The translations under genes and the position numbers were made by a program. A stretch of DNA of 64,000 bases from Lepidodermella squamata. Taxonomy: Eukaryota > Animalia > Gastrotricha. Numbering within the stretch: position 1 is the stretch's first letter; every line of letters begins with the position of its first letter. The DNA is taken from assembly GCA_047495785.1 (NCBI GenBank), contig JBLDXI010000030.1, forward strand, positions 1,178,001 through 1,242,000, read 5' to 3'. The notes beneath the pieces were generated by a model. That model ran no database searches, was not told the origin of the DNA, and was given only the letters and a program-made list of their open reading frames with translations. Shown piece after piece: positions 1 through 64,000 of this stretch.

Positions 1-275
1 GGCGACTGGCGAAGATGCGGTATCGCCTGTTCTTCGAAAACAAATATTCGCCACTGAATGAGGTTTTCTACGCGTTATGGATGAAGCATGGATAATATCA
101 CCATTTTTATGATGAGAACGTCAGACTTCCTTGACCCTTGTCCTATAGAGGCTCTTGACTCAACCGTTGTAAAAGAGCTAAGTTTGCCCATTTTATTTGG
201 CTCTTAAATTTATATTTCCGTTTGCTGTTTTTCGTTGGAAATTAGTGTCTCTGTGTGTTGTATTTCAAAGGTAGG
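1..275 (+). pseudogene. Possible degraded 3' end of an ionotropic-receptor/iGluR-like membrane protein gene
   Basis: Fragments in different frames read ..FENKYSPLNEVFYALW.. and ..DPCPIEALDSTVVKELSLPILFGS*IYISVCCFSLEL.., loosely like an S2-end/M4 region; stops and frameshifts present; cut by the window edge. Confidence 0.15.
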
Positions 276-1521
276 AAGTAGCGCATAAACACCGGCCTCG
301 GTTTGTTCATTTTTCTACGTGTCTGCCGTCAAGATTTGCCTGTTTTGTGTGATTACTCTTCATTTAGGATAGAGCGTCTCATCCTTTTGATCTCCAATCA
401 TCCTTAATAATTTTGAAAGATCCTATTCATGTAATTACTTAGCACTCGAAACTATGGCTGTCACTGTGCGATTATGATATCTGTTTTTGTTCATTTGATG
501 ACTTCTTACTGCATATACCTGTTCTGAAATTTTAATAACATTATTTTATAAGGATTTTATTTTGATCACGTGTTGTTTGTTTCAGTTTCGTTCGAGGAAT
601 CGCTTCGACCCATTGGCGTGTTTGAGTTCTTGAATAGCTCGTCTATCGTTATTTCTGCTTACTCATTCCAGTTTGACTAAATCTTATTTGATTTTGTCTT
701 TAACAGTATTGTCATTTGATGCGATGAGCCGCTGCTGATGAGTTTTCTCGATTAATAAGCGAACTCGAATGATAACTATCGGTTGATTGTTCTCCTTATA
801 GCCTGATTCCCAATTCGTAAATTATGTTTATTACTTATCACGGTGACTCCTGGCTTCCCGCTACTCAGCGGGACAACTGAGACTATATGTTATTCAAGCA
901 TTGCACGACCTTTGTAATACAGCAAACTTGAAGTTCCGATGGTCTAGATCTTTTCATTCAGATACTTATCATTTGCCGCGACTTAACTTTGTCTTGTTAG
1001 CATGGCTAATAAATGGCTAATAATAAACAAATAAGACTTCTAATAACTTGTTCGCTATCATTTGTGATGCAATTCAATTACAGATGAGAGAGGAAGGGCC
1101 CACTCGTTTACTTTTTCGTAACAATACCGCGAGTAGCATCGAGATGGTCATATTGAGGCGTGCTGAACTCGGGACTTGGGTGGCTGTTAATTCAACTTGA
1201 GGGTTACAATACTATATGCATCTAGCATCTAGCACAGATAACTTGGCCGATAACGCTCAGGAAATTTACTCGAGCTTTAACCCACTTCAAATTAGTCACC
1301 TCACGCCTCAGCATGAGCAAACGCGAGGCAACGCGAGACTACAACAGCTGATAAACAATTCCAATCGCCATAGAAACTCTAAATTTAATTATTTTCTTTC
1401 TGAAATTAATAATAACTTTCATTAACTAATTTATTTACAACAAATAATTAAGAAATAATTGATTTTGCCGCAGAATCCCGTTCCGCTTGGTTGAAAACGG
1501 CCACGCAAAGTTGGCGTCACT

Positions 1522-1878
1522 ATGAAGTTTAAATCTCTCACGGCAGGAGATGCAGTGCATGGCTCGAAGGTTCGACAAGACTGGAGGAAGCGTGAATTCT
1601 TTCTTGTGAAGCAAGCACTGGGCTCATTCGCGCTGTTTGCTGCGTTCAACACTCCGATAATGTTTAGTTTTCTTGCGGTTGCTCTCTATGACAGTGTGGG
1701 CCCTCTGTTGTTGACCCCATGGCTGTGCAGATTCGCGGTGCTCGCGCTCATGTTTCAGATATCAGTTACTCCACTCATTCTCAGCTTGAAACCGAACGCC
1801 ATTTCAGTGGTGCATGAGCGTATTCGAAAAATATTCATCTGCAAGAAAGCATCTTCGATAAGCGCTATTGGCAGCTGA
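1522..1878 (+). other. Orphan exon-like ORF with two hydrophobic helices (resembles TM6-TM7 of a rhodopsin-type 7TM receptor)
   Basis: Basic loop (RKRE), then FALFAAFNTPIMF (F/W-x-P-like), second helix ending VTPLILSL, basic tail; no upstream exons identified. Confidence 0.25.
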
Positions 1879-1944
1879 AATGCTTATTTCCAAGAATAAA
1901 AACCTGCGAAATGACATTGTACCTGAGAAAATGTTACATACGTA

Positions 1945-2650
1945 ATATCCACTTTTCCGACGTAATCGGATCGTCATTTTGATTTGGTCATTTTCACCTC
2001 TGTCTTGTTGCGAGAGGCAGTGTAATTAAACCCGAACTAATTCTAATAGCGACCATATATCAGTATCAGCGATGAAGGTGTTACCAGCTGTCTTATGTCT
2101 TATCGATAACAAACAATCCAAGGCGGAACTCAACGTCTTTCTGTTTATCAGTGGATTCAAAAACTATTGTGTGTCAAATGGGAATTTGCGGTAGCTGAAG
2201 GCCGTGCAAGCAACGTCAAATCGGTCGAAAATGTATTGTATCATTATATCCCTTGTAGAAAATGAATAGATCAAGATTCGATCATTCAATTTGCGACCGA
2301 CAATAGGCGATTCAAATGCTGTCAAATGATTGATTATTGGCGTCCAATTATCCATCGCAGGGACTGGGTAATAAAGCTCAAAGCTCGGCAGGATTGAGCC
2401 TCATACATTCTGTTTCCGATAGTAAATCGGTACATTTTGGAACTTCGCATGGCAGCCTCCATGATATAGCCTTATAGACAAGTAGAGACAGCTTTTGTTC
2501 CACGTCATCGATTCCGACAATACGGTGTAGGCCAACATCCTAGCGGCGACCGGCCTGCTTCCATTGGAATATACTGCTTGCTCTGGCGGGAGGTTTTTCG
2601 AGAGAACTCCCTGGCAACGCTCCGGGAACTTTGCCTCTAACGATTACTAT
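1945..2650 (-). pseudogene. Decayed intronless Cys-loop subunit (subtype B-like)
   Basis: WTPIINHLTAFESPIVGRK..FDRFDVACTAFSYRKFPFDTQ* with a stop inside the Cys-loop (2164-2166); remnants of GIDDVEQKLSLL and RRKSG in other frames; TM region missing. Confidence 0.85.
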
Positions 2651-2941
2651 CGACTCCCTCGTCCGTTTTCAAAATTGTCACCTGCAGAAAAATTCCCAAG
2701 ACCAGGGTGTGACTTGAGGTTTCGCGCAGCGGAGCAATGAATGAAAAACGGCAGGCTCAAAAATTAAATTCTTAGATCAGGCTGCCAAATCTTGAAGTTT
2801 TCCTATAATAGGAAATTTTCCTATATTTCCTATAACTAATGGAGCTCTTTAATATTTATCGCTTTATTATCGGTTTGTAACGCTTTGTAACACGAAAAAG
2901 AATTCTGAGACTACATCCTTTAGTGAATAGGCATTTTGGAG

Positions 2942-4105
2942 TTATTCTAGCATCAACGAGAAGAGTATTGTGTCAATGATGATGACGATAATGCTGGCAA
3001 TTGCAGCGATTGCAACGTCCAAAAACCGACGCATCGGCATGTTAATTGACTTATGGAGGTTAACAACGCGGGTTTTCAGCTGCTCAGAAAAGGCTGGAAT
3101 CAAACAAGTATACGCTGTTATTAGCACCGCCACGATGAACTTAGCCGCGACCATGTACACAAGATAGAGATGATCCGAAGTTTTAGGCATCATGCCAAAA
3201 ATCATCGTTAAATATACAACATAGGACAGCACAACGGTCACGCAAAATGCCGATTGATCTCTGTCAACGGGTTCAGCAATCAAAGAAATGACTTGCAGGA
3301 AGAAAAGCATAGAAGTTGGTACGAAGATGTTGCAGACGTAGTAGCTGCTTTTGCGACGAAATCGGATCGTCATTCTCAGGCGGTTGATATGATAAACGCC
3401 ACTCATTTGGCTAGACATGGAAGTGTTGAACTCGAATGGCTCGACAACCGTCCATATATCTGAATCAACAATGAAGGTATCCCGGGCTGATGAGTCAATG
3501 TTGAATGCGTCTATGTTATACACCACGTCGTGGTAGAATTCTGCGGATTCGAAAACCAACGAACAGGATTGGGTGTCGAAGGGGAATTTCCCGTAGCTAA
3601 AAGCGGTGCATGATACGTCGAAACGGTCGTAGATGTCGAAAAACAGCATATCTCGAAATGGAAAGACCCAAACTTGATCGCTGATTTTCCGTGTGAGAGC
3701 AGGAGATCCATAAGCTGTCATATGGCCGATTCCCGGAACCCAAATTTCCGTCGCAGGAACATAGAAGTAGAGTGAATTCTTTCGTGGTATATTGCAGTCC
3801 GATTCGGATAATAAGTCCGTACATTTCGGAGGTGGGCATGGCAGCCTCCAGTCCAGAATGAGATGCCCTACTAGCGATAGTTTCTGCTCAACATCATCAA
3901 TGCCCACAAAGCGTAAGAGGGACATTCTGACATTCACAACAATCGGCTTGCTGTTGTTTGAGCGGACTGCTTGGTCGGTTGGGAGGCATTGTGATCGCAA
4001 GGCTGGGCAGAATTCAGCGTATTTCGTCTGTAAGTTTTCAGCAACTGACCAAGTTGCGTCGGAGGCATTTATAAGCATAGAAATGAGAAATGCTAGCAGA
4101 ATCAT
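2942..4105 (-). CDS. Intronless Cys-loop ligand-gated ion channel subunit, nAChR-like non-alpha, subtype A
   Basis: Signal peptide, IDDVEQKL, IWVP, CTAFSYGKFPFDTQSC loop, pre-M1 RFRRK, four TM helices, MPKTSD M2-M3 linker. Confidence 0.92.
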   Translation of the reverse strand: MILLAFLISMLINASDATWSVAENLQTKYAEFCPALRSQCLPTDQAVRSNNSKPIVVNVRMSLLRFVGIDDVEQKLSLVGHLILDWRLPCPPPKCTDLLSESDCNIPRKNSLYFYVPATEIWVPGIGHMTAYGSPALTRKISDQVWVFPFRDMLFFDIYDRFDVSCTAFSYGKFPFDTQSCSLVFESAEFYHDVVYNIDAFNIDSSARDTFIVDSDIWTVVEPFEFNTSMSSQMSGVYHINRLRMTIRFRRKSSYYVCNIFVPTSMLFFLQVISLIAEPVDRDQSAFCVTVVLSYVVYLTMIFGMMPKTSDHLYLVYMVAAKFIVAVLITAYTCLIPAFSEQLKTRVVNLHKSINMPMRRFLDVAIAAIASIIVIIIDTILFSLMLE

Positions 4106-4779
4106 TTCGCTGAACTTTCATTCTAAGCTCTGTGAGTTGATCAAAAGGGTTTTGAGAGTTATTTGGCAGGTTGAAGTTTTCAAATATTCAATTTTAATTT
4201 CCTGTTAAACATTACATGGGTGCTGCTCAATTCGGTCGCATTAGGTATGCTTTCGCTTAAACAATCAAGGAAACGCGAGATCAATTTTTCGAGAAAGGCA
4301 GCATCAAACATAAAATCATCAAAAAATAGTCAGTAGTTCATTCATATTAGGGTACTGAAAATTTGAGTGCCGAAAATAACTCAATGTAGTACTGGCACAC
4401 TGCAGATTTTTGCCAGATGGAGAGCAAGGTAACTCGGAATAATCCTGCTTGGATCAAAAAAGGATACATTTTATCAGCGACTTGGGCCTTTTTCAAGGAA
4501 GTTATCGCTGAATCCAGAGCATGAAGCACGAAGTTTTTCGACCTATGTGTCATTTTCGGGTTCAAAGTGTTCAAGTGTTCAAGTGTTTCTAGTGTTTCAA
4601 ACAGTGGTTTCGGGGGATTTCCACCATGGCCTTGCGACTAGGAAGGTACGATAGCAGGCTGTGAGAGCGCGCCGCTTGTCGAGTGATTGAAGCCACACTG
4701 AACATGCTGACCAGTTCGAGTTTCGAAGTAAATACGCGAATTTGTTTCACATCTTTAGCTTAGGACTTGGGTGCATTGA

Positions 4780-5632
4780 TAGATCAGTGTCTCTAATGGG
4801 GATGAACTCATTATAGCTGACAGCACAACCTCGATTAGCTTGCACCCACTATTAGAGTTAATTTCAGCTTGCTACAGCACATTCAACACGGCAGAAGAGC
4901 ACCAAAGTAAGACTGAATCACACAAAAATCGGTGTTGATACGTGACGAAAGCAATGTTCTGTGTTCAGAAATTTTGAGCTCGAAGTTACCTTCGTCACGC
5001 CTACATCTAAAAGTTGACTCGTTTGTCTCAATACTTTGCAGTTGCTATTCGTAGTTGCATCACAAACTTCAAGCTTCAAGGGATAAGCTGAATATGGCTA
5101 CATTCCTGATTTTATTGATTCTCATCCTGTTGCATCGGACGTTACGATTCAAGTTTCAGTATCCTTGCTGGTCCCCTGGTCTCTTCACTGGTCTCCTGCC
5201 AAACCAATATAGAACATAGAGAGCTGTAACCGAAATGTTTTGTAACAAGTTCAGTGAAGATCCAACTCTGCTATACCTGGCTATCGAGTCGAACCCGAGT
5301 TCATAGACGACAACAGTTGGTTCAAAGCTTGCTCGAATTCGATTCTCCATCCAAACTCGGCAACAGTACGAAAATTCGAGCACCAGTAATCTTAGGTCCG
5401 ATCAATAACTGCCATCTGACAGCTAGTTTCGCTCATCTGCTTGGATATATTCAAATCGCTCAATGCCCTGGCCCCTGGCGATATGTTGATGAACAAGGCT
5501 TTGTACCCAAATCTGTTCCAAATTCGTCCGGTTGGCTATCATTCGTGGAATATTAGGATTCGTTTCATGCTATATATCGGAAGCTGGCGACGTGTTGGCC
5601 TAATCGCCAGCTCTCATATTCAAGATACGCGC
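4780..5632 (+). pseudogene. 5' fragment of class C GPCR plus upstream DNA; duplicate of ~27790-28612
   Basis: Near-identical DNA to the 28081 gene (KIRAPVILGPINNCHLTASFAHLLGYIQIAQCPG; IRPVGYHSWNIRIRFM); several frameshifts; similarity ends after SSHIQDT. Confidence 0.9.
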
Positions 5633-6282
5633 ACGTTGTTCATATAAGTAAACTTTTTGATTGTAATAAAAATCCAGGTGATGCGCCATCTCGTTGGCGG
5701 TCGAGTGTTGGCTATTGATAGATGTTCGTTATACTTATACATCGTATTGCTGCTTACAGCTTACAATGACATTTCGCTGCTGCTGATCGGGAAGGGTGAA
5801 TAATAAATATAGATAAAATGGTGGAAGATGAAATACGAACTAAATCGAAATTACCAATTATTAGACTACTGTTCAAGACTTTAGGGTTCAAGAATGGGGT
5901 TCAATAACTGCAGCTGCTGAATGCGATCTCTGATGTATCTCTGATTAACTGGCATATTGATTCATAATCAGAATAAAACGAGGACTTCGCCCTCAACTCC
6001 GGTTTCCCTTCTAACTTCCAATGGCAAGCCTGTTTCGGTTCACTCGGAGCAGTCAAACCAGTGTTGAGCTCAATGACGCTACAGGTACAGCTTTGTTCAA
6101 TTCAATTTCATCATTCTTTATTAGAATAGAAAAGCATTAGCCGTGTAGAATAGGACTAAAATTACTTAATCAAAAGTAGGCCCGATACTATAAGCCACGC
6201 AGCTTAAGCGACACGCTGTTATTTCGAGAGGTTGAGTGATGATACAGATTACAAAAGCGTAAAGCAAAGAATTCATGAAAAA

Positions 6283-7458
6283 TCAGGCTAGCATCAGAGA
6301 GAAGAGAACTGTATCAACGATCAGCACAGTTAGACTTGCAATAATAGCAACGGCAATATCCAAGAAACGATGAATTGGCATGCTCAAAGATTTGTGCATC
6401 CTAACTAGACAATTAAGTAACTTCAAAACACTAGATTTAAGCCACTCTGGAATACTATGGCTCAAGCAAGTGTACGCCGTAATTATGACTGCAACGATGA
6501 GCTTAGCTGCGATCATGTACACAAGGTAGACATGGTCAGAAGTTTTTGGCATCATGCCGAAAATCAACGTTAGAAATACCACATAGGAAAGCACAACTGT
6601 CACGCAAAATGCTGATTGGTCCCTGTTTATAGGCTCAGCGATCAAAGAAACGACTTGAAGGATGAAAAGTATGATAGTTGGGACGAAAATGCTGCAGACG
6701 TAGTAACCACTTTTGCGCCGAAGTTTAATGGTAAAGTTCACGCGGGAGTACTCTGTTATGTCTGCGCCTTCGAATGTAGAATTACTGAATAGCTCCACTA
6801 ATGACCATATATCAGTATCAACAATGAAGGTATTACCAGAACTCGTGTCGATTTCAAAATATCCAAGACTGAACACCACGTCTCTGATAGGATCGCCTGA
6901 TTCAAGAACTAGCGAACAGGCCTGCGTATCGAATGGGAATTTGCGATAGCTGAAAGTTGTGCAAGATACATCGAATCGGTCAAAAACATAGTACCTCACA
7001 GCATTCTCCTCGGCAAATGGGTGGATCCAGACGAGGTCAGTGAATTTACGACCGATAACAGGATACTCGTATGCAGTCAAATGATTGATTACAGGAATCC
7101 AAATTTCCAGCACAGAGACCGGGAAGTAGAGATCGGCAGGACTTAGTATGTCGCATTCAGTTTGAGATAGTAAATCTGTGCATTTTGGTATCTCGCATGG
7201 CAGCCCCCACCACACGGACAGATAGGCCACCACAGACAATTTCTGCTCCACATCGTCGATGTCTACAAACCGAAGCAGATCCATGTACATGGTCACTATC
7301 ACCGGGCTGGTGTTGTTGGAATAAACCAATTGATCCATCGGTAGGCTTTTCGACTGGACTGCTTCACAATATTCAACGAATCTTTCTTGCAGCTTGCCAG
7401 AAGTCGTCACAGCAGCTACCAGCTTGACAACCACCAGCAAAATTAGATAGGATCTCAT
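6283..7458 (-). CDS. Intronless Cys-loop channel subunit, subtype B
   Basis: Signal peptide, CTTFSYRKFPFDTQAC, ESGD at loop B, four TM helices; complete ORF. Confidence 0.92.
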   Translation of the reverse strand: MRSYLILLVVVKLVAAVTTSGKLQERFVEYCEAVQSKSLPMDQLVYSNNTSPVIVTMYMDLLRFVDIDDVEQKLSVVAYLSVWWGLPCEIPKCTDLLSQTECDILSPADLYFPVSVLEIWIPVINHLTAYEYPVIGRKFTDLVWIHPFAEENAVRYYVFDRFDVSCTTFSYRKFPFDTQACSLVLESGDPIRDVVFSLGYFEIDTSSGNTFIVDTDIWSLVELFSNSTFEGADITEYSRVNFTIKLRRKSGYYVCSIFVPTIILFILQVVSLIAEPINRDQSAFCVTVVLSYVVFLTLIFGMMPKTSDHVYLVYMIAAKLIVAVIITAYTCLSHSIPEWLKSSVLKLLNCLVRMHKSLSMPIHRFLDIAVAIIASLTVLIVDTVLFSLMLA

Positions 7459-8020
7459 GATGTTTATATTGCCATGTGGTTTGAATGCTCATATGAGCCC
7501 AATATGACGACCTTACTCGCAATTGTATGCAGCTGCAATGAGCTCATCGATTTTGAATTTCCTGTGCATCATTTGTATGTCGGTGATCACAGATATCGAT
7601 TAGGAAAGAAAAACCATGGATATTGACGTAACATTAATGTCTATGAGAAAAACCAAGCAAACTTCGTTCTCCCATATTTTAATTGGTGTCTTTAAATGGC
7701 GATTGATGAGGAGACGTGGTATTAAGCAGGGTTCACGGACTCGCAAGGCAAACTGGTGTTGTGGTTCAGTTCCGAGCCCTTCGATGTTCCACCCGGCCTG
7801 TAAGCGTCGTTTAAGCAATTGAAGGGTAAAAGGGCTTCATCGTAAGTCGGAATTTTCCAAAACGTTTTGGCTGCGCGCAGTGGCTGGCAAGGGTCTACTT
7901 TCGAATATTGCGGCGTTTTTTTGCTGATGTAAAATTTAAACAATTCTCTAACTATACTGAATATGAGGTTCTCGCATAAAATCAAATCTAAATTGGCTAG
8001 CTAAAAATACCTGGTGTTTA

Positions 8021-8606
8021 CACTTTTTCCCGTTAGAAATTGCCACGGCACCAAATATATTTGACGACCTATTTTTAGCTCGCACTTGTTCACGTGAATG
8101 ATTACTCTTATTTTTTGCTTCTTCTTCATCGTCGTATTCCAATTCTATGGTAATGATAGTAATGAATGTAGTTTGTGGCTTTCGGCACTGATCAGAGCCA
8201 AAATATACGACGCGCCATATTTTTTATATAGTGATAAGATACACAACAATTTTGAGCTGCAACATTTGCACTAACTTCTAATATGAGTTATCTATTTTAA
8301 GATGCTTTCATGGAAAAGGCGAAAATTGAATATTGACCGCTAATTATGACCTGATCGGAATTTCGGAAACAAAATTCTGATAAGATAAAAAGCGGTGTTC
8401 CATGAGGAAGTAAATATCGACTGATTCAAATAGAGAACCGTGAATTCGAAAACTATTTTCCAATGTAAGTAAATATTCTTAAAGGCAGAAAGAATTTCAT
8501 TGATAATGTCCGCATGACACAATTGCAAACAAAAAATTACAAGTGCGAGCTAAAAATAGGTCGGCAAATATATTTGGTGCCGTGGCAATTCTAACGCGAA
8601 AAGGTG
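8021..8606. mobile_element. MITE with ~70-bp terminal inverted repeats and TA flanks (Tc1/mariner-type)
   Basis: ta|cactttttcccgttagaaattgccacggcaccaaatatatttg...caaatatatttggtgccgtggcaattctaacgcgaaaaggtg|ta. Confidence 0.8.
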
Positions 8607-9812
8607 TAGTCCGAATGAACTAGTGTTTTTCGGAGCGTTTGATTTTGAGCGAACAGACGATTTATTGTTATTGTTGACTACATGCCTACGACTTGTCGTG
8701 TCGTCGTGCTTCAAACGGGCGATTTTCGTCCTCGCGACGCGACACGCTGAGTCCGTGAACATCCTAGCGATATATGTCGTGCCCGATACTGATGCGTCAC
8801 TCACGACACGCGCGACACACACGACACTGATGCGACACCGGATATTAGTCGCGCGCGAGAAAGCACGGTTCCGGGGACGCAGCTTGCTTTACGTATTGCG
8901 TCATCACACGCGGACGAAATGCAGTTTCTCCCCCATTTTTCGATCGCCATCGCATCAATATTATCATTAAATTCGATTTCGAATTACTTTTTACCTTGCA
9001 TTTAAAATCCCTCTTTCAATCATGCTAAAGAACGTGGTGGATAACGAAACTCATTTTCAACGTGATGCAGAATCCATTTGTTTTTTTCTGAGTTGCTCTG
9101 CCTCTTGACGTGTAGAAGACGTGGATGGGAATTTACGAAATTAAGGGCCATCATATACCCTGGTAGTATATACCTACTGTTCTTATTCATTCATTTCATT
9201 TGCTGAGATCCATGAGAAAACGTTGCCAGTGTCGTATAGTTGATCGTATTCATTTCCAGGTAAAACCCTTGGCAGCATAGTTCAGCAAGGCATATTGAAA
9301 AATTGAATATGAATCTTGAAAATGGAACAGATAATCGAATTACTCGAGTGAACTCCCGTCCGATATTTTAAACCGCCATTTGTTTGACATTACAGTACAT
9401 TTGTTAGAGAAATTATTGACTAGAGTAGTCGGTTCGATTAGGATTTCATCAAACGGCCAATCGATAGTTACCAATGCGTTACAGTTTTCAAAGAGTGTGT
9501 GCCGTTAGATTGTAAAACCAGCAAAGGCAAGCCAGGAAATATGAAAAAATTCCGAATTCTAATAACAAGTACAAGTGTAAGCCAATCGCCGGCTGAAGAC
9601 GGCCGAAGACAATGCATTTGATGCGATATAAGACTGGACGATGTTGAGGCTGCTTGCACTAGAAATAGCAAAAATCTATGAATTGGAGATAATGATGAAT
9701 TTATTGCGATACCTAAGCATGCATGAAATAAAACTGCATTGAAAAATTGCCAAAACAGGTGATCCGCATTTCACGAAAATTGATTAGCTATTCCTTACTT
9801 CGCACACTGCTC

Positions 9813-10180
9813 TCATCGACTGCTAACAGGTACATCTTTGAAGATCTTGCCAGCATCTGCGAAAATCCGCCATTGGTTTAAGAAATTATTTCCGAAGGAT
9901 GAATTCTGAAGTACACGATGTTTAACGCCATGAATTGTTGTCCTCGGTGCGATGTACCAAAAAGCTTCACTGAATCGTTTATCCGCTTCATGTTTACAGG
10001 CTGGGCTGAATCCACTACCAAGGCATTGGCAAACAAAACTACTCAGGCAATCAATCGTGCCACAAGGCGCCATGCATATACCAAAGGACGCAGCTTTGTG
10101 GAGAATTTCATAAATTGTACATTAACTACAACAATCCCTCTTACTGCTATCACAATATGAGCCTTGAAACCCAAACCGGC
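9813..10180 (-). pseudogene. Possible degraded EGF-repeat coding remnant
   Basis: One minus frame reads GFQGSYCD..CCS*..CGTIDCLSSFVCQCLGSGFSPACK, EGF-like cysteine/glycine spacing with an in-frame stop. Confidence 0.3.
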
Positions 10181-10521
10181 TTCTTACAACCTGGTATGCA
10201 ATTTCTCGGCGGCACTATGTATCATCGATCTGGCATCGATGCGTGCTGACAACGTGATTGTTCAGCATTAGTGTAGAAAGTAGGAAGACGTCAAAGGTAC
10301 GGATATCGGCGCATCAGGTGACAAATCCACAGGGACCCTTACACTTCGGCAAATTTTTTTCATTTTCCCAAATTTTAGGTTCGGATGATCCGTACACATC
10401 ACTCGAATCGTGTCATTGAAGTTTTTCGACTTCAAAACGTCGTCTTCCTTGTGCTGCGGCCAGACCAGACCAGAAAATGAAATATGTAGTCTACATAAAT
10501 CACAAAATCAGAACAAAACAT

Positions 10522-13500
10522 ATGCAACTTATCGTGTTATTATTGATTTTTTGCTTAATTACATTCCATTGTGATAAGGTAGATACTTGATCTCGGTTCA
10601 AATAATTAAAATTAGCCTTATCTTGAAGTAGCAAAAATTGATTTACGCGTGTTCTCCATCTCCAACATATGTTACCCTATGTTACCTCTTTTCATCGAGA
10701 ACTGCTGAGCTATAAACTGCAAATGAAACTTTCAGAATTGATATTGATACTTACATTTCAGCTGCGAACTTCGTCGATCGTTACTGCTGGCAGATCGATA
10801 GCGCAAGTCTTAGCTGGAAGCGATTACACGGAAGTCGGGTCGAATTTTAATGTTGACGATACAGACTTGCTGCCAGAGCTTGCATCAGGCAGGATAGGAA
10901 CAGTGATCTATAACGTTTGTCAAACAGTATTGATTGATAAATTATTGCAGTCTCAAAGTTGTTCTAGGAATCGATTTACTTGTCATCGCTTTTTTACAAC
11001 GATTCTGGTTACATCAGAAGACTGCCCGTTCCTAACTATGCTGTGTTCAAAGTTGAATCGATCGAAATTGATAATGAATTTGTGAATATTACTGACAGAA
11101 AGTATCGTTTCTACCTAACAATCGGAATTTGGCAAGAGTTGATCACGACCCAGCGAGGTATTAACATCAGCTCATATCACGGCTGCAGCTTCAGGTACAA
11201 GCGAACCTATTTCCATTCTGTTTCGATATCAGCCGGCAACAATTCAATCGGCTCGATCATTCGATTTCATCGGGATAAAGAATACGACGAGCTTCTAAGT
11301 GATGAAGTCCTCCGAGATCGATATCAACAACTCTTTATTGACAAAGAAATCCAGGTGGCCGGCTACAATGCATCGTAAGGAAGTTGAGCCTTGCAATAGG
11401 TTCTTAACGGCTGTAAATATTCTTACTAGATACGTGTACTTGGCGGTGCGGAATCCACTCTTCGGCTACACTCAAGCCATATCGATATATGTCAATAGCA
11501 CATTTGCTCTAACTGGCAAATCTTATTTCGACATTGAGATTACGGCTAGAGTTACGGAAACCTTTGTGGCCATTCAGACCATCGATGTCGATTCAGATGC
11601 AGCTAAGACTGAGTTCACTGAACTGATGAATCCGGTTTTGCAAGCTAATTTGCTGATGATACTTCAAGTTGTCGACTGGGATGACAGGATTATAACTGGC
11701 TACGTCAGAGTGCAAGGTTGGTATAATTTTTAGGGCCAAGCTATTCGCACATAACTATGTACGCGAAAATTGCTTTTCGTACATAGTTTTGCGCGATTTT
11801 TCAGAGTTATTCAAATGGGTGTGGAAATTCGAGATTTGACGATGATACCATGGAATTTCACAGGGAGATGCAGCAAAGTGAGGCCCATCTAGTGCTCAAA
11901 TTTCGTCAGATTATCTTCCAAAGTATTCACGCTAGGGTCGTGAAAAACAATTCAAATAATGCCATTTTGCGAATCTACCTTAGGGGGTCCAATGGTGATT
12001 TTTTGAGGGGAGATAAGCCTGATGGTCAGCTATCAGCACGCAAAAAATTAGATTGATGGGATGAAAATTGAGCAAGTCGTTTATCTTAGAAAAAAGCATA
12101 TCGAAACTATGTACGAATAGCAATTTTCGCGTACATACTATGTACGAATAGACATTCCGTAATTTTTATACGTTCTTTTCCAAACAAATAAATCTTGCTT
12201 TGAACCTTTGATATACCAGGTCCACGCGAAGACGTAATCAACCGAGCCATTCGATCAGCCTACTATCAAGTCTTCAGCCAAATCGATATAAACTTCGTCG
12301 AATCTAAACCTGACTCTACGGGACTATATGACTCATTCCACGGAGCTTCCGCGTGCGGCCTTGGCCGCGGATCTTCGCGGCGTCAATTCGGTGGCCGCCA
12401 AACTGTGAAACAGGAAATATTTCTATTCCAACCTGTTGCGTGGCTGAGGCCTGACTTGGCCGAGCAACTCATGCTGCTCCGCCCTACAACCTTTAACGAA
12501 CAAAATTTGAACCCCTATGAAATAGTGAACAGAGTTGGAGTTTCATCAACATGGTGTCCTCATTGCTCGCAGCAAGGCATCTACAGTGAAGGGTTCTTCA
12601 GTTTTGCCTCTCGCATGTTATACTTCATTAAACGGGGGAAAATGAGCGCCGATGATTTGTGGTCAGCAAATAGGGACTTAAACGAACATCTGGCGGAAGA
12701 GATATCAAAGGATAACGGCAACAATGGGTACATCTCGATCTACGGCGTAACCGGGCCCGATGAACTCCACCATAATCAGTCTGACCATTTGCTAACCAAT
12801 ATTCTCGGACAACTAGGGGTTCACTTTACCCAGTACTTGGCGTGTATTAATAGAGGTGAGATCGATGAGGTCCTGCTGGAAAAATCGATGCGCCTAAAAT
12901 TTCCTTACGACAATGTGACGAAGATCCACTATCAGTTCGATGGGTTCGATTTGAATGATGCGATTTCGCAGGCCGATGTCCTCTTGGCTCATTTTCCAGT
13001 TGGATACAATTTTTCTGGGAAATTTCTTGAACAGGCTCCTCCAGATCTCTTGAGAAACGATATTGACGTAGGTTGCCATCTGATTCAAGGCAAGATATAA
13101 TCGAATATTTTCAGAATTATCATCGCCTCTTCGGCAGAACATTCAGAGCTGGGGTCAAGCAAGTGGAAATTCCTGGCACCTCTTTGGCTGTCAAAGCTAT
13201 ACTTGAGATGCAACTTGCTACGAAAGTTTCAATGGCAGCTGGTCGGAAAGACTTTGAAGATCTGCTAGAAAATTACCATTCTGAGCCATTTTTCATCTGG
13301 AGGAACGTCACTGATGAGGAAAATGCTGCAATTGGCCACACATATACTGCAGCTGCTTTCCTGAATGTCCTCATGTTCGGATTTGCAGGACTGAGAATAA
13401 GACACAATCGGGTCGATATTCTTCAGCCATCGCTACCAGATGGTATCGAGAACCTAGCGCTGTTGGATATCGAACTTTTGGGCTATAATGTCGACTATCA

Positions 13501-13979
13501 TATAAATCGAACTCATATCACCATTCCGTATCTGAACGCGAATTTTAGAAAAATCACGAGCCTATACAGTCGAATTGGGAACCGGTATATCGATCTCGCA
13601 TCCGATAAGATAGAGCTTGAAATTCCTACGGTTGCCGAGACGTCAGACACGACAGCGGCAATCTACTCGTTCACAGCTAGCGATAGCTCCCTATGTCCGC
13701 TGGATGATAGGAACTACAACAGCCACAATCCTTACTACACTCTAGTAGACATTGCTGATGAAAACGAATCGCCAGAAGGCAAGAATATTGAGGCCTAATT
13801 CCCCTTGTTTGATCAAATTGTCAATTTTTACAGATGATAACTTGGTTGTAATTTTATTGTCAACTTTCAGTGCTTTAGTCGTTGTTATAGTAGCGGTTCT
13901 CCTGATCTTGTACATTCGGTCCCGCAAGAATGCTGCAAAAATATCAAACACGTCTCAAGCCAATGGGGATGGAAACTAA
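10522..13979 (+). CDS. Type I membrane protein with a GH65 (PGGHG/ATHL1-like) ectodomain; intact 5' part of a GH65-TM-tyrosine kinase gene (853 aa as modelled)
   Basis: Exons 10522-10578, 10762-10914, 10968-11374, 11430-11716, 12220-13067, 13115-13778, 13834-13979 join in frame (GT-AG, one GC-AG). Signal peptide MQLIVLLLIFCLITF; GH65 motifs RAIRSAYY, HGASACGL, GVTGPDELH, QFDGF..SQADVLL..FP, EPFFIW, FLNVLMFGFAGLRI; TM LVVILLSTFSALVVVIVAVLLILYI then RSRK. Confidence 0.8.
11733..12159. mobile_element. Intronic MITE with 9-bp TSD (Mutator-like)
   Basis: ~55-bp inverted repeats (ctattcgcacataactatgtacgcgaaaattgc / gcaattttcgcgtacatactatgtacgaatag); taattttta duplicated at 11724-11732 and 12160-12168. 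Confidence 0.75.
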
Positions 13980-14380
13980 ACAAACTAGGCTTGAAGTTCG
14001 CCGCCTCCAACATGATATGATTCTGATGCATAAAATGTTTTAGAGATTAGTTGACATTTGTTTCTCTGAGATATTTGAAATCTACCGGAATCCTCGCCTC
14101 TCTGTGAAGATGAGCGCGTGTAGAAATTACCTAAGTTATAAATTCTGCTTCTCTAGGCGTATTCGTGCTGCGTGGAACTGTCTGTCTTCTGTTGTCGTAA
14201 ATAATTATCATCAAGTTTTCTGCAACTATATTAAACATAATTCTGCTCTAATTGATAAACATGTAACATGCGGTGAGGCGCCTCGAAATCACATACTGCT
14301 GATCATTGAAATTTACCATTTGCTAACTGTTCATAACAATTTGCAATAAAATTGAGTAATGAGTAAAGAGAGTAATTAGT
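13979..14380 (+). mobile_element. 5'-truncated CR1/L2-type LINE fragment inserted in the juxtamembrane exon
   Basis: Reads RLEVRRLQHDMILMHKMF and FCFSRRIRAAWNCLSSVVV (CR1 ORF2 C-terminal pattern); AATAAA at 14345-14350; (gagtaa)-type tandem tail; aacta at 13974-13978 and 14381-14385. Confidence 0.8.
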
Positions 14381-15426
14381 AACTACGTTGTGCCTTTTGC
14401 CGATTTTACCAAACTAATCGAAGGAATCGAAGGCGCTCAAGATCTCGTCATTCTCATCGAACGAATCAACGTTTACAATGACTGGCTTGAGATCAAAGGG
14501 ATCCTTGGAGCAGGACATTTTGGCACTGTCCAACACGCCCTACTTCGAATGCCTGATATGGACGAGCAAGAAGTAGCCGTGAAAAGCATCCGCCCTGACC
14601 TGAAGGCAGACGTTGGACTAATCAAAGAAGCCTATGTTATGAAACATTTCAACCACCCTAATGTCTTACCCCTCATTGGAATCGCGATCCTAAACGAGCA
14701 GCCGAATATTATCGTCCCATTCATGCCTAATGGGACGTTGAAAGAGTTTTCGAAACCAAGACTGCTCGACGAGGTGAGTTTCGGCGACAGACTTCGTTTC
14801 TCCACCCAGATATGCGCCGGGATGGTCTATTTACATGACAAGAATTGCATGCATCGAGACCTGGCTTGTTGAAATGTTTTGTTGGACCAAGATTTCACGG
14901 CAAAGATATCTGATTTCGGAATGTCCCGAGTTCTCGAGGATGATGATGACTACTACCGAACAGCGAATGAAAGCGACTATGCCGTCCCAGTTCGTTGGCA
15001 TCCACCTGAATCGCTGATTAGACACGTTTTTACGTGCTAAACAGTGATGTTTGGTCGTTCGGAGTAATCATGTGGGGAATATTCACAAGTAATTATCCTG
15101 TTTTCAGTTTTGATCCTGGTTTTAAAGAGAATTTCTCCCGCAGATTGTGAACACGAACCGTACGAGGAACTTCAAGCTATGGAAGTCATTGTTCACATCT
15201 CACATCAGCCATGGTTATCGTTTATCTAAACCTGCTGCCTGCCCTGATAAATTGTAAGTTACTTTGCATTCTTTAAGGGACAACTTTATTTCGAGATGGT
15301 TTTTTTAGATATGACGATATCATTTCAAAATGCTGGCAGCAAAGCTACGACGAAAGACCCTCGTTTGAGGAGCTTAAAGAAATCCTAGATGAAATGTACA
15401 GTATCGAATTTATTCAAGTATTGTGA
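14381..15426 (+). pseudogene. Disrupted receptor tyrosine kinase domain (MET/RON-like), 3' part of the GH65 gene
   Basis: LGAGHFGTV, VAVKS, HPNVLPLIG, HRDLAC*N, KISDFGMSR, PVRWHPPES, SDVWSFGV, CWQQSYDERPSF; introns 15089-15143 and 15254-15308; nonsense at 14870-14872, frameshift near 15035, 7-bp duplication (tcacatc x2) near 15192-15205. Confidence 0.9.
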
Positions 15427-15543
15427 ACTGCGTGATTTAGTCTTCGAATCAATTGCCCATTGTCAAGTCAGCACTTCGAGAAGCTTAAAGCATTCAATGA
15501 ACTAGCTAAGGGTATTTCCCAAAATAAAGGATACTGACTGTTG

Positions 15544-16100
15544 CAGTGCTCTCTCGATAATGGCACTGGGTCGGGAGCCAGACCCGGTTTTAAAACAAGG
15601 GAAAATTCACAAGCCCTATTGATTTCTTTTTCATTTACTTCTCTTTACTGCAAAGTTGTTTAGTGATCAGTAATATTGATTCTTTATTTTGCCGTACAAT
15701 TCTCATCTTCTCAGGCGTGGTTTGTTTACCAGTCGACTGGCCTAGCAAGATCAGAGCAAGTTAAAAAATCGAGCAGAATCTACCGCCCGGGATGTTGTCA
15801 TTTTCGAAGTCAAAATCAAAATTAAAAAACGTTATGAAAAAATCGGGAAAATTGCCAGGGCCAGGGCATTGAGCAAGTATATCTTAAAGTAGCGGCAGCC
15901 AGTTTCATGGTAGATCAAGCCTTCAACTATCGAAATTCGGCCAATAACTTGGTCTAATGAAATCGGTCTGATGATGAATATGAGCGAATAATAATAAATT
16001 TATGATATATCAACCTATATATTATAACATTGAAGGAGATCTGAAAACAAGGACCTGATTCTTAGTGATTTCGATACAGCTGGGAAATGAATTAGAAAGA
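15544..16100 (+). mobile_element. Partial, older copy of the 16483-18324 element
   Basis: Same left end (cagtgctctctcgataa..cactgggtcgggagccagacccgg); internal blocks match 17240-17540. Confidence 0.7.
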
Positions 16101-16482
16101 ATCGAGAGAAGCCATCAATATCGTGGCCTGACACTACGGCGCCGACATAAGTGCGGGGACATCAGGGCGCCAGACACGAGGGCGTAGGTTAAAAGAGCGC
16201 TGGGCAGAAGCACGGCCGGACAAAAGAGCGCCTGAATTAACATGAAAAATGTGATTTAGGAATGGGAACACTATTTGACCCAAGAAAATGGTGGCTACGA
16301 GCATTGCATACTTTTTTATTTGCTAAATATTTTGCATATTTTTTTATTGAGCAAGTATTTCGTTCATTTATGAGATTTCCTAGCACAAGTTTGAGCCGGG
16401 TCGCTGTGGCCAAATCAAATGCGGAGAATCCAGATGCCAATGCATTTTAAATCCTTCTTTCAATAATGCTTAAAACGTGGTA

Positions 16483-18324
16483 CAGTGCTCCCTCGATAAA
16501 AGCACTGGGTCGGGAGCCAGACCCGGTCTTTAAACAAGGGAAAGCTATAACGAGGGCTGTAATTGCATGCAGACGCTAAAAATAGACCGTTTCTACGTCT
16601 TAAGACAGTTGCCATGCCAACGCGCAGAAAGAGACGGACACGGATTACTTGTCATTACAAATTTCGCTCGCTGAAGACGCTATGAATCATGAGTTCGTCG
16701 CGAAGTTTTTTCTTAGTTGCCAGGGCGGCTTTGATTTGACTGGTTAGCCTTGTTTTTTTTACTCTGATTTCAAGTCCTGCCTGGGGTTAACAAACTCGAA
16801 TGAAAACAAAACCTGGAATCTCATTATTTCAATTTACTTCAAAAATGCCCAGCTCGTCCGATTTCGCAAAAAAAATCATTTGAAATAACAGCTTAAAACA
16901 TCAATCACCTTGGTCAAGATTGACCGGAATACTTCTGAATAAATCACCAGCAAATTTAGCCTAACATTTTCAAGAAAATGCAGTGTTCAATTCAGAACTC
17001 ATGCTTTGCCTAAAATTCGTGGAATTATTGAAATAATTAGAAATAATTAATATGAAATTTGAAACAATTAAGATAAAATATGTATTTTCGATAATTTTTT
17101 CGCGGTTAACCTGACTTTTTCTTTTTAAATTCCTCGAATCAATGGCATTGAGCAATCACGGACCAATTTCAAGGCATAAGACGTGTGGTTCCGTCAAGAG
17201 GGTACGATTCGATAGGTGTTTTGATTGAATGGAATAAATTTGTATCTTCTCAGGTGTGATCTGATTTTCATTCGACTGGCCTATTAAGATCAGAGTAAGG
17301 TAAAAAATCGGGCAGAAGCTCCCGCCGCCCCTGCTCGGGATGTTGCGATTTTCAAAGTCAAAATCGAATGATTAACAGTTGTGAAAAAAACCCGGAAAAT
17401 TGCAATTCCAATGACTCAGGACAACTCGAACGATGACATCGGTTTATTATAAGAATAAATCTATGTATCTAAATTCAATTAAATCTGAAAACAAGGACTT
17501 GATTCTTCGCTTGATTACGCAACACAGCTGGGAAATAATTTTGAAAAAACTGGAAAAAAATTCATCACTTTAGTGTGGAAGATTCAATAATTTTCGACCA
17601 GAAAAACCTGGATTTTACTAGTCGTTTCCCACGGCTCACGGTTTATTCCAGCGGGGTTCTTCCAAAAATGGAGAAATAACTACCGAATCGTTAACAAATA
17701 CCACGAAGTTTCATTTTTCCTGACAAAAGTCACGATTTCTAATCCTAATTCGATCATGTTGGTAAATTTAAAAAGCTTTTGTGGCCGGGAAAACTGCTAA
17801 ATCATGACAAATCAGGGCAATTCAGTGGGTGTTCAATTAATCAGCTATTGATCTCAGAAAAATCTTCAAATCAAGAAGATTGAAGATAGACGGGCATTTT
17901 TATAGTTGTTTAAACGAATTACTAATTGTTTTCTGATGAACTGGCTGATGAATTTCTAATGGAGCTTCAACTCAAAAAGCGGGACGACTCGCAGCACGAC
18001 TTGAGTGGCAGCTAATCCACACATTCTGTTGCGTAATCACAGTCATTTCAAAGCCACAAGAACAGCTTAATGCACTGATGATCTTTCAACTCGTTTGAAC
18101 TAAACTTGAAATAACTGGATCTCTCAAAACCACGACAACGCGCCGCTAGGTTTCTAGGAACGCTTTATTATTTTGAATTTTCACGCTTAATTCATTTAAT
18201 CTATCAAATAATTATTTTTTGTTTAATTAAAAATTTACAACTAATTTATTTGGCAGGGTCCAAAATTACGGTCTACAAACGAGGGAGTTCTTTTAAGGAG
18301 GGTGCCACTAACGAGGGAGCACTG
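16483..18324. mobile_element. Non-autonomous Tc1/mariner-type DNA transposon, TA TSD
   Basis: ta|cagtgctccctcgata...taacgagggagcactg|ta; no intact transposase ORF. Confidence 0.75.
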
Positions 18325-18598
18325 TACTGTGTATTATATTATATTAGTGTTTAGTGTCACACTCGAAGTAGTCAAACATTGGCTCCCACGTGCGAAATGA
18401 ATCATTTCATTTTATTTTGATTGGTGAACTAGCCACTTAGAAAAGGAATGGACAATAATTAATCTGGAATGCTTCAATCATACTTACATCTTACAAGCCA
18501 CTCAACTCTAAGAATACAAATGTTTTTATATACGTTAGTTGATTACACAGATTGTGTTAGTGTTGCATAGGTATAGCATAGGATTCATCGAAAACAGT

Positions 18599-19783
18599 TC
18601 AGGACAGCATTAGGGAAAAGAGAACTGTATCAACAATAAGCACAACCAGGCATGAAACAATAGCAACGGTTATATCCAAAAAACGGAGTATTGGCATGGT
18701 CGAAGATTTGTGTATCCCAACCAGACAGTTTTGCAACATGAAAACACAAGATCTAACTCCCTCAGGGATACTATGGCTCACGCAAGTGTAGGCCGTTATT
18801 ATCACAGCAACGATCAATTTAGCTGCGATCATGTACACAAGGTAGACATGGTCTGAAGTCTTTGGCATCATGCCAAAAATCAACGTGAGAAACACCACAT
18901 AGGAAAGAACAACTGTCACGCAAAACGATGATTGGTCCCTGTTTACAGGCTCAGCGATCAACGAAACGACTTGAAGAATGAAAAGTATGATGGTTGGGAC
19001 GAAAATGTTACAGACGTAGTAGCCACTTTTGCGTCGAAGTTGAATCGTAAAGTTCACGCGGGAGTACTCGGTTATGTCTGCGCCCTCGAATGTAGAATTA
19101 CTGAACAGCTCGACCAGTGACCATATGTCAGAATCGCCGATGAAAGTGTTATCAGCGGTTTCGTCGATGCCGAAGTGACCAAGGCTGAAGACAACGTCTC
19201 TGAGAGGATCGCCTGATTCGAATACAAGCGAGCAAGCTTGCGTATCGAAGGGGAATTTGCGATAGCTGAATGCTGTGCAAGAAACATCAAATCGGTCGAA
19301 TATATAGTACCTCACAGCATTCGACAAGGAAAGCGGATAGACCCAGACCAGGTCAGTAAATTTGTGACCAATAACAGGAGATCCGTAAGCTGTCAAATGA
19401 TAGATTATTGGAGTCCAAATTTCTAACGATGTTACCGGGTAGTTGAGCTTGGTAGGGCTGAGAGTATTGCATTCTGTTTCGGATAGTAAATCTGTACATT
19501 TTGGTGTCTCACATGGCAGGTCCCACTGCGCTGACAGATAAGCTACGAGAGACAGTTTTTGCTCCACGTCGTCGATGTCCACAAACCGGAACAGATTCAT
19601 GGAGATACTTACGATTACCGGACTGGTGTTGTTTGAAAATACCAATTGATCCATCGGTAGGCTTTTCGACAGAATTGCATCACAATATTCAGCGAATTTT
19701 GCCTGTAACTTGACAGAAGTTGTCATGGCAGCTGCCGTTGAAGCCAGCTCAACCACCACCAGCAAAATTAGATGGGATCTCAT
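18599..19783 (-). CDS. Intronless Cys-loop channel subunit, subtype B
   Basis: Close paralogue of 6283-7458 (shared SNSTFEGADITEYSRVNFTI); complete ORF. Confidence 0.92.
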   Translation of the reverse strand: MRSHLILLVVVELASTAAAMTTSVKLQAKFAEYCDAILSKSLPMDQLVFSNNTSPVIVSISMNLFRFVDIDDVEQKLSLVAYLSAQWDLPCETPKCTDLLSETECNTLSPTKLNYPVTSLEIWTPIIYHLTAYGSPVIGHKFTDLVWVYPLSLSNAVRYYIFDRFDVSCTAFSYRKFPFDTQACSLVFESGDPLRDVVFSLGHFGIDETADNTFIGDSDIWSLVELFSNSTFEGADITEYSRVNFTIQLRRKSGYYVCNIFVPTIILFILQVVSLIAEPVNRDQSSFCVTVVLSYVVFLTLIFGMMPKTSDHVYLVYMIAAKLIVAVIITAYTCVSHSIPEGVRSCVFMLQNCLVGIHKSSTMPILRFLDITVAIVSCLVVLIVDTVLFSLMLS

Positions 19784-20647
19784 GATTATTTGACGATATT
19801 AGCATGCGATTTACATGGGCGTGCAAATCCGAAATAATTATCTTGCTAGAAGTTGTATGCAAATACATTAAGCTCATCGACCTTGGCCCAATACACATTT
19901 CCTGTGAAGCATTTGTTTGAACAGGGATCATATTGGCATTGATTAGTATTATTTAAAAACGAGTAAACCTTGTTCACAATGGTCTTCATGGTGATGTTGT
20001 GGAAAATACTGGTTTATTGAAACAAGGCTTCGATCTAGGATCCAGTAACTTCTACGGATAAAATTGTTTGCTCTACAAATGGTTGCTCTACTAATGCACG
20101 CTTTGTCTTTTCAGTTATTATCTTTACAATGCATTGAGGACATGACGCTATCAGCAGAAAATGCTGAGAAGTTCATAATACCACCATTAGGGTCCATTGG
20201 ATTCTGCGTATAAATATGAATTATTTCGAAGACAAATAACAAATTCAGGGTTAGAAATTTTATTAATCAAAGTTTCACCAGTTTTTGATTAATGCGTTTG
20301 TCGCAATTGAAATACGCCAAAAGTAAATTTTGAAAAATTACTAGTTATGTAGCAATATAAATATCTCAAGAAATTTCAGGTAAACTATAAACGATGCTGT
20401 CACGGGGTTTACAAAATTATGACATGTCAAACAATTGAGTCATCGGCCTTTACTGAGGGCTCGTTTTTCAAATGTGCTGAACTGCGAGCTCCCTTCTCTT
20501 GCGTTAAATAGCTTTAAAATTCGCTTTTGCTAATTTCACGAATTTTAATGCGAAAATGAATAATCTTTTTATAGTGTCATAATGTCAAGGAGTGAGGCTT
20601 GAGGGTAGCAGCAATTTATCTGATGGTAACAATTTTTTCTTTCGAAG

Positions 20648-21817
20648 TCATTCCAACATCAACGAGAACAGTATTGCGTCAATCAGGATGACGACGAGGC
20701 TGCCACTTGCGGCGATTGCGACGTCCAAATATCGAAGCATCGAAATTTTCAAAGACTTATTCAGCTGAATTACGCGCGTTTTCAGCTGCTCAGAATAAGC
20801 TGGAATCAAGCAGGTATATGCTGTTATTAGCACCGCCACTATGAACTTGGTCGCGACCATGTAGACAAGGTAGACGTGATCTGACGTTTTTGGCATCATG
20901 CCAAAAATCATCGTCAAATATACAACATAGGACAGAACAACAGTCACGCAAAATGCCGATTGGTCCCTGTTCACAGGCTCAGCAATCAAAGAAATAACTT
21001 GGAGAAAGAAAAGCATAGAGGTTGGGACAAAGATGTTGCAGACGTAGTAGCCACTTTTGCGGCGAAATCGGATCGTCATTGTCAAATAGCTGACGTGATA
21101 GGCGCCATCTAACTGATTAGAAATAGAGGTATTGAACTTAAGTGGCTCGACAACTGTCCAAATATCAGAATCAACGATGAAGGTATCACGGGCTGATGAG
21201 TCTATGTTGAATGATTCAATCTGATAAGCCACGTCTTTGTAGTACTCGAAGGACTCGAATACTATGGAACATGACTGAGTGTCGAATGGGAATTTTCGGT
21301 AGCTGAATGTCGTGCAGGATATATCAAATACTTCGTAGACGTCGAATATTACTAAATTCGAATGAAATGGGTAAACCCAAACTTGGTCACTGATTCTCCT
21401 GGTAAGAACAGGCGATTCGTAAGCTGTCATATGGGCAATTCCTGGTAACCAAATTTCCGTCGCAGGAACAAAGAAATACAGGTTATCCTTTCGCGGTATG
21501 TTGCATTCCGCATCCGATAGTAGATCCGTACATTTCGGAGTTGGGCATGGCAGCCTCCAGAGCATATATAGATGTGCGAGAAGCGATAGTTTTTGCTCTA
21601 CATCATTGATGCCTACAAATCGGATGAGAGACATGGTGAGATTCACGGTAACTGGACTGCTGTTATTCGAATATATTGCTTGGTCGGTTTGTAGGCACTT
21701 TGACCGCAAGGCTGGGCAGAACTCAGCATATTTCGCCTCTAAATTTTCTGCGTAAGATAAAGATGCGGCAAGCGGTTCAATTTGCATGAATATCAAGGCG
21801 AATATTAGCCGAGTCAT
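20648..21817 (-). CDS. Intronless Cys-loop channel subunit, subtype A
   Basis: EFCPALRSKCL N-terminus, CTTFSYRKFPFDTQSC, four TM helices; complete ORF. Confidence 0.92.
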   Translation of the reverse strand: MTRLIFALIFMQIEPLAASLSYAENLEAKYAEFCPALRSKCLQTDQAIYSNNSSPVTVNLTMSLIRFVGINDVEQKLSLLAHLYMLWRLPCPTPKCTDLLSDAECNIPRKDNLYFFVPATEIWLPGIAHMTAYESPVLTRRISDQVWVYPFHSNLVIFDVYEVFDISCTTFSYRKFPFDTQSCSIVFESFEYYKDVAYQIESFNIDSSARDTFIVDSDIWTVVEPLKFNTSISNQLDGAYHVSYLTMTIRFRRKSGYYVCNIFVPTSMLFFLQVISLIAEPVNRDQSAFCVTVVLSYVVYLTMIFGMMPKTSDHVYLVYMVATKFIVAVLITAYTCLIPAYSEQLKTRVIQLNKSLKISMLRYLDVAIAASGSLVVILIDAILFSLMLE

Positions 21818-22367
21818 CTTGCTGAGCTTTTAGTTTGTGACCCCTGAAATAATTTTACGAGCGATTTCGGGCAAATTTCTGAAAAATTCAAGTTGGGAGA
21901 CCTCCGCTAGGTAAATTTCCTGTTAAACATCGTTATTTGGCTTTATCGGTTTATTATGTTTTTTCTAAACCAATTAGAGAACCTGGACAAATAGCGCAAG
22001 ATCGATTAATTTCACGGCAGCTTGGCAATTAAACAAACAGTTAATAGTTTTCATTCACGTTGGGGCAATGCAAATATACTGAGCAGCGGCCCATGTGCCA
22101 TGAATTGTGTTTTCAAAATAGGGCACGGTGAATGCACCCGAACCTCTGGACAAAACGATCGTATCATTTTGAACAGGATTGCTGCCAGCAATGTTGACAA
22201 TATTGGTTTGTTTTATTTTTTATTCCATTCAATTACAAAGCCGTCTTGCAAATGTCCACGGAGATATAAAAATGTCCGGTAAACGTAAACGCGTGAACGA
22301 TGAAGATAAGCCACGCTAATTTCGAGAAGATTTCGAAAATTTGGAGTTTGAAGAGATTCAAAGAAAT

Positions 22368-25087
22368 TCATGATAACATCAGTGAGAAAAGAACTGCGTC
22401 GATAATCAATACAATCAGACCGGCTGCTATAGCAACGGCCAGGTCCAAAAAACGCTGCATTGGTAAGGCCATACATTTGTGTAACTTGAGGACGCGGGAT
22501 TTTAGTGACTCGGGGATATTAAAGCAAGTATATCCCGTAATAAGGACAGCAACGATGAATTTAGCCGCGATCATATACACAAGGTAGACATGATCTGAAG
22601 TTTTTGGCATCATGCCAAAAATCAAGGTGAGAAATACTATGTAAGATAGAACGACAGTCACACAAAACGCTGATTGATCCCTGTTCACAGGTTCAGCGAT
22701 CAAAGAAATGACTTGAAGGATGAAAAGTGTGATAGTAGGCACAAAGATGTTGCAAACGTAGTAGCCACTTTTGCGGCGAAATTGAATTGTCAAGATCACA
22801 CTGGAATAGTCAGTCCTGTCGTTGTTCGGTATTGTTGCATTGCCGCTATACCCGACGACTGACCATATGTCAGAATCAACGATGAAGGTGTTTTCATCGG
22901 AGCTATCAATTCCAAATGATCCTAAACGGAACACCACGTCTCTTGAAAGATCGCCGGATTCGAATACCAGTGAGCACGTTTGCGTATCGAACGGGAATTT
23001 GCTGTAGCTGAAAGCGGTGCAGGATACATCGAATCGATCGTAAGCATAGTAGCTCACTTCTTTCGACTTGATAAATGGATAAATCCAGGCCAGGTCGTTG
23101 AACTTGCGGCCGATAACGGGAAACTCGTAAGCAGTCAAATGATGAATTTTAGGTGTCCATATTTCTAACGTTTGAACCGGGTAGTTGAGCTCAAAAGGCC
23201 TAAGTATTTTACATTCTGTTTCTGATAGTAAATCTGTGCATTTCGGTTTTTCGCAGTGGTCCGACTTGAACTGATCGGGAGGGGGGTGTGAAAACATCTG
23301 ATTAAAAAATTGCGCTCGCGAACGCTGCGCGTTCGCTCGCATCCATTACACGTTTCTATTGCCTTTATAAGCTTTCAGGCACTTTTCATACGGGGCCCTT
23401 CCCGCCACGAGACAACACAAAACATACTTATGCGTACGTTTTCAAAATTAAATGTGCATACATTTTCGTGTTTCGCATCGCCATACGAAGACAACATTTT
23501 ACATTGAAGAGTTTCATAATATGCGAGCGAAGCGAGCTCAAAATATAGTTTTAATGCTGAATTATCATAAGGGGATAGTGTAAAAATTGATTCAAATCAA
23601 ATAAAGCTTTTATAACTTCGAGCTTGAAAATGAGAGCTATTTTATGTGATTGAAACGGACTAATCTTCCCGGGGTTTATCGAACCAAAAATATTCATAAT
23701 TACTTCGGAAAATCGCATAAGCAAATGCACTGTTTACTCCATTGTCAACAATCAATGGATTTCTAGAAATAATCGGGGCAGCCAGAAAACAATGCGAGCG
23801 TAGCGAGCCGAAAATTTCAAAATTTATGAGATATTTCATTTGTTGGTTATTTTGGTGGATGGCGACCTTTATAAATTTGCATCAGCACCTGCGATTTCTG
23901 TTAGCCTTTTAAAACCCATAAATACATTTGTTTTAGACGAACTGAATGTCCCTTTCATGCAAGCGGCCCGTGTGCCCACGCGTTAAAACGGCCCTGCTGC
24001 CACTGGAATGTAACCGTGCAATTTATATTGATAACTCAAAACCAGTGTGTGCTACCTCCAATATGACTTCGGATTCGGATTCGGCGTGAAATTCTGGATA
24101 GAAATATATGTGACACGACCTGTCCAACGTAAAAATTGACCACGTGACAGTAAAGCAATAAATTTATTACACCCCCTAATTATCTCCTGATCTATGATGA
24201 CTGCGAAAATTCTGAAAAAAGAAACGGATTCAGCGTACGAAATTTACCCCTCCGGGGTTTCTAAGGGGGTTTTCGTCAAAAAAGAACACATTTTTCAACT
24301 TTTTTTTAAAAAAATTAATTTTTGTGAAAATATGACGGTCGATTTCAATCACATGAAAATTTAGTTTTTTTTTCATTTTGTGTTTTTATGATCGCGATAC
24401 ATGTTTCTAGGGTAACTTTTTACGAGGAATTCAATGGCGCAGTCCATTTTTCGATATTGATTTTTCCTGTATCGATTTTTGACCATCGATTTATTGATTA
24501 TTGGCTGATCGATCGATTTTAGACTTTTTACCCCCTTCCAGTGTTAGTAGATTTATGCTGGAAGGGCACGACTTTGTTTAACTACACGTTACAGGTAAAT
24601 TTCATGTTTTTATACCAATCTATATATCTTCCAGTCATATTGGCTTCAACACTTTCTTGAACCATTTTTCCGCCTCCAGGGGGGTAAGCTCACCCCCCTC
24701 AACCGTCAGCCGCCTGTGCTAGGGGTGGGCATTTTCCCCCCTTCCCCCCCGGAGTCGGAACACTGGTTTTTCGCATGGCAGCCCCCACCGCATGGACAAA
24801 TGCGCCAATAATGATAGTTTTTGCTCCACATCGTCGATTCCCATAAAACGGAGGAGATCCATTCGGATTGTCACGATAACCGGACTGATATAAATTATAC
24901 TATTAATACTAATATTAATAATACTAATACTGGTATTGGAATAAACCAATTGATCCATCGGTAGGCTTTTTGACGTAACTGCCCGACACCATTCAGTGAA
25001 TTTTGCCTGCAGCTTCTCAGAAGTTTGCACCGTAACTTTCGTCGAAGCGAGCCTACCCACCACCAGCAAAACTAGAAGCGATTTCAT
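22368..25087 (-). pseudogene. Cys-loop subunit, subtype B, split by a hAT element
   Basis: 25087-24766 gives signal peptide to WGLPCEK; 23245-22368 continues PKCTDLLSE to the stop; removing 23254-24765 plus one TSD restores the frame. Confidence 0.88.
23254..24765. mobile_element. Non-autonomous hAT-superfamily element
   Basis: TIR cagtggtccgact / agtcggaacactg; 8-bp TSD gtttttcg at 23246-23253 and 24766-24773; internal gcgagcgaagcgagc motifs. Confidence 0.9.
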
Positions 25088-25901
25088 GATGTTTATATAT
25101 TATCGTTTGATATCTATGCCCATGCAAGGCCGAAATGTTTCTCGCACTAGCATCCGTGTGAGTTGCATGGAGCTCGTCGATCAAGTCAACTTTCAATGTC
25201 AAATTTCCTGTCAAGAATTTGTTTGCGCACGCATTCCAGCATCGATCTATAGGCATCTAGGTATCGACTGGTACAGTAAAACCTGTTATCTCGAACTTCG
25301 TGTATCTTGTGTATATATCGAAGGCGTATCGAGGAACCGTGGATTTTTCAGCATTTGTTGCATGTTATTCACTTTTTGAAGTTCATCTTGAAACTCGAAG
25401 TGAGGGGTAGGAACGCCCACCATTTTTGTATTTTTTAGTCGAATTTTCGAAGCTCGATAATGTCATTGCTTGCGTACAAATGGATAAGGATGGCTGTCAA
25501 TGCCGAATGTCCGGAAATTACCATCGCTGTTCGGTTCAGCGTGGTCAATTCCCTTCGGAACCCTCAAGCTGAATGTTCGCAGCACGGGTTTTTCATTATG
25601 TTGGCTTGATGTTCAGCGCAATGAAAAATTTACATATCTGATGTAGAGGCTAGTAATCCTTGGGGTTCTCCCTAATAAAAAAGGGACACTTAGATCCTTT
25701 GAATTCACCCCTTCATTATCGGTTGAAGCTCGTTAAACACGATGATGAATAAAACTTTGTTCTAGTTTCTAATAAATATATTATGTTGTTATACTAGCAA
25801 CCGTAGATCAGAACAGATTGTATTTGACTAAGTTTATCGCCAGCTCATTATAATTGCATGGGTAATAGATAATTAAATAAGAAGTAGGCTGAATTTCGAA
25901 G

Positions 25902-27074
25902 TCATTCTAGCATCAACGAGAAGAGTATTGTGTCAATGACGATGACGATAATGCTAGCCATTGCAGCGATAGCGACATCCAAAAACCGACGCATTGACAT
26001 GATTATGGACTTTTGCAGATTAACAACGCGCGTTTTAAGCTGCTCAGAATAGCCGGGAATCAAGCAGGTATACGCTGTTATTAGCACCGCCACGATGAAT
26101 TTAGCTGCGACCATGTAGACAAGATAGAGATGATCTGAGGTTTTTGGCATCATGCCAAAAATCATCGTCAAATATACAACATAGGACAGCACAACAGTCA
26201 CGCAAAATGCCGATTGATCTCTGTTCACGGGTTCAACAATTAACGAAATGACCTGAAGGAAGAAAAGCATAGATGTTGGGACGAAGATGTTGCACACGTA
26301 GTAGCCACTTTTGCGCCGAAATCGAATTGTCATTCTCAGGCGGTTGATAGGATAAGCACCACTCATTTGGCTAGACATTGATGTATTGAACTCGAGTGGC
26401 TCAACAACTGACCATATATCAGTGTCAACGATGAAGGTGTCCCTGGCTGACGAGTCAATATTGAATGCGTTCATTTGATAAACAACATCGTAGTAAAATT
26501 CGGATGATTCGAATACCAGCGAGCATGACTGAGAATCGAAAGGAAATTTTCGGTAACTAAATGTGGTGCATGATACGTCGAAGCGGTCGTAGATATCGAA
26601 AAACAGTGTGGTATTTGGTTTAAAAGGGAAGACCCAAACTTGATCACTGATTTTCCGTGTGAAAACTGGCGTTTCGTAAGCTGTCATATGGCCGATTCCT
26701 GGTACCCAAATTTCCGACGCAGGAACGTAGAAGTACAGGTAATTCTTTCGTGGTAATTCGCAGTCCGATTCGGATAATAAGTCCGTACATTTCGGAATCG
26801 GGCATGGCAGCCTCCAGGCCATAGTAAGATGACCGACAAGCGATAGTTTCTGTTCAACATCATCGATGCCCACAAAGCGTAGGAGGGACATTGTGACATC
26901 CACGACAACTGGCTGGGTGTTTTTTGAGCGGACTGCTTGATCGCTTGGGAGGCACTTCGATCGCAAGGCCGGGCAGAACTTGGCATACTCTGCCTCAAGG
27001 TTCTCAGCAACTGACCAAGCTGCGTCGGAAGCATTTATCAGCTTAAACGAGAGAAGAAATGCAAGCAGAATCAT
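25902..27074 (-). CDS. Intronless Cys-loop channel subunit, subtype A
   Basis: Closest paralogue of 2942-4105 (MILLAFL.., NTSMSSQMSG); complete ORF. Confidence 0.92.
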   Translation of the reverse strand: MILLAFLLSFKLINASDAAWSVAENLEAEYAKFCPALRSKCLPSDQAVRSKNTQPVVVDVTMSLLRFVGIDDVEQKLSLVGHLTMAWRLPCPIPKCTDLLSESDCELPRKNYLYFYVPASEIWVPGIGHMTAYETPVFTRKISDQVWVFPFKPNTTLFFDIYDRFDVSCTTFSYRKFPFDSQSCSLVFESSEFYYDVVYQMNAFNIDSSARDTFIVDTDIWSVVEPLEFNTSMSSQMSGAYPINRLRMTIRFRRKSGYYVCNIFVPTSMLFFLQVISLIVEPVNRDQSAFCVTVVLSYVVYLTMIFGMMPKTSDHLYLVYMVAAKFIVAVLITAYTCLIPGYSEQLKTRVVNLQKSIIMSMRRFLDVAIAAMASIIVIVIDTILFSLMLE

Positions 27075-28080
27075 ACTGCTGAGCTTTCAACCTAATTCCT
27101 ACCTGTGAGCTCGAAACGGTTTGGCGAGTAATTTCAGGTTGAACTAAAAATTGGACAACCACGGCAGTTACATTTCCTGTTAAACATTGGTTTATTATCA
27201 ATAAAAGTGTATTATGCTTTCTCTTAACCAATTATAAGGAAACGCTTACCTGAACAAATAGCGCGAGATCAATTTTTTCGCGAAATGCAGCATATCGATT
27301 GACCAAAAAAGAAATAGGCATTTCATTTATATTAGGATACTGAAAGTTTGAACGCCGAAAATGGCTAAATAAGCTTGGCTGCCATTCAAAATATGAAGCT
27401 CGACGCAAAGAAATGAATAAGAGTGACAAATTGCTGATTTTAGCCAGTAGCAGAATGAGTTTTTATCAGTTATTTGGAATACAGGGAACAGTTTTCAGCT
27501 CCTTTAAATAATTGAGTTAGCAGACACCTTCTATAATTGCCAGCCGTTGATCGCACGCCAATAGGCAATAGCTCTGAAAAAACAGTCGAGAGTCCTCTTT
27601 CGAGCGAATGTAGCCTCGAATCGATGAAATGACAGGCGTATTTTAAAAAGAACCTGATGGCTTAATACTCGAAATTATAGTTTTACGATGATCTGGGCTG
27701 GTATCATAGCTTGCAACTAAATTTAGAAAAAAATAAAAAATTATTCGATAACGATCCGTAACATTAGCCAACTTGAGCTACTGAGAAGTGTAACAAAATC
27801 AGTGTCTCTAACGACTGGCATCGCATGCACTGATTAGCTTGTATCCACTGTTAGAGTTAATTTTAGCATGCTGCAGCACATTCCACAGGGCGGAGCAACA
27901 TCTCGGGAAGGTTACACTGCTTTAGTCATACTAAAATCGGTTATGATACGTGACAAAAGCAATTTTCTGTATGCAAAAAATGTAAGCTCGAAATTAGCTT
28001 CGTCACGCCTACATTGCATAAACGTTGACTTGTTAGTCCCAATAGTTAGTAGTTTCTATTCCTCGGCATCACAAACTTCA

Positions 28081-30405
28081 ATGGAAAAGGCAATATTCGT
28101 GATTTTGTTGATTCTCAGCACTTCCGTTGCATCGGAAGTTACGATTCAAGTTCCGGTATTCTTGCCATTCACTGGTCTCCTGCCAAACCAATACAGAACA
28201 TGCCGAGCTGTAACTGAGCTGGTTTTCAACAAGTTCAATGAAGACCCAACTCTCCTACCTGGCTATCGAGTTGAACCCGAGTTCATGGACGACAACAACG
28301 GCCCGTTGTTGGTTCAACGATTGCTCGAATTCGATTCTCGATCCAAACTTGACAACAGTTCGAAAATTCGAGCACCAATAATCTTAGGTCCGATCAATAA
28401 CTGCCATCTGACAGCTAGTTTCGCTCATATGCTTGGGTATATTCAAATCGCCCAATGCCCCGGCGATATCTTGATGAACAAGATTTTGTACCCAAATCTG
28501 TTCCTAATTCGTCCGGTTGGCTATCATTCGTGGAATATTAGGATTCGTTTCATGCTAGATATCGGAAACTGGCGACGTGTTGGCCTAATCGCTAGCTCCC
28601 ACATTCAAGATACATCCAACGCTCGTTTGTTCAACGATCTCGCCCTTAGAGTTGGGATGCAAGTCTATATTGATATAGTAACGGATTTCACAGATGAAGC
28701 AACTCTAGCCCTTCAACAATCCGATGTTAGGATCATCGTTTTCGCTGTTACGGCAGTCAATGCCCTGAGCTATAGGATTCTATGCCAATGCTTCAAATTC
28801 GGCATAACTGGACCTAGGTATGTTTTCATTCTTCCTGGGAGTGTTTTCGCAGATCCGAAAACTCTGCCGAATGAAACTTACCCTGGTTGTACGAGAGAAA
28901 TTATCGCAACTCAATACAAATTCGCATTCATGGCCTCAAGCCAGCTCAGCTCGGAAGATACGGTAGGGAAGAGCCAATTGGGTTACTCTCTAACAGAATT
29001 CGATAGAATGTTGGACAACTACACCGGCTCGCTGCGTCATCCTGATTATTCAAGCCGATTTTTCTGTCATGATGCAGCTCTTCAAGGTCTTCTCATTCTC
29101 GACGAAGGTCAGAAGGTTCTGAGTAAGCAAGGCCTGAGCCTTTCAAACATCTCGACTCATTCGATCGAAATATCAAACGTGATGAATGAAACAGGTATGA
29201 AGCTGAGATTTGCCGGTCTGAAGAGTGAGGGCCTTACTACGTACAACGATCGGGGAGAGGTAACAGGAAGCAAGTGGCCGATATCTCAATGGACCCCAGC
29301 TGGTGGCCTGAAGATTGTCTATCACATAACGAAGGCTCCAAATGACAGCAAAACCGACGCCAGCTCATACAGATCTTTACCTGTTTCAAAAATTGAATGG
29401 TACACAGCTTTCGGGAAGCCAATCAAGGACAGAGCGACATACGTAAAGATCAACGAAGATGTACCTATTGAGGCTAGAATTTTAATCTGGATTTTAGCTT
29501 TGATTTCTTTCACGGCTAAAGTTTTAGCTTTAATTAAGGTGTTGGTGAAAATCGGACTGAAACTGCCTGTTTTAATCCAGATTATTAGCTTCTGTTTATT
29601 GGACCCTAGTGCTGTTCTATTCATGATCGAAGTTGAGCTGGATAATATGGTTAGCCTTTTCAAGGCCCGTGTTGCCCTCCTTGCATTGGGGATTTCGCTT
29701 TCAAACGCAGCGATGTCTCTTTTAGCCTTGTTCACGACATCCGCAATTAGATCACGTACAAAACCGTCGAGGCTTAATTTACTTGCGAAAACAGCGTCTA
29801 ATCCGGTGAGTGTAACGCCAACGGAGAAATTCCATACGCGAAAATATATATTGGCGCTGATGATTTTCGGCTGCGTGGTAGTTACTTACGTGACTGTCTG
29901 GACCACGATCGAGCCAGCGATGTGTTACCGCCAGTTGAAATTTGATACGGCCTATTACGATGAGATTGAAGACATGATAACCGAGGTTCTTGGCGTCGCG
30001 TGTCAGTCACGTAACGAAATCGCGTGGATCTTTGCGCTGCTCAGCGTCAACGCCGCAATTTTATTAGCCGGCGCGACATCGGCTCGCCAACACGTTAGGA
30101 CTCTACGACTAACGGAGAAGTATCATCAGTTCAATATGCTGCTCTATGCTATGGTGAACGGACTGATTTTGATGCTTGCAACTTGCCTAGTTGTACTCAT
30201 CGTTCCGCAGTACCCTATTCCTCAGCGTATTGTGATGGCGATATCAGCTTTGTTTTATTCAGCTATTTCAAGTGTCATGTGTCTGGGTCCAGTTTTGCGG
30301 AAACCAGTGCAGATATTTCCAGTGCCGGAACTAAAGCATCCCCGGCCGTCAGTTGAACTCAAACTCAATGGGTTGACGTTAGGACCAACAATTTTACCAC
30401 GCTAG
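28081..30405 (+). CDS. Intronless class C GPCR, GABA-B-like architecture (VFT + 7TM, no cysteine-rich domain)
   Basis: Signal peptide from MEKAIFVILL (preferred over ATG 27868); LLPGY, IILGP, YPNLF, WRRVGLI, CQCFKFGITGPRYVFI, HDA; seven hydrophobic segments; C-x-S in ECL2. Confidence 0.88.
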   Translation: MEKAIFVILLILSTSVASEVTIQVPVFLPFTGLLPNQYRTCRAVTELVFNKFNEDPTLLPGYRVEPEFMDDNNGPLLVQRLLEFDSRSKLDNSSKIRAPIILGPINNCHLTASFAHMLGYIQIAQCPGDILMNKILYPNLFLIRPVGYHSWNIRIRFMLDIGNWRRVGLIASSHIQDTSNARLFNDLALRVGMQVYIDIVTDFTDEATLALQQSDVRIIVFAVTAVNALSYRILCQCFKFGITGPRYVFILPGSVFADPKTLPNETYPGCTREIIATQYKFAFMASSQLSSEDTVGKSQLGYSLTEFDRMLDNYTGSLRHPDYSSRFFCHDAALQGLLILDEGQKVLSKQGLSLSNISTHSIEISNVMNETGMKLRFAGLKSEGLTTYNDRGEVTGSKWPISQWTPAGGLKIVYHITKAPNDSKTDASSYRSLPVSKIEWYTAFGKPIKDRATYVKINEDVPIEARILIWILALISFTAKVLALIKVLVKIGLKLPVLIQIISFCLLDPSAVLFMIEVELDNMVSLFKARVALLALGISLSNAAMSLLALFTTSAIRSRTKPSRLNLLAKTASNPVSVTPTEKFHTRKYILALMIFGCVVVTYVTVWTTIEPAMCYRQLKFDTAYYDEIEDMITEVLGVACQSRNEIAWIFALLSVNAAILLAGATSARQHVRTLRLTEKYHQFNMLLYAMVNGLILMLATCLVVLIVPQYPIPQRIVMAISALFYSAISSVMCLGPVLRKPVQIFPVPELKHPRPSVELKLNGLTLGPTILPR

Positions 30406-31117
30406 CTAACCGCAGTCTATTCGAAATTCGAAACATTTGACAAGCTTTATCGCAAATTCAAAAGTAAATTATTGCTATAATTCACAGTATTATGTTATTT
30501 ATGTTATTAAATATGGTTAGCTCATTCGAAAACTCCCCAGAGAAATGAACAGAAGTAAAGCCATTATGAAAAGAGGAAATATTAAGTAGTCCACTATGCT
30601 ATAGACTCCATCCCAGATAGCTATGCTACTAAAGCCAATACTAAACCTAACCCTAAACTAACCAGAACCATTTCCGGTACCGGTAATTGGAATGGCTCCT
30701 AATGACGGCCGAATTTCCGGAAATTTCAAGGCATGACTTGATGTTTCGTGCAATGGAGCAGTGGATGAAAAATTAAGGAATTAGGTCAGGCCGATAAGCC
30801 TTGAGGTTTGCCCATTTGAATTATGGGAGGCTTCGTTCCTCTGATTCGATCTTTTTATTGCTTGTAACGCTTTGAATACGACGACAGATAAGTTACTTTT
30901 CCAGTAAATACTGGCGGCTGAGATTTTTTTCACTTGTATGCTATTATAGGACCAAGAGGAAGAAACATAAGGGTCCCCCTGTGGATTTTTCAGCCTTCCT
31001 CTAGTTGAAGTCACGAAGCCTCCGCAACCGTGTAATGCGTACCCTGCCAACCAGTGTAGATCACCAGGTCATTTTATTCAGATAGCAATAAAGTTGAGAG
31101 TCGGCCAAACTTTGAAG

Positions 31118-32287
31118 TCACTCTAGCATGAAGGAGAAGAGTATTGTGTCAATGAGGATGATGATAAGGCTAGCCATTGCAGCGATAGCGACATCCAAAA
31201 ACCGATGCATCGACATGTTAATGGACTTGTGCAGATTGACAACGCGCGTTTTAAGCTGCTCAGTATAGCCAGGGATCAAACAAGTATACGCTGTTACTAG
31301 CACTGCAACGATAAATTTAGCTGCGACCATGTACACAAGGTAGAGATGATCTGAAGTTTTTGGCATCATGCCAAAAATCATCGTTAAATATACAACGTAA
31401 GACAGAACAACAGTTACACAAAATGCAGATTGGTCCCTGTTCACTGGCTCAGCAACCAAAGAAATAACTTGAAGGAAGAAGAGCATAGAAGTTGGGACGA
31501 AGATGTTGCAGACGTAGTAGCCACTTTTGCGGCGGAAACGAATCGTCATACTCAGGCGGTTGATAGGATAATTGCCATTCATCTGGTTAGACATCGAAGT
31601 GTTGAACTCGAGTGGCTCGACGACTTTCCATATATCTGTACCAACGATGAATGAATCCCAGGCTGATGAGTCAATTCTGAATGATTTGATCTGATAGGCC
31701 ACTTCGTCGATAAATTCAGAGGATTCGAAAATCATCGAACAGGATTGAGTATCGAAGGGAAATTTTCGGTAACTAAATGCGGTGCATGATACGTCGAAAC
31801 GATCGTAAATATCGAAAATCAGTGAATTTGATTCAAATGGGTAGACCCAAACTTGATCGCCAAGTTTCCGTGTGAAAACAGGCGATTCGTAAGCTGTCAT
31901 ATGGCCGATCCTTGGTACCCATATTTCTGTTGCGGGAACGTAAAAATACAGGTTATTTTGGCGCGGTATATTGCAATCTGTTTCTGAAAGTAAGTCGGAG
32001 CATTTCGGAGTTTGACATGGCAGTCCCCACATCATAGTAAGATGACCGACTAGCGATAGTTTTTGGTCGATATCATCGATGCCTACAAAGCGGAGGAGAG
32101 ACATTCTGACTTCCACGGCAATCGGCTTGCTGTTGTTCGAGTAGACTGCTTGGTCGGTTGGGAGGCATTTTGATCTCAAAGCTGGGCAGAATTTAGCGTA
32201 AGCCGCCTCCAACCTTCCAGCAACAGACCATGTTGCTTCGGAGGGATCAACAGCCACAAATGTGAGAATAAGTGCTATCGGAATCAT
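31118..32287 (-). CDS. Intronless Cys-loop channel subunit, subtype A
   Basis: Start at MIPIALILTF matches paralogue lengths; CTAFSYRKFPFDTQSC; four TM helices. Confidence 0.92.
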   Translation of the reverse strand: MIPIALILTFVAVDPSEATWSVAGRLEAAYAKFCPALRSKCLPTDQAVYSNNSKPIAVEVRMSLLRFVGIDDIDQKLSLVGHLTMMWGLPCQTPKCSDLLSETDCNIPRQNNLYFYVPATEIWVPRIGHMTAYESPVFTRKLGDQVWVYPFESNSLIFDIYDRFDVSCTAFSYRKFPFDTQSCSMIFESSEFIDEVAYQIKSFRIDSSAWDSFIVGTDIWKVVEPLEFNTSMSNQMNGNYPINRLSMTIRFRRKSGYYVCNIFVPTSMLFFLQVISLVAEPVNRDQSAFCVTVVLSYVVYLTMIFGMMPKTSDHLYLVYMVAAKFIVAVLVTAYTCLIPGYTEQLKTRVVNLHKSINMSMHRFLDVAIAAMASLIIILIDTILFSFMLE

Positions 32288-32498
32288 ATTGCTGAACTTC
32301 ATTTCAAATCCTACATTTAAGAACCATAAACGGTTTCCGATGTATTTCAGGTGGAAGCATGAAAAATTACATTTGGATGACTTCAGTGGATACATTTCCT
32401 ATAAAAAGTTCAGATCAATAAGGGAAACAATTACTTAAACAAATAGGGTGAGGTCGATATTTTACCGCGGCAGGACGATTAAACAAACAGCTAGCTTT

Positions 32499-32524
32499 CA
32501 TTTATTTATTTATTTATTTATTTA
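32499..32524. repeat. (TTTA)n microsatellite, possibly a retroposon tail
   Basis: About six atttt/ttta-type units in tandem. Confidence 0.65.
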
Positions 32525-33384
32525 AAGAGCCATAACGCCCAGAAGAGGACAGCTCAGACAAGTGATCAATAGAAAAGTTAAGTATCATTAATTATAGGAT
32601 GCTGAAAATTTGCTAACCCCGGCCAAATGGGAATGCTCCAAAATCCCAAAGGGTATATTTTCATTTAAACTTGAGCTCAATGCAGCTGGAGTGTCGAACA
32701 GTGAATGAAGAAACTAGGTATTTTGTGACTCGAAAGCGGTTGTTTTCCTGGACCACTCGTCTGATATCCCCATGCACTTCCGAAGGAACAGAAGAAAAAC
32801 ACGGGCACTGGGGTTGCTCACTTTCCTATCGAAACAAAGAGGAAATTGGATTAATTATATCCACTTATATATTTTGTGGGTTCAGTTATTGCGTGAATTA
32901 CAGTGTGATTCTAAAAGGCCGCCCAACCCACCGCCAGGGCTCTGCGTCGTAGAGTTTTTTACCTCATAAAAATCGAGTGGCTTTATTATGTCAAAGATAA
33001 AAAAAGAAAAAAATAGTCAAAAATAGTCAAAATAGTCAAAAATATTTCGAGAAGCACCCGTTCGCCAGCCTTCGAGTTTCATCGTGTCCAGAACTGGGTT
33101 TGAAGTATTCAACGCTGCAACGGTGAAAGCCACGAAGCTTTATCCGTATCGCCTAGTTCCAACTCAAGTCTTGATGCCGGGAGATTATCAGGGTCGACTA
33201 ATGTTCTGCAAATGAATGTTGAAAATGCTACGCTAGGACAAAATATTTTTTTCGGAAAATTTTTACAACAGATGAGTGTATGTTTTCAACTTCAAACCTT
33301 TTCAACAGGCAGAATAATAAAATGTGCAACATATTTCGACTTAAAAGCCATCATGAGATTATCTATAGAGTCACGTTTCTTTTA

Positions 33385-35463
33385 TTAGGATAAAATCAAA
33401 TGAAAGATGCATGCGTCGACGAGAAAATTCATCACCGAAACAGAACCGAAAAACACCAGGTCTAGGAAGCGGATTTGCGTGATGGAGAAGCCGAAGATTT
33501 TCACGAGGCCGCGCCGCAGCGTCGGATGCCGCGCCAGCTCACACGCGACAATAGCGTAGACGGTACACGCGACGCCTGTCAAAAGTTGCATTGTCATGAA
33601 GATGATGGCATAGCTGATTTCGGAAGATTTCGGCATAGAGTCGCTGACGGTGGTCTGCAGAACGGTGTAGGCTAGGACAACGGTTATGCAAAAGCAGGGC
33701 CTGTCCGGGTGGCGGGCTGGCATGATGCCAACGACGAGCAGGAGCAGCGTCAGGACGAAGCTGGGGATGAACACGCCGAGCATGTAACTGCTTGGCCGGC
33801 GTTCGAAGGCGAAGCGGAAGATGACGGACGTGAATTTAGCACCGGTTGGGTCGTCGATGTTGTATTGATTAATGGCCTCCCTAAATGAGCAGAAATGCAA
33901 AATTTAGCTACTCTTAAAGAGTCACTAAAACGTCGCCTTATAGAGTTCCAGGCCTAAAAACCCGAAAAAACCCGAAATACCCGGAAAAACCCGGAAAAAC
34001 CCCTTGGTCCAAAAATTTCGGGCTGAAAGCTGAAAATACCCCGAATTACCCCTAGCTCGGGGATCCTACTTCGCTCACTGCTTCCCAGAACATGATGACT
34101 CATAACCATATGAATAAGTAGGAAACAGTCGCCGACTTTCAAAGAATTTGAATTTAGCCTTACTTACATTGCCTTGAAGCCAGTAACCTGCCATACATCA
34201 CCTGGGCTGACGAAGGTCTCTTCAGGTGGAAGACTGATGTTACGGTTTACGGAGAAGCGAACCGAATCATTTTGAGCCCAAGATTCGAACGACAAGTCGC
34301 AAGATTGAGCATCGAAAGGAAACTTTTTGATACTTCATAAAAATTACGGAAAATCATTAGTTTGATATATATGATAGGGTTCGAATTCTTTACTGGAGTT
34401 GGCAGAAGGTTTTGATGGTCATGACAACGGGTATATAGACAGAGCCATCGGGGCTGAAATAGGCGTAGCCATTGTCTCGAATCCAAATGTTAACGGCCCA
34501 TGAGTTGTCGAACGCTGTTATTTGGTCGATTGATGGGTACCAAATCTCATAGGCTGGGATTTCGACGCGATTTATTTTGTTCTCCGATGCGTTCCATACT
34601 GTACAAGGGTGGGTCCATAGTAAGTCTAGCTCGAGAAACATGGTCAGCCTGAATGAAAAAAAAATGAATTAAATCAATCAATCAGGACAATCAAATCAGT
34701 ACGCGGAAACATAAAAGCGAAATTAATCGCAAAAATAACCCGAATAGAATTAAATAAAAAAATGAATGTAACCAGATAATTTAAAAAAATTCCAAGAATT
34801 CATCTGAAATTCGATTAAAATGTAATGACTGAATATCGATTTTCCAAAAATTTTCAACAATTGAGAGTTAGAAACAATATCGATTATCGATTTCACCTAT
34901 CAACCGCCAATTCCAATATCAACCGCCTTGGAGCCTATCATCGATCAAGTTTCCACATAGTCTATGGTATTATAAAAGGAAAATAAAATTTCCGATGTTC
35001 TGGGAGGGCATCAAAGTCGATTTCAACAAACGAAAATATTTAAATCAGAAAAAATTAGTGCCATATTAATTTTAGTTAATTTTTTTTTAATTATGGTACA
35101 AATATTTAGATCCCGATCCCACAATGAAAAAAATACGAAAAATCGGAAAAATAGTTTAAAATAATTTTAAAATCGAAAAAACCTAAAATAAATTGGATAA
35201 ATAGTTTCGACAAATTTTTCTATAAAAATTTACGATTGTTCTCGATCATCGATGCCGCGAAAGTGATTAGGAGTAAGAGTCAGCCGTACGTCTACAATAT
35301 CCGTAGCTTTGATAACAGGCCGCGTTCTCGCTCTGAGATTGCACGTCTTAATCAACTGATCGCGAAACGCTTCCTCGGCCGGCCGGAAAATATTCACACC
35401 TCCAAAATCAGCCGCTAGCCCAGCTTTCAGAGCCGCGAAAACAGGCAGTAATACTAGTATCAT
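33385..35463 (-). CDS. Four-exon Cys-loop channel subunit with canonical 13-residue loop
   Basis: Exons 35463-35234, 34648-34394, 34332-34168, 33880-33385 splice GT-AG in frame; RTRPV, GIDDREQS, IWYP, CQLHIKKFPFDAQSC, ESW, FERRPSSY, MPKSSE. Confidence 0.88.
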
Positions 35464-37643
35464 TGTATTCTAATAGGCAAAATGACCTATATAAAAAATT
35501 CTTAAAATTATTATGATTCATTGTATTATCTTGTACAAGAAGTACCCTATTAGACGAATCGAATTGCTCAGACGATAACAATTTGCGTGAATAAACAAAC
35601 AAAAGGAGAAAGGGTGCCATTAACTACGTAAAACACCTGGGATCCGGGTCTAAATATATGTACAAAAAATAACTAGTAATAAATAGTACGCTCTCTATTA
35701 CGTTCCGCCTCATTGATTTAATAAGAATGTAACATGATGCGTTTGAACTCAACGCATTTCAATATTATTTATTACGACCGATTTGACCGAGCCAAATAAG
35801 TCGAAAATTGAAGAAATTTTCCCGCATAATTGAGATTATTATCGATTTTTTATCCTGGGTATAACTTTCTCCATCCTAGAAACGATGCAAATTATTCGAA
35901 TCGCTTATAATGACTTTTATCTCGCGAGATAAAATACTTATCATAAATGAATTTTTTCTCGCTCACTTTATGCGGGTGGCAATTGGCAATTATTGCTTTT
36001 TCAGCGAGGAGCAATAAAAAAGCCGGTTGTTTTTTTTTGCGAGCTTGGGTCAAGAGAGGATTATCATCTGAAATAAACAAGTTTTATTCCACGATTTAAG
36101 CCCAACAAATCCGGAAATGGAAAATTAAGCCGGCTATATCGCCCGTCCTCTTATGTGTCCTCTTATAGGTGCCGTCTCATTGACGTAGACATGAAAAGCC
36201 GATTTTAACCAGACCAAAATCGAAAAAAAATCGGGTCAGAAATACGCGTTCTGGTTAAATTCAGTCAATAAAAAACTCAATTTTTGAATTTTGAATTTTC
36301 ACCCGTTATTTGAGACGTAATGATGGGAAGGATCAAAAGAAATATATATAATTGCAAAGTGCCCTCAATAAAATACTGATAATATACGGCGGAGGTTTTT
36401 GCAATCAAAATAACAGTGGTGCGATAATTTAAAAAAATAATTAAAACTAAACAAAGCTATTAAAAAATCCCTAAAAATTCTGCGTTCTTATATTAGCTTT
36501 GGGTATAGTATTTTTGGCTCCGTTGTGGAATTCGGTTTATATGCTAAGAAGTATGATGGCCAAATCGACGCTATCATCAATTGAAAAAGGGCTTCTAATA
36601 TTCAAGCCCAATTTGTCTCAAATGACCTCCGCCCTTTGATTTTCTCGTATTTATTTTTGCAATTAAGCATCAACCATGGGCTACTCATTCATGTAATCCG
36701 AATGAATTACATAATCGGCTGTCTGGCGCCTATAGATCGCTTTTGCGCAATGATTTAAGCTAGGTGGGCGATTAATCCTTGATTTCATGCCAGGTGATTC
36801 TCCATATTGGCAAAGCTTAAAACTTGCGTCAGCGTCCGTGTACCGTGTTAATCAATAGTAGTTGCGTAATTCGCTGGTTGCGAATCTGAAGTTAAAAGTT
36901 GAATCCTATGTTGGCGCAGAGTTCATTGTCTACGTGAAGGTCCTTATTAATGAGGCTAACTTTTCAATAATTTTAATAAAAATGAAAACAAGCGAGCAAC
37001 TGTAATTTTATTCGGTTGTCATTCGCGTTTTTTCGTTTCATTTTTATCAAAAATGGAAACATAAAATTGTACAAAATCCTAATCGACGCGTTTGTGAACA
37101 GCCAAAAAATCTAAAATTCGAGACATTTTAAATACGCGACCTAGAAAAATTGAAATTTCCTCGAGTAAAGCTGGCTGGCCCTTTATATTTGTTTGAAAAT
37201 TCGATCTGAATTTTTAGCCTAAAACGCAGATGACGCAATGCCCTTGAAAGTTGAAAAACGGGTTTTCCTTTTTGCGGAACAAAATTTCAAATATTCGCTA
37301 CAAGTTGCCTTTATTAAAATTTCTGGGAATTCGGGATTAATTTAAAAAATATCTAATAAATTAGCCAATCACGTATCAAATTGCTAAGAATCAGCAAAAT
37401 CAGATACCCAACATTTCCTCTCCCCGACAAAAATTTCAGAATTTCGGAAACTAAATGTTAGCCTGTAAATTCTGATTTTCTTCAAATTTACGCAATGTTA
37501 TGGTATTTATAGATTCTTTTAGATTTTTCAGAAGAATTGTTTTTCTCGAAAAATATGCACGAAATAAGAAGACCCACAATTGCGGAAATCAAAAGAATTT
37601 TATAGGACCAGTTTTCCATTATTTTTTATTGAAGCTTGAAGCT

Positions 37644-38432
37644 CTACAGTTTTCTAGCCATCACAACAAGCGTGCCATGCATGTCCCCAGTAACAAGTCC
37701 ATCAGCCTCAATTTTCGTAAAAATACTCTTCACAACCGTAAAACCAGTCTGCTCGAGAACGCGATGAACATCCTCGGGCGTGACGGGCAAATGCCGAAAT
37801 TTCGTACCAGCCGATGCCTCGTAAAACGTATTCTCCAACGCCGTCGCCATAACAAGGTGCCCATGCGGCCGCATCAGCTTCGAAATATTCGCCATATTTC
37901 TCCGATAATCGTCCATACTCTTCGACCCAGATTCAATGGTTAGCGCTGAAATTATCGCATCATAAGGCTGGCCACTATTCGTGTTTCTTTCGATAATTTC
38001 CGGCTTGTTAACATCGCATAGCACGAGGCTGTTGACCTTTGCCCTGAGGCGATTAGCCACCTGTTCGGCTGATTGCTGATTGCTGAACTCGAGTGACCCG
38101 ATAAAGGCCAAGGTCGGCGACCAGTCGAAGCTATTTTCACTTTTTTCCAGCCATAATTTAATTTCTTCCAAATTTCGCGGCACAATGTCTGATAGGGTGA
38201 TTTCGGCGAAATTCCGGCTGGCGATCGCTGCTGTGTAGATGCAAGGCCCGCAGCCTAAATCGAGAATGTGGCGGCCGGATATTTTCGATAGGCACCACGA
38301 TAGGCCTTCGACTATGCTTCGGTTGAATAAATCGTCCTGGGTAGTGCCGTCTGCGACGTGGGCGTAACGGCTGAATTCGAGGTACTGGCGGGGGTTGAAC
38401 TGGGTGACGTAGTCCGGCGACTGATCGGCCAT
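37644..38432 (-). CDS. NNMT/PNMT/INMT-family SAM-dependent small-molecule N-methyltransferase
   Basis: FNPRQYL, ILDLGCGP, ITLSDI..NL, FDWSP, CDV, D-aiiS-L-IE, LMRPHGHL; intronless 262 aa. Confidence 0.88.
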   Translation of the reverse strand: MADQSPDYVTQFNPRQYLEFSRYAHVADGTTQDDLFNRSIVEGLSWCLSKISGRHILDLGCGPCIYTAAIASRNFAEITLSDIVPRNLEEIKLWLEKSENSFDWSPTLAFIGSLEFSNQQSAEQVANRLRAKVNSLVLCDVNKPEIIERNTNSGQPYDAIISALTIESGSKSMDDYRRNMANISKLMRPHGHLVMATALENTFYEASAGTKFRHLPVTPEDVHRVLEQTGFTVVKSIFTKIEADGLVTGDMHGTLVVMARKL

Positions 38433-39489
38433 AGGCTGTTTTTAATCTCTCAAAGAATTAGGAAGAAAATCTAAAAAATTGAGGAAAATTGTTTAGCTGA
38501 CGTACAGCAGTTGAGCTAATTTTTCTAAAACTCTAAAATTTGCCAGAATTGAAAATATAAAATTAATCCTAAACTTGGATCCTAAGTCGAAGAGTAAAAA
38601 GAAAGAGCTTGCTTTTACTCTTTTCAAGAAATTTTCAAGACTAATATCAAAATTTAGGAACCGATATTCAGGAAATTTGCTAGAAGCTACATATAACAGC
38701 TAGGATTTGGCTATAAACTCGGCTTTTTCTCCGATTTTTATGACTAGAAATGGCGTCTATAATTGCTGGCCACCTTTTTAACTGAGTAGGGTAAGAACTT
38801 GCTTTGCTTGTCTTCAATTTAGGACATGAGATAAAGCAATGCTGAAATGATAAGGGATAAAGGCCCTTTCAGCCGGATCCATCGCAATATATTATATAGA
38901 ACTGCATTGCATTCTCTTGTTTTTGCTCCTATACATATAGCGTAATGATAATAATATTAAGCTGAGTACGCGAGTGTAAAATATATTATTATTATTATAT
39001 AATTTGCAAATGTGAGAGAAGAGGAAGCGAGAAAAAAAATCGCAAAAACTTTGCGTAAAAGCCTGGCTTCATTAAACCCTATAAATCTAGAATTTGCGGA
39101 GCGATTTATCGCAATATTATTACGATTTATTACCCTTGAAAATAATCCTTGAATATTCATAAACTGTCAATGAAAAACTCTAAGGAGTTGTACTGAATAC
39201 ATGGAAAAAAATTTAAATTAAAAAAAATTAAATTAAATATATTTACGAATTTTGATCAGAAAACATGACTTTCCTGAAAATACTAATTTTCGAAAAATTT
39301 CTTGAAAATTGACTTCAGCTGCCAGGTTTTTTCATTTTTTCCAATTCATGAAACCTTTGAATTTTTCTATTCCATATATTTTGTAAAAAAAAATGTTGGT
39401 GTTATCAAGTAACAAAAATTGAAAATTTAATGGCCGTTGAAATATTCCATCAAAAATTGAAAAAATGTTTTATTCGAAATTCGTTTTGT

Positions 39490-41860
39490 TCAATCAGCTG
39501 ATTGAGAGTTAGCATTTTCGCTTGGCTCCAGTGACGGCAGGCCTAACAGTCGGTACTGGTCCTCGCCGTCAACAACCGGCAGGCTGTACATCTCGGCGAA
39601 TAGCCGGTTGAAGTGCATCAGATCGGGCCGATTTATCGCTAGCCGCGTGATTGTCTTCAAATAATCGCGTTCCAACGCGGGTAACAAATCGTCGTAAATT
39701 CGCATTAGGAAGTGCTTCCGCTGCTGCGGCACTGGGCTGGATCGAAGGAGATAAGCGTCTAGCAACGAGCTCAGTTGCTGGTTCGTTTGAGCAACCAAGG
39801 CCGGATTAGATAAGCTCACTTCATCGTCGGCTGGAAATATGAAAATAAATTAAACAAAAATTCTAAAAACTTCCAAAAATTTCAAGATATTCCTGAACGT
39901 TAATCCTTCAATTCAGGTTGAATTTAACGATTTGAAATTTCAATTTTTGAAACTTAAAAAATGGGAAATTTCAAATTTTTCAAGTCTCTGAAAATTGGCG
40001 AATCTTCGTTTTTTTATTTCATTTTTTTCTAATTTCGCAAAAATTACCTCTATAGAAAATCATGGCAGCGAGGACGCTGAATTCGACGAAATTCGGCTGC
40101 CAGGCGTCAATAACAGCGGCTATTTTGTCGATTTGATCGGACAAAATCTTGTAAGTCGGGAAGAAGTGCATGAAACCGCGGCGCATAGTTTCGCTCATGC
40201 CGAAGAAGCGATGGCTAGGATTGCCGTGCACGGTGACTTGAATGACGACAAGCGGTAGGAGGACGCGGGCGAATAAATTGCACCGATCAGCGCCTGGCAG
40301 GGCGACGATGGTGTTGATAACACGGGCGTAGCATGCGCCGGAGTTGACGATGATATTGAACGTATTCATGGAGTGACTCCAGCAAGCAACGTCGCTATGA
40401 TAAAAAACGGAAAAATTATCATTATTCAGCTATCATCTTAAAATTACAAAGGATTAAGAGTTCAATTGAAATTTAAATTTCGAAATTAATTTATTACAAA
40501 AAGCAGAATCCTCGACTGTGGGGGTGGGTGAGGATCATCCTTCGCCCTCTTCAAAACCGGAAACGGTACTCGACGCTCAGTCCCGAAGAGGAAAATAAAT
40601 CTATTATTATAATTAATTTTGACCAGGGGTAACTCGGGGAAAAGTCATCCATTTATGACGGCAATTCCTATAAAATTAAAATTACGAAAAATTCCTAAAA
40701 AAGGGCGAAATATGAAGCAAACTTGGCACCCTGATTCCTGATTTTTCTGAACATTTATAGGAATTTTTCTATTTTTATCTGATTTTTGGCAATTTCAGAA
40801 ATTTCAATTTTTTTATTTTGCTTAATTTTGAAAAATTAGCCGCTTATTTTGCACAATCATTTGCATTTTTAAAAGTCTCATTAGTCATCGTTTCTGGTTT
40901 ATTTTTACTAATTTATTGGGACATTGTTTTTACCAGTATAGATTTTAGTCAGAATTGAATCAAATTAAATCAAATTTCCGTCCCTCAATTTTTTTGGAAT
41001 TTTTTAATTTTAAACGATCATTACCAAAATTTTCATTTCAATTTCAATTTTGAAATTTTTGGAAAAATTTCCAAAAATGACTATATCTTCAGAGTTTTCA
41101 TCGAATTTCGTTGAGAATTTTTTATTGTCTGTTGCCCCAATATTGCTGAGATTTCTTGATCTATTTATCCAACAATTGCTCAATTTCGCTTTGAGGAAAA
41201 TCATTCGATTTTTACAAAAATTGAATTTGAAAAATTTAGTAAAACTTTCAGATCCAAAACCTACTTAGGGAAGTGATGTTCTCCCCAAGGAATCGAACTG
41301 AGCGCTGATAATTCTGTCACAGCTTTCAACGCTATCCTCAACTGTTCCTCAGGTAAATTCAGCCTCGGCGGCTCCGGCTGGCTCAGGGTGACCAATTGCA
41401 TCTGCCTAGTATCAACGCCTACATCCGGCGAAAGTTCCGACGAATTCGCTGATGATGGCACCGGCGATGACGAGCTAATAGTCCGGTTCCTAGTAGTCAC
41501 CCTACTACTACTGCTAGCTGCACTACCCGCCGCCTGTTGGCTATGATCGCCGGCCTGCATGCCAACGGCGAAACAGCGGTCGAGGCGGCATTTCGGGCAG
41601 TAATTACGCCGCGCCTCGTAGTCGCAATTCTTCTGGTCGACGATGCAGTTGCGGCGCCCGGTGACGCAGACCAGCGTCGCAATTTTCGCCTTTGAACGGC
41701 GGAAAAACTTCTTGCACGGATCGCAAACTGGCAACCAACCGGCTCGGGGCGGGTTAATCGCGATATTACACACCTTTAATGACGGAAAAAATCAGTAATC
41801 ATCATTCAGCTGCGGAAAATTTAGAAAAACCTGGCAAAAGCCTCTCGAAGCTGGGTTCAT
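39490..41860 (-). CDS. Divergent nuclear hormone receptor (C4 zinc fingers + LBD, NR1-like)
   Basis: Exons 41860-41831, 41773-41265, 40394-40048, 39830-39490 join in frame; CQVC..CDPCKKFFRR..C-x6-C..CPKCRLDRCFAVGM; AF-2-like LFAEMY. Confidence 0.85.
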
Positions 41861-43888
41861 ATTTGTAGTAATTAAACTGAAAATGAAATAAAAAGAAATT
41901 CGGAAAGAGACAAAAAAGGCAGAAATGAGGTTATTATGTGAATTATTGTCCCTCTTAGCTTTTGGTTGCGCAACAAGCATGAGAATAATTGAGAGCAAGA
42001 TAATTTGTTTGCACTGCGCAGTTTTTCGAGACAAAAGTGGGAGAAAAGTCGTTTTGAAATTGGAATTTAGGGAAAATTACCAAGATTTGATAAATTATCG
42101 AAAATTACAATAAATATTTGAAACAAGCATTTTCGAATGCGTTTCGCAGCAAAAGCATTGAAAAATCTGTAACAAATGAGGGAAAATTTTTAGCCTGGAG
42201 AGTTTCTGTTCCACGTGAGGAAGGTAAGCTTGTTTATACTGTAAGAAGGAAGAGACGGGTCAGTTTTTCTCTACTCTCACATCAGTTCTCGTGTCGAACA
42301 TGTCATCATTCGCGAATGATCTCGCGCATAGGCTTTGTGAGCCGCAAAATTAAATTGCCCAATATTAGTTAACATATTATTACTAGGCTAATGCGACAGG
42401 TGATAGGTAAATTTTTGGCAGTGTTTCATCAAACTACACAGCTTTCGCATTATTGCGTTTATATTGAATTAACTAGGAAATAGGGGTAAAATTGACTGAA
42501 AATGGGGTAAAATTTCAAAATTTGACAAATTGAATTCACACTCTTTCAAAAATGAAAAATTAGAGCTAAATTACAACATTTTCCTGAAAATCAAAATGAT
42601 ATAGGTATAACGGCCATTTTTTAATCTCTAATTTTTCGCCCTAAGAATTTTGAAAAATTACTGGAATTATATATCAAGAACAGATTCCATTTTCACGTTT
42701 TTTTTTTAAATTTTTTCAAGCCTTAATATCAAAAGTGGCTTCAAACTTTGAGCTACAGCGAATCCTGACCTAATTTCGGACACAGGTAAGGAAGCTGCTC
42801 AAATTGCCCAAGCAGTACACATTGTTCGGTAACTTGAAAAACGTCTTTTTCCAGGATTTATCGCGTGCCAAAGCTAATCGGCGAGATGATGAACAGCGTA
42901 AGCCAAAAACTTGTTGATAACGGGATGGCAACGAGCATCAGTGCTCCTCACATGTCACAAAACCATGCGGCTGCTAATTTACTACACGTCTTCGTTGAAC
43001 ATGATTTGGAACGTGATTTAGATCTTAATTATCGAATACGCAGAAAACGGACCGGATTTTGTCCATATTCGCATATTAGGATTGTCTGTCCTCCGTAAAT
43101 TGTCGTAGCATGATATGACGCTGCGTTGATGTCTATTATATAATGATAATTCCAACGAAAAAAGAATGTCTTTTATGAGTGACAACCCGAGATCGATCAA
43201 CCTAAGGTAGCATCAGCTGAGAAATTTTCATCGAAATTGACAGTGACAGAGGTCACGCATTTTCATGCCGATGACGTCGCTTTGATACTCAGATCGATAA
43301 ATTAAAAGCTGAAGCTAGGCTGAAAAATTACCCTAGAGAAATTGTCTTTTTCAGCAATATGAATGGCTGAGTCTAGCTCACAATCCTCTCAATGATAGAG
43401 CTTTGGATTTAGAAGTTCGATCCTTTACTATCAATCCTTCTGATTTGACTTCCGAATTCCGAAGTTTTTTATTTTTATAATGGCTGCCTAATGGAGTTTG
43501 ATTCCTTGGTCCTTATTGGGTCAGCATTATTTTTCAATTTTATTTTCGATCCTCAAAAGTCCTGCTCGGCCTGGGGAAAGTCGAAGGAGTGTCTGCGATG
43601 AGAAAGTCACCCACTCACGTGTTTATTACGGGTTAAAACATCTACAAGACATTTTGTACTGCGATGCAAGCATTTCCTTACTTAGACACGAAGCAGTCCT
43701 CGAATTTTGTATCTCTTAACCGTCTTAACCGTCAAAGTTCACGTGCTGAGAAAAAATGCAGGATAGTTCACATCATTAGCGAAATTGGATGCAGTAGTAA
43801 ACTCGTGACATAAAGTCTAGACCAAAATACCCTTATCAAGTTCGCCGCTCGCTCTAGTCATTTCAGTGAATTTCAATAAACAGACAAT

Positions 43889-46249
43889 ATGTTTTTTAAA
43901 CTAGTCTTTCTCCTGATGGGAGTCGATGCTCAGCTTAGAAAGCCCCATGTGATGAAACTGCTTGCATTTCGACCAGCCCCAGAAACCATGGACGGCAGAA
44001 CCTGTGCTGCTGCTATAAAGCTAACAGTTGACCTCTTCAACAATCAAACCGAGTACCTACCCGATTATCACATCGATGTTAGCATCGTGAATGAAGGGCC
44101 TGTCACAGTCGATGCACCGAGACAGTTCCTACAGTTCTACGACGGCTACATGAGAAATACTGAAGCTTACAGGGCATCTGGCATCTACCTCTCCCCTGCT
44201 GTGATAGGAACAGCTGTGAATTGCCAATCCACGAGTCGAATTATTCGAGAGCTCAACATGGTTCAATTCACGTACGGCTGTTACGGGCCAATGTTCTCCG
44301 CAGATCGGAAGAACTACCCGAATCTCTACAAAGTTGTAACGCCGAATGAGAAAATGATCATATCCGCTGCTTACTTCGCTCGGAATGTTGGTTTGTGGCG
44401 GGAAGTTGCTCTTATTACGGGCTTGGCAAACCAAAATGAAGTGCTGTCTTCTCAAGCTTTGTATGTCGAAGGTGTCAAAATTGGGCTGCGATTCACAATG
44501 TTTGCCGGGGTGTTGGACATAGATAGCGACCTTCTGCAAGAGGTTCTAGACTCGAATTCGAGAGTAGTCATTTTCGCTTCTGTAAACATTGTGCTGCTCG
44601 CCAAGTTTCTCTGTATGGCCTTTAAGGCTGGTATAACAGGGTCGAATTTCGCCATACTCTTACCATCGTTATCCTATTTCCAACCAAATGCCATATTAAT
44701 CCCCGGCTGCCCATCTTCAGTGTTGATGGAGCAGTTCAAAATCATATACTGGATCGGATATTTCCCCAGCGCTGTAGTTCCTAATGGCAAATCGGAGCTC
44801 GGCTACGATTTTCGGGAATTTGATAAAGCTCTTGATGTTGCTATGAATCAAAGCCGCTACCTCGATTATGCCCTTAGGCATACATGTCACGATGCGGTAA
44901 TGGCAGCGATTCTTGCCTTGGACAAGGCGGATCGCAGATTGAACTCAAATTTCAACTCTTCACTAAGAGACTTCTTTGAGAAACCAGAGTTAGTAGGCCA
45001 AGTATTGAATTCGAGCGCTGCCGCATCGGATTTCCGAGGCATAAGAACAGGTCGAATCTTCTATTCTAAACGACTTGAATATGACTCTGAGCCATTTTGG
45101 GCGGCTCAGTTCGCCAATGGAACTTTGAAGCTGACCCATCGAATGGAATTTTTCGGAGATCAAATGCAAATCCAACAATTGAATGCGATCGAGTGGAATA
45201 CGAGGTCGATGAAGCCCCCGAAAGACCTCTCAACAGTTGTGCGCAGATACTACACGTACCCAATTGTTTCTTTCTATGTCCTTCTTGGTCTGGCGATTGT
45301 GGTCACCCTTGTCCAGTTTATTTTCGTTTTCGTAAATTCGAAAAGCATAAGTGAGGATTCCAATGACAAGGTCGCTAATCACGTGATGTTCTCAGGAGCT
45401 TTTACAACCAACGTTGCTTGCGTGCTCTCAGTGTCTTTGAACTTGAGTGAAATCTCAAGTGACATTCTGTGCGGTTCGAGAATCGTATTCGCTGTAACAG
45501 GCGTGTCTATTATGAATGGCAACTCCTTCGCGAGAATTTTAATGATGGTGCTGACTAGCAAGAGCAGCCATCCACGCCGCCCAACGCAACACGCTGGCAG
45601 TATACGTGAGGATTTGCGCAGATCAAGCCTAATTAGACGAGTATCCTACTTTGACAGCCGAGGAAGATCAGTGTTAAATCCTAATGATCATCGAAGTGGT
45701 TCGGTAGTCTCCACTAGAATAGTTCGCAAATTCCGACCCAACGTGTTTATCACCTGGGGTACAGCGATCTTTCTACTCCTAAACATAGTGATTCTCACCA
45801 CATGGCTCCTCACATCTCCAATGACTGTTGGCTTGGAAGTATCGAAAATTTCATTCGATCCTGTTCAGGATTTGTATTATGACATTGGAACTGCTTTTTG
45901 CGACTCCAATGGACAAGAAAAGTGGCTCGGTGCGGTTTTGGCTATTCACGGATTCTTCTTACTTCTTGGATCGTTGCTTTCGTACGAGGTTCGACGCATG
46001 TTGCCACCGCCTGGGATGACTGCTGAATTTATAACCGCTCGGCTGTGCATCGTCAACTCACTTTTCACATTCGCCTGCGTAGTTGTGACGTCGTTCATCG
46101 TTCCATCAACGCAGGCGACATTGCAGCAGAGTGTTATGGCTTACGGCGGCCTTGTTTACTCGATATCAACGTCTAGTGTGGTTGCTTACGGAATCGTTAC
46201 GAAAGCAAAATCGTCCAAGATAAATAGACGGGTTTCAATGATCAATTAA
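43889..46249 (+). CDS. Intronless class C GPCR, GABA-B-like
   Basis: Signal peptide, YLPDY, DRKNYPNLY, WREVALI, CMAFKAGITG, CHDAV, PPKD directly before TM1, 7TM. Confidence 0.9.
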   Translation: MFFKLVFLLMGVDAQLRKPHVMKLLAFRPAPETMDGRTCAAAIKLTVDLFNNQTEYLPDYHIDVSIVNEGPVTVDAPRQFLQFYDGYMRNTEAYRASGIYLSPAVIGTAVNCQSTSRIIRELNMVQFTYGCYGPMFSADRKNYPNLYKVVTPNEKMIISAAYFARNVGLWREVALITGLANQNEVLSSQALYVEGVKIGLRFTMFAGVLDIDSDLLQEVLDSNSRVVIFASVNIVLLAKFLCMAFKAGITGSNFAILLPSLSYFQPNAILIPGCPSSVLMEQFKIIYWIGYFPSAVVPNGKSELGYDFREFDKALDVAMNQSRYLDYALRHTCHDAVMAAILALDKADRRLNSNFNSSLRDFFEKPELVGQVLNSSAAASDFRGIRTGRIFYSKRLEYDSEPFWAAQFANGTLKLTHRMEFFGDQMQIQQLNAIEWNTRSMKPPKDLSTVVRRYYTYPIVSFYVLLGLAIVVTLVQFIFVFVNSKSISEDSNDKVANHVMFSGAFTTNVACVLSVSLNLSEISSDILCGSRIVFAVTGVSIMNGNSFARILMMVLTSKSSHPRRPTQHAGSIREDLRRSSLIRRVSYFDSRGRSVLNPNDHRSGSVVSTRIVRKFRPNVFITWGTAIFLLLNIVILTTWLLTSPMTVGLEVSKISFDPVQDLYYDIGTAFCDSNGQEKWLGAVLAIHGFFLLLGSLLSYEVRRMLPPPGMTAEFITARLCIVNSLFTFACVVVTSFIVPSTQATLQQSVMAYGGLVYSISTSSVVAYGIVTKAKSSKINRRVSMIN

Positions 46250-46429
46250 CGCGATACAAGTAGACTTGGATAAACCACTTGAATGAATGAATGAATTGAA
46301 TGCTTCTCCCGCTTTCAACAAAAGATTCCAATAAGTATTAAATTGAATTATTCAGCCTCAGCTGATAGCTGGGGATCCGCCATGAAGATCTACCTTCTAG
46401 TGTAGGAGGATGAGGTTATAAGTCGAATT

Positions 46430-46565
46430 TTTAACCTTTTGTTTTACGCTGGTTTTTAGGTATTTCGACCACGCTTAGTTCTTGCAAGACAATGGCGGAA
46501 AACCATTCGCAAACAGACAAAATATAGTTACAGCAAACAAAATGGTATACGAACACAAGAAGTCC
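46430..46565 (+). repeat. ~130-bp dispersed repeat, second copy at ~58030-58155
   Basis: gttttacgctgg.ttttaggta.ttcgaccacgctt..caagacaatg.cggaaa..cattcgcaaa..tacagcaaacaaaatggtatac in both places. Confidence 0.8.
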
Positions 46566-46989
46566 GCGCAGAAGGTGATTTCAGATGAGTGGCGTCGCAT
46601 ACAGAATATATAGAATATGGAGTCATCAATATTTCATAAGAGTTCATATTTTTCTGCATCTTCCATTAAGCGTTATTCTTCAGCGAGGGCGCGCAGTCTC
46701 ATCATTTCGTTCTCCGGCTGATAGGAGAATGTCAAGGGTTTTAAGCTTCAAGCTCGTCTTCTTTCCATACGCCATACTCGCAATTCTGGGCGAGGAGTAG
46801 AGCTGACCAGCCTGTCGACGCTTTGTAATTGTGTGTGCTCATGTGCGCGCACTCGAAATCTCCGGCCCGCAAATAATAGAAACTTCGGCCGACTCATGTC
46901 GAGATAACGTCACGAAAGTGTCTCCGAAGACACCCTCTCCGAAGTTAGTTTGCGGACGCACCTTAAGAAGAGTGAGGTCTCGCGTTCTC

Positions 46990-47530
46990 TCCCCAAGCCG
47001 TCAACTTGAAGCTCGCTATAGGTGGCGCTGTTTTTCCCCAGGTTCCGGTTCTGCGAATACTTGGCATTCACTTTGACCTTTGACGAAATGTTGACCTGGA
47101 AGGCCCACATAGACTATACCCTAAATTGCTATGGGCGTAATTTGTCGTGGTTCCAGACGCTCGTTCACCGGTGGCGTCGTACCGCTTACCTGGCCCTTGT
47201 CCCTTGACTATCGCAACGTTTGGCTTTGTCTACTGTCTACTTCGCGTCAGCCGCGAAAACGCAGCTACGCCGCCTTCAAGTGTTACAAAATTGCCTCCGC
47301 GCGATGCTTACTTAATGTTCGACTGTGTGCGATGTACTTAATGTACGAATCAGTGTATTAGAACAGCGTTGCCGTCTCCCCAGCTTTCCCTCGTTCCTTG
47401 AAAAAGTGCAGCGCCATTAAGCTGAGAACGTCGTACGCTTCGTTTAGCCGTTACGCGAAGACACGGAGAGTGTCCGGCTCTCTGTGTCGCCGCATCAGTA
47501 GTCGCCAGCTTTCCTTCTAAATTCAATTCG
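46990..47530 (+). mobile_element. Degraded non-LTR retrotransposon RT C-terminal remnant
   Basis: ILGIHFD / FDEMLTWKAHID and QLRRLQVLQN motifs across frameshifts. Confidence 0.65.
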
Positions 47531-49977
47531 CACCTGTCCCCGGGCCCGTTCTCTGCTGTGCAGGGTGCGATATTATCTTGGATACTGGAGCTGCCGCAGG
47601 GGAAAACTTTGTTTTGTTTTATTTGCCAAAATGACTAGTGATTTCAACCAAAAAACGAGCGAAGCGAGGAAACTGCAAATTCCTCGGCAAGGGGTCATAC
47701 GGTTTGGGGATATTTTTGAGCTAGAAACAACAGAGTCAGGCTTTCGAAAGCAGTATTAAGTCCGTTGTTACAGGGCGACGTTTCGAAGTCCCGATTCTAC
47801 TAACGCGTGGGTTCCGTAGAAAATGCCTGGTTTTAGAATCGATCTAACTGTATTTTTTTTGGTTCCTGGGCTCGGCGATTGAACAGAGATGCAGTCCTCC
47901 GATTTTTATTCGTGACTCGAAAGTGTCTGCCACTGGAAAGAAATTGCGAAAAACTGTACGCAGCGGTCACCGATTTTTTCACTATAAGCTGCTGTCCGTT
48001 GGTTCGAAGTTCGCAAGGTCCGCGAAACTAGTTAATACGCGATTGAAAAATCACTGATGAAATTTCCTAAAGCTTGAAGCCTGAAGACTTCGATGCTGTT
48101 CTAGAGGAGTATGGTCTTTTGGTTTCTAAAAATAACAAAAAAACACTGGTTAGAATGCGAGCAGAGCGAGCCGATTTTTCGGCGATTCGCCTCTGAAAAT
48201 GCAAAAGATGAGCATCTCGAAGCTCTGTTTTTTTCTAAATAGGAAGAAATTATCTAAATTTTAGGTCTCCTGCTAACTTCCTTCCGAACAGATTCCAGAT
48301 CATCGAAAATAGGCTCTAATGAGAAAGGAAACTGCTGGCTCAGGGGAAAAGAAAACAAAAGGAAAATAGCGAATCTAGAAAAACCTTCGATTTTGCGAAA
48401 GCACGAAAATTGCGAATTTTTGAATACCTCAAAAATTCCCTTAACCTGGCCGGCCTCTCAATGTCTTAAAAGTGAACGCCGATTAACTATACCCCTACCC
48501 CTTTTCTCAACGGTTTCAATAAGGAATACTTTTTTGTGTCTGCCACTGAGCGTGGCCCAGTGGTGAAAAATCGGAAGCCTGCAGAGATGATCAACAAAGT
48601 TCGAATTAGGGCAATTTCTGTCGGTTATTTCGGTTATTTCAAGCCAAATTTCTGGATGTCGGATGGAATAAGAGATATGTCTGATAAAAGAAGACAGATG
48701 TCTGATGAAAACACGATAAAGGCTATTTTTAACCCGAAAATTGGCTAAACCTGACCTTCTTTACAAGGTCTTAAAGTCCTAAAGCCGCTAATAAAACTAG
48801 CCGTATTATAATACACTAACGTTTCATCTTCGAATCAAACGTTATAAACAAGTATGGTATCATATATCAATGCTCTGATTTCTTTCGTCACCCCCAAAAG
48901 CAAAACTGCAATGAAGCGTCCGCGAAATTTCCATTCTGGTTAGGGGTTAGTTCGGGGCAATCCAGCACAATTCGTGGAGTCTTCAGTCAGAAATATACAA
49001 AGGCTCTTGCCAACGCTCAGAAATATATAGATTCCACGTCCAACAAACAAAAACTGTAGCGTCCTCAATCCTTACGGGGGTTTGCTCTTATATTCTCATA
49101 TAAACTACCTGAGTAGCAAAATCAGGCGCTTGTCAGGTCTATTCAAATTCTTGGGCCACTGCTTTCTAGCAAAATGTTGAAGAATGCATTAACTGAGCTA
49201 AGTATGCTGGCGAATTTGTCGCTTCTCGTGACGGTGGCTGTTGAGCCTATCCGAACTGTAAAACCGAAACTGTTATGGCCTGCCATCACTGGCGGTTCTG
49301 ATCTAACTAATGCAAGCGTTTATGCACTAGCTGAATATGTCAACAATGGCTCAAATGTTTTGGCCAACTTTGAGGTAGTTCCCTATCCATTGGTCTATCT
49401 AGAGGAAGACCAGGTCAATAGAAGGGCTAGACAGCTTCTGGAGTTGGATCTGCCAAAAGATACCTACCTGGCTCCTGTTATCACTGGGCCTGATGGCGAT
49501 TGTGACACTTCAGCTGGTTCATATCGCGGTATCAACATGATCATGGTAATATTTTTGACCTTTTATAATTTCAGCTCCTCCTACTTCTAGCCTACAGTAT
49601 CCATAGCCATGGGTCAGCAAAAATATATCCTATAACCAAAAATCTTTAACTTTCCAATATCATATTGGCCATACCACGGGTAAAAGAGCCTGAATGTCAC
49701 AATATTACAAAAAATAAGCTTTTCTTTACTGAAAATGTTTACTTAACTGAATTTTCTTTACTTTCAATTTGTATTATCCGTTACTAACAAATAAACGGCG
49801 CCAAAGGCTAATACTGACACATGGCCACCTTAAAAACTGGCATCATGGCTATTTACTGCGAACTTCGAAACCTCGAAACTTCGAAGTTTTCATTGAGTAG
49901 CAATTCATAGCCATGGCGCCAGAGTTAAAGGTAGATAGGTACCCTATAAGAATATTATAGTAGCCGATAGCGCCTTA

Positions 49978-50850
49978 TAGTGCGTTCACAAACTACTTCG
50001 GAGACCGACCGCTTCGGAGAGCGAAGTAGAAACTTCGGAGAGAAATAGCAAAACTTCGGTGGCCTTATCAGTGGCATTTTCTACGCGCGCGCGCGGCGTG
50101 ACGACCGAAGTTTCTATTGTTTGCGGCCGAAGTTTGGCCGCTCGCTCACACACCACGCGCGGGTATGGCTCTTACTCAGGGTCAATGCAATTTTTTTCCA
50201 TTTTACCTTAATTCTCCGAATTGTTTGCATAATGAGACGCGCCTTCTGATGAGGATAAAAAGAAGCTAAATTTCAGCGCTCAGTTCATCAGATTCGCCAT
50301 AAAAAAATATTTGCTAAAATATTCTCGCGCATTCTCATCAAAGCCAATTTTTCCATACGAGCCGCGCTATTTATAGATTTAAAAATTCGTCATAGAAACC
50401 GGACATTTTTGCAATATTAACTTCTCAGTATCTAAATGCTTCACTATTGCTATGTAATTTTTTAATGGCTAATGAAACGGATCGCATTGTCAATGAAAAT
50501 ATCACCGGAAAGACAAATTTGAGGCGCCTGGTACAGTGTGGTAAAGTGGCTGTGTGCGCGCGTGTGTGTTTGCGTGCGTGCGTAATAACTTCGGACGCGC
50601 TCAAACTTCGGTTCGGAGGCACTTCGGAGAGCAGTTTTGGGGCTCTCCGAACCGAAGTTTGTGCGCTTCCTTTGTTCGGTGCGCGCGCACCGCCTATTGT
50701 TAAAACTTCGGCCGCGCTGGCCGAAGTGCGCGCGTTTGTGAACGAAAATCTAAACTTCGGGCAGCGATTACGCAACTTCGGAGGCCTGTTACGAAACTTC
50801 GGTGGCCGAAAACTTCGGACGCCTCTCCGAAGTAGTTTGTGAACGCACTA
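49978..50850. mobile_element. Intronic MITE, 27-bp perfect TIR, TTA TSD (PIF/Harbinger-like)
   Basis: tta|tagtgcgttcacaaactacttcggaga...tctccgaagtagtttgtgaacgcacta|tta; many cttcgg/ccgaag subterminal repeats. Confidence 0.88.
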
Positions 50851-52553
50851 TTATCATGGCTTGCAAAATCACGGAATTGAAGGCAGGATATAACAGAAGA
50901 CAGTCTATAGTGAACAGTCGTACTTCAGTATCAATATCATTGCTCTAAGTACTGTAGACTGTAGCTGGACCACCGCCCCGTCGATCTTCTCGAAGATACC
51001 CTTGTCCGGTCTTGACTGCAGGCGGATCCGAAAGATCAGCCCCGTTTCGGGCTGCTTTCTGTTTCGCTGTGCCTTCCTTGTTTTGAATTTTTTCAAATTC
51101 CATTTATCCTACTGAATAAAAAACGATATTTTTTCACCGAGCAGCATTTGACGGCAGGATAAGCCCCGAAGTTACGAAAATCTACGGCTGAGTGACCCCA
51201 AAATCACAAATAAACCCTGTGTAACTCGTTTTTACCCGTTGTATGCTGTCAAAGTGAGCATCGCTAGGTGTGGCATGCCATGATATGGCTTAGAGTGAAA
51301 CTTATTTTCGAACTAGGGCGGAATTCCGACCTTGTGTACCATTTTTAATGCTAATCTCGCCGTAATAATTTATTTTTACCTCGCATTTTTTTCGTTTCAA
51401 TGCTCATCAGATTACGCAAAGCTGCGCTGGGCCTTTTATCGAATCCCGAAGGTCTAAGTTCTTCAACAATCTCTATACCACATTAGGATCAGTGAGCACG
51501 TACAAATACGCCTTACTTGAGGCAGTTCGAAGCGTTGGCAAATGGAAACGGGTCGGTATCATCTACTCTTGGTGGCTCCGTGATGTTCCAATGTTGGTTT
51601 TCGACACCTTCAGATTGCTAACAGCGAACAAAGTCGAGGTTAGTGAGACTGTTGGATCGTACTGGTTCGGTGAGTTGGAGGATGTTGATCTGCAGCCCCT
51701 GCAAAATGTCAGAGTGGTTCTCATTTTTCCATATGGAGCCTATGAATGTCAGATTTTCCTTTGCAAGGCGTATCACAATGGAATGAGGCCTCCGTTGTAT
51801 CAATTTATCGCATCGATTCCGGCATGCTTAACATGGAACCTGGGCCGGGAGGTTGCAATATCGGGGAATTGTACCCGGGAAATTATCGACATCCAGCTAT
51901 CAGCGTTGTTTGCAATCGGTATTCCGACAACACCTTTTGAGATGCCAGCAATGTCAAGCCTCGGGATGAGCCCGGATGAGTACGACGAACGGCTCAACGT
52001 TGAAATGGCACGTTTAGCGGGAACCGAAGCCATAGGAAGTTGGAGCGTTCGTTACTCGGAGCATGACTCTCAGATGTACACGCTTCTAGTTCTGAATAAA
52101 ACTGATGCGATTCTGCGGCAGGACTATAACCTCTCTCTAACCGATTTTAAAGATCCGAAGTACAGATCTCTTGTTTACAGTGTTGCCAATCGAAGCGCGG
52201 CTGAGCTTGAGGCTATTGGGTTCCGAAACACTAGGATAAAGCGAGATATCAACGACGAGATGTTTCAAGACCTATCGATAATGCAAGCCCACAACTTGAA
52301 TGCTCGAAGGGTAGCTCATCTCTCATTCAACTACGAAAGACGTGCATTTTCTTACCAACTTGATGCCTCGCCGATATGGGCAACTAAAACAGGATTCTCG
52401 CCAAAAGATCTGTCAAACATCGAATTAAGGATTGGATTTTGTGGAAAATTTTCTCACCGTTATGGTAGCTTGTTTAGCCATATCCGTGACTTTTCTTCAA
52501 ATGTTGGTCTACAGCAAGTTCGTTCGTGTTAGGAACTACCGAGCTTCATTATA

Positions 52554-53110
52554 CTCCCGTTTTGCAGGTCAAAGGTCACACGTGCACACGTGATCAAAAC
52601 GTGTGATCAAAACACTAAACTTTTAGGTTGTTGCTAGTGTGGTAGTTTCGTCATTTCGTCATTTCGTCATCTCGTCACTATGAAAAAAAAATATTCAAAA
52701 AAATGTTGTGAGCTGGAGTCGAACTATCAACCTCTGGTTTCCTGAGCTGTAGCTTGAACCACTAAACCACACAGGAGACACTTGGGACCCGTCTTAGAAT
52801 CAATTGATATAGGCCACAGTTAAAGCATACTTCAACAAGATAGATGAACACGATTTTAAGACAACTTGCTTGCTTAGTGGTTCCAGCACTAGCACTCCAA
52901 GCCAGAGGTTGATAGTTCGACTCCAGCTCATATTAATTTTTTATTTTTTCTAAGTTTTTTCGGCCTTTTGGAAGTTTTTCAAAGTGACGAATTGACGAAA
53001 TGACGAAACCACCACCAACTTAACAACAAGCAACAACCTAAAAGTTTAGTTTTTTGATCACACGTTTTGATCACGTGTGCACGTGTGACCTTTGACCTGC
53101 AAAACGGGAG
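52554..53110. mobile_element. Foldback MITE with long TIRs each containing a tRNA-like segment; TA TSD
   Basis: ta|ctcccgttttgcaggtcaaaggtcacacgtg...cacgtgtgacctttgacctgcaaaacgggag|ta; inner arms carry tagtggtt and gttcgactcc. Confidence 0.88.
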
Positions 53111-53997
53111 TATAATGTTACAATCGAGCTATCCGTTACATCAACCATCTTGAGGAGTGGAAATGCTCTTTTAGGGTGGGGCCTAGGGATTTGCCATACG
53201 ATGAGATGAAAGGCGTTGTCATTCAAAGACGCGCGTCTACACTCGTAAGTGACAGGTATACAAACGAACTCCAAATATCGCAAGCTCTCAGCGTAGCCTT
53301 GGCTACGAACGTGATCGGGCTGCTTCTCTGGATCATCAAAGAGCCAATGCAAATATCCTTCTATCGAAACCCGATAGCGTTTGACGAAGTTGCAGACACA
53401 TATTTTGAGCTCAATGTCATGCTTTGTAGTTCCGAGAATATTAGCTACTGGCTCGGGGCAGTTCTCACCTTCAATTTCGGACTTGTGCTAATTGCGAATA
53501 TGTTCTCGCTCGACCTCAGAAGTCGCACCATGCCTAATGAATTCGGTTTAAGTTGTAAGCTAATCAGAGCAGCGGCCATGAACGCACTAACTATGCTAGC
53601 TGCCAGCGCTATTGTCCTTGTCTTGGTCTCGCATTCTAACAAGCCATGCTTGTTCAACGCAGCATTAGCTTCGATCGAGCTTGTCTATTCTGGGCTGATG
53701 AGCTTCGTTATGCTGCTACCAGTTACTGTGAAAGTCGAAAGGCTAGATATAGTTGCAAGCAGTGGCTAATTTGAGTTTGCGGGGGTTGATATTATGACGA
53801 ACAATAAATAATCTTGGGCAGTGTTAGCAATTTTGTCAGACGTTTTCGCAAGAGATGAATTTTGCGCATAAAAAATGAACAATGAATCATGAATGTCTAC
53901 TTTACACACGAGTTTGTGAATCGCCCTATAAAAGGGCCATTTTTGTTATATATTATCGACATTATATAATTGTACACTTTAGATGTGACATATACAA

Positions 53998-54363
53998 GAT
54001 AGTTCACATCATTAGCGAAATTAGATGCAGAAGTTGACTCGTGACAGCATGTCTAGACCAAATACCTTTCTCAAGTTCTCCGTCCGCCCTAGTCATTTCA
54101 GTGAATTTCAATAAACAGCAATGTTGTTCAACCTAGTGTTTCTCCTGATGGGAGCACATGCCCAGCGTAGAAAGCCTCATGTGCTGAAACCGCTTGCATT
54201 TCGACCAGCCCCCGAAACCATGGACGGCCGAACTATTATGATATTGGGACATCGTTTTGCGACTCAAAAGGACAAGAAAATTGGCTCGCTGCTAACTTAG
54301 CTCTTCACGGATTTCTACTGATCCTAGGGTCTATGTTTTCGAACGAGTTTCGACGCATGTTGC
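53998..54363 (+). pseudogene. Internally deleted duplicate of the 43889 GPCR
   Basis: Matches ~43762-44001 (upstream DNA + MLFNLVFLLMG..PAPETMDGR), then jumps to ~45876-46003 (YYDIG..FCDS). Confidence 0.88.
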
Positions 54364-54944
54364 GGTAGTAAGTTTCACTCAAAAGCGAGCGAAGCGAGAC
54401 AATTTTGAAGATTTTACACAGAACCACGCTCAAAAACCTCTCAAATTAACGAAACAGTGGGATAAATTCTCGTTTTGATGTCTGGACCGGCCGAGCTGGG
54501 GTGGGATTATCCCAATGTTTTCTGCTATTCCGCGCTGTTTGAGCTGATATAAACCCTGGTCATGGCAATCACCCCCTATTTTCGATTTATTTGAGCACGG
54601 AAACAAAAGTCAAGACAATACTGAGGCGCCGAAATCCTGGCGATCCTCCACATTTTAATATTCCGTAATTACGAGAAAATTAACCAGGTTGTTGGAATTA
54701 CCGCAAAGATACGGGAACAAGCGGGCCCAGCCATTTTGACCGTTGGATTAGGTTATAGACTCAGCGGAAATTCCATCGGAGCGGAGATTCATCTCAGATT
54801 GCTAGGAGGCTCGTGCCAGCCGCAACTTGCCGAAGCCATTTCGTTGCCTTTTCTGGTTGACGGTCAATTCTTCTTGCATTAGCAACCTAGCTTAAATTAG
54901 ATTGAATGGCTTGATGCAGAATTGGCGATTCGAGATTAGAATGT

Positions 54945-57836
54945 TTAGCGTTTGAAAATCATTCGCATAGAATTGGAAACATTCGCTTTGATAACAATAA
55001 AATAAACGATTCCAGATATCGTAGCCGACTGAATCAGCATTGCCGTTGCAGCAGTCAGTGATTGAGCAACGCTGGTTTTCAGAACAAAACATATAGCAAT
55101 CGTTGCTATGAAAAGAGTTGTGCCAAAAATCAAACTTCCGCGTAGCAATTTGACCTCATGAGTAATAAGACAACCGTTCAATTTGAGAGCAGCAAAGATT
55201 CCAAGCAACAAAGTTACGGAATTCACTGCCAATATCACGCCAGTCCAAATAGAAAAGTAGTTACTCGTGCAAGAGACACTGAATTCGCTGAAATATGTAT
55301 CTGCATCTTTGTCGTAGTTTAAAAAGATAGGAACCGACGATTTCCAAACATAAGGAGAGTCAGCAATTAGCCAAATAATGGTAACCAAAAGGATTGAGAT
55401 CAGAGTGATTATTGCCGGAATGAGGAAACTTCGATGTTTTCCCCGCATGCTGTATACTATTGATCCCCGCGCGTAGAAGAGTCGCCAAGCAAGGATGCTA
55501 TTGACAATGGTAACACCGAGAGAAGTGGCCACGATTTGAAAGTCGCATGTAAAAGTTGTGAGGGAATCGATAGGAAGTGACAACCCTATAGCCGCTAAGT
55601 TCATTAGAATACATCCAATGAAAATAGCCATTTTGGACACAGGAAAACCTGTCGAGAGAAGCGTGTAGCAATTTTGACGAAAGGAAATTACCACCTACCG
55701 GACGATTGGCCTTTCGACTTCAGTATTTCATGACTTGAGAATCCGATTTGAAGGAGAGTTAAACTGATGGATAGTACTGTTATGAATATGAAAACGCCAA
55801 CTGAAACACCTTGCAAAGTATCCACATAAAACCCCGAATCTCGCGGGAAGATAATGGCTAGTGGATCAACCTGCGCAACTTGATATGAGCTGAGATTAGT
55901 GACCGAAGCGTTGTCCTGGCAGACGATATAGTGGCTAATGAAGAGGCCACGATTTCGTGAGTAGCGAGTGACAAGCTGGGCTTCGTACTCGAATTCACCC
56001 CGAGCTGAGTAGTGGAATCGGCCGTGGCGGAGGTTGCGAAAATCAACCTTATAAGCGCTTTCATTTGCTGCCAGCATTATCTAGGGCATGAAAGTAGTCA
56101 GTCATTTTCGGTTCATTATCACATTTCTTTTCATTGTGTCGCATCTGGCAAAGCTTAACTTCTTTTTCAGAGGTATTCTACAAGGTATTCTACTGTAGAA
56201 TTTGCGGTAGTAAGCGATACCGACATTCAAGCCTAGGGTAAGGTTACCTAAATCTGCATAAAAAAAATTTAATTTTTTTTAAACGCTTGTCATTCTATAA
56301 CCATGAGGTTCTCCGGGCTCAAATTTTGACTATAAATAGTTAGAACCCATTCCACGAAGCTCACAAAACGTCATGAGCCAATTCCTCACCGTTAAAGACC
56401 CATCGATGCTGAAAGTCCAAAAACAACAAACAAATCAAAATCGTGTGAGGGTGGCTTAAGTCGGCATAAAAGGTTCGTTTCTGAAAAATTGAATTTTTTA
56501 TGCAGATTTGGGTATAACCTTACCCTAAGCGAAACCTCTAAATATCGAAAACCTTCAATGCGAAAGTATCACTACTACATCCCATCAAAGGATAAAACAA
56601 ATTCTACCTCAGAGAATTCGCGAGAAATCACTTTTCACCCCCCTCTTTCTTCCTTCAAAAATACTTTCCGCGTTGGCGTTCAAATGTTGGTACTCCTCAC
56701 CTTTTCATTCTTAAAATCAAGAATTTTACCTGTCGTGGATGCGTTCGGTAGTCCCGCAGAGTAAGATTGCGATTTCTCAGCATGTTTTCCGTTTCGTTCA
56801 AAGTAATAATCGCTTGCAGAGCGCGGTCGTAGCACATGTGCCGGAAGTCGTAATCTGGCGTCCGGGTCTTGTTCGTGTACTCATCGAAAGCAGCCTCGAA
56901 TTCCTGTCGTGATTGACCTAAGGACGTCCTACCTTCAACTCTGGACAGTCCCTCGAACGGAGAACCGACAAACATTGAGCTTTCATACTGAAGTATAGCA
57001 GTTTCACGGGAGCAGCCGGGGTATATCACCTGGTTCAAACTGAGAGGGTTGATGTAAGCCAATAGCTGAAAAATGAACATGTAACGCGGGCCCGTCATTC
57101 CGAATGTGAAAGATTGACAAAGGAAGCGTAGCGCAGCATCTGTATCAACAGCGTCAAACGTGAAGATGCGAATATCAAGCGCTTTCAAACGCAGCATGAC
57201 GTCATCATTGAAATCATGGCTGGCTTCGAATGTAACAACATCGAAACCAGCTTCGACAGCAATGTTGTAAGAGATGGTGGCGGTTTCCAAATTGTAAGGG
57301 TTCGTACTTATCGGCACGAGAGCAGCGATTCTTCTCAACGACGTTTTGGTCTTTAAAAAGTGTAAGCGAGCATACAGCGGCAACTCAGCAGGGCTTCTTG
57401 TCCGCCAAAATGTCGGATATAGGTCCCGCCTAGCTGTTTGAGATGGTATCGTACAGGAGCTCGTTATTACGACTGAGTTCAAATGCGGGGCCGTCTTTCC
57501 CAAAGACACACAGCCCGGGGTGTTAAAAGGACCCATTATAACCGGGGATTGGTATATCTCGTACTGGTCACCCATAGCTCGGGCGTAACGTATCGCCTTT
57601 GATACAGCGAAAGAACTAGCAGATCCTTCGTCTTCATACATCATGTCGACGTGGTAATCGGGGAGCAAATCGCTGCGTTTGTTCACCTCGTCAACAACCA
57701 TCTGTTGCGCGGCTTTGCATAGCTGGTTGTTGCGAGGTTCGTAACCAGTGAACAAATTGAGCGAAAGAATTCTCAGTCTATATGGTTTACTGCATGATAC
57801 AGGGATAAAGGACAGCAGGCATAACAACAGCAACAT
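54945..57836 (-). CDS. Three-exon class C GPCR, GABA-B-like
   Basis: Exons 57836-56730, 56080-55699, 55648-54945 splice GT-AG in frame; LLPDY, VIMGPF..GC, RDLYPTFWRT, GMTGPRYMFI, YD; 7TM. Confidence 0.88.
56236..56525. mobile_element. Intronic MITE, ~33-bp TIR, TA flanks
   Basis: ta|gggtaaggttacctaaatctgcataaaaaa...ttttttatgcagatttgggtataaccttaccc|ta. Confidence 0.8.
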
Positions 57837-58715
57837 TTCGCGCGAAAAATAAGTGAAGTGAACCGCCGCTGTCAGGAATTTTATTCCCGTACGGCATTAG
57901 GGCGTCATATTTCATTTGCCGGAAAAGTATGACGTATGACTCACCACGACTTCCTCGACCTTTTTGCAGCCATTTCCCGAGGGCGGACCTCATTAGACAT
58001 TGGATCTTCGCGTTGCGTTTGAAAGTTTTTATTATGTTTTTACGCTGGGTTTTAGGTAATTCGACCACGCTTTATTCTTTCAAGACAATGTCGGAAAGTC
58101 ATTCGCAAATAGACTACAGCAAACAAAATGGTATACTATCGCATGAACAAGAATTTCCCTCCTGAATCACGACGCACGATTTCTGTTTTTCCATGATCAG
58201 CAGCCGAATGCAAGGGAGTAACGCCAATTTTATTGAAGGCATTAACGTCAGCATTGAATTCTCCGGCTTGAATGCTGACGATTCCCGCGTGTTAGCAGCG
58301 TGATGAACAGGAGTCACAATGCTTTATTTGCATTAGCTTTGAATTTTTTTTTTAAGCAGGCCAGTAAATTGGCCCTGAAAGGAAACGCGCCATTGTGTAG
58401 AAGGAATCAATATTCGAGAATTATCTCCCATATAAAATCAAATAGTCAAAATGTCAATGTATATCGATCTTTACAGATTCGAACCATTGAAGCTTATCGT
58501 TGTTGTTACTCTTTATCCTTTATCGCCAAAGCGCCTTTTCAATCGTTAACGCCACGTTGCTAAAACATTCGCGTTGTTATGAATATTTTGTTTTTTTCAC
58601 ACAAAATTTAAATAATCAAACTAACAATTAGGTATTTATAATTGTACAATTAATTCAAAATGCGGGATCGGTTTTCAGCTGGCAGTTCGCTAGGGAATTG
58701 CAGTCATCTAGGGTG

Positions 58716-58737
58716 CAGTTATCGAGGGAGCACTGTA
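58716..58737. mobile_element. Solo right terminus of the 16483-18324 element family
   Basis: ttatcgagggagcactg|ta is the reverse complement of the left TIR. Confidence 0.6.
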
Positions 58738-58938
58738 TCAAGCAAACTTGAGGATGTGCCTTGAGAGCTCAAAACATCTATTACGTCAAATTCAGCTTTC
58801 GAAACGTAAGAGTTAGAGTTAATTTAGTAAGCGTTAAATTTAATAAGCTATATTAAATGTGTCTGTTAGATCACGAAGCGTTTCTTCTTGCTCATTTGCG
58901 TAAATTCCAAGTCGCACACCGAAACATAAAACAGCAGA

Positions 58939-61188
58939 ATGCCGCAAATGCAAGTTTTCATAATTTTTCTTATTGTTACATCGATAGCAGCTCATCGGAA
59001 CAAAACAAAGCTGTTATTGTTGAATTTTCAGCCTTTTATCGGAATGGACCCCAGCATCGCCGCATCCCTGGCTCTCGTCAGTCAGTTGATTGTCGACATT
59101 GCAAACAACCGCAGCGATGTATTGCCTGACTACGACGTCGAACTCGTTTCTTACGACGAAATGCGAGGAACTATCACTGCGTCGCAGGTTATCGATTTCT
59201 TGCGCTATGAAGCTAAACCAAACGAGGCGAAGGCGCCTATCATGGTTGGACCTGCGTTTTCAACTGGTTGCAAGGCCGTCTCGCCGTTTCTTCGGCAAAT
59301 CAACATGGTGGCCTGGAGCAATTTATGCGCAGCGATTTCTTTCGATGATCGGAAAGCGAACCCATTGCTGCATCTGACTGTTACTACGTCGAGAATGCTA
59401 CTACTCTCCGTTGCGGTTTTCATCAAAAAAGTTGGGAATTGGCGGGATTATGGAATCCTTACCAACTCAGCGAATGTTAATGATTACGCCTTTGCTTTCT
59501 TGCTCTACGAAAAATCTGTCCAACTCGGTCTTACAATTCCATATTTCAACATTTTGAATAACGAAGTCACGTCAGAAGACATTCAAACGCTGAAGAATAG
59601 CGGGCTACGCGTCTTAGTGATATCGATAACAGTTACGTCACTGGTAAATCAATTCATATGCGAGGCCCATAAAGCTGGTCTAACTGGCCCTCGGTATGTC
59701 TTCATCATTCAGATGGGTGGTTTCGCACCAGAATTGCCTAGTTCGTGTTCGCAGCAAGTTATTCTAGAACAAATGAGCCATTCGTTTGTTTTTGGCTCGG
59801 TGGAACTCAGTGAAAACCCAAGACCTAGTGATCTAGGAATCGACTATCAATTTCTCCACAATCTGATTAAACGTAATTTGGGGGTGCTACCTTAAAATAT
59901 GCTATTTCCCCATGTTGAACATGATGCTATAACCGGTGTTATTCTAGCTCTCAATCGAACTGAAGATAGGCTGAGACGTAATTTTGGCATTGGTTTAATC
60001 GATTACGAAAAATTCCCGGAATTGGTTGCTAGCCAAGCCCATCTAGCTTTATTAGAGTCGGATTATTACGGACTTACAGGTCGAAAAACGTTCAGCCCTG
60101 AAGGTCATTTTCAGAGTGACCCAAGGGGGTTGAATGCCTTCAACTTGAAACTCGGAATCTATCCTGTATACCGTGGCGTTCAACTCAAACCAGGCAGCTT
60201 TGAAGTCAACGAATTTGACGTCGAGCCATTACGAGCAATTGATTGGCCGCTTGGCTCGCCGCCAAAAGATAGGGCCACCCTTCGCGTAATCATCGAGAGA
60301 ACTTCCTTGGCTACTCAAATCACAATATACCTGTTGGCTGCTGCGCTTTCGATCGCCGAAATCATGGTTGTGATCCTTGTCAAAGGCCGATTTCGGATTT
60401 CGAACATTGTCGGAACTTGCGGCTGCGTTATCATGAACGTCTCGGCGTGTTTAGGCGTAAGCGAGAATGTTCCATTCATTTATCCAATATTTCTCGCTAT
60501 AATTGGTGGATCGTTGACTTTCGCGACTACAACTTCTCGGCTTCACCTCATCCAGCGTCACATTCGAGGTAAAATCAACGCATATTACGCTGAGCTGTTT
60601 AAACAAATGGCACTGAATGTAAGCGGCCCATCTTCAGCTAACAATTTAACTCGTGCTTCGATCGGGGTTTCATCAAGCTCTTGGAAACGCCTTGATCGTA
60701 CAACAGCTCTCTCCACGGGGTTTTGCTTTTTTGTGATAAATTTCCTATCTATCAAATGGATTTGGACACAGAGCTTCGTCTGCGCTCTCGAACAAAACGG
60801 TGATCCATTTTACGATGAAATCAAAGGTGAAGTTGTGGAAACCAAATCAATCTACTGCCACGAAACAGACCAGGCATCTTGGGGCTTGCTAGGAATCATC
60901 GGAGCAGCAATTTTCTTGATGCTATTCAGCTCTTTGCTGCCAACATATCAACTGAGCCACGTGAAAGGGCTGGAAGACCTGAAGCCGTTGTATATCGGGG
61001 CTTGTGCCTCAATGACGCTGTATCCGGCTCTGATTTTGATTGCTGTCATAACAATGGGACGACCAGTGACAGAGAGAACTGCGGTTTCTTTTGGCTTGCT
61101 AATCATTTCTGGCGTTAGTGCTGTCGCTTGGCACTGGCGATGGAAAGCAAAGTTTAGACAGCGTCGATCAACGGTAATGTCGACGTAG
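58939..61188 (+). pseudogene. Intronless class C GPCR with a single in-frame TAA
   Basis: ORFs 58939-59895 and 59899-61188 are in the same frame; ..GVLP*NMLFPHVEHDA aligns continuously with the HDA region of the paralogues. Confidence 0.82.
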
Positions 61189-62097
61189 GTGCTCGAAGCT
61201 TGAGTGTTAGTGTAAATTGCTGATATGAGCTTGAATGAATATTGTCTCCCCTGGGATCCATTTACACAATTTTATGGATGTTAACAAAGGAAAAGTGTAT
61301 CGCGCATTGGTAGAAAATAGCATCAATACATGAATGCAAGTGCTGTCGAAGCTTCTATTCAAGCTTTAAGCTTTTCGCTTTGTTCGATCGAGTCAAAGTG
61401 GAGCTGCTACCAGTGGACGTATGTCTGCAGCTTTTAACCTTAGCTGCGCCTGGAATAGCCCAGAAAATTGTTGGGTCATGCAGTGTGCGAAGTAGGATCC
61501 GCCGGAACTGAGGTGTTTTCTCGATTTCTTCGGCACCCAGCCGAAGAAACCAAAGGGTCCCGCTGTGGTTTTTTCAGCCTTCTTCTGGCTGGAGTCCCGG
61601 AGCTGGAAAAAAATGCTGAGAAATTTTTCTGAAAATTCATTCACTTTAATAAGTAGTTTCCGATCAAAATTGATTATAGATTATATATTGTTGATTATTT
61701 TAGACAACATTCAATTTCTTCACAAAGACTACATTTTATAGAAATTCCGATTTCCAGATAGCATTCAATTCCACAACATCGAAAGCTATGATAGGGTAAT
61801 ACAACACAGAGAAAAAGGCAGGCAAAGGTGAAATGTGGGACAAGAAGTAAAAAAATCGAAGGATTGTGATCCAATACGAACAAAAAACTTAGGGAGTGAT
61901 ACTCGCTTTTAGGTAGTATCTGCCTCAAGTGGCTTGTTTTTTTCAGATAGCCCTTCCCACGTCTCAAATGCTGATATTGTTAGCTTACTGGTAATTTGTT
62001 TGCAGTGGTGAATATGATGATCCGATTTCACAACATTAAATAATAGAATTAGAATCCATGGTTTGCGCGATTTCAAGTTGATGAATTATTTCGCTAA

Positions 62098-63986
62098 TTA
62101 CAAGTTGGCAGCCGACACAAGGTAGAGATTGATGCCGAGAAGTACGAACACCGCTACCATGAAAGCCATCACGTCGTATACGCGAGCGAGAGACAGTTTT
62201 GGCAGACCCTTCAGCGGAACAATCTGCTCGTATTTGCCAGTTTTGTCCCGCGAAGCCACCGCCGATAACACGATTTCGTAGATGAAAATAGCCGCAGCAA
62301 GGCCAGCTAGGCACAGCATGTAGTTGGCGAATAGAATTTCATGGCTGGTTTGCGGAACGCTGGCCAGGACGTTGGCTTGAGCTACTGTAAGTGATAACAA
62401 CAGAGTGCAGCAGACATTGTGTTTCAAGTAGTAAGTAGCACTTTGACCGGCGCGCTGATTGGTCAATTTATTGTTGCTATGACTCCGGGATGAAACAATT
62501 TAGTCGTGCAATCCACTAATAAATTGTTTCTTATTTATGCAAAAAATGACCTTGCCACACCCTCTGCACGGTTTCCATTGACCACGAGCGTAAACCCCAT
62601 AATAATCGTAGCAATTTACTGCGGCAAAAAACACTTGTTGCAAAAAATTTAATGGATCGCACAACCAACATGTTTCATCCGGGAGTCATAGCAACGATCG
62701 ATTGACCAATCAGCGCGCGCCCAGAAATTCTACTATTTAGCTCAAGCACAATGAGATTGCTGGACGGTCGCTTGTCGCCGGGTCCATGAGGAAGGTTGCG
62801 AAGGCCAACACAACCAGAATGTAGCAAGGGATGATCAGGTTCAACATGTAGTAGGCAGGATCTCGTCTGTAGTACAGGGTGACCTATGAGGCAAAAGGGA
62901 AATTTACTTAAAGTATTTCTCTGGAACCCTCAATGGAACCCCTCGATTCGTTTGGCTGCGCCAAACTCACTCGGGTTCCAGGTCGGGGGGAAATTATATT
63001 TCTCCATGGCGTACTTCATAGGTTAATTCACTCTCACGTACCTTAGCAAAAGAGAGCTTCATATTTCGCCTCGTTCGCCACGTCAAAGTTCCAAGCGTCA
63101 TGTTTTGCGACTTGAGGTTCCAGACGCCAGCGGATAAACTTGTCGACGTTTCTACAACCATGCCGCCAAAGGCTACGAAACTCACTGGCTCGTCGAGTTG
63201 AAACGTAAAATCACACATTTGCTCATCGAATGGGAAGAGTGTCAGATCGAGCTTACATCCAGCGCGGAACACGCCAACTCGGTTCTAGTGGAAAATCAAC
63301 GTTCGATTCGGCTCGGTTGGATAGTAGACAATCTCCAACTTATCACCATACACAGGGTTGGTCAGGTAGAAATCAGTTGTTGAATTGGCGAATATGACAG
63401 AAGGCCGCCATATATCGGTTCGCTTTGTCTGAACAAGCCTCTCTTTATCATCGCTATTAGGAGCTGTATACGTGCTGTCGCAGGATGTAACAATCCATTG
63501 CAGCATCAAAGCTCCCCACAGGGCCATGCTTTGATCAGCCTGATCTATGGCAACTAGTCGATCGATGAAAAACGTAGCCCAGATTTTGGTACCAACCTCA
63601 GGCACTCTTTGCTGGCTCGATATGTATGGGCACGGCAGGATTTCTTCGATTTGAACTTTGGGCGGCACATTGCCTTCAATAACTGGCGGGATCGGGAACC
63701 CAGTCTCAGGGTCGACATCGGGCGTCGCGCCAGATGGTTTGGTACTTGTTTGCAGTTTCGAGGTGGAAATTGCTGGATTTGACGTAGGAGCAGTCTGAAT
63801 TCCGGTTGTAGTAGGTGGAGGGGTCGTAGTCACCACTTTTGACGTCGATGGGGCTTTCGTAGTTGAGGTACTGGTACTTGTGCTCGTCGAAGCTGTGGTT
63901 GTAGAGGTCGTGCTTGTTGTAGTTGTGGTCGTTGACGGTCTAGGCATTGTTGTATTTGTTCCATTAGAGAGATACCATACATTTCT
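62098..63986 (-). pseudogene. Intron-containing Cys-loop subunit with Thr-rich N-terminal stalk; disrupted; 5' end outside the window
   Basis: AIDQADQSM, IWRP, CKLDLTLFPFDEQMC, YRRDPAYY, VPQTS; in-frame TAG at 63285-63287; intron 63041-62884; transposon inside M2. Confidence 0.82.
62415..62753. mobile_element. MITE with ~100-bp imperfect TIRs and 3-bp TSD, inserted in the M2 helix
   Basis: aga|cattgtg..gcgcgctgattggtcaat..gttgctatgactcc / ggagtcatagcaac..attgaccaatcagcgcgc..cacaatg|aga. Confidence 0.85.
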
Positions 63987-64000
63987 GAAAATCAAAACTT

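Follow-up and report, generated by a model that had tools for sequence, protein, structure and literature searches.

PGGHG, also named ATHL1, is a soluble GH65 enzyme that trims collagen sugar. Alpha- and beta-Klotho have catalytically dead GH1-fold ectodomains and are ligand-binding receptors that feed FGFR in trans as co-receptors, the receptor phosphatases RPTP gamma and zeta carry a dead carbonic-anhydrase domain, and tobacco CHRK1 is a receptor-like kinase (RLK) with a CAZyme-type ectodomain. Receptor tyrosine kinases (RTKs) are largely defined by their ectodomains, and a complete GH65 glycosidase body appears to be undescribed as one. RLKs of chlorophytes carry glycosyl-hydrolase moieties (PMC12757656).

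Here we analyse a locus in a 64,000-nucleotide stretch of DNA from the gastrotrich Lepidodermella squamata (the window, at its full length). We suggest that this locus is most probably a disabled member of a lineage-specific type-I RTK family in which the whole ectodomain is a PGGHG-type GH65 pseudo-enzyme.

Gene structure

The locus extends from 10522 to 15426 on the forward strand and consists of nine exons, the introns of which are bounded by GT-AG and, in one case, by GC-AG; intron length is 47-55 nt in six cases out of eight. The features are as follows:

10522-10578, + strand: exon 1; ATG and signal peptide (hydrophobic core LIVLLLIFCLI); donor GTAGAT, phase 0
10762-10914, + strand: exon 2; GH65 N-terminal beta-sandwich begins (..LASGRIGTVIYN)
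10968-11374, + strand: exon 3; GH65 N-terminal domain
11430-11716, + strand: exon 4; end of the N-terminal domain and helical linker
11745-12156, no strand: MITE/foldback-like element in intron 4 (intron 11717-12219); terminal inverted repeats of 34 nt, 97% complementary
12220-13067, + strand: exon 5; first two thirds of the (alpha/alpha)6 barrel
13115-13778, + strand: exon 6; remaining barrel and C-terminal beta domain, with the CPL..NYNSHN motif; GC donor GCAAGA
13834-13978, + strand: exon 7, first part (7a); transmembrane (TM) helix at 13842-13916, RSRK and a 23-residue juxtamembrane stretch
13979-14385, + strand: insertion of 407 bp, i.e. a 402-bp element and the second AACTA copy
14386-15088, + strand: exon 7, second part; juxtamembrane stretch and kinase N-lobe to activation loop
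15144-15253, + strand: exon 8; kinase C-lobe (..EPYEEL.., GYRLSKPAACP)
15309-15426, + strand: exon 9; last part of the kinase domain (CW..RPSF), then a short tail; TGA at 15424-15426

Exons 1-7a form 853 codons without a stop and encode a signal peptide, a complete GH65 module and one TM helix of 25 residues that is followed by an RSRK stop-transfer signal; the type-I topology (signal peptide, ectodomain, single TM helix) is read directly from the translation. The preliminary description had all nine exons joining in frame, which holds for these 853 codons but not for the kinase part, where a TGA and two frameshifts interrupt the frame. The order that it gave, i.e. signal peptide, whole PGGHG-type GH65 module, TM helix and tyrosine kinase, is borne out by the translation, the profile comparison and Pfam. 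For intron 6, an alternative GT donor at 13694 was rejected: it would give an intron of 139 nt and remove the CPL..NYNSHN motif, which the closest relative also has. In run X2, which is only guessed to be RNA and has a depth of 2-10, a single contig apparently joins 13770 to 13832.

The MITE/foldback-like element in intron 4 has very high repeat depth in the public run X1 and in run X2. Rfam gave no match anywhere in the window, and tblastn with all gene pieces detected no paralogue within it. The same window contains a nuclear-receptor zinc finger and Cys-loop channels, which mark the DNA as that of an animal; ESM Atlas neighbours of the ion-channel gene belong variously to molluscs, nematodes and arthropods.

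The ectodomain

Exon 5 alone reached 19.7 bits against Pfam Glyco_hydro_65m, where the gathering score is 27 and the domain is split over two exons. Because single-exon searches of Pfam gave only this sub-threshold match to the family, a local profile was built from 20 canonical homologues. Against this profile of animal GH65 proteins, the GH65 module scored 207 bits over profile positions 36-686 of 722 and its N-terminal 330 residues alone scored 46 bits (E 1e-10), and none of 50 shuffled controls scored. The ectodomain is collinear with animal GH65 proteins through the N-terminal beta-sandwich, the linker, the (alpha/alpha)6 barrel and the C-terminal beta domain. Among 1.84 billion representative proteins we found 99 homologues, and all those tested are GH65 proteins. 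In phmmer searches of the PDB, exon 5 matched PGGHG (9sd4-9sd8, E 7e-12), and exon 6 gave no match even at E up to 1. For structure prediction, exon 5 of the window and the relative P0001 (see below) were folded, and the spliced 853-residue protein was handled by scripts. The AlphaFold model of exon 5 (pTM 0.83) has human PGGHG as its best structural match (TM-score 0.78), and the P0001 model (pTM 0.85) aligns with PGGHG at TM-scores of 0.69/0.79 over 762 columns. The profile score, the PDB match and the exon 5 model all agree with the GH65 fold that had been proposed for this ectodomain.

The two catalytic residues named in the PDB titles of the PGGHG structures, E430 and E574, have different fates here. 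The general acid is kept as Glu483 in GPDELH (12762-12764; E430 in human PGGHG, E472 in FjGH65A), whereas the general base is lost, with Asn648 in WRN (13304-13306) at the position where the human (E574) and FjGH65A (E616) enzymes have Glu. In FjGH65A, the E616Q substitution leaves <0.1% activity, and this Glu as well as the glucose-binding Trp, Asp, Lys and Gln of subsite -1 are invariant among GH65 hydrolases (PMC8626586). In the window ectodomain, Trp-Asp is replaced by Val364-Lys365 (12405-12410) and Lys-Gln by Ser551-Gln552 (12966-12971), and only the Gln is kept. Exon 5 also encodes Tyr401-Glu402; Glu402 and the TN motif are retained, as are 37 of 85 highly conserved columns. Given the loss of the general base and of three of the four subsite -1 residues, the ectodomain is a predicted pseudo-enzyme; and because Asn648 stands in place of the base and only Gln552 is left of subsite -1, binding of a canonical glucoside is unlikely as judged from these residues.

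The insertion

The 407-bp insertion is flanked by an AACTA target-site duplication (TSD; 13974-78 and 14381-85) and creates a TAA at 13977-13979 that ends the frame 23 codons past the TM helix and RSRK. Excision of the insertion restores an in-frame junction, ..GDGN-Y-VVPFADF.., into the kinase, and the TM helix, the juxtamembrane stretch and the kinase N-lobe then lie in frame in one exon. Three X1 contigs correspond to the empty site in that they skip exactly 407 bp (13973 to 14381, with five shared letters). An intron is ruled out because the skipped stretch starts with AA and ends with GT. The in-frame junction and the empty-site contigs together bear out the earlier proposal that ectodomain and kinase were once one gene.

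The preliminary description called the insertion a LINE fragment. A retroposon is supported by the TSD, by a 3' end of retroposon type in which AATAAA and a degenerate TGAGTA-type tail occur, and by a high copy number: X1 depth is 498-1441 over 14079-14334 compared to about 40-60 per contig over the unique exons, and another copy of the repeat in X1 runs into (ATGAGT)n. A second copy is absent from the window. However, the 81-aa open reading frame of the insertion has no reverse transcriptase or other match in Pfam, which likewise gave no endonuclease remnant, a look-up by sequence returned nothing, and a SINE or a fragment of a 3'-UTR would fit the insertion equally well.

The kinase

The kinase matches PK_Tyr_Ser-Thr at 1e-28, further pieces span profile positions 2-258, and exon 9 corresponds to positions 235-258 (Pfam). 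The motifs GAGHFG (GxGxxG), VAVK, HRDLAC*N, DFG, DDYY and PVRW are all recognizable. Among single-domain matches in the PDB, the N-lobe scores highest with MET (70 bits), then with MER (64 bits), and then with TYRO3 and RON; the description of the kinase as MET-like thus appears apt in the sense of the nearest solved kinase.

Three lesions in the kinase part were absent from the preliminary description: (i) an in-frame TGA at 14870-14872 inside the HRDLAARN motif, giving HRDLAC*N, (ii) a +2 frameshift in the T-run TTTTT at 15027-15031, and (iii) a tandem duplication of 7 bp, TCACATC/TCACATC (15193-15206), which throws exon 8 out of frame ahead of GYRLSKP. At 15029, one related X1 contig has two letters fewer, and about 350 of 463 in X1 depth agree with the window. 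The present copy is dead as a kinase.

Relatives and distribution

The closest relative is P0001, a 796-aa protein encoded at locus L001 on a metagenomic eukaryote contig (ENA ERZ23486764). P0001 is 36% identical over exon 5 and matches across the whole ectodomain in tblastn (E 2e-80). The two ectodomains have in common the derived motifs WRN, LGRG, QE[IL][FY]LF, LEQA.PD and CPL..NYNSHN, a C-terminal hydrophobic anchor and the position of the exon 2 intron (after ..IGTxIYN). They differ in that P0001 has Lys in place of the general acid and keeps the Asp that the window copy has lost. Based on these residues, the two proteins define a putative non-catalytic GH65 subfamily, previously unnoticed, in which WRN replaces WTE and which is represented, both fused to a kinase and free of one, in at least two eukaryotes.

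Searches with the gene pieces in tblastn detected no kinase within 10 kb of P0001 on L001, and the GH65-kinase fusion is therefore seen in one genome only. With P0001 as the query, a homologue search recovered the protein itself and, beyond it, a single weak GH65 match. When the alignment between exon 5 and P0001 was used to scan metagenomes, none of the 251 pattern matches was confirmed. The fusion was found in none of the 99 homologues from the representative proteins, none of the ESM Atlas neighbours and no publication in our literature search; a 2024 review of GH65 never mentions a kinase. In agreement with the preliminary description, the combination of GH65 module, TM helix and tyrosine kinase appears to be undescribed.

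Discussion

The locus belongs to a multi-copy family, as 455 X1 contigs align to it at 85-100% likeness. In intact paralogues, for which these contigs give indirect evidence, we suggest that the dead GH65 body would function as a ligand-binding scaffold, the ligand of which is probably no canonical alpha-glucoside, that two MET-like kinase domains would be brought into contact when the receptor binds its ligand or dimerises, and that the paired kinases would then phosphorylate each activation loop on its tandem tyrosines. The product of the present copy, if any, would be a membrane-tethered ectodomain without a kinase.

Three alternatives to this interpretation concern what the locus encodes. 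It is highly improbable that the locus comprises two unrelated neighbours, i.e. a membrane-anchored GH65-like gene upstream of a 5'-truncated kinase pseudogene, that were never one gene. P0001 does stop just past its hydrophobic tail with no kinase nearby, and the present frame likewise stops soon after the TM helix; however, excising the TSD-flanked 407 bp gives a perfect in-frame junction within one exon, the junction is uninterrupted in three X1 contigs, and the kinase part lacks its own start codon, signal and exon boundary. That the lesions are sequencing errors in the assembly and the gene is really intact can be dismissed almost entirely: although one frameshift sits in a homopolymer (TTTTT at 15027-31), a TSD-flanked insertion, a nonsense change of the C-to-T type and a 7-bp duplication are untypical of read errors, and most of the X1 depth at 15029 supports the window. 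The proposal of the preliminary description that the receptor senses glycans, such as collagen glycosides or alpha-glucosides, finds no support, as the ectodomain has neither the general base nor more than one of the four subsite -1 residues. Retention of Glu483, Gln552, Glu402 and the TN motif, together with the preserved overall fold of the exon 5 model, would fit an active membrane-bound alpha-glucosidase or a true sensor of glucosides or collagen glycosides, but both are very unlikely given an Asn at the position where E616Q nearly abolishes the activity of FjGH65A, the replacement of the subsite -1 Trp, Asp and Lys, and the retention of just 37 of the 85 conserved columns.

A further alternative concerns the fate of this copy. 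The retroposon insertion may have generated a kinase-less, tethered dead-GH65 protein that is selectively kept as a decoy or co-receptor for intact paralogues. The 2561-nt ectodomain and TM frame has no lesions whereas the 931-nt kinase part has three, and under a uniform distribution of lesions all three would hit the kinase with a probability of (931/3492)^3 = 0.019, a figure based on three events only. Moreover, the signal peptide and all splice sites are intact, the insertion contains AATAAA, and P0001 is a natural kinase-less tethered form. On the other hand, the ectodomain might owe its freedom from lesions to gene conversion from nearby paralogues, the donor of intron 6 is GC, and synonymous/non-synonymous differences in X1 contigs (6/8 in the ectodomain vs 2/6 in the kinase, too few for a comparison of the two parts) give no signal. 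We regard such retention as possible but rather unlikely and consider the present copy more likely to be a decaying pseudogene. If retention were true, the ancestral-like architecture of P0001 would have been re-created, and a pseudo-enzyme ectodomain would alternate, within one receptor family, between forms that signal and forms that do not.

With its insertion, nonsense codon and frameshifts, and possibly a kinase-less derivative, the locus of the disabled receptor documents turnover within the family. If intact paralogues are expressed, they would represent an animal counterpart of the plant chitinase-like receptor kinases, a cis-fused analogue of Klotho-FGFR, and a new instance of a pseudo-enzyme recruited for ligand recognition.

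Comparison with known systems

Human PGGHG (9sd4-9sd8) is the best match in sequence and structure, with the same four-region layout and an equivalent of E430 in the window ectodomain. It differs in that the window ectodomain has Asn for E574 and Lys for D301, has lost the subsite -1 Trp and Lys, and carries an 8-residue insert after the KQAD region; in addition, a signal peptide precedes the window module, and a TM helix and a kinase are fused to it. On the kinase side, MET/RON and AXL/MER/TYRO3 share the tandem activation-loop tyrosines and the PVRW..PES tyrosine-kinase signature; however, the window gene lacks Sema-PSI-IPT or Ig-FN3 domains, and its ectodomain is GH65 from end to end.

Among receptors with enzyme-derived ectodomains, the CAZyme RLKs of plants and algae are built alike, with a single TM helix between a glycosidase-like ectodomain and a cytoplasmic kinase, but their kinases are Ser/Thr kinases (RLK/Pelle) and their ectodomains belong to other GH families, whereas the window gene joins GH65 to an animal tyrosine kinase. 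RPTP gamma and zeta parallel the proposed use of a pseudo-enzyme as the ligand-binding ectodomain of a signalling receptor, with a different fold and a different cytoplasmic enzyme. The Klotho proteins likewise feed an RTK from a dead glycosidase-fold ectodomain that binds ligand, as we propose for the window gene; Klotho does so with a GH1 fold and in trans, whereas in the window gene the fold is GH65 and the kinase is fused in cis.

Homology of the ectodomain

The ectodomain of the receptor gene is an entire PGGHG-type GH65 module. Exon 5 alone, searched against 1.84 billion representative proteins, retrieved 99 homologues; Glyco_hydro_65m was present in all ten scanned (nine at 1e-45 to 1e-60 and the closest relative, P0001, at 5e-12), and the best sequence matches among solved structures were human PGGHG (9sd4-9sd8, E 7e-12), with maltose phosphorylase as a distant next match. 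Against a GH65 profile of 722 positions built from 20 canonical animal homologues, the spliced ectodomain scores 207 bits in a single stretch (positions 36-686), its N-terminal 330 residues alone 46 bits and its C-terminal 160 alone 37 bits; none of 50 shuffled ectodomain sequences scores. The profile score and the PGGHG structures bear out the PGGHG-like ectodomain of the preliminary description, and structure prediction agrees, the AlphaFold model of exon 5 (pLDDT 83, pTM 0.83) having human PGGHG as its top structural match (TM 0.78).

Gene structure and genomic neighbourhood

The gene lies on the plus strand between two channel genes; the GC content of the window is ~41%.

Features of the receptor gene
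10522-10578, +, exon 1
10762-10914, +, exon 2
10968-11374, +, exon 3
11430-11716, +, exon 4
11745-12156, MITE/foldback-like element, 34-nt terminal inverted repeats, 97% complementary
12220-13067, +, exon 5
13115-13778, +, exon 6
13834-15088, +, exon 7
15144-15253, +, exon 8
15309-15426, +, exon 9

Six of the eight introns measure 47-55 nt and intron 1 measures 183 nt, while intron 4 has been lengthened from ~90 nt to 503 nt by the ~410-bp MITE/foldback-like element inside it, the repeat depth of which is the highest of the region in both public sequencing runs compared with the window (X1 and X2). Donors are GT throughout except for GCAAGA at intron 6; in a search of every in-frame GT/GC-AG combination, this GC-donor junction was the sole option retaining both the conserved C-terminal motif and a 55-nt intron. 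In X2, a very shallow run that is RNA only by guess, one contig seemingly joins 13770 to 13832, i.e. intron 6 is absent, and pieces identical to several ectodomain exons are found. Exons 1-7a, exon 7a being exon 7 up to an insertion at 13979-14385, form an unbroken frame of 853 codons: a signal peptide comes first, then an ectodomain of ~790 residues, a TM helix of 25 residues (13842-13916) with RSRK behind it, and a short juxtamembrane stretch.

Roughly eight intronless Cys-loop genes (~390 aa each, divergent ligand-gated ion-channel-like proteins) form a tandem array in which the receptor gene is embedded, on the opposite strand. The window also contains class-C GPCR genes, a methyltransferase gene of NNMT type and the zinc finger of a nuclear receptor, the last marking the genome as metazoan. 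The GPCR-like genes are large and mostly single-exon, and several are apparently split or truncated; the ORF at 63285-63995 has a long Thr/Ser/Pro-rich N-terminus followed by the apparent start of another Cys-loop ligand-binding domain.

Neighbouring features
2942-4105, 6283-7458, 18599-19783, 20648-21817, 22368-23342, 25902-27074, 31118-32395, 33385-33900, -, Cys-loop channel-like genes (Neur_chan_LBD 1e-8)
27868-30405, 43889-46249, 51492-53769, 56697-57836 (-), 58939-61188, class-C GPCR-like genes (ANF_receptor + 7tm_3)
37644-38432, -, intronless NNMT/PNMT/TEMT-family methyltransferase gene (1.7e-46)
41261-41773, -, nuclear-receptor C4 zinc finger exon (1.4e-10)
63285-63995, -, ORF with mucin-like N-terminus, no Pfam match

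Kinase, insertion and lesions

The kinase N-lobe matches PK_Tyr_Ser-Thr at 1e-28, the pieces together span profile positions 2-258, and the motifs GAGHFG, VAVK, DFG, DDYY and PVRW are present. The label MET-like holds in the sense of the nearest solved structure: MET is the best solved single-domain relative (70 bits), followed by MER, TYRO3 and RON.

The 407-bp insertion, flanked on each side by AACTA, splits exon 7 and thereby brings a TAA after ..ANGDGN. Its removal in silico restores GDGN-Y-VVPFADF in frame, and three X1 contigs jump exactly from 13973 to 14381 with five letters shared; there are therefore paralogues or alleles whose TM-kinase exon is unbroken, and the earlier proposal that ectodomain and kinase were once one gene is supported. 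X1 contains 455 contigs at 85-100% likeness, that is, a multi-copy family. The insertion is likely a retroposon, as suggested by the AACTA flanks, its repetition in X1 (depth 498-1441) and a degenerate TGAGTA-like tail 3' of the AATAAA at about 14344; another X1 copy continues into (ATGAGT)n. Its naming as a LINE fragment agrees with the likely retroposition, and LINE identity gains no support, there being no RT or other Pfam match. No second copy was found within the window.

This copy is a disabled family member: the claim that nine exons join in frame is correct for exons 1-7a and fails beyond them, where the TAA is followed by three further lesions in the kinase that the preliminary description does not mention. 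These are a TGA at 14870-72 within HRDLA(C)*N, a frameshift in a TTTTT run (15027-31) and a perfect 7-bp tandem duplication (15193-15206) upstream of GYRLSKP. At the TTTTT run, one related X1 contig is two letters shorter and reads ..HVYVLNSDVWSFGV, and the majority of the X1 depth matches the window. All three lesions fall within the 931 nt of kinase, and the 2561 nt of ectodomain and TM have none; such a split has a probability of 0.019 under a uniform distribution and hints that the ectodomain of this copy remained under constraint, as in a truncated receptor rather than a pseudogene. However, this skew is based on three events, and a clean ectodomain could also be explained by gene conversion; the few listed differences from related X1 contigs carry no signal on constraint.

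Catalytic residues

In GH65 hydrolases the general acid is a Glu (E472 in FjGH65A, E430 in human PGGHG) and the general base a completely conserved Glu (E616 and E574, respectively), with the FjGH65A E616Q variant retaining <0.1% activity (PMC8626586); the titles of PGGHG mutant PDB entries point to the identical two residues (E430, E574). In our alignment the general acid is retained as Glu483 in GPDELH, and the general base position is Asn648, with WRN where the canonical sequence has WTE. The Trp-Asp and Lys-Gln pairs that hydrogen-bond glucose at subsite -1, completely conserved among GH65 hydrolases (PMC8626586), are represented by Val364-Lys365 and Ser551-Gln552. Moreover, Arg replaces His in the GH.FWD motif, the NF.TG.GG loop is replaced by other sequence, and of the 85 columns conserved to 90% or more across the canonical homologues, 37 are kept. 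From these substitutions the ectodomain is predicted to be a pseudo-enzyme, and canonical glucose binding is probably not to be expected. With Asn648 at the base position and only Gln552 kept of the four subsite -1 residues, the suggestion that the receptor senses collagen glycosides or alpha-glucosides is therefore unsupported; a putative ligand-binding role is plausible.

The closest relative

P0001 (796 aa) is encoded on a 41-kb eukaryote-like metagenome contig (L001) and is 36% identical to exon 5; the full ectodomain matches its locus at E 2e-80, an upstream exon also aligns, and the intron position ..IGTxIYN|GT is common to both genes. Both share the derived features WRN, LGRG, QE[IL][FY]LF and CPL..NYNSHN and an 8-residue insert with LEQA.PD. 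In P0001 the general acid position is Lys, the C-terminus is a hydrophobic tail, and no kinase lies within 10 kb. Its model (pTM 0.85) matches PGGHG over 762 columns (TM 0.69/0.79) and, in the ESM Atlas, arthropod and chordate PGGHG-like clusters. A kinase-less, tailed protein with the same derived motifs argues for the existence of a GH65 subfamily that is non-catalytic, tethered to the membrane and separate from the kinase fusion. The contig (GC 37%, short introns) is crowded with ankyrin-repeat genes and also has ELO and SSF transporter genes, the stretches concerned being 1-2335 and 17597-21636. Several canonical invertebrate PGGHG-like proteins that keep the catalytic residues (P0004, P0007, P0010, P0022, P0030, P0041, P0060) have a C-terminal hydrophobic tail too, and by these tails GH65 enzymes with a membrane or GPI anchor seem common outside vertebrates.

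Relation to known architectures

The GH65-TM-tyrosine kinase architecture is real and apparently undescribed, as first proposed. None of the 99 homologues among the 1.84 billion representatives is long enough for a GH65-kinase fusion: the sole one above 860 aa, P0003 (1314 aa), is a tandem double GH65 without kinase, the two copies being separated by a peptidoglycan-recognition-like stretch. The neighbours in the ESM Atlas, whether taken by features or by shape, have GH65 families only, with no kinase fusion; the literature yielded no relevant pairing of GH65 or Glyco_hydro_65 with a receptor tyrosine kinase, and the word "kinase" is absent from a 2024 GH65 review. Glycosyl-hydrolase moieties are carried by receptor-like kinases of green algae (PMC12757656). 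These represent the nearest published concept, with the difference that the kinases there are Ser/Thr kinases. The closest functional analogues are Klotho, in which dead GH1 domains feed FGFR, and tobacco CHRK1.

Follow-up and report, generated by a model that had tools for sequence, protein, structure and literature searches.

A PGGHG-like ectodomain without the canonical GH65 catalytic machinery in a family of receptor kinase genes

Introduction

Does the GH65-like ectodomain encoded at this locus still act as an enzyme, or has the enzyme fold been retained for binding? The question is posed by an initial annotation of the window, by which we mean the whole 64,000-nucleotide stretch of DNA analyzed here, in which several active-site motifs of PGGHG/ATHL1 (protein-glucosylgalactosylhydroxylysine glucosidase) were read as altered and one as preserved. 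The reuse of dead enzymes as receptors is a recurring theme, as illustrated by Klotho, the chitinase-like lectins and the neuroligins. In the literature searched, we found neither an example of a GH65 or PGGHG dead-enzyme receptor nor a paper in which GH65 is paired with receptor kinases, and a review of GH65 deals with catalytic members only (PMC11442529). Here we address the question through the structure of the gene, the descent of its ectodomain, the state of the active site, the family to which the gene belongs and the selection acting upon it.

Results

A six-exon gene encoding an anchored ectodomain

The copy in the window (hereafter the window copy) is a six-exon gene on the plus strand (10741-13979; Table 1), and the genome is eukaryotic, with short introns. 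The spliced frame of 2523 coding nucleotides, or 841 codons, is free of lesions, with GT/GC-AG borders and agreeing phases, and the predicted product begins with a short hydrophobic leader, which is followed by an ectodomain of ~790 residues, a single membrane span and a tail of 24 residues. The motif CPLxDRNYNSHNPYY encoded by exon 5 is specific to the family. At 11717-12219 the intron is ~450 nt longer than its counterparts in the paralogues and, as judged by alignment, contains an inserted multi-copy element, over which contig depth in public runs is very high (11654-12130). No nematode SL1 leader was found in the genome, although the splice acceptors are nematode-like (TTTTCAG), and Rfam returned no match anywhere in the window.

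Table 1. Features of the window copy and of the sequence directly downstream
Feature	Position	Strand	Content and basis
Exon 1	10741-10914	+	Start codon, hydrophobic leader and first part of the GH65-like N-terminal domain; GT donor at 10915; conserved in paralogues
Exon 2	10968-11374	+	N-terminal domain; AG acceptor at 10966-67, GTAAG donor at 11375; phases fit; tblastn matches to all paralogues
Exon 3	11430-11716	+	End of the N-terminal domain and linker; basis includes tblastn and paralogue alignment
Exon 4	12220-13067	+	First two thirds of the (alpha/alpha)6 domain; FGGRQTVK at 12387-12410, PYE, GPDE, SQAD at 12966-12977
Intron in catalytic domain	13068-13114	+	47 nt, GT-AG; common to all receptor-type paralogues
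Exon 5	13115-13778	+	Remainder of the barrel and C-terminal beta domain; WRN at 13298-13306, invariant GH at 13334-13339, CPLxDRNYNSHNPYY motif
Intron before exon 6	13779-13833	+	55 nt, GC-AG
Exon 6	13834-13979	+	Membrane span and 24-residue tail; TAA at 13977
Inserted dispersed repeat	13977-14381	+	~405 nt; missing from paralogues; supplies the stop codon
Tyrosine-kinase remnant, decaying	14382-15426	+	Pfam PF07714 on either side of a stop; lesions relative to paralogues

Descent from GH65 and predicted fold

Searches with the window copy were carried out exon by exon. Exon 4 (12222-13067) aligns to the solved human PGGHG chains 9sd4-9sd8 (HMMER, E = 7e-12), with GRQTVKQE lying opposite GHVFWDQD, while the Pfam GH65 model PF03632 scores 18.6 bits on this exon, under its 27-bit cut-off, and 53 and 48 bits on the two kinase-less paralogues. 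Exon 5 alone gave no match at all among solved structures by phmmer, PGGHG included, and the family profile of this exon matched phosphorylases only, and weakly, when run against the same structures. When set against the C-terminal halves of PGGHG-like proteins, the exon 5 family profile (alignment A1) aligned by hhalign at 98.6%, with PFxxWRN placed over pfxvWT/SE, and a MAFFT alignment returned the same register for WRN over WT/SE. The homology found along the central (alpha/alpha)6 domain thus indicates that the window-copy ectodomain descends from the GH65 superfamily.

Because a 47-nt intron splits the catalytic domain of the window copy, the fold was modeled with AF2 on a kinase-less paralogue (L024:421-2166) in which the domain occupies one open frame, using a 72-row alignment; this paralogue is ~35-40% identical to the window copy. 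In a Foldseek search the model (pLDDT 82.8, pTM 0.89) retrieved the five human PGGHG entries 9sd4-9sd8 first (E = 6.5e-24, TM 0.68), with GH65 phosphorylases and FjGH65A at lower ranks and GH95 thereafter. These matches support a PGGHG-like fold for the ectodomain, predicted to consist of an (alpha/alpha)6 barrel and a C-terminal beta domain. The fold conservation assumed in the initial annotation is upheld on the model of a single-exon paralogue.

The catalytic base and most of the -1 subsite are replaced throughout the family

In FjGH65A, the general acid is Glu472 and the base Glu616, the E472Q and E616Q variants each retain <0.1% activity, and Tyr337 hydrogen-bonds the base (PMC8626586). 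The -1 ligands of the same enzyme (Trp343, Asp344, Lys538 and Gln539) are, together with the base, conserved in all GH65 hydrolases (PMC8626586; PMC11442529). For human PGGHG, the catalytic pair is fixed by PDB entries titled as E430Q/E574Q mutants; the chain index in these structures equals the usual numbering plus one, which puts a Lys of the window copy at Asp301 and its retained Glu at Glu430. Table 2 sets out the corresponding sites in the window copy and 12 further members of the family, alongside those of 11 hydrolases and five phosphorylases.

Table 2. Residues at active-site positions in active GH65 enzymes and in the family
Site	Active GH65	Other family members	Window copy
Tyr holding the base	Tyr	Phe	Phe
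-1 Trp	Trp	Val/Pro/His	Val
-1 Asp (Asp301)	Asp	Glu (9), Asp (3)	Lys
+1 Glu	Glu	Glu	Glu (PYE in exon 4)
General acid	Glu	Glu, Lys in one	Glu
-1 Lys	Lys	Ser	Ser
-1 Gln	Gln	Gln, Glu in one	Gln
Thr-Glu (base)	Thr/Ser-Glu (hydrolases)	Arg-Asn	Arg-Asn
Residue after the base	Phe; His in phosphorylases	His	His

Translation places the motifs of the initial annotation where it had put them, with GGRQTVKQE at 12390-12416 (Val at 12405, Lys at 12408), GPDE at 12753-12764, SQAD at 12966 and IWRNV at 13295-13309. HMMER pairs GPDE with the SPDE of human PGGHG and SQAD with its KQAD, in agreement with the proposal that the general-acid motif is kept while KQAD now reads SQAD. Likewise, the reading of IWRNV as a counterpart of VWTEN is confirmed by hhalign and MAFFT, both of which put the Asn (13304-13306) at the position of the base Glu574. 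The proposed loss of Trp-Asp in GRQTVKQE needs to be divided: the Trp is gone family-wide, but the Asp301 position is occupied by Lys in the window copy alone and by Glu or Asp in the 12 others, and this Lys is derived on the window copy's own branch. Two further losses emerged, namely the exchange of the base-holding Tyr for Phe and a His-to-Arg change in the GH motif, the latter confined to the clade of the window copy.

The 13 family members compared are ten receptor-kinase paralogues, two kinase-less paralogues and one metagenome protein, and with the window copy counted among them the base is Asn and the -1 Lys is Ser in all 13, the base-holding Tyr is Phe in 12/13 and the acid Glu is present in 12/13. 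At the matching columns, the hydrolases have the base Glu in 11/11 and the base-holding Tyr in 10/11. The Arg before the Asn and the newly acquired His are also invariant (13/13). In the window copy the set of -1 residues, Trp, Asp, Lys and Gln in active enzymes, has become Val, Lys, Ser and Gln, with the Gln as the sole survivor. On these alignments the domain lacks the canonical inverting-hydrolase machinery together with most of the -1 site that holds glucose, and the residues that have taken their place are fixed in the family.

Two other assignments were considered and set aside. An Asp or Glu just past WRN might have served as a displaced base; the Asp at +3 is the conserved Asp of the PGGHG TENAD motif. 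The TSL of the family might have represented the Ser-Ser phosphate site of the phosphorylases; column register puts Ser-Ser on Pro-Gly/Ala, as in hydrolases. Of the complete phosphate site (Lys/Arg330, Ser631, Ser632 and His675 in CsKP numbering), the His alone is present and is invariant (hhalign to phosphorylases, 95.9%), with Pro-Gly in the Ser-Ser columns and Cys at the Lys position.

The loss of the base does not settle the matter by itself. The GH95 alpha-1,2-fucosidases, which have a related (alpha/alpha)6 fold and are among the structural matches to the model, hydrolyze their substrates without a carboxylate base, by means of an Asn/Asn/Asp-activated water (PMC10063614), and the Glu-to-Asn change alone is therefore no proof of inactivity. 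The domain could by analogy still be a glycosidase or transglycosidase with a non-canonical base, for instance a water activated by the invariant Asn and the nearby Asp, and with changed sugar specificity, as might be suggested by the retention of the general-acid Glu, the -1 Gln and the +1 Glu and by the invariance or near invariance of the Asn and of the Asp three residues on. However, active PGGHG-like enzymes conserve this +3 Asp to the same degree, and hence it is no new partner for the Asn, while the Tyr that positions the base was lost together with three of the four -1 ligands, and one family member (P0001, which reads GTDK) has lost the acid as well. Nor do the phosphorylases provide a model, since the single His is the only phosphorylase-like feature and the two-Ser phosphate site is hydrolase-like. 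We consider a surviving enzyme of this kind very unlikely.

The family and the order of events

The 121-Mb genome contains at least 13 relatives. Nine are arranged in tandem on the minus strand of the same contig, 16-100 kb past the window; two receptor-type copies lie on other contigs, two kinase-less copies, in which the open frame ends in a hydrophobic tail, on a third contig, and one more remote copy on a fourth. No canonical GH65 was found in the genome.

Beyond this genome, a word search identified one close relative, P0001, a kinase-less protein of 796 residues from a eukaryotic metagenome scaffold, and an exhaustive profile search gave P0001 again. Among the 1.84 billion representatives covered by the profile search, NCBI animal proteins included, the remaining hits were canonical or independently degenerate PGGHG-like proteins (E = 4e-35 downward), and a kinase domain was absent from all seven of the longest; a scan of metagenome contigs yielded no further relatives. 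Fusion of a kinase to a GH65-like domain was seen in no relative outside this genome. The best matches of the kinase remnant are generic tyrosine kinases, 36-41% identical, which belong to no named family.

When the exon 4 region was analyzed by maximum likelihood, the family formed one clade (100/100) on a long stem (1.41) within the eukaryotic hydrolase group, and the receptor-type members formed one clade (100/98) that is sister to the kinase-less forms. As all members share the Asn, Ser and Phe replacements, the simplest order places the loss of catalysis on the family stem, before the receptor and kinase-less types split, and the loss appears to predate fusion to the tyrosine kinase. Degeneration of this kind has also occurred elsewhere: XP_077992271.1 from the hemichordate Glandiceps talaboti (FxGHVLPD, NAGD, WTN) and XP_053692205.1 from the mosquito Sabethes cyaneus (GQAD, WNK) show independent decay at several of the sites that are altered in the family, for which reason dead PGGHG-like proteins are probably commoner than has been realized. 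No study of either protein was found in the literature searched.

A dead kinase beneath a conserved ectodomain

Base-by-base DNA alignment of the window copy with four paralogues was used to identify lesions. The 405-nt insertion at 13977-14381, which belongs to a repeat with at least 40 copies genome-wide at 70-91% identity, puts a TAA (13977) right behind the membrane span. Within the kinase remnant downstream, the Arg codon of HRDLACRN has become TGA (14870), 2 nt have been inserted near 15027, the 7 nt at 15193-15199 are a duplication and 3 nt are missing near 14612. If a receptor tyrosine kinase is taken to be a membrane span followed by an intact in-frame kinase, then the nearest paralogue, in which the frame through both is open and intact, is such a receptor and the window copy is not. 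With its kinase dead, a point that the initial annotation did not raise, the window copy would yield a kinase-less, anchored ectodomain.

Comparison of the five closest paralogues gives dN/dS values of 0.13-0.30 for the ectodomain exons and 0.03-0.09 for the kinase, and as judged from substitution patterns the ectodomain of the family is under purifying selection. For the window copy itself, the state of the kinase raises the alternative that the entire gene is a young pseudogene, with a functionless ectodomain in which lesions either have yet to be acquired or have been overwritten by gene conversion from a neighbor. The kinase is certainly dead and the frame is terminated by a repeat; the pocket bears a private charge reversal, Glu to Lys; and the two public runs that contain the stretch, as contigs of unknown kind, show no splice joints, the joints seen there being paralogue or chimera signals. 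Moreover, relative to the nearest paralogue, synonymous divergence varies along the gene, from 0.14 and 0.26 in ectodomain exons to 0.45 in the kinase, so that gene conversion rather than selection could have refreshed the ectodomain.

Against this alternative, the 2523 nt of ectodomain and anchor contain no frame-breaking lesion, as opposed to three, the TGA and two frameshifts, in the ~870 nt of kinase remnant. At the kinase rate ~8.7 lesions would be expected upstream (Poisson P ~2e-4 by our own arithmetic), from which it can be argued that the ectodomain is still wanted. On the window-copy branch the ectodomain has accumulated 19 non-synonymous versus 33 synonymous changes, and the kinase shows an N:S of 14:22 versus 4:22 in the sister copy. 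At columns that are invariant in the other receptor-type paralogues the window copy has no private change, against 0-6 per exon alignment in each of the intact paralogues. A gene that is defunct throughout thus seems to us improbable, and the alternative bears on the window copy alone, leaving the conclusion for the family as a whole untouched.

With the base, three of the four -1 ligands and the base-holding Tyr replaced, these replacements shared family-wide and purifying selection evident, the pseudo-enzyme reading put forward in the initial annotation is well supported at the level of sequence.

Discussion

The ectodomain is probably a derivative of a PGGHG-type GH65 alpha-glucosidase that no longer carries out hydrolysis by the mechanism of its family and that has been kept as a ligand-binding, possibly dimerizing receptor module. 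Under this interpretation, catalysis would have been lost on the stem branch of the family, ahead of the divergence of receptor-kinase and kinase-less forms, and the remodeled pocket would bind a ligand without turnover, be it a glycan unlike alpha-glucosides or something else. In the kinase-bearing paralogues, binding may be coupled to activation of the tyrosine kinase, and oligomerization of the GH65 type could supply the receptor dimer. The window copy, if expressed, would be an anchored ectodomain of 841 residues that plausibly serves its paralogues as a decoy or co-receptor, and the Glu-to-Lys change found in its pocket alone may change its choice of ligand.

The identity of the ligand should not be read from the ancestry of the domain. 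The three residues (Trp, Asp and Lys) by which every active GH65 enzyme grips the -1 glucose are gone, and recognition of kojibiose or Glc-Gal-Hyl is therefore not to be assumed; judging from these residues, glucose-type binding is doubtful and the ligand could be a non-sugar. The lectin that the initial annotation proposed as a possibility is thus less secure than was implied there, its indirect support being the conservation of the remodeled pocket.

It is also conceivable that the fold serves as a scaffold only, engaging a protein ligand on another surface or acting through dimerization alone, with the old pocket left without a role. Precedents for such use exist among dead-enzyme ectodomains, for example in the Klotho co-receptors and in receptor phosphatases, whose carbonic-anhydrase-like domain works in this way. 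GH65 enzymes are moreover oligomeric, as in the hexamer of trimers formed by FjGH65A (PMC8626586). However, the substituted residues of the pocket rank with the best conserved positions of the family (R63, N64 and H75 in exon 5, S249, D180 and G58 in exon 4, all invariant), which would be unexpected for an idle pocket. We therefore regard a purely structural role as unlikely and retain a binding module with a remodeled pocket as the preferred interpretation.

A wider and distinctly more tentative proposal is that GH65-derived ectodomains represent an undescribed class of animal cell-surface receptors, in which catalysis was lost first and wiring to a tyrosine kinase, tandem multiplication and the sensing of glycan or matrix ligands through the remodeled pocket came later, the window copy being a retained, truncated decoy or co-receptor with altered pocket charge. 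We judge this proposal to be rather unlikely. The natural series from kinase-less to kinase-fused to secondarily truncated forms could show how the pocket of an enzyme becomes a signaling sensor, and if the ligand were a collagen-type glycan, matrix glycosylation would be linked to kinase signaling. Automatically named "PGGHG-like" proteins of other animals may be non-enzymes.

Among known systems, PGGHG itself is the closest. It is the best match of exon 4 among solved structures and the best fold match of the paralogue model, it shares with the family the hydrolase-type Pro-Ala/Gly where phosphorylases have Ser-Ser, and its general-acid Glu, -1 Gln, +1 Glu and TENAD Asp are retained in the window copy; the family is, moreover, nested within the eukaryotic PGGHG-like radiation. 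The window copy differs in having Asn for Glu574, Lys for Asp301, Val for Trp, Ser for Lys and Phe for Tyr, and the family lacks an 11-residue segment ahead of the PWES motif and has gained CxxC and C-terminal NYNSHNPYY motifs. In addition, the window copy is membrane-anchored and its paralogues are fused to a tyrosine kinase. The hemichordate and mosquito proteins belong to the same superfamily and have undergone a similar kind of loss, but they are of soluble type (765-772 residues) and kinase-less, their substitutions are different and independent, and they fall outside the family clade, with profile E-values of 1e-24 only. GH95 resembles the family in its related (alpha/alpha)6 architecture and gave weaker structural matches to the paralogue model; it differs in having no sequence relation to WRN, in carrying its Asn pair elsewhere and in keeping a complete sugar-binding -1 site.

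Receptors built from other dead glycosidases offer further comparisons. The chitinase-related receptor-like kinase CHRK1 of tobacco, a Ser/Thr-type kinase, carries a dead GH18 domain that has lost the catalytic Glu and kept the fold. CHRK1 therefore combines a dead glycosidase domain, of the kind also found in the GH18 chitinase-like lectins, with one membrane span and a protein kinase, but it does so in a plant and with GH18 and a Ser/Thr kinase, whereas here GH65 is combined with a tyrosine kinase in an animal-type genome. Alpha- and beta-Klotho are GH1-derived pseudo-glycosidases with a TIM barrel that bind protein hormones as co-receptors of FGF receptors. They differ from the present family in their GH1 fold and protein-hormone ligands, and they are never covalently fused to a kinase, in contrast to the kinase-fused paralogues of the window copy. 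Nevertheless, Klotho and the truncated window copy have in common a single-pass, kinase-less form and a glycosidase-fold ectodomain that lacks part of the catalytic pair, and the capture of ligand in tyrosine-kinase signaling, which is the function of Klotho, is by analogy the role proposed for the window copy.

Inserted elements, introns and paralogue divergence

Between the membrane span of the GH65-ectodomain gene and its decaying tyrosine-kinase remnant lies a dispersed 405-nt repeat, found in at least 40 copies of 70-91% identity spread over many contigs, whose size and copy pattern seem closer to those of a short non-autonomous element than to those of a LINE. Intron 3 exceeds its paralogue counterparts by approximately 450 nt, and the extra piece is probably a second multi-copy element, because its ends are inverted and contig depth is extremely high in one public run; the coding frame is untouched by this insert. 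The intron upstream of the membrane-span exon has an apparent GC donor (GCAAGA) that is shared by the two nearest paralogues, with GTAAAA occupying the equivalent site in one more distant paralogue. Synonymous divergence from the nearest paralogue (L031) is uneven by region across 12222-13795 (0.14, 0.26 and 0.45), and this variation suggests gene-conversion tracts inside the GH65-ectodomain family. Downstream of the gene, two segments encode an identical short peptide-like string in translation (..ALGREPDPV.KQGK..), and each is probably a copy of a further small repeat.

Features of the window, with positions in window coordinates
Feature	Position	Strand	Remark
Cys-loop-signature genes (seven)	2942-4105, 6283-7458, 18599-19783, 20648-21817, 22368-23342, 25902-27074, 31118-32395	minus	
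Class-C receptor-like open frames	27868-30405, 43889-46249, 56697-61188		
Extra piece of intron 3	11733-12168		
W-C-x-x-C motif	12552-12566		in barrel; invariant within family
C-P-L-x-D-R-N-Y-N-S-H-N-P-Y-Y motif	13694-13738		close to ectodomain end; invariant within family
Intron with apparent GC donor	13779-13833		
Dispersed repeat	13977-14381		405 nt
Probable small-repeat copies	15506-15619, 16451-16576		

Receptor-like genes in the window

The seven intron-poor genes of the minus-strand array, each of approximately 390 codons, bear the Cys-loop signature FPFD-x-Q-x-C along with four membrane spans, and look like ligand-gated ion-channel-like receptors. Several long open frames combine a periplasmic-binding-like ectodomain with seven membrane spans, and resemble class-C (GABA-B / metabotropic-type) receptors.

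Degenerate GH65-like proteins and family-specific motifs

An additional, far more divergent GH65-like gene (L040, G000:C59:169628-173191) matches PF03632 at 41.9 bits; not even the G-H-x-F-W-D and P-D-E motifs can be recognized in its sequence. Two proteins automatically named PGGHG-like, from the hemichordate Glandiceps talaboti (XP_077992271.1) and the mosquito Sabethes cyaneus (XP_053692205.1), align without the general-base Glu and other active-site residues, and are likely to be independent pseudo-enzymes. The W-C-x-x-C and C-P-L-x-D-R-N-Y-N-S-H-N-P-Y-Y motifs are specific to the GH65-ectodomain family, in contrast to active GH65 enzymes, which have neither.
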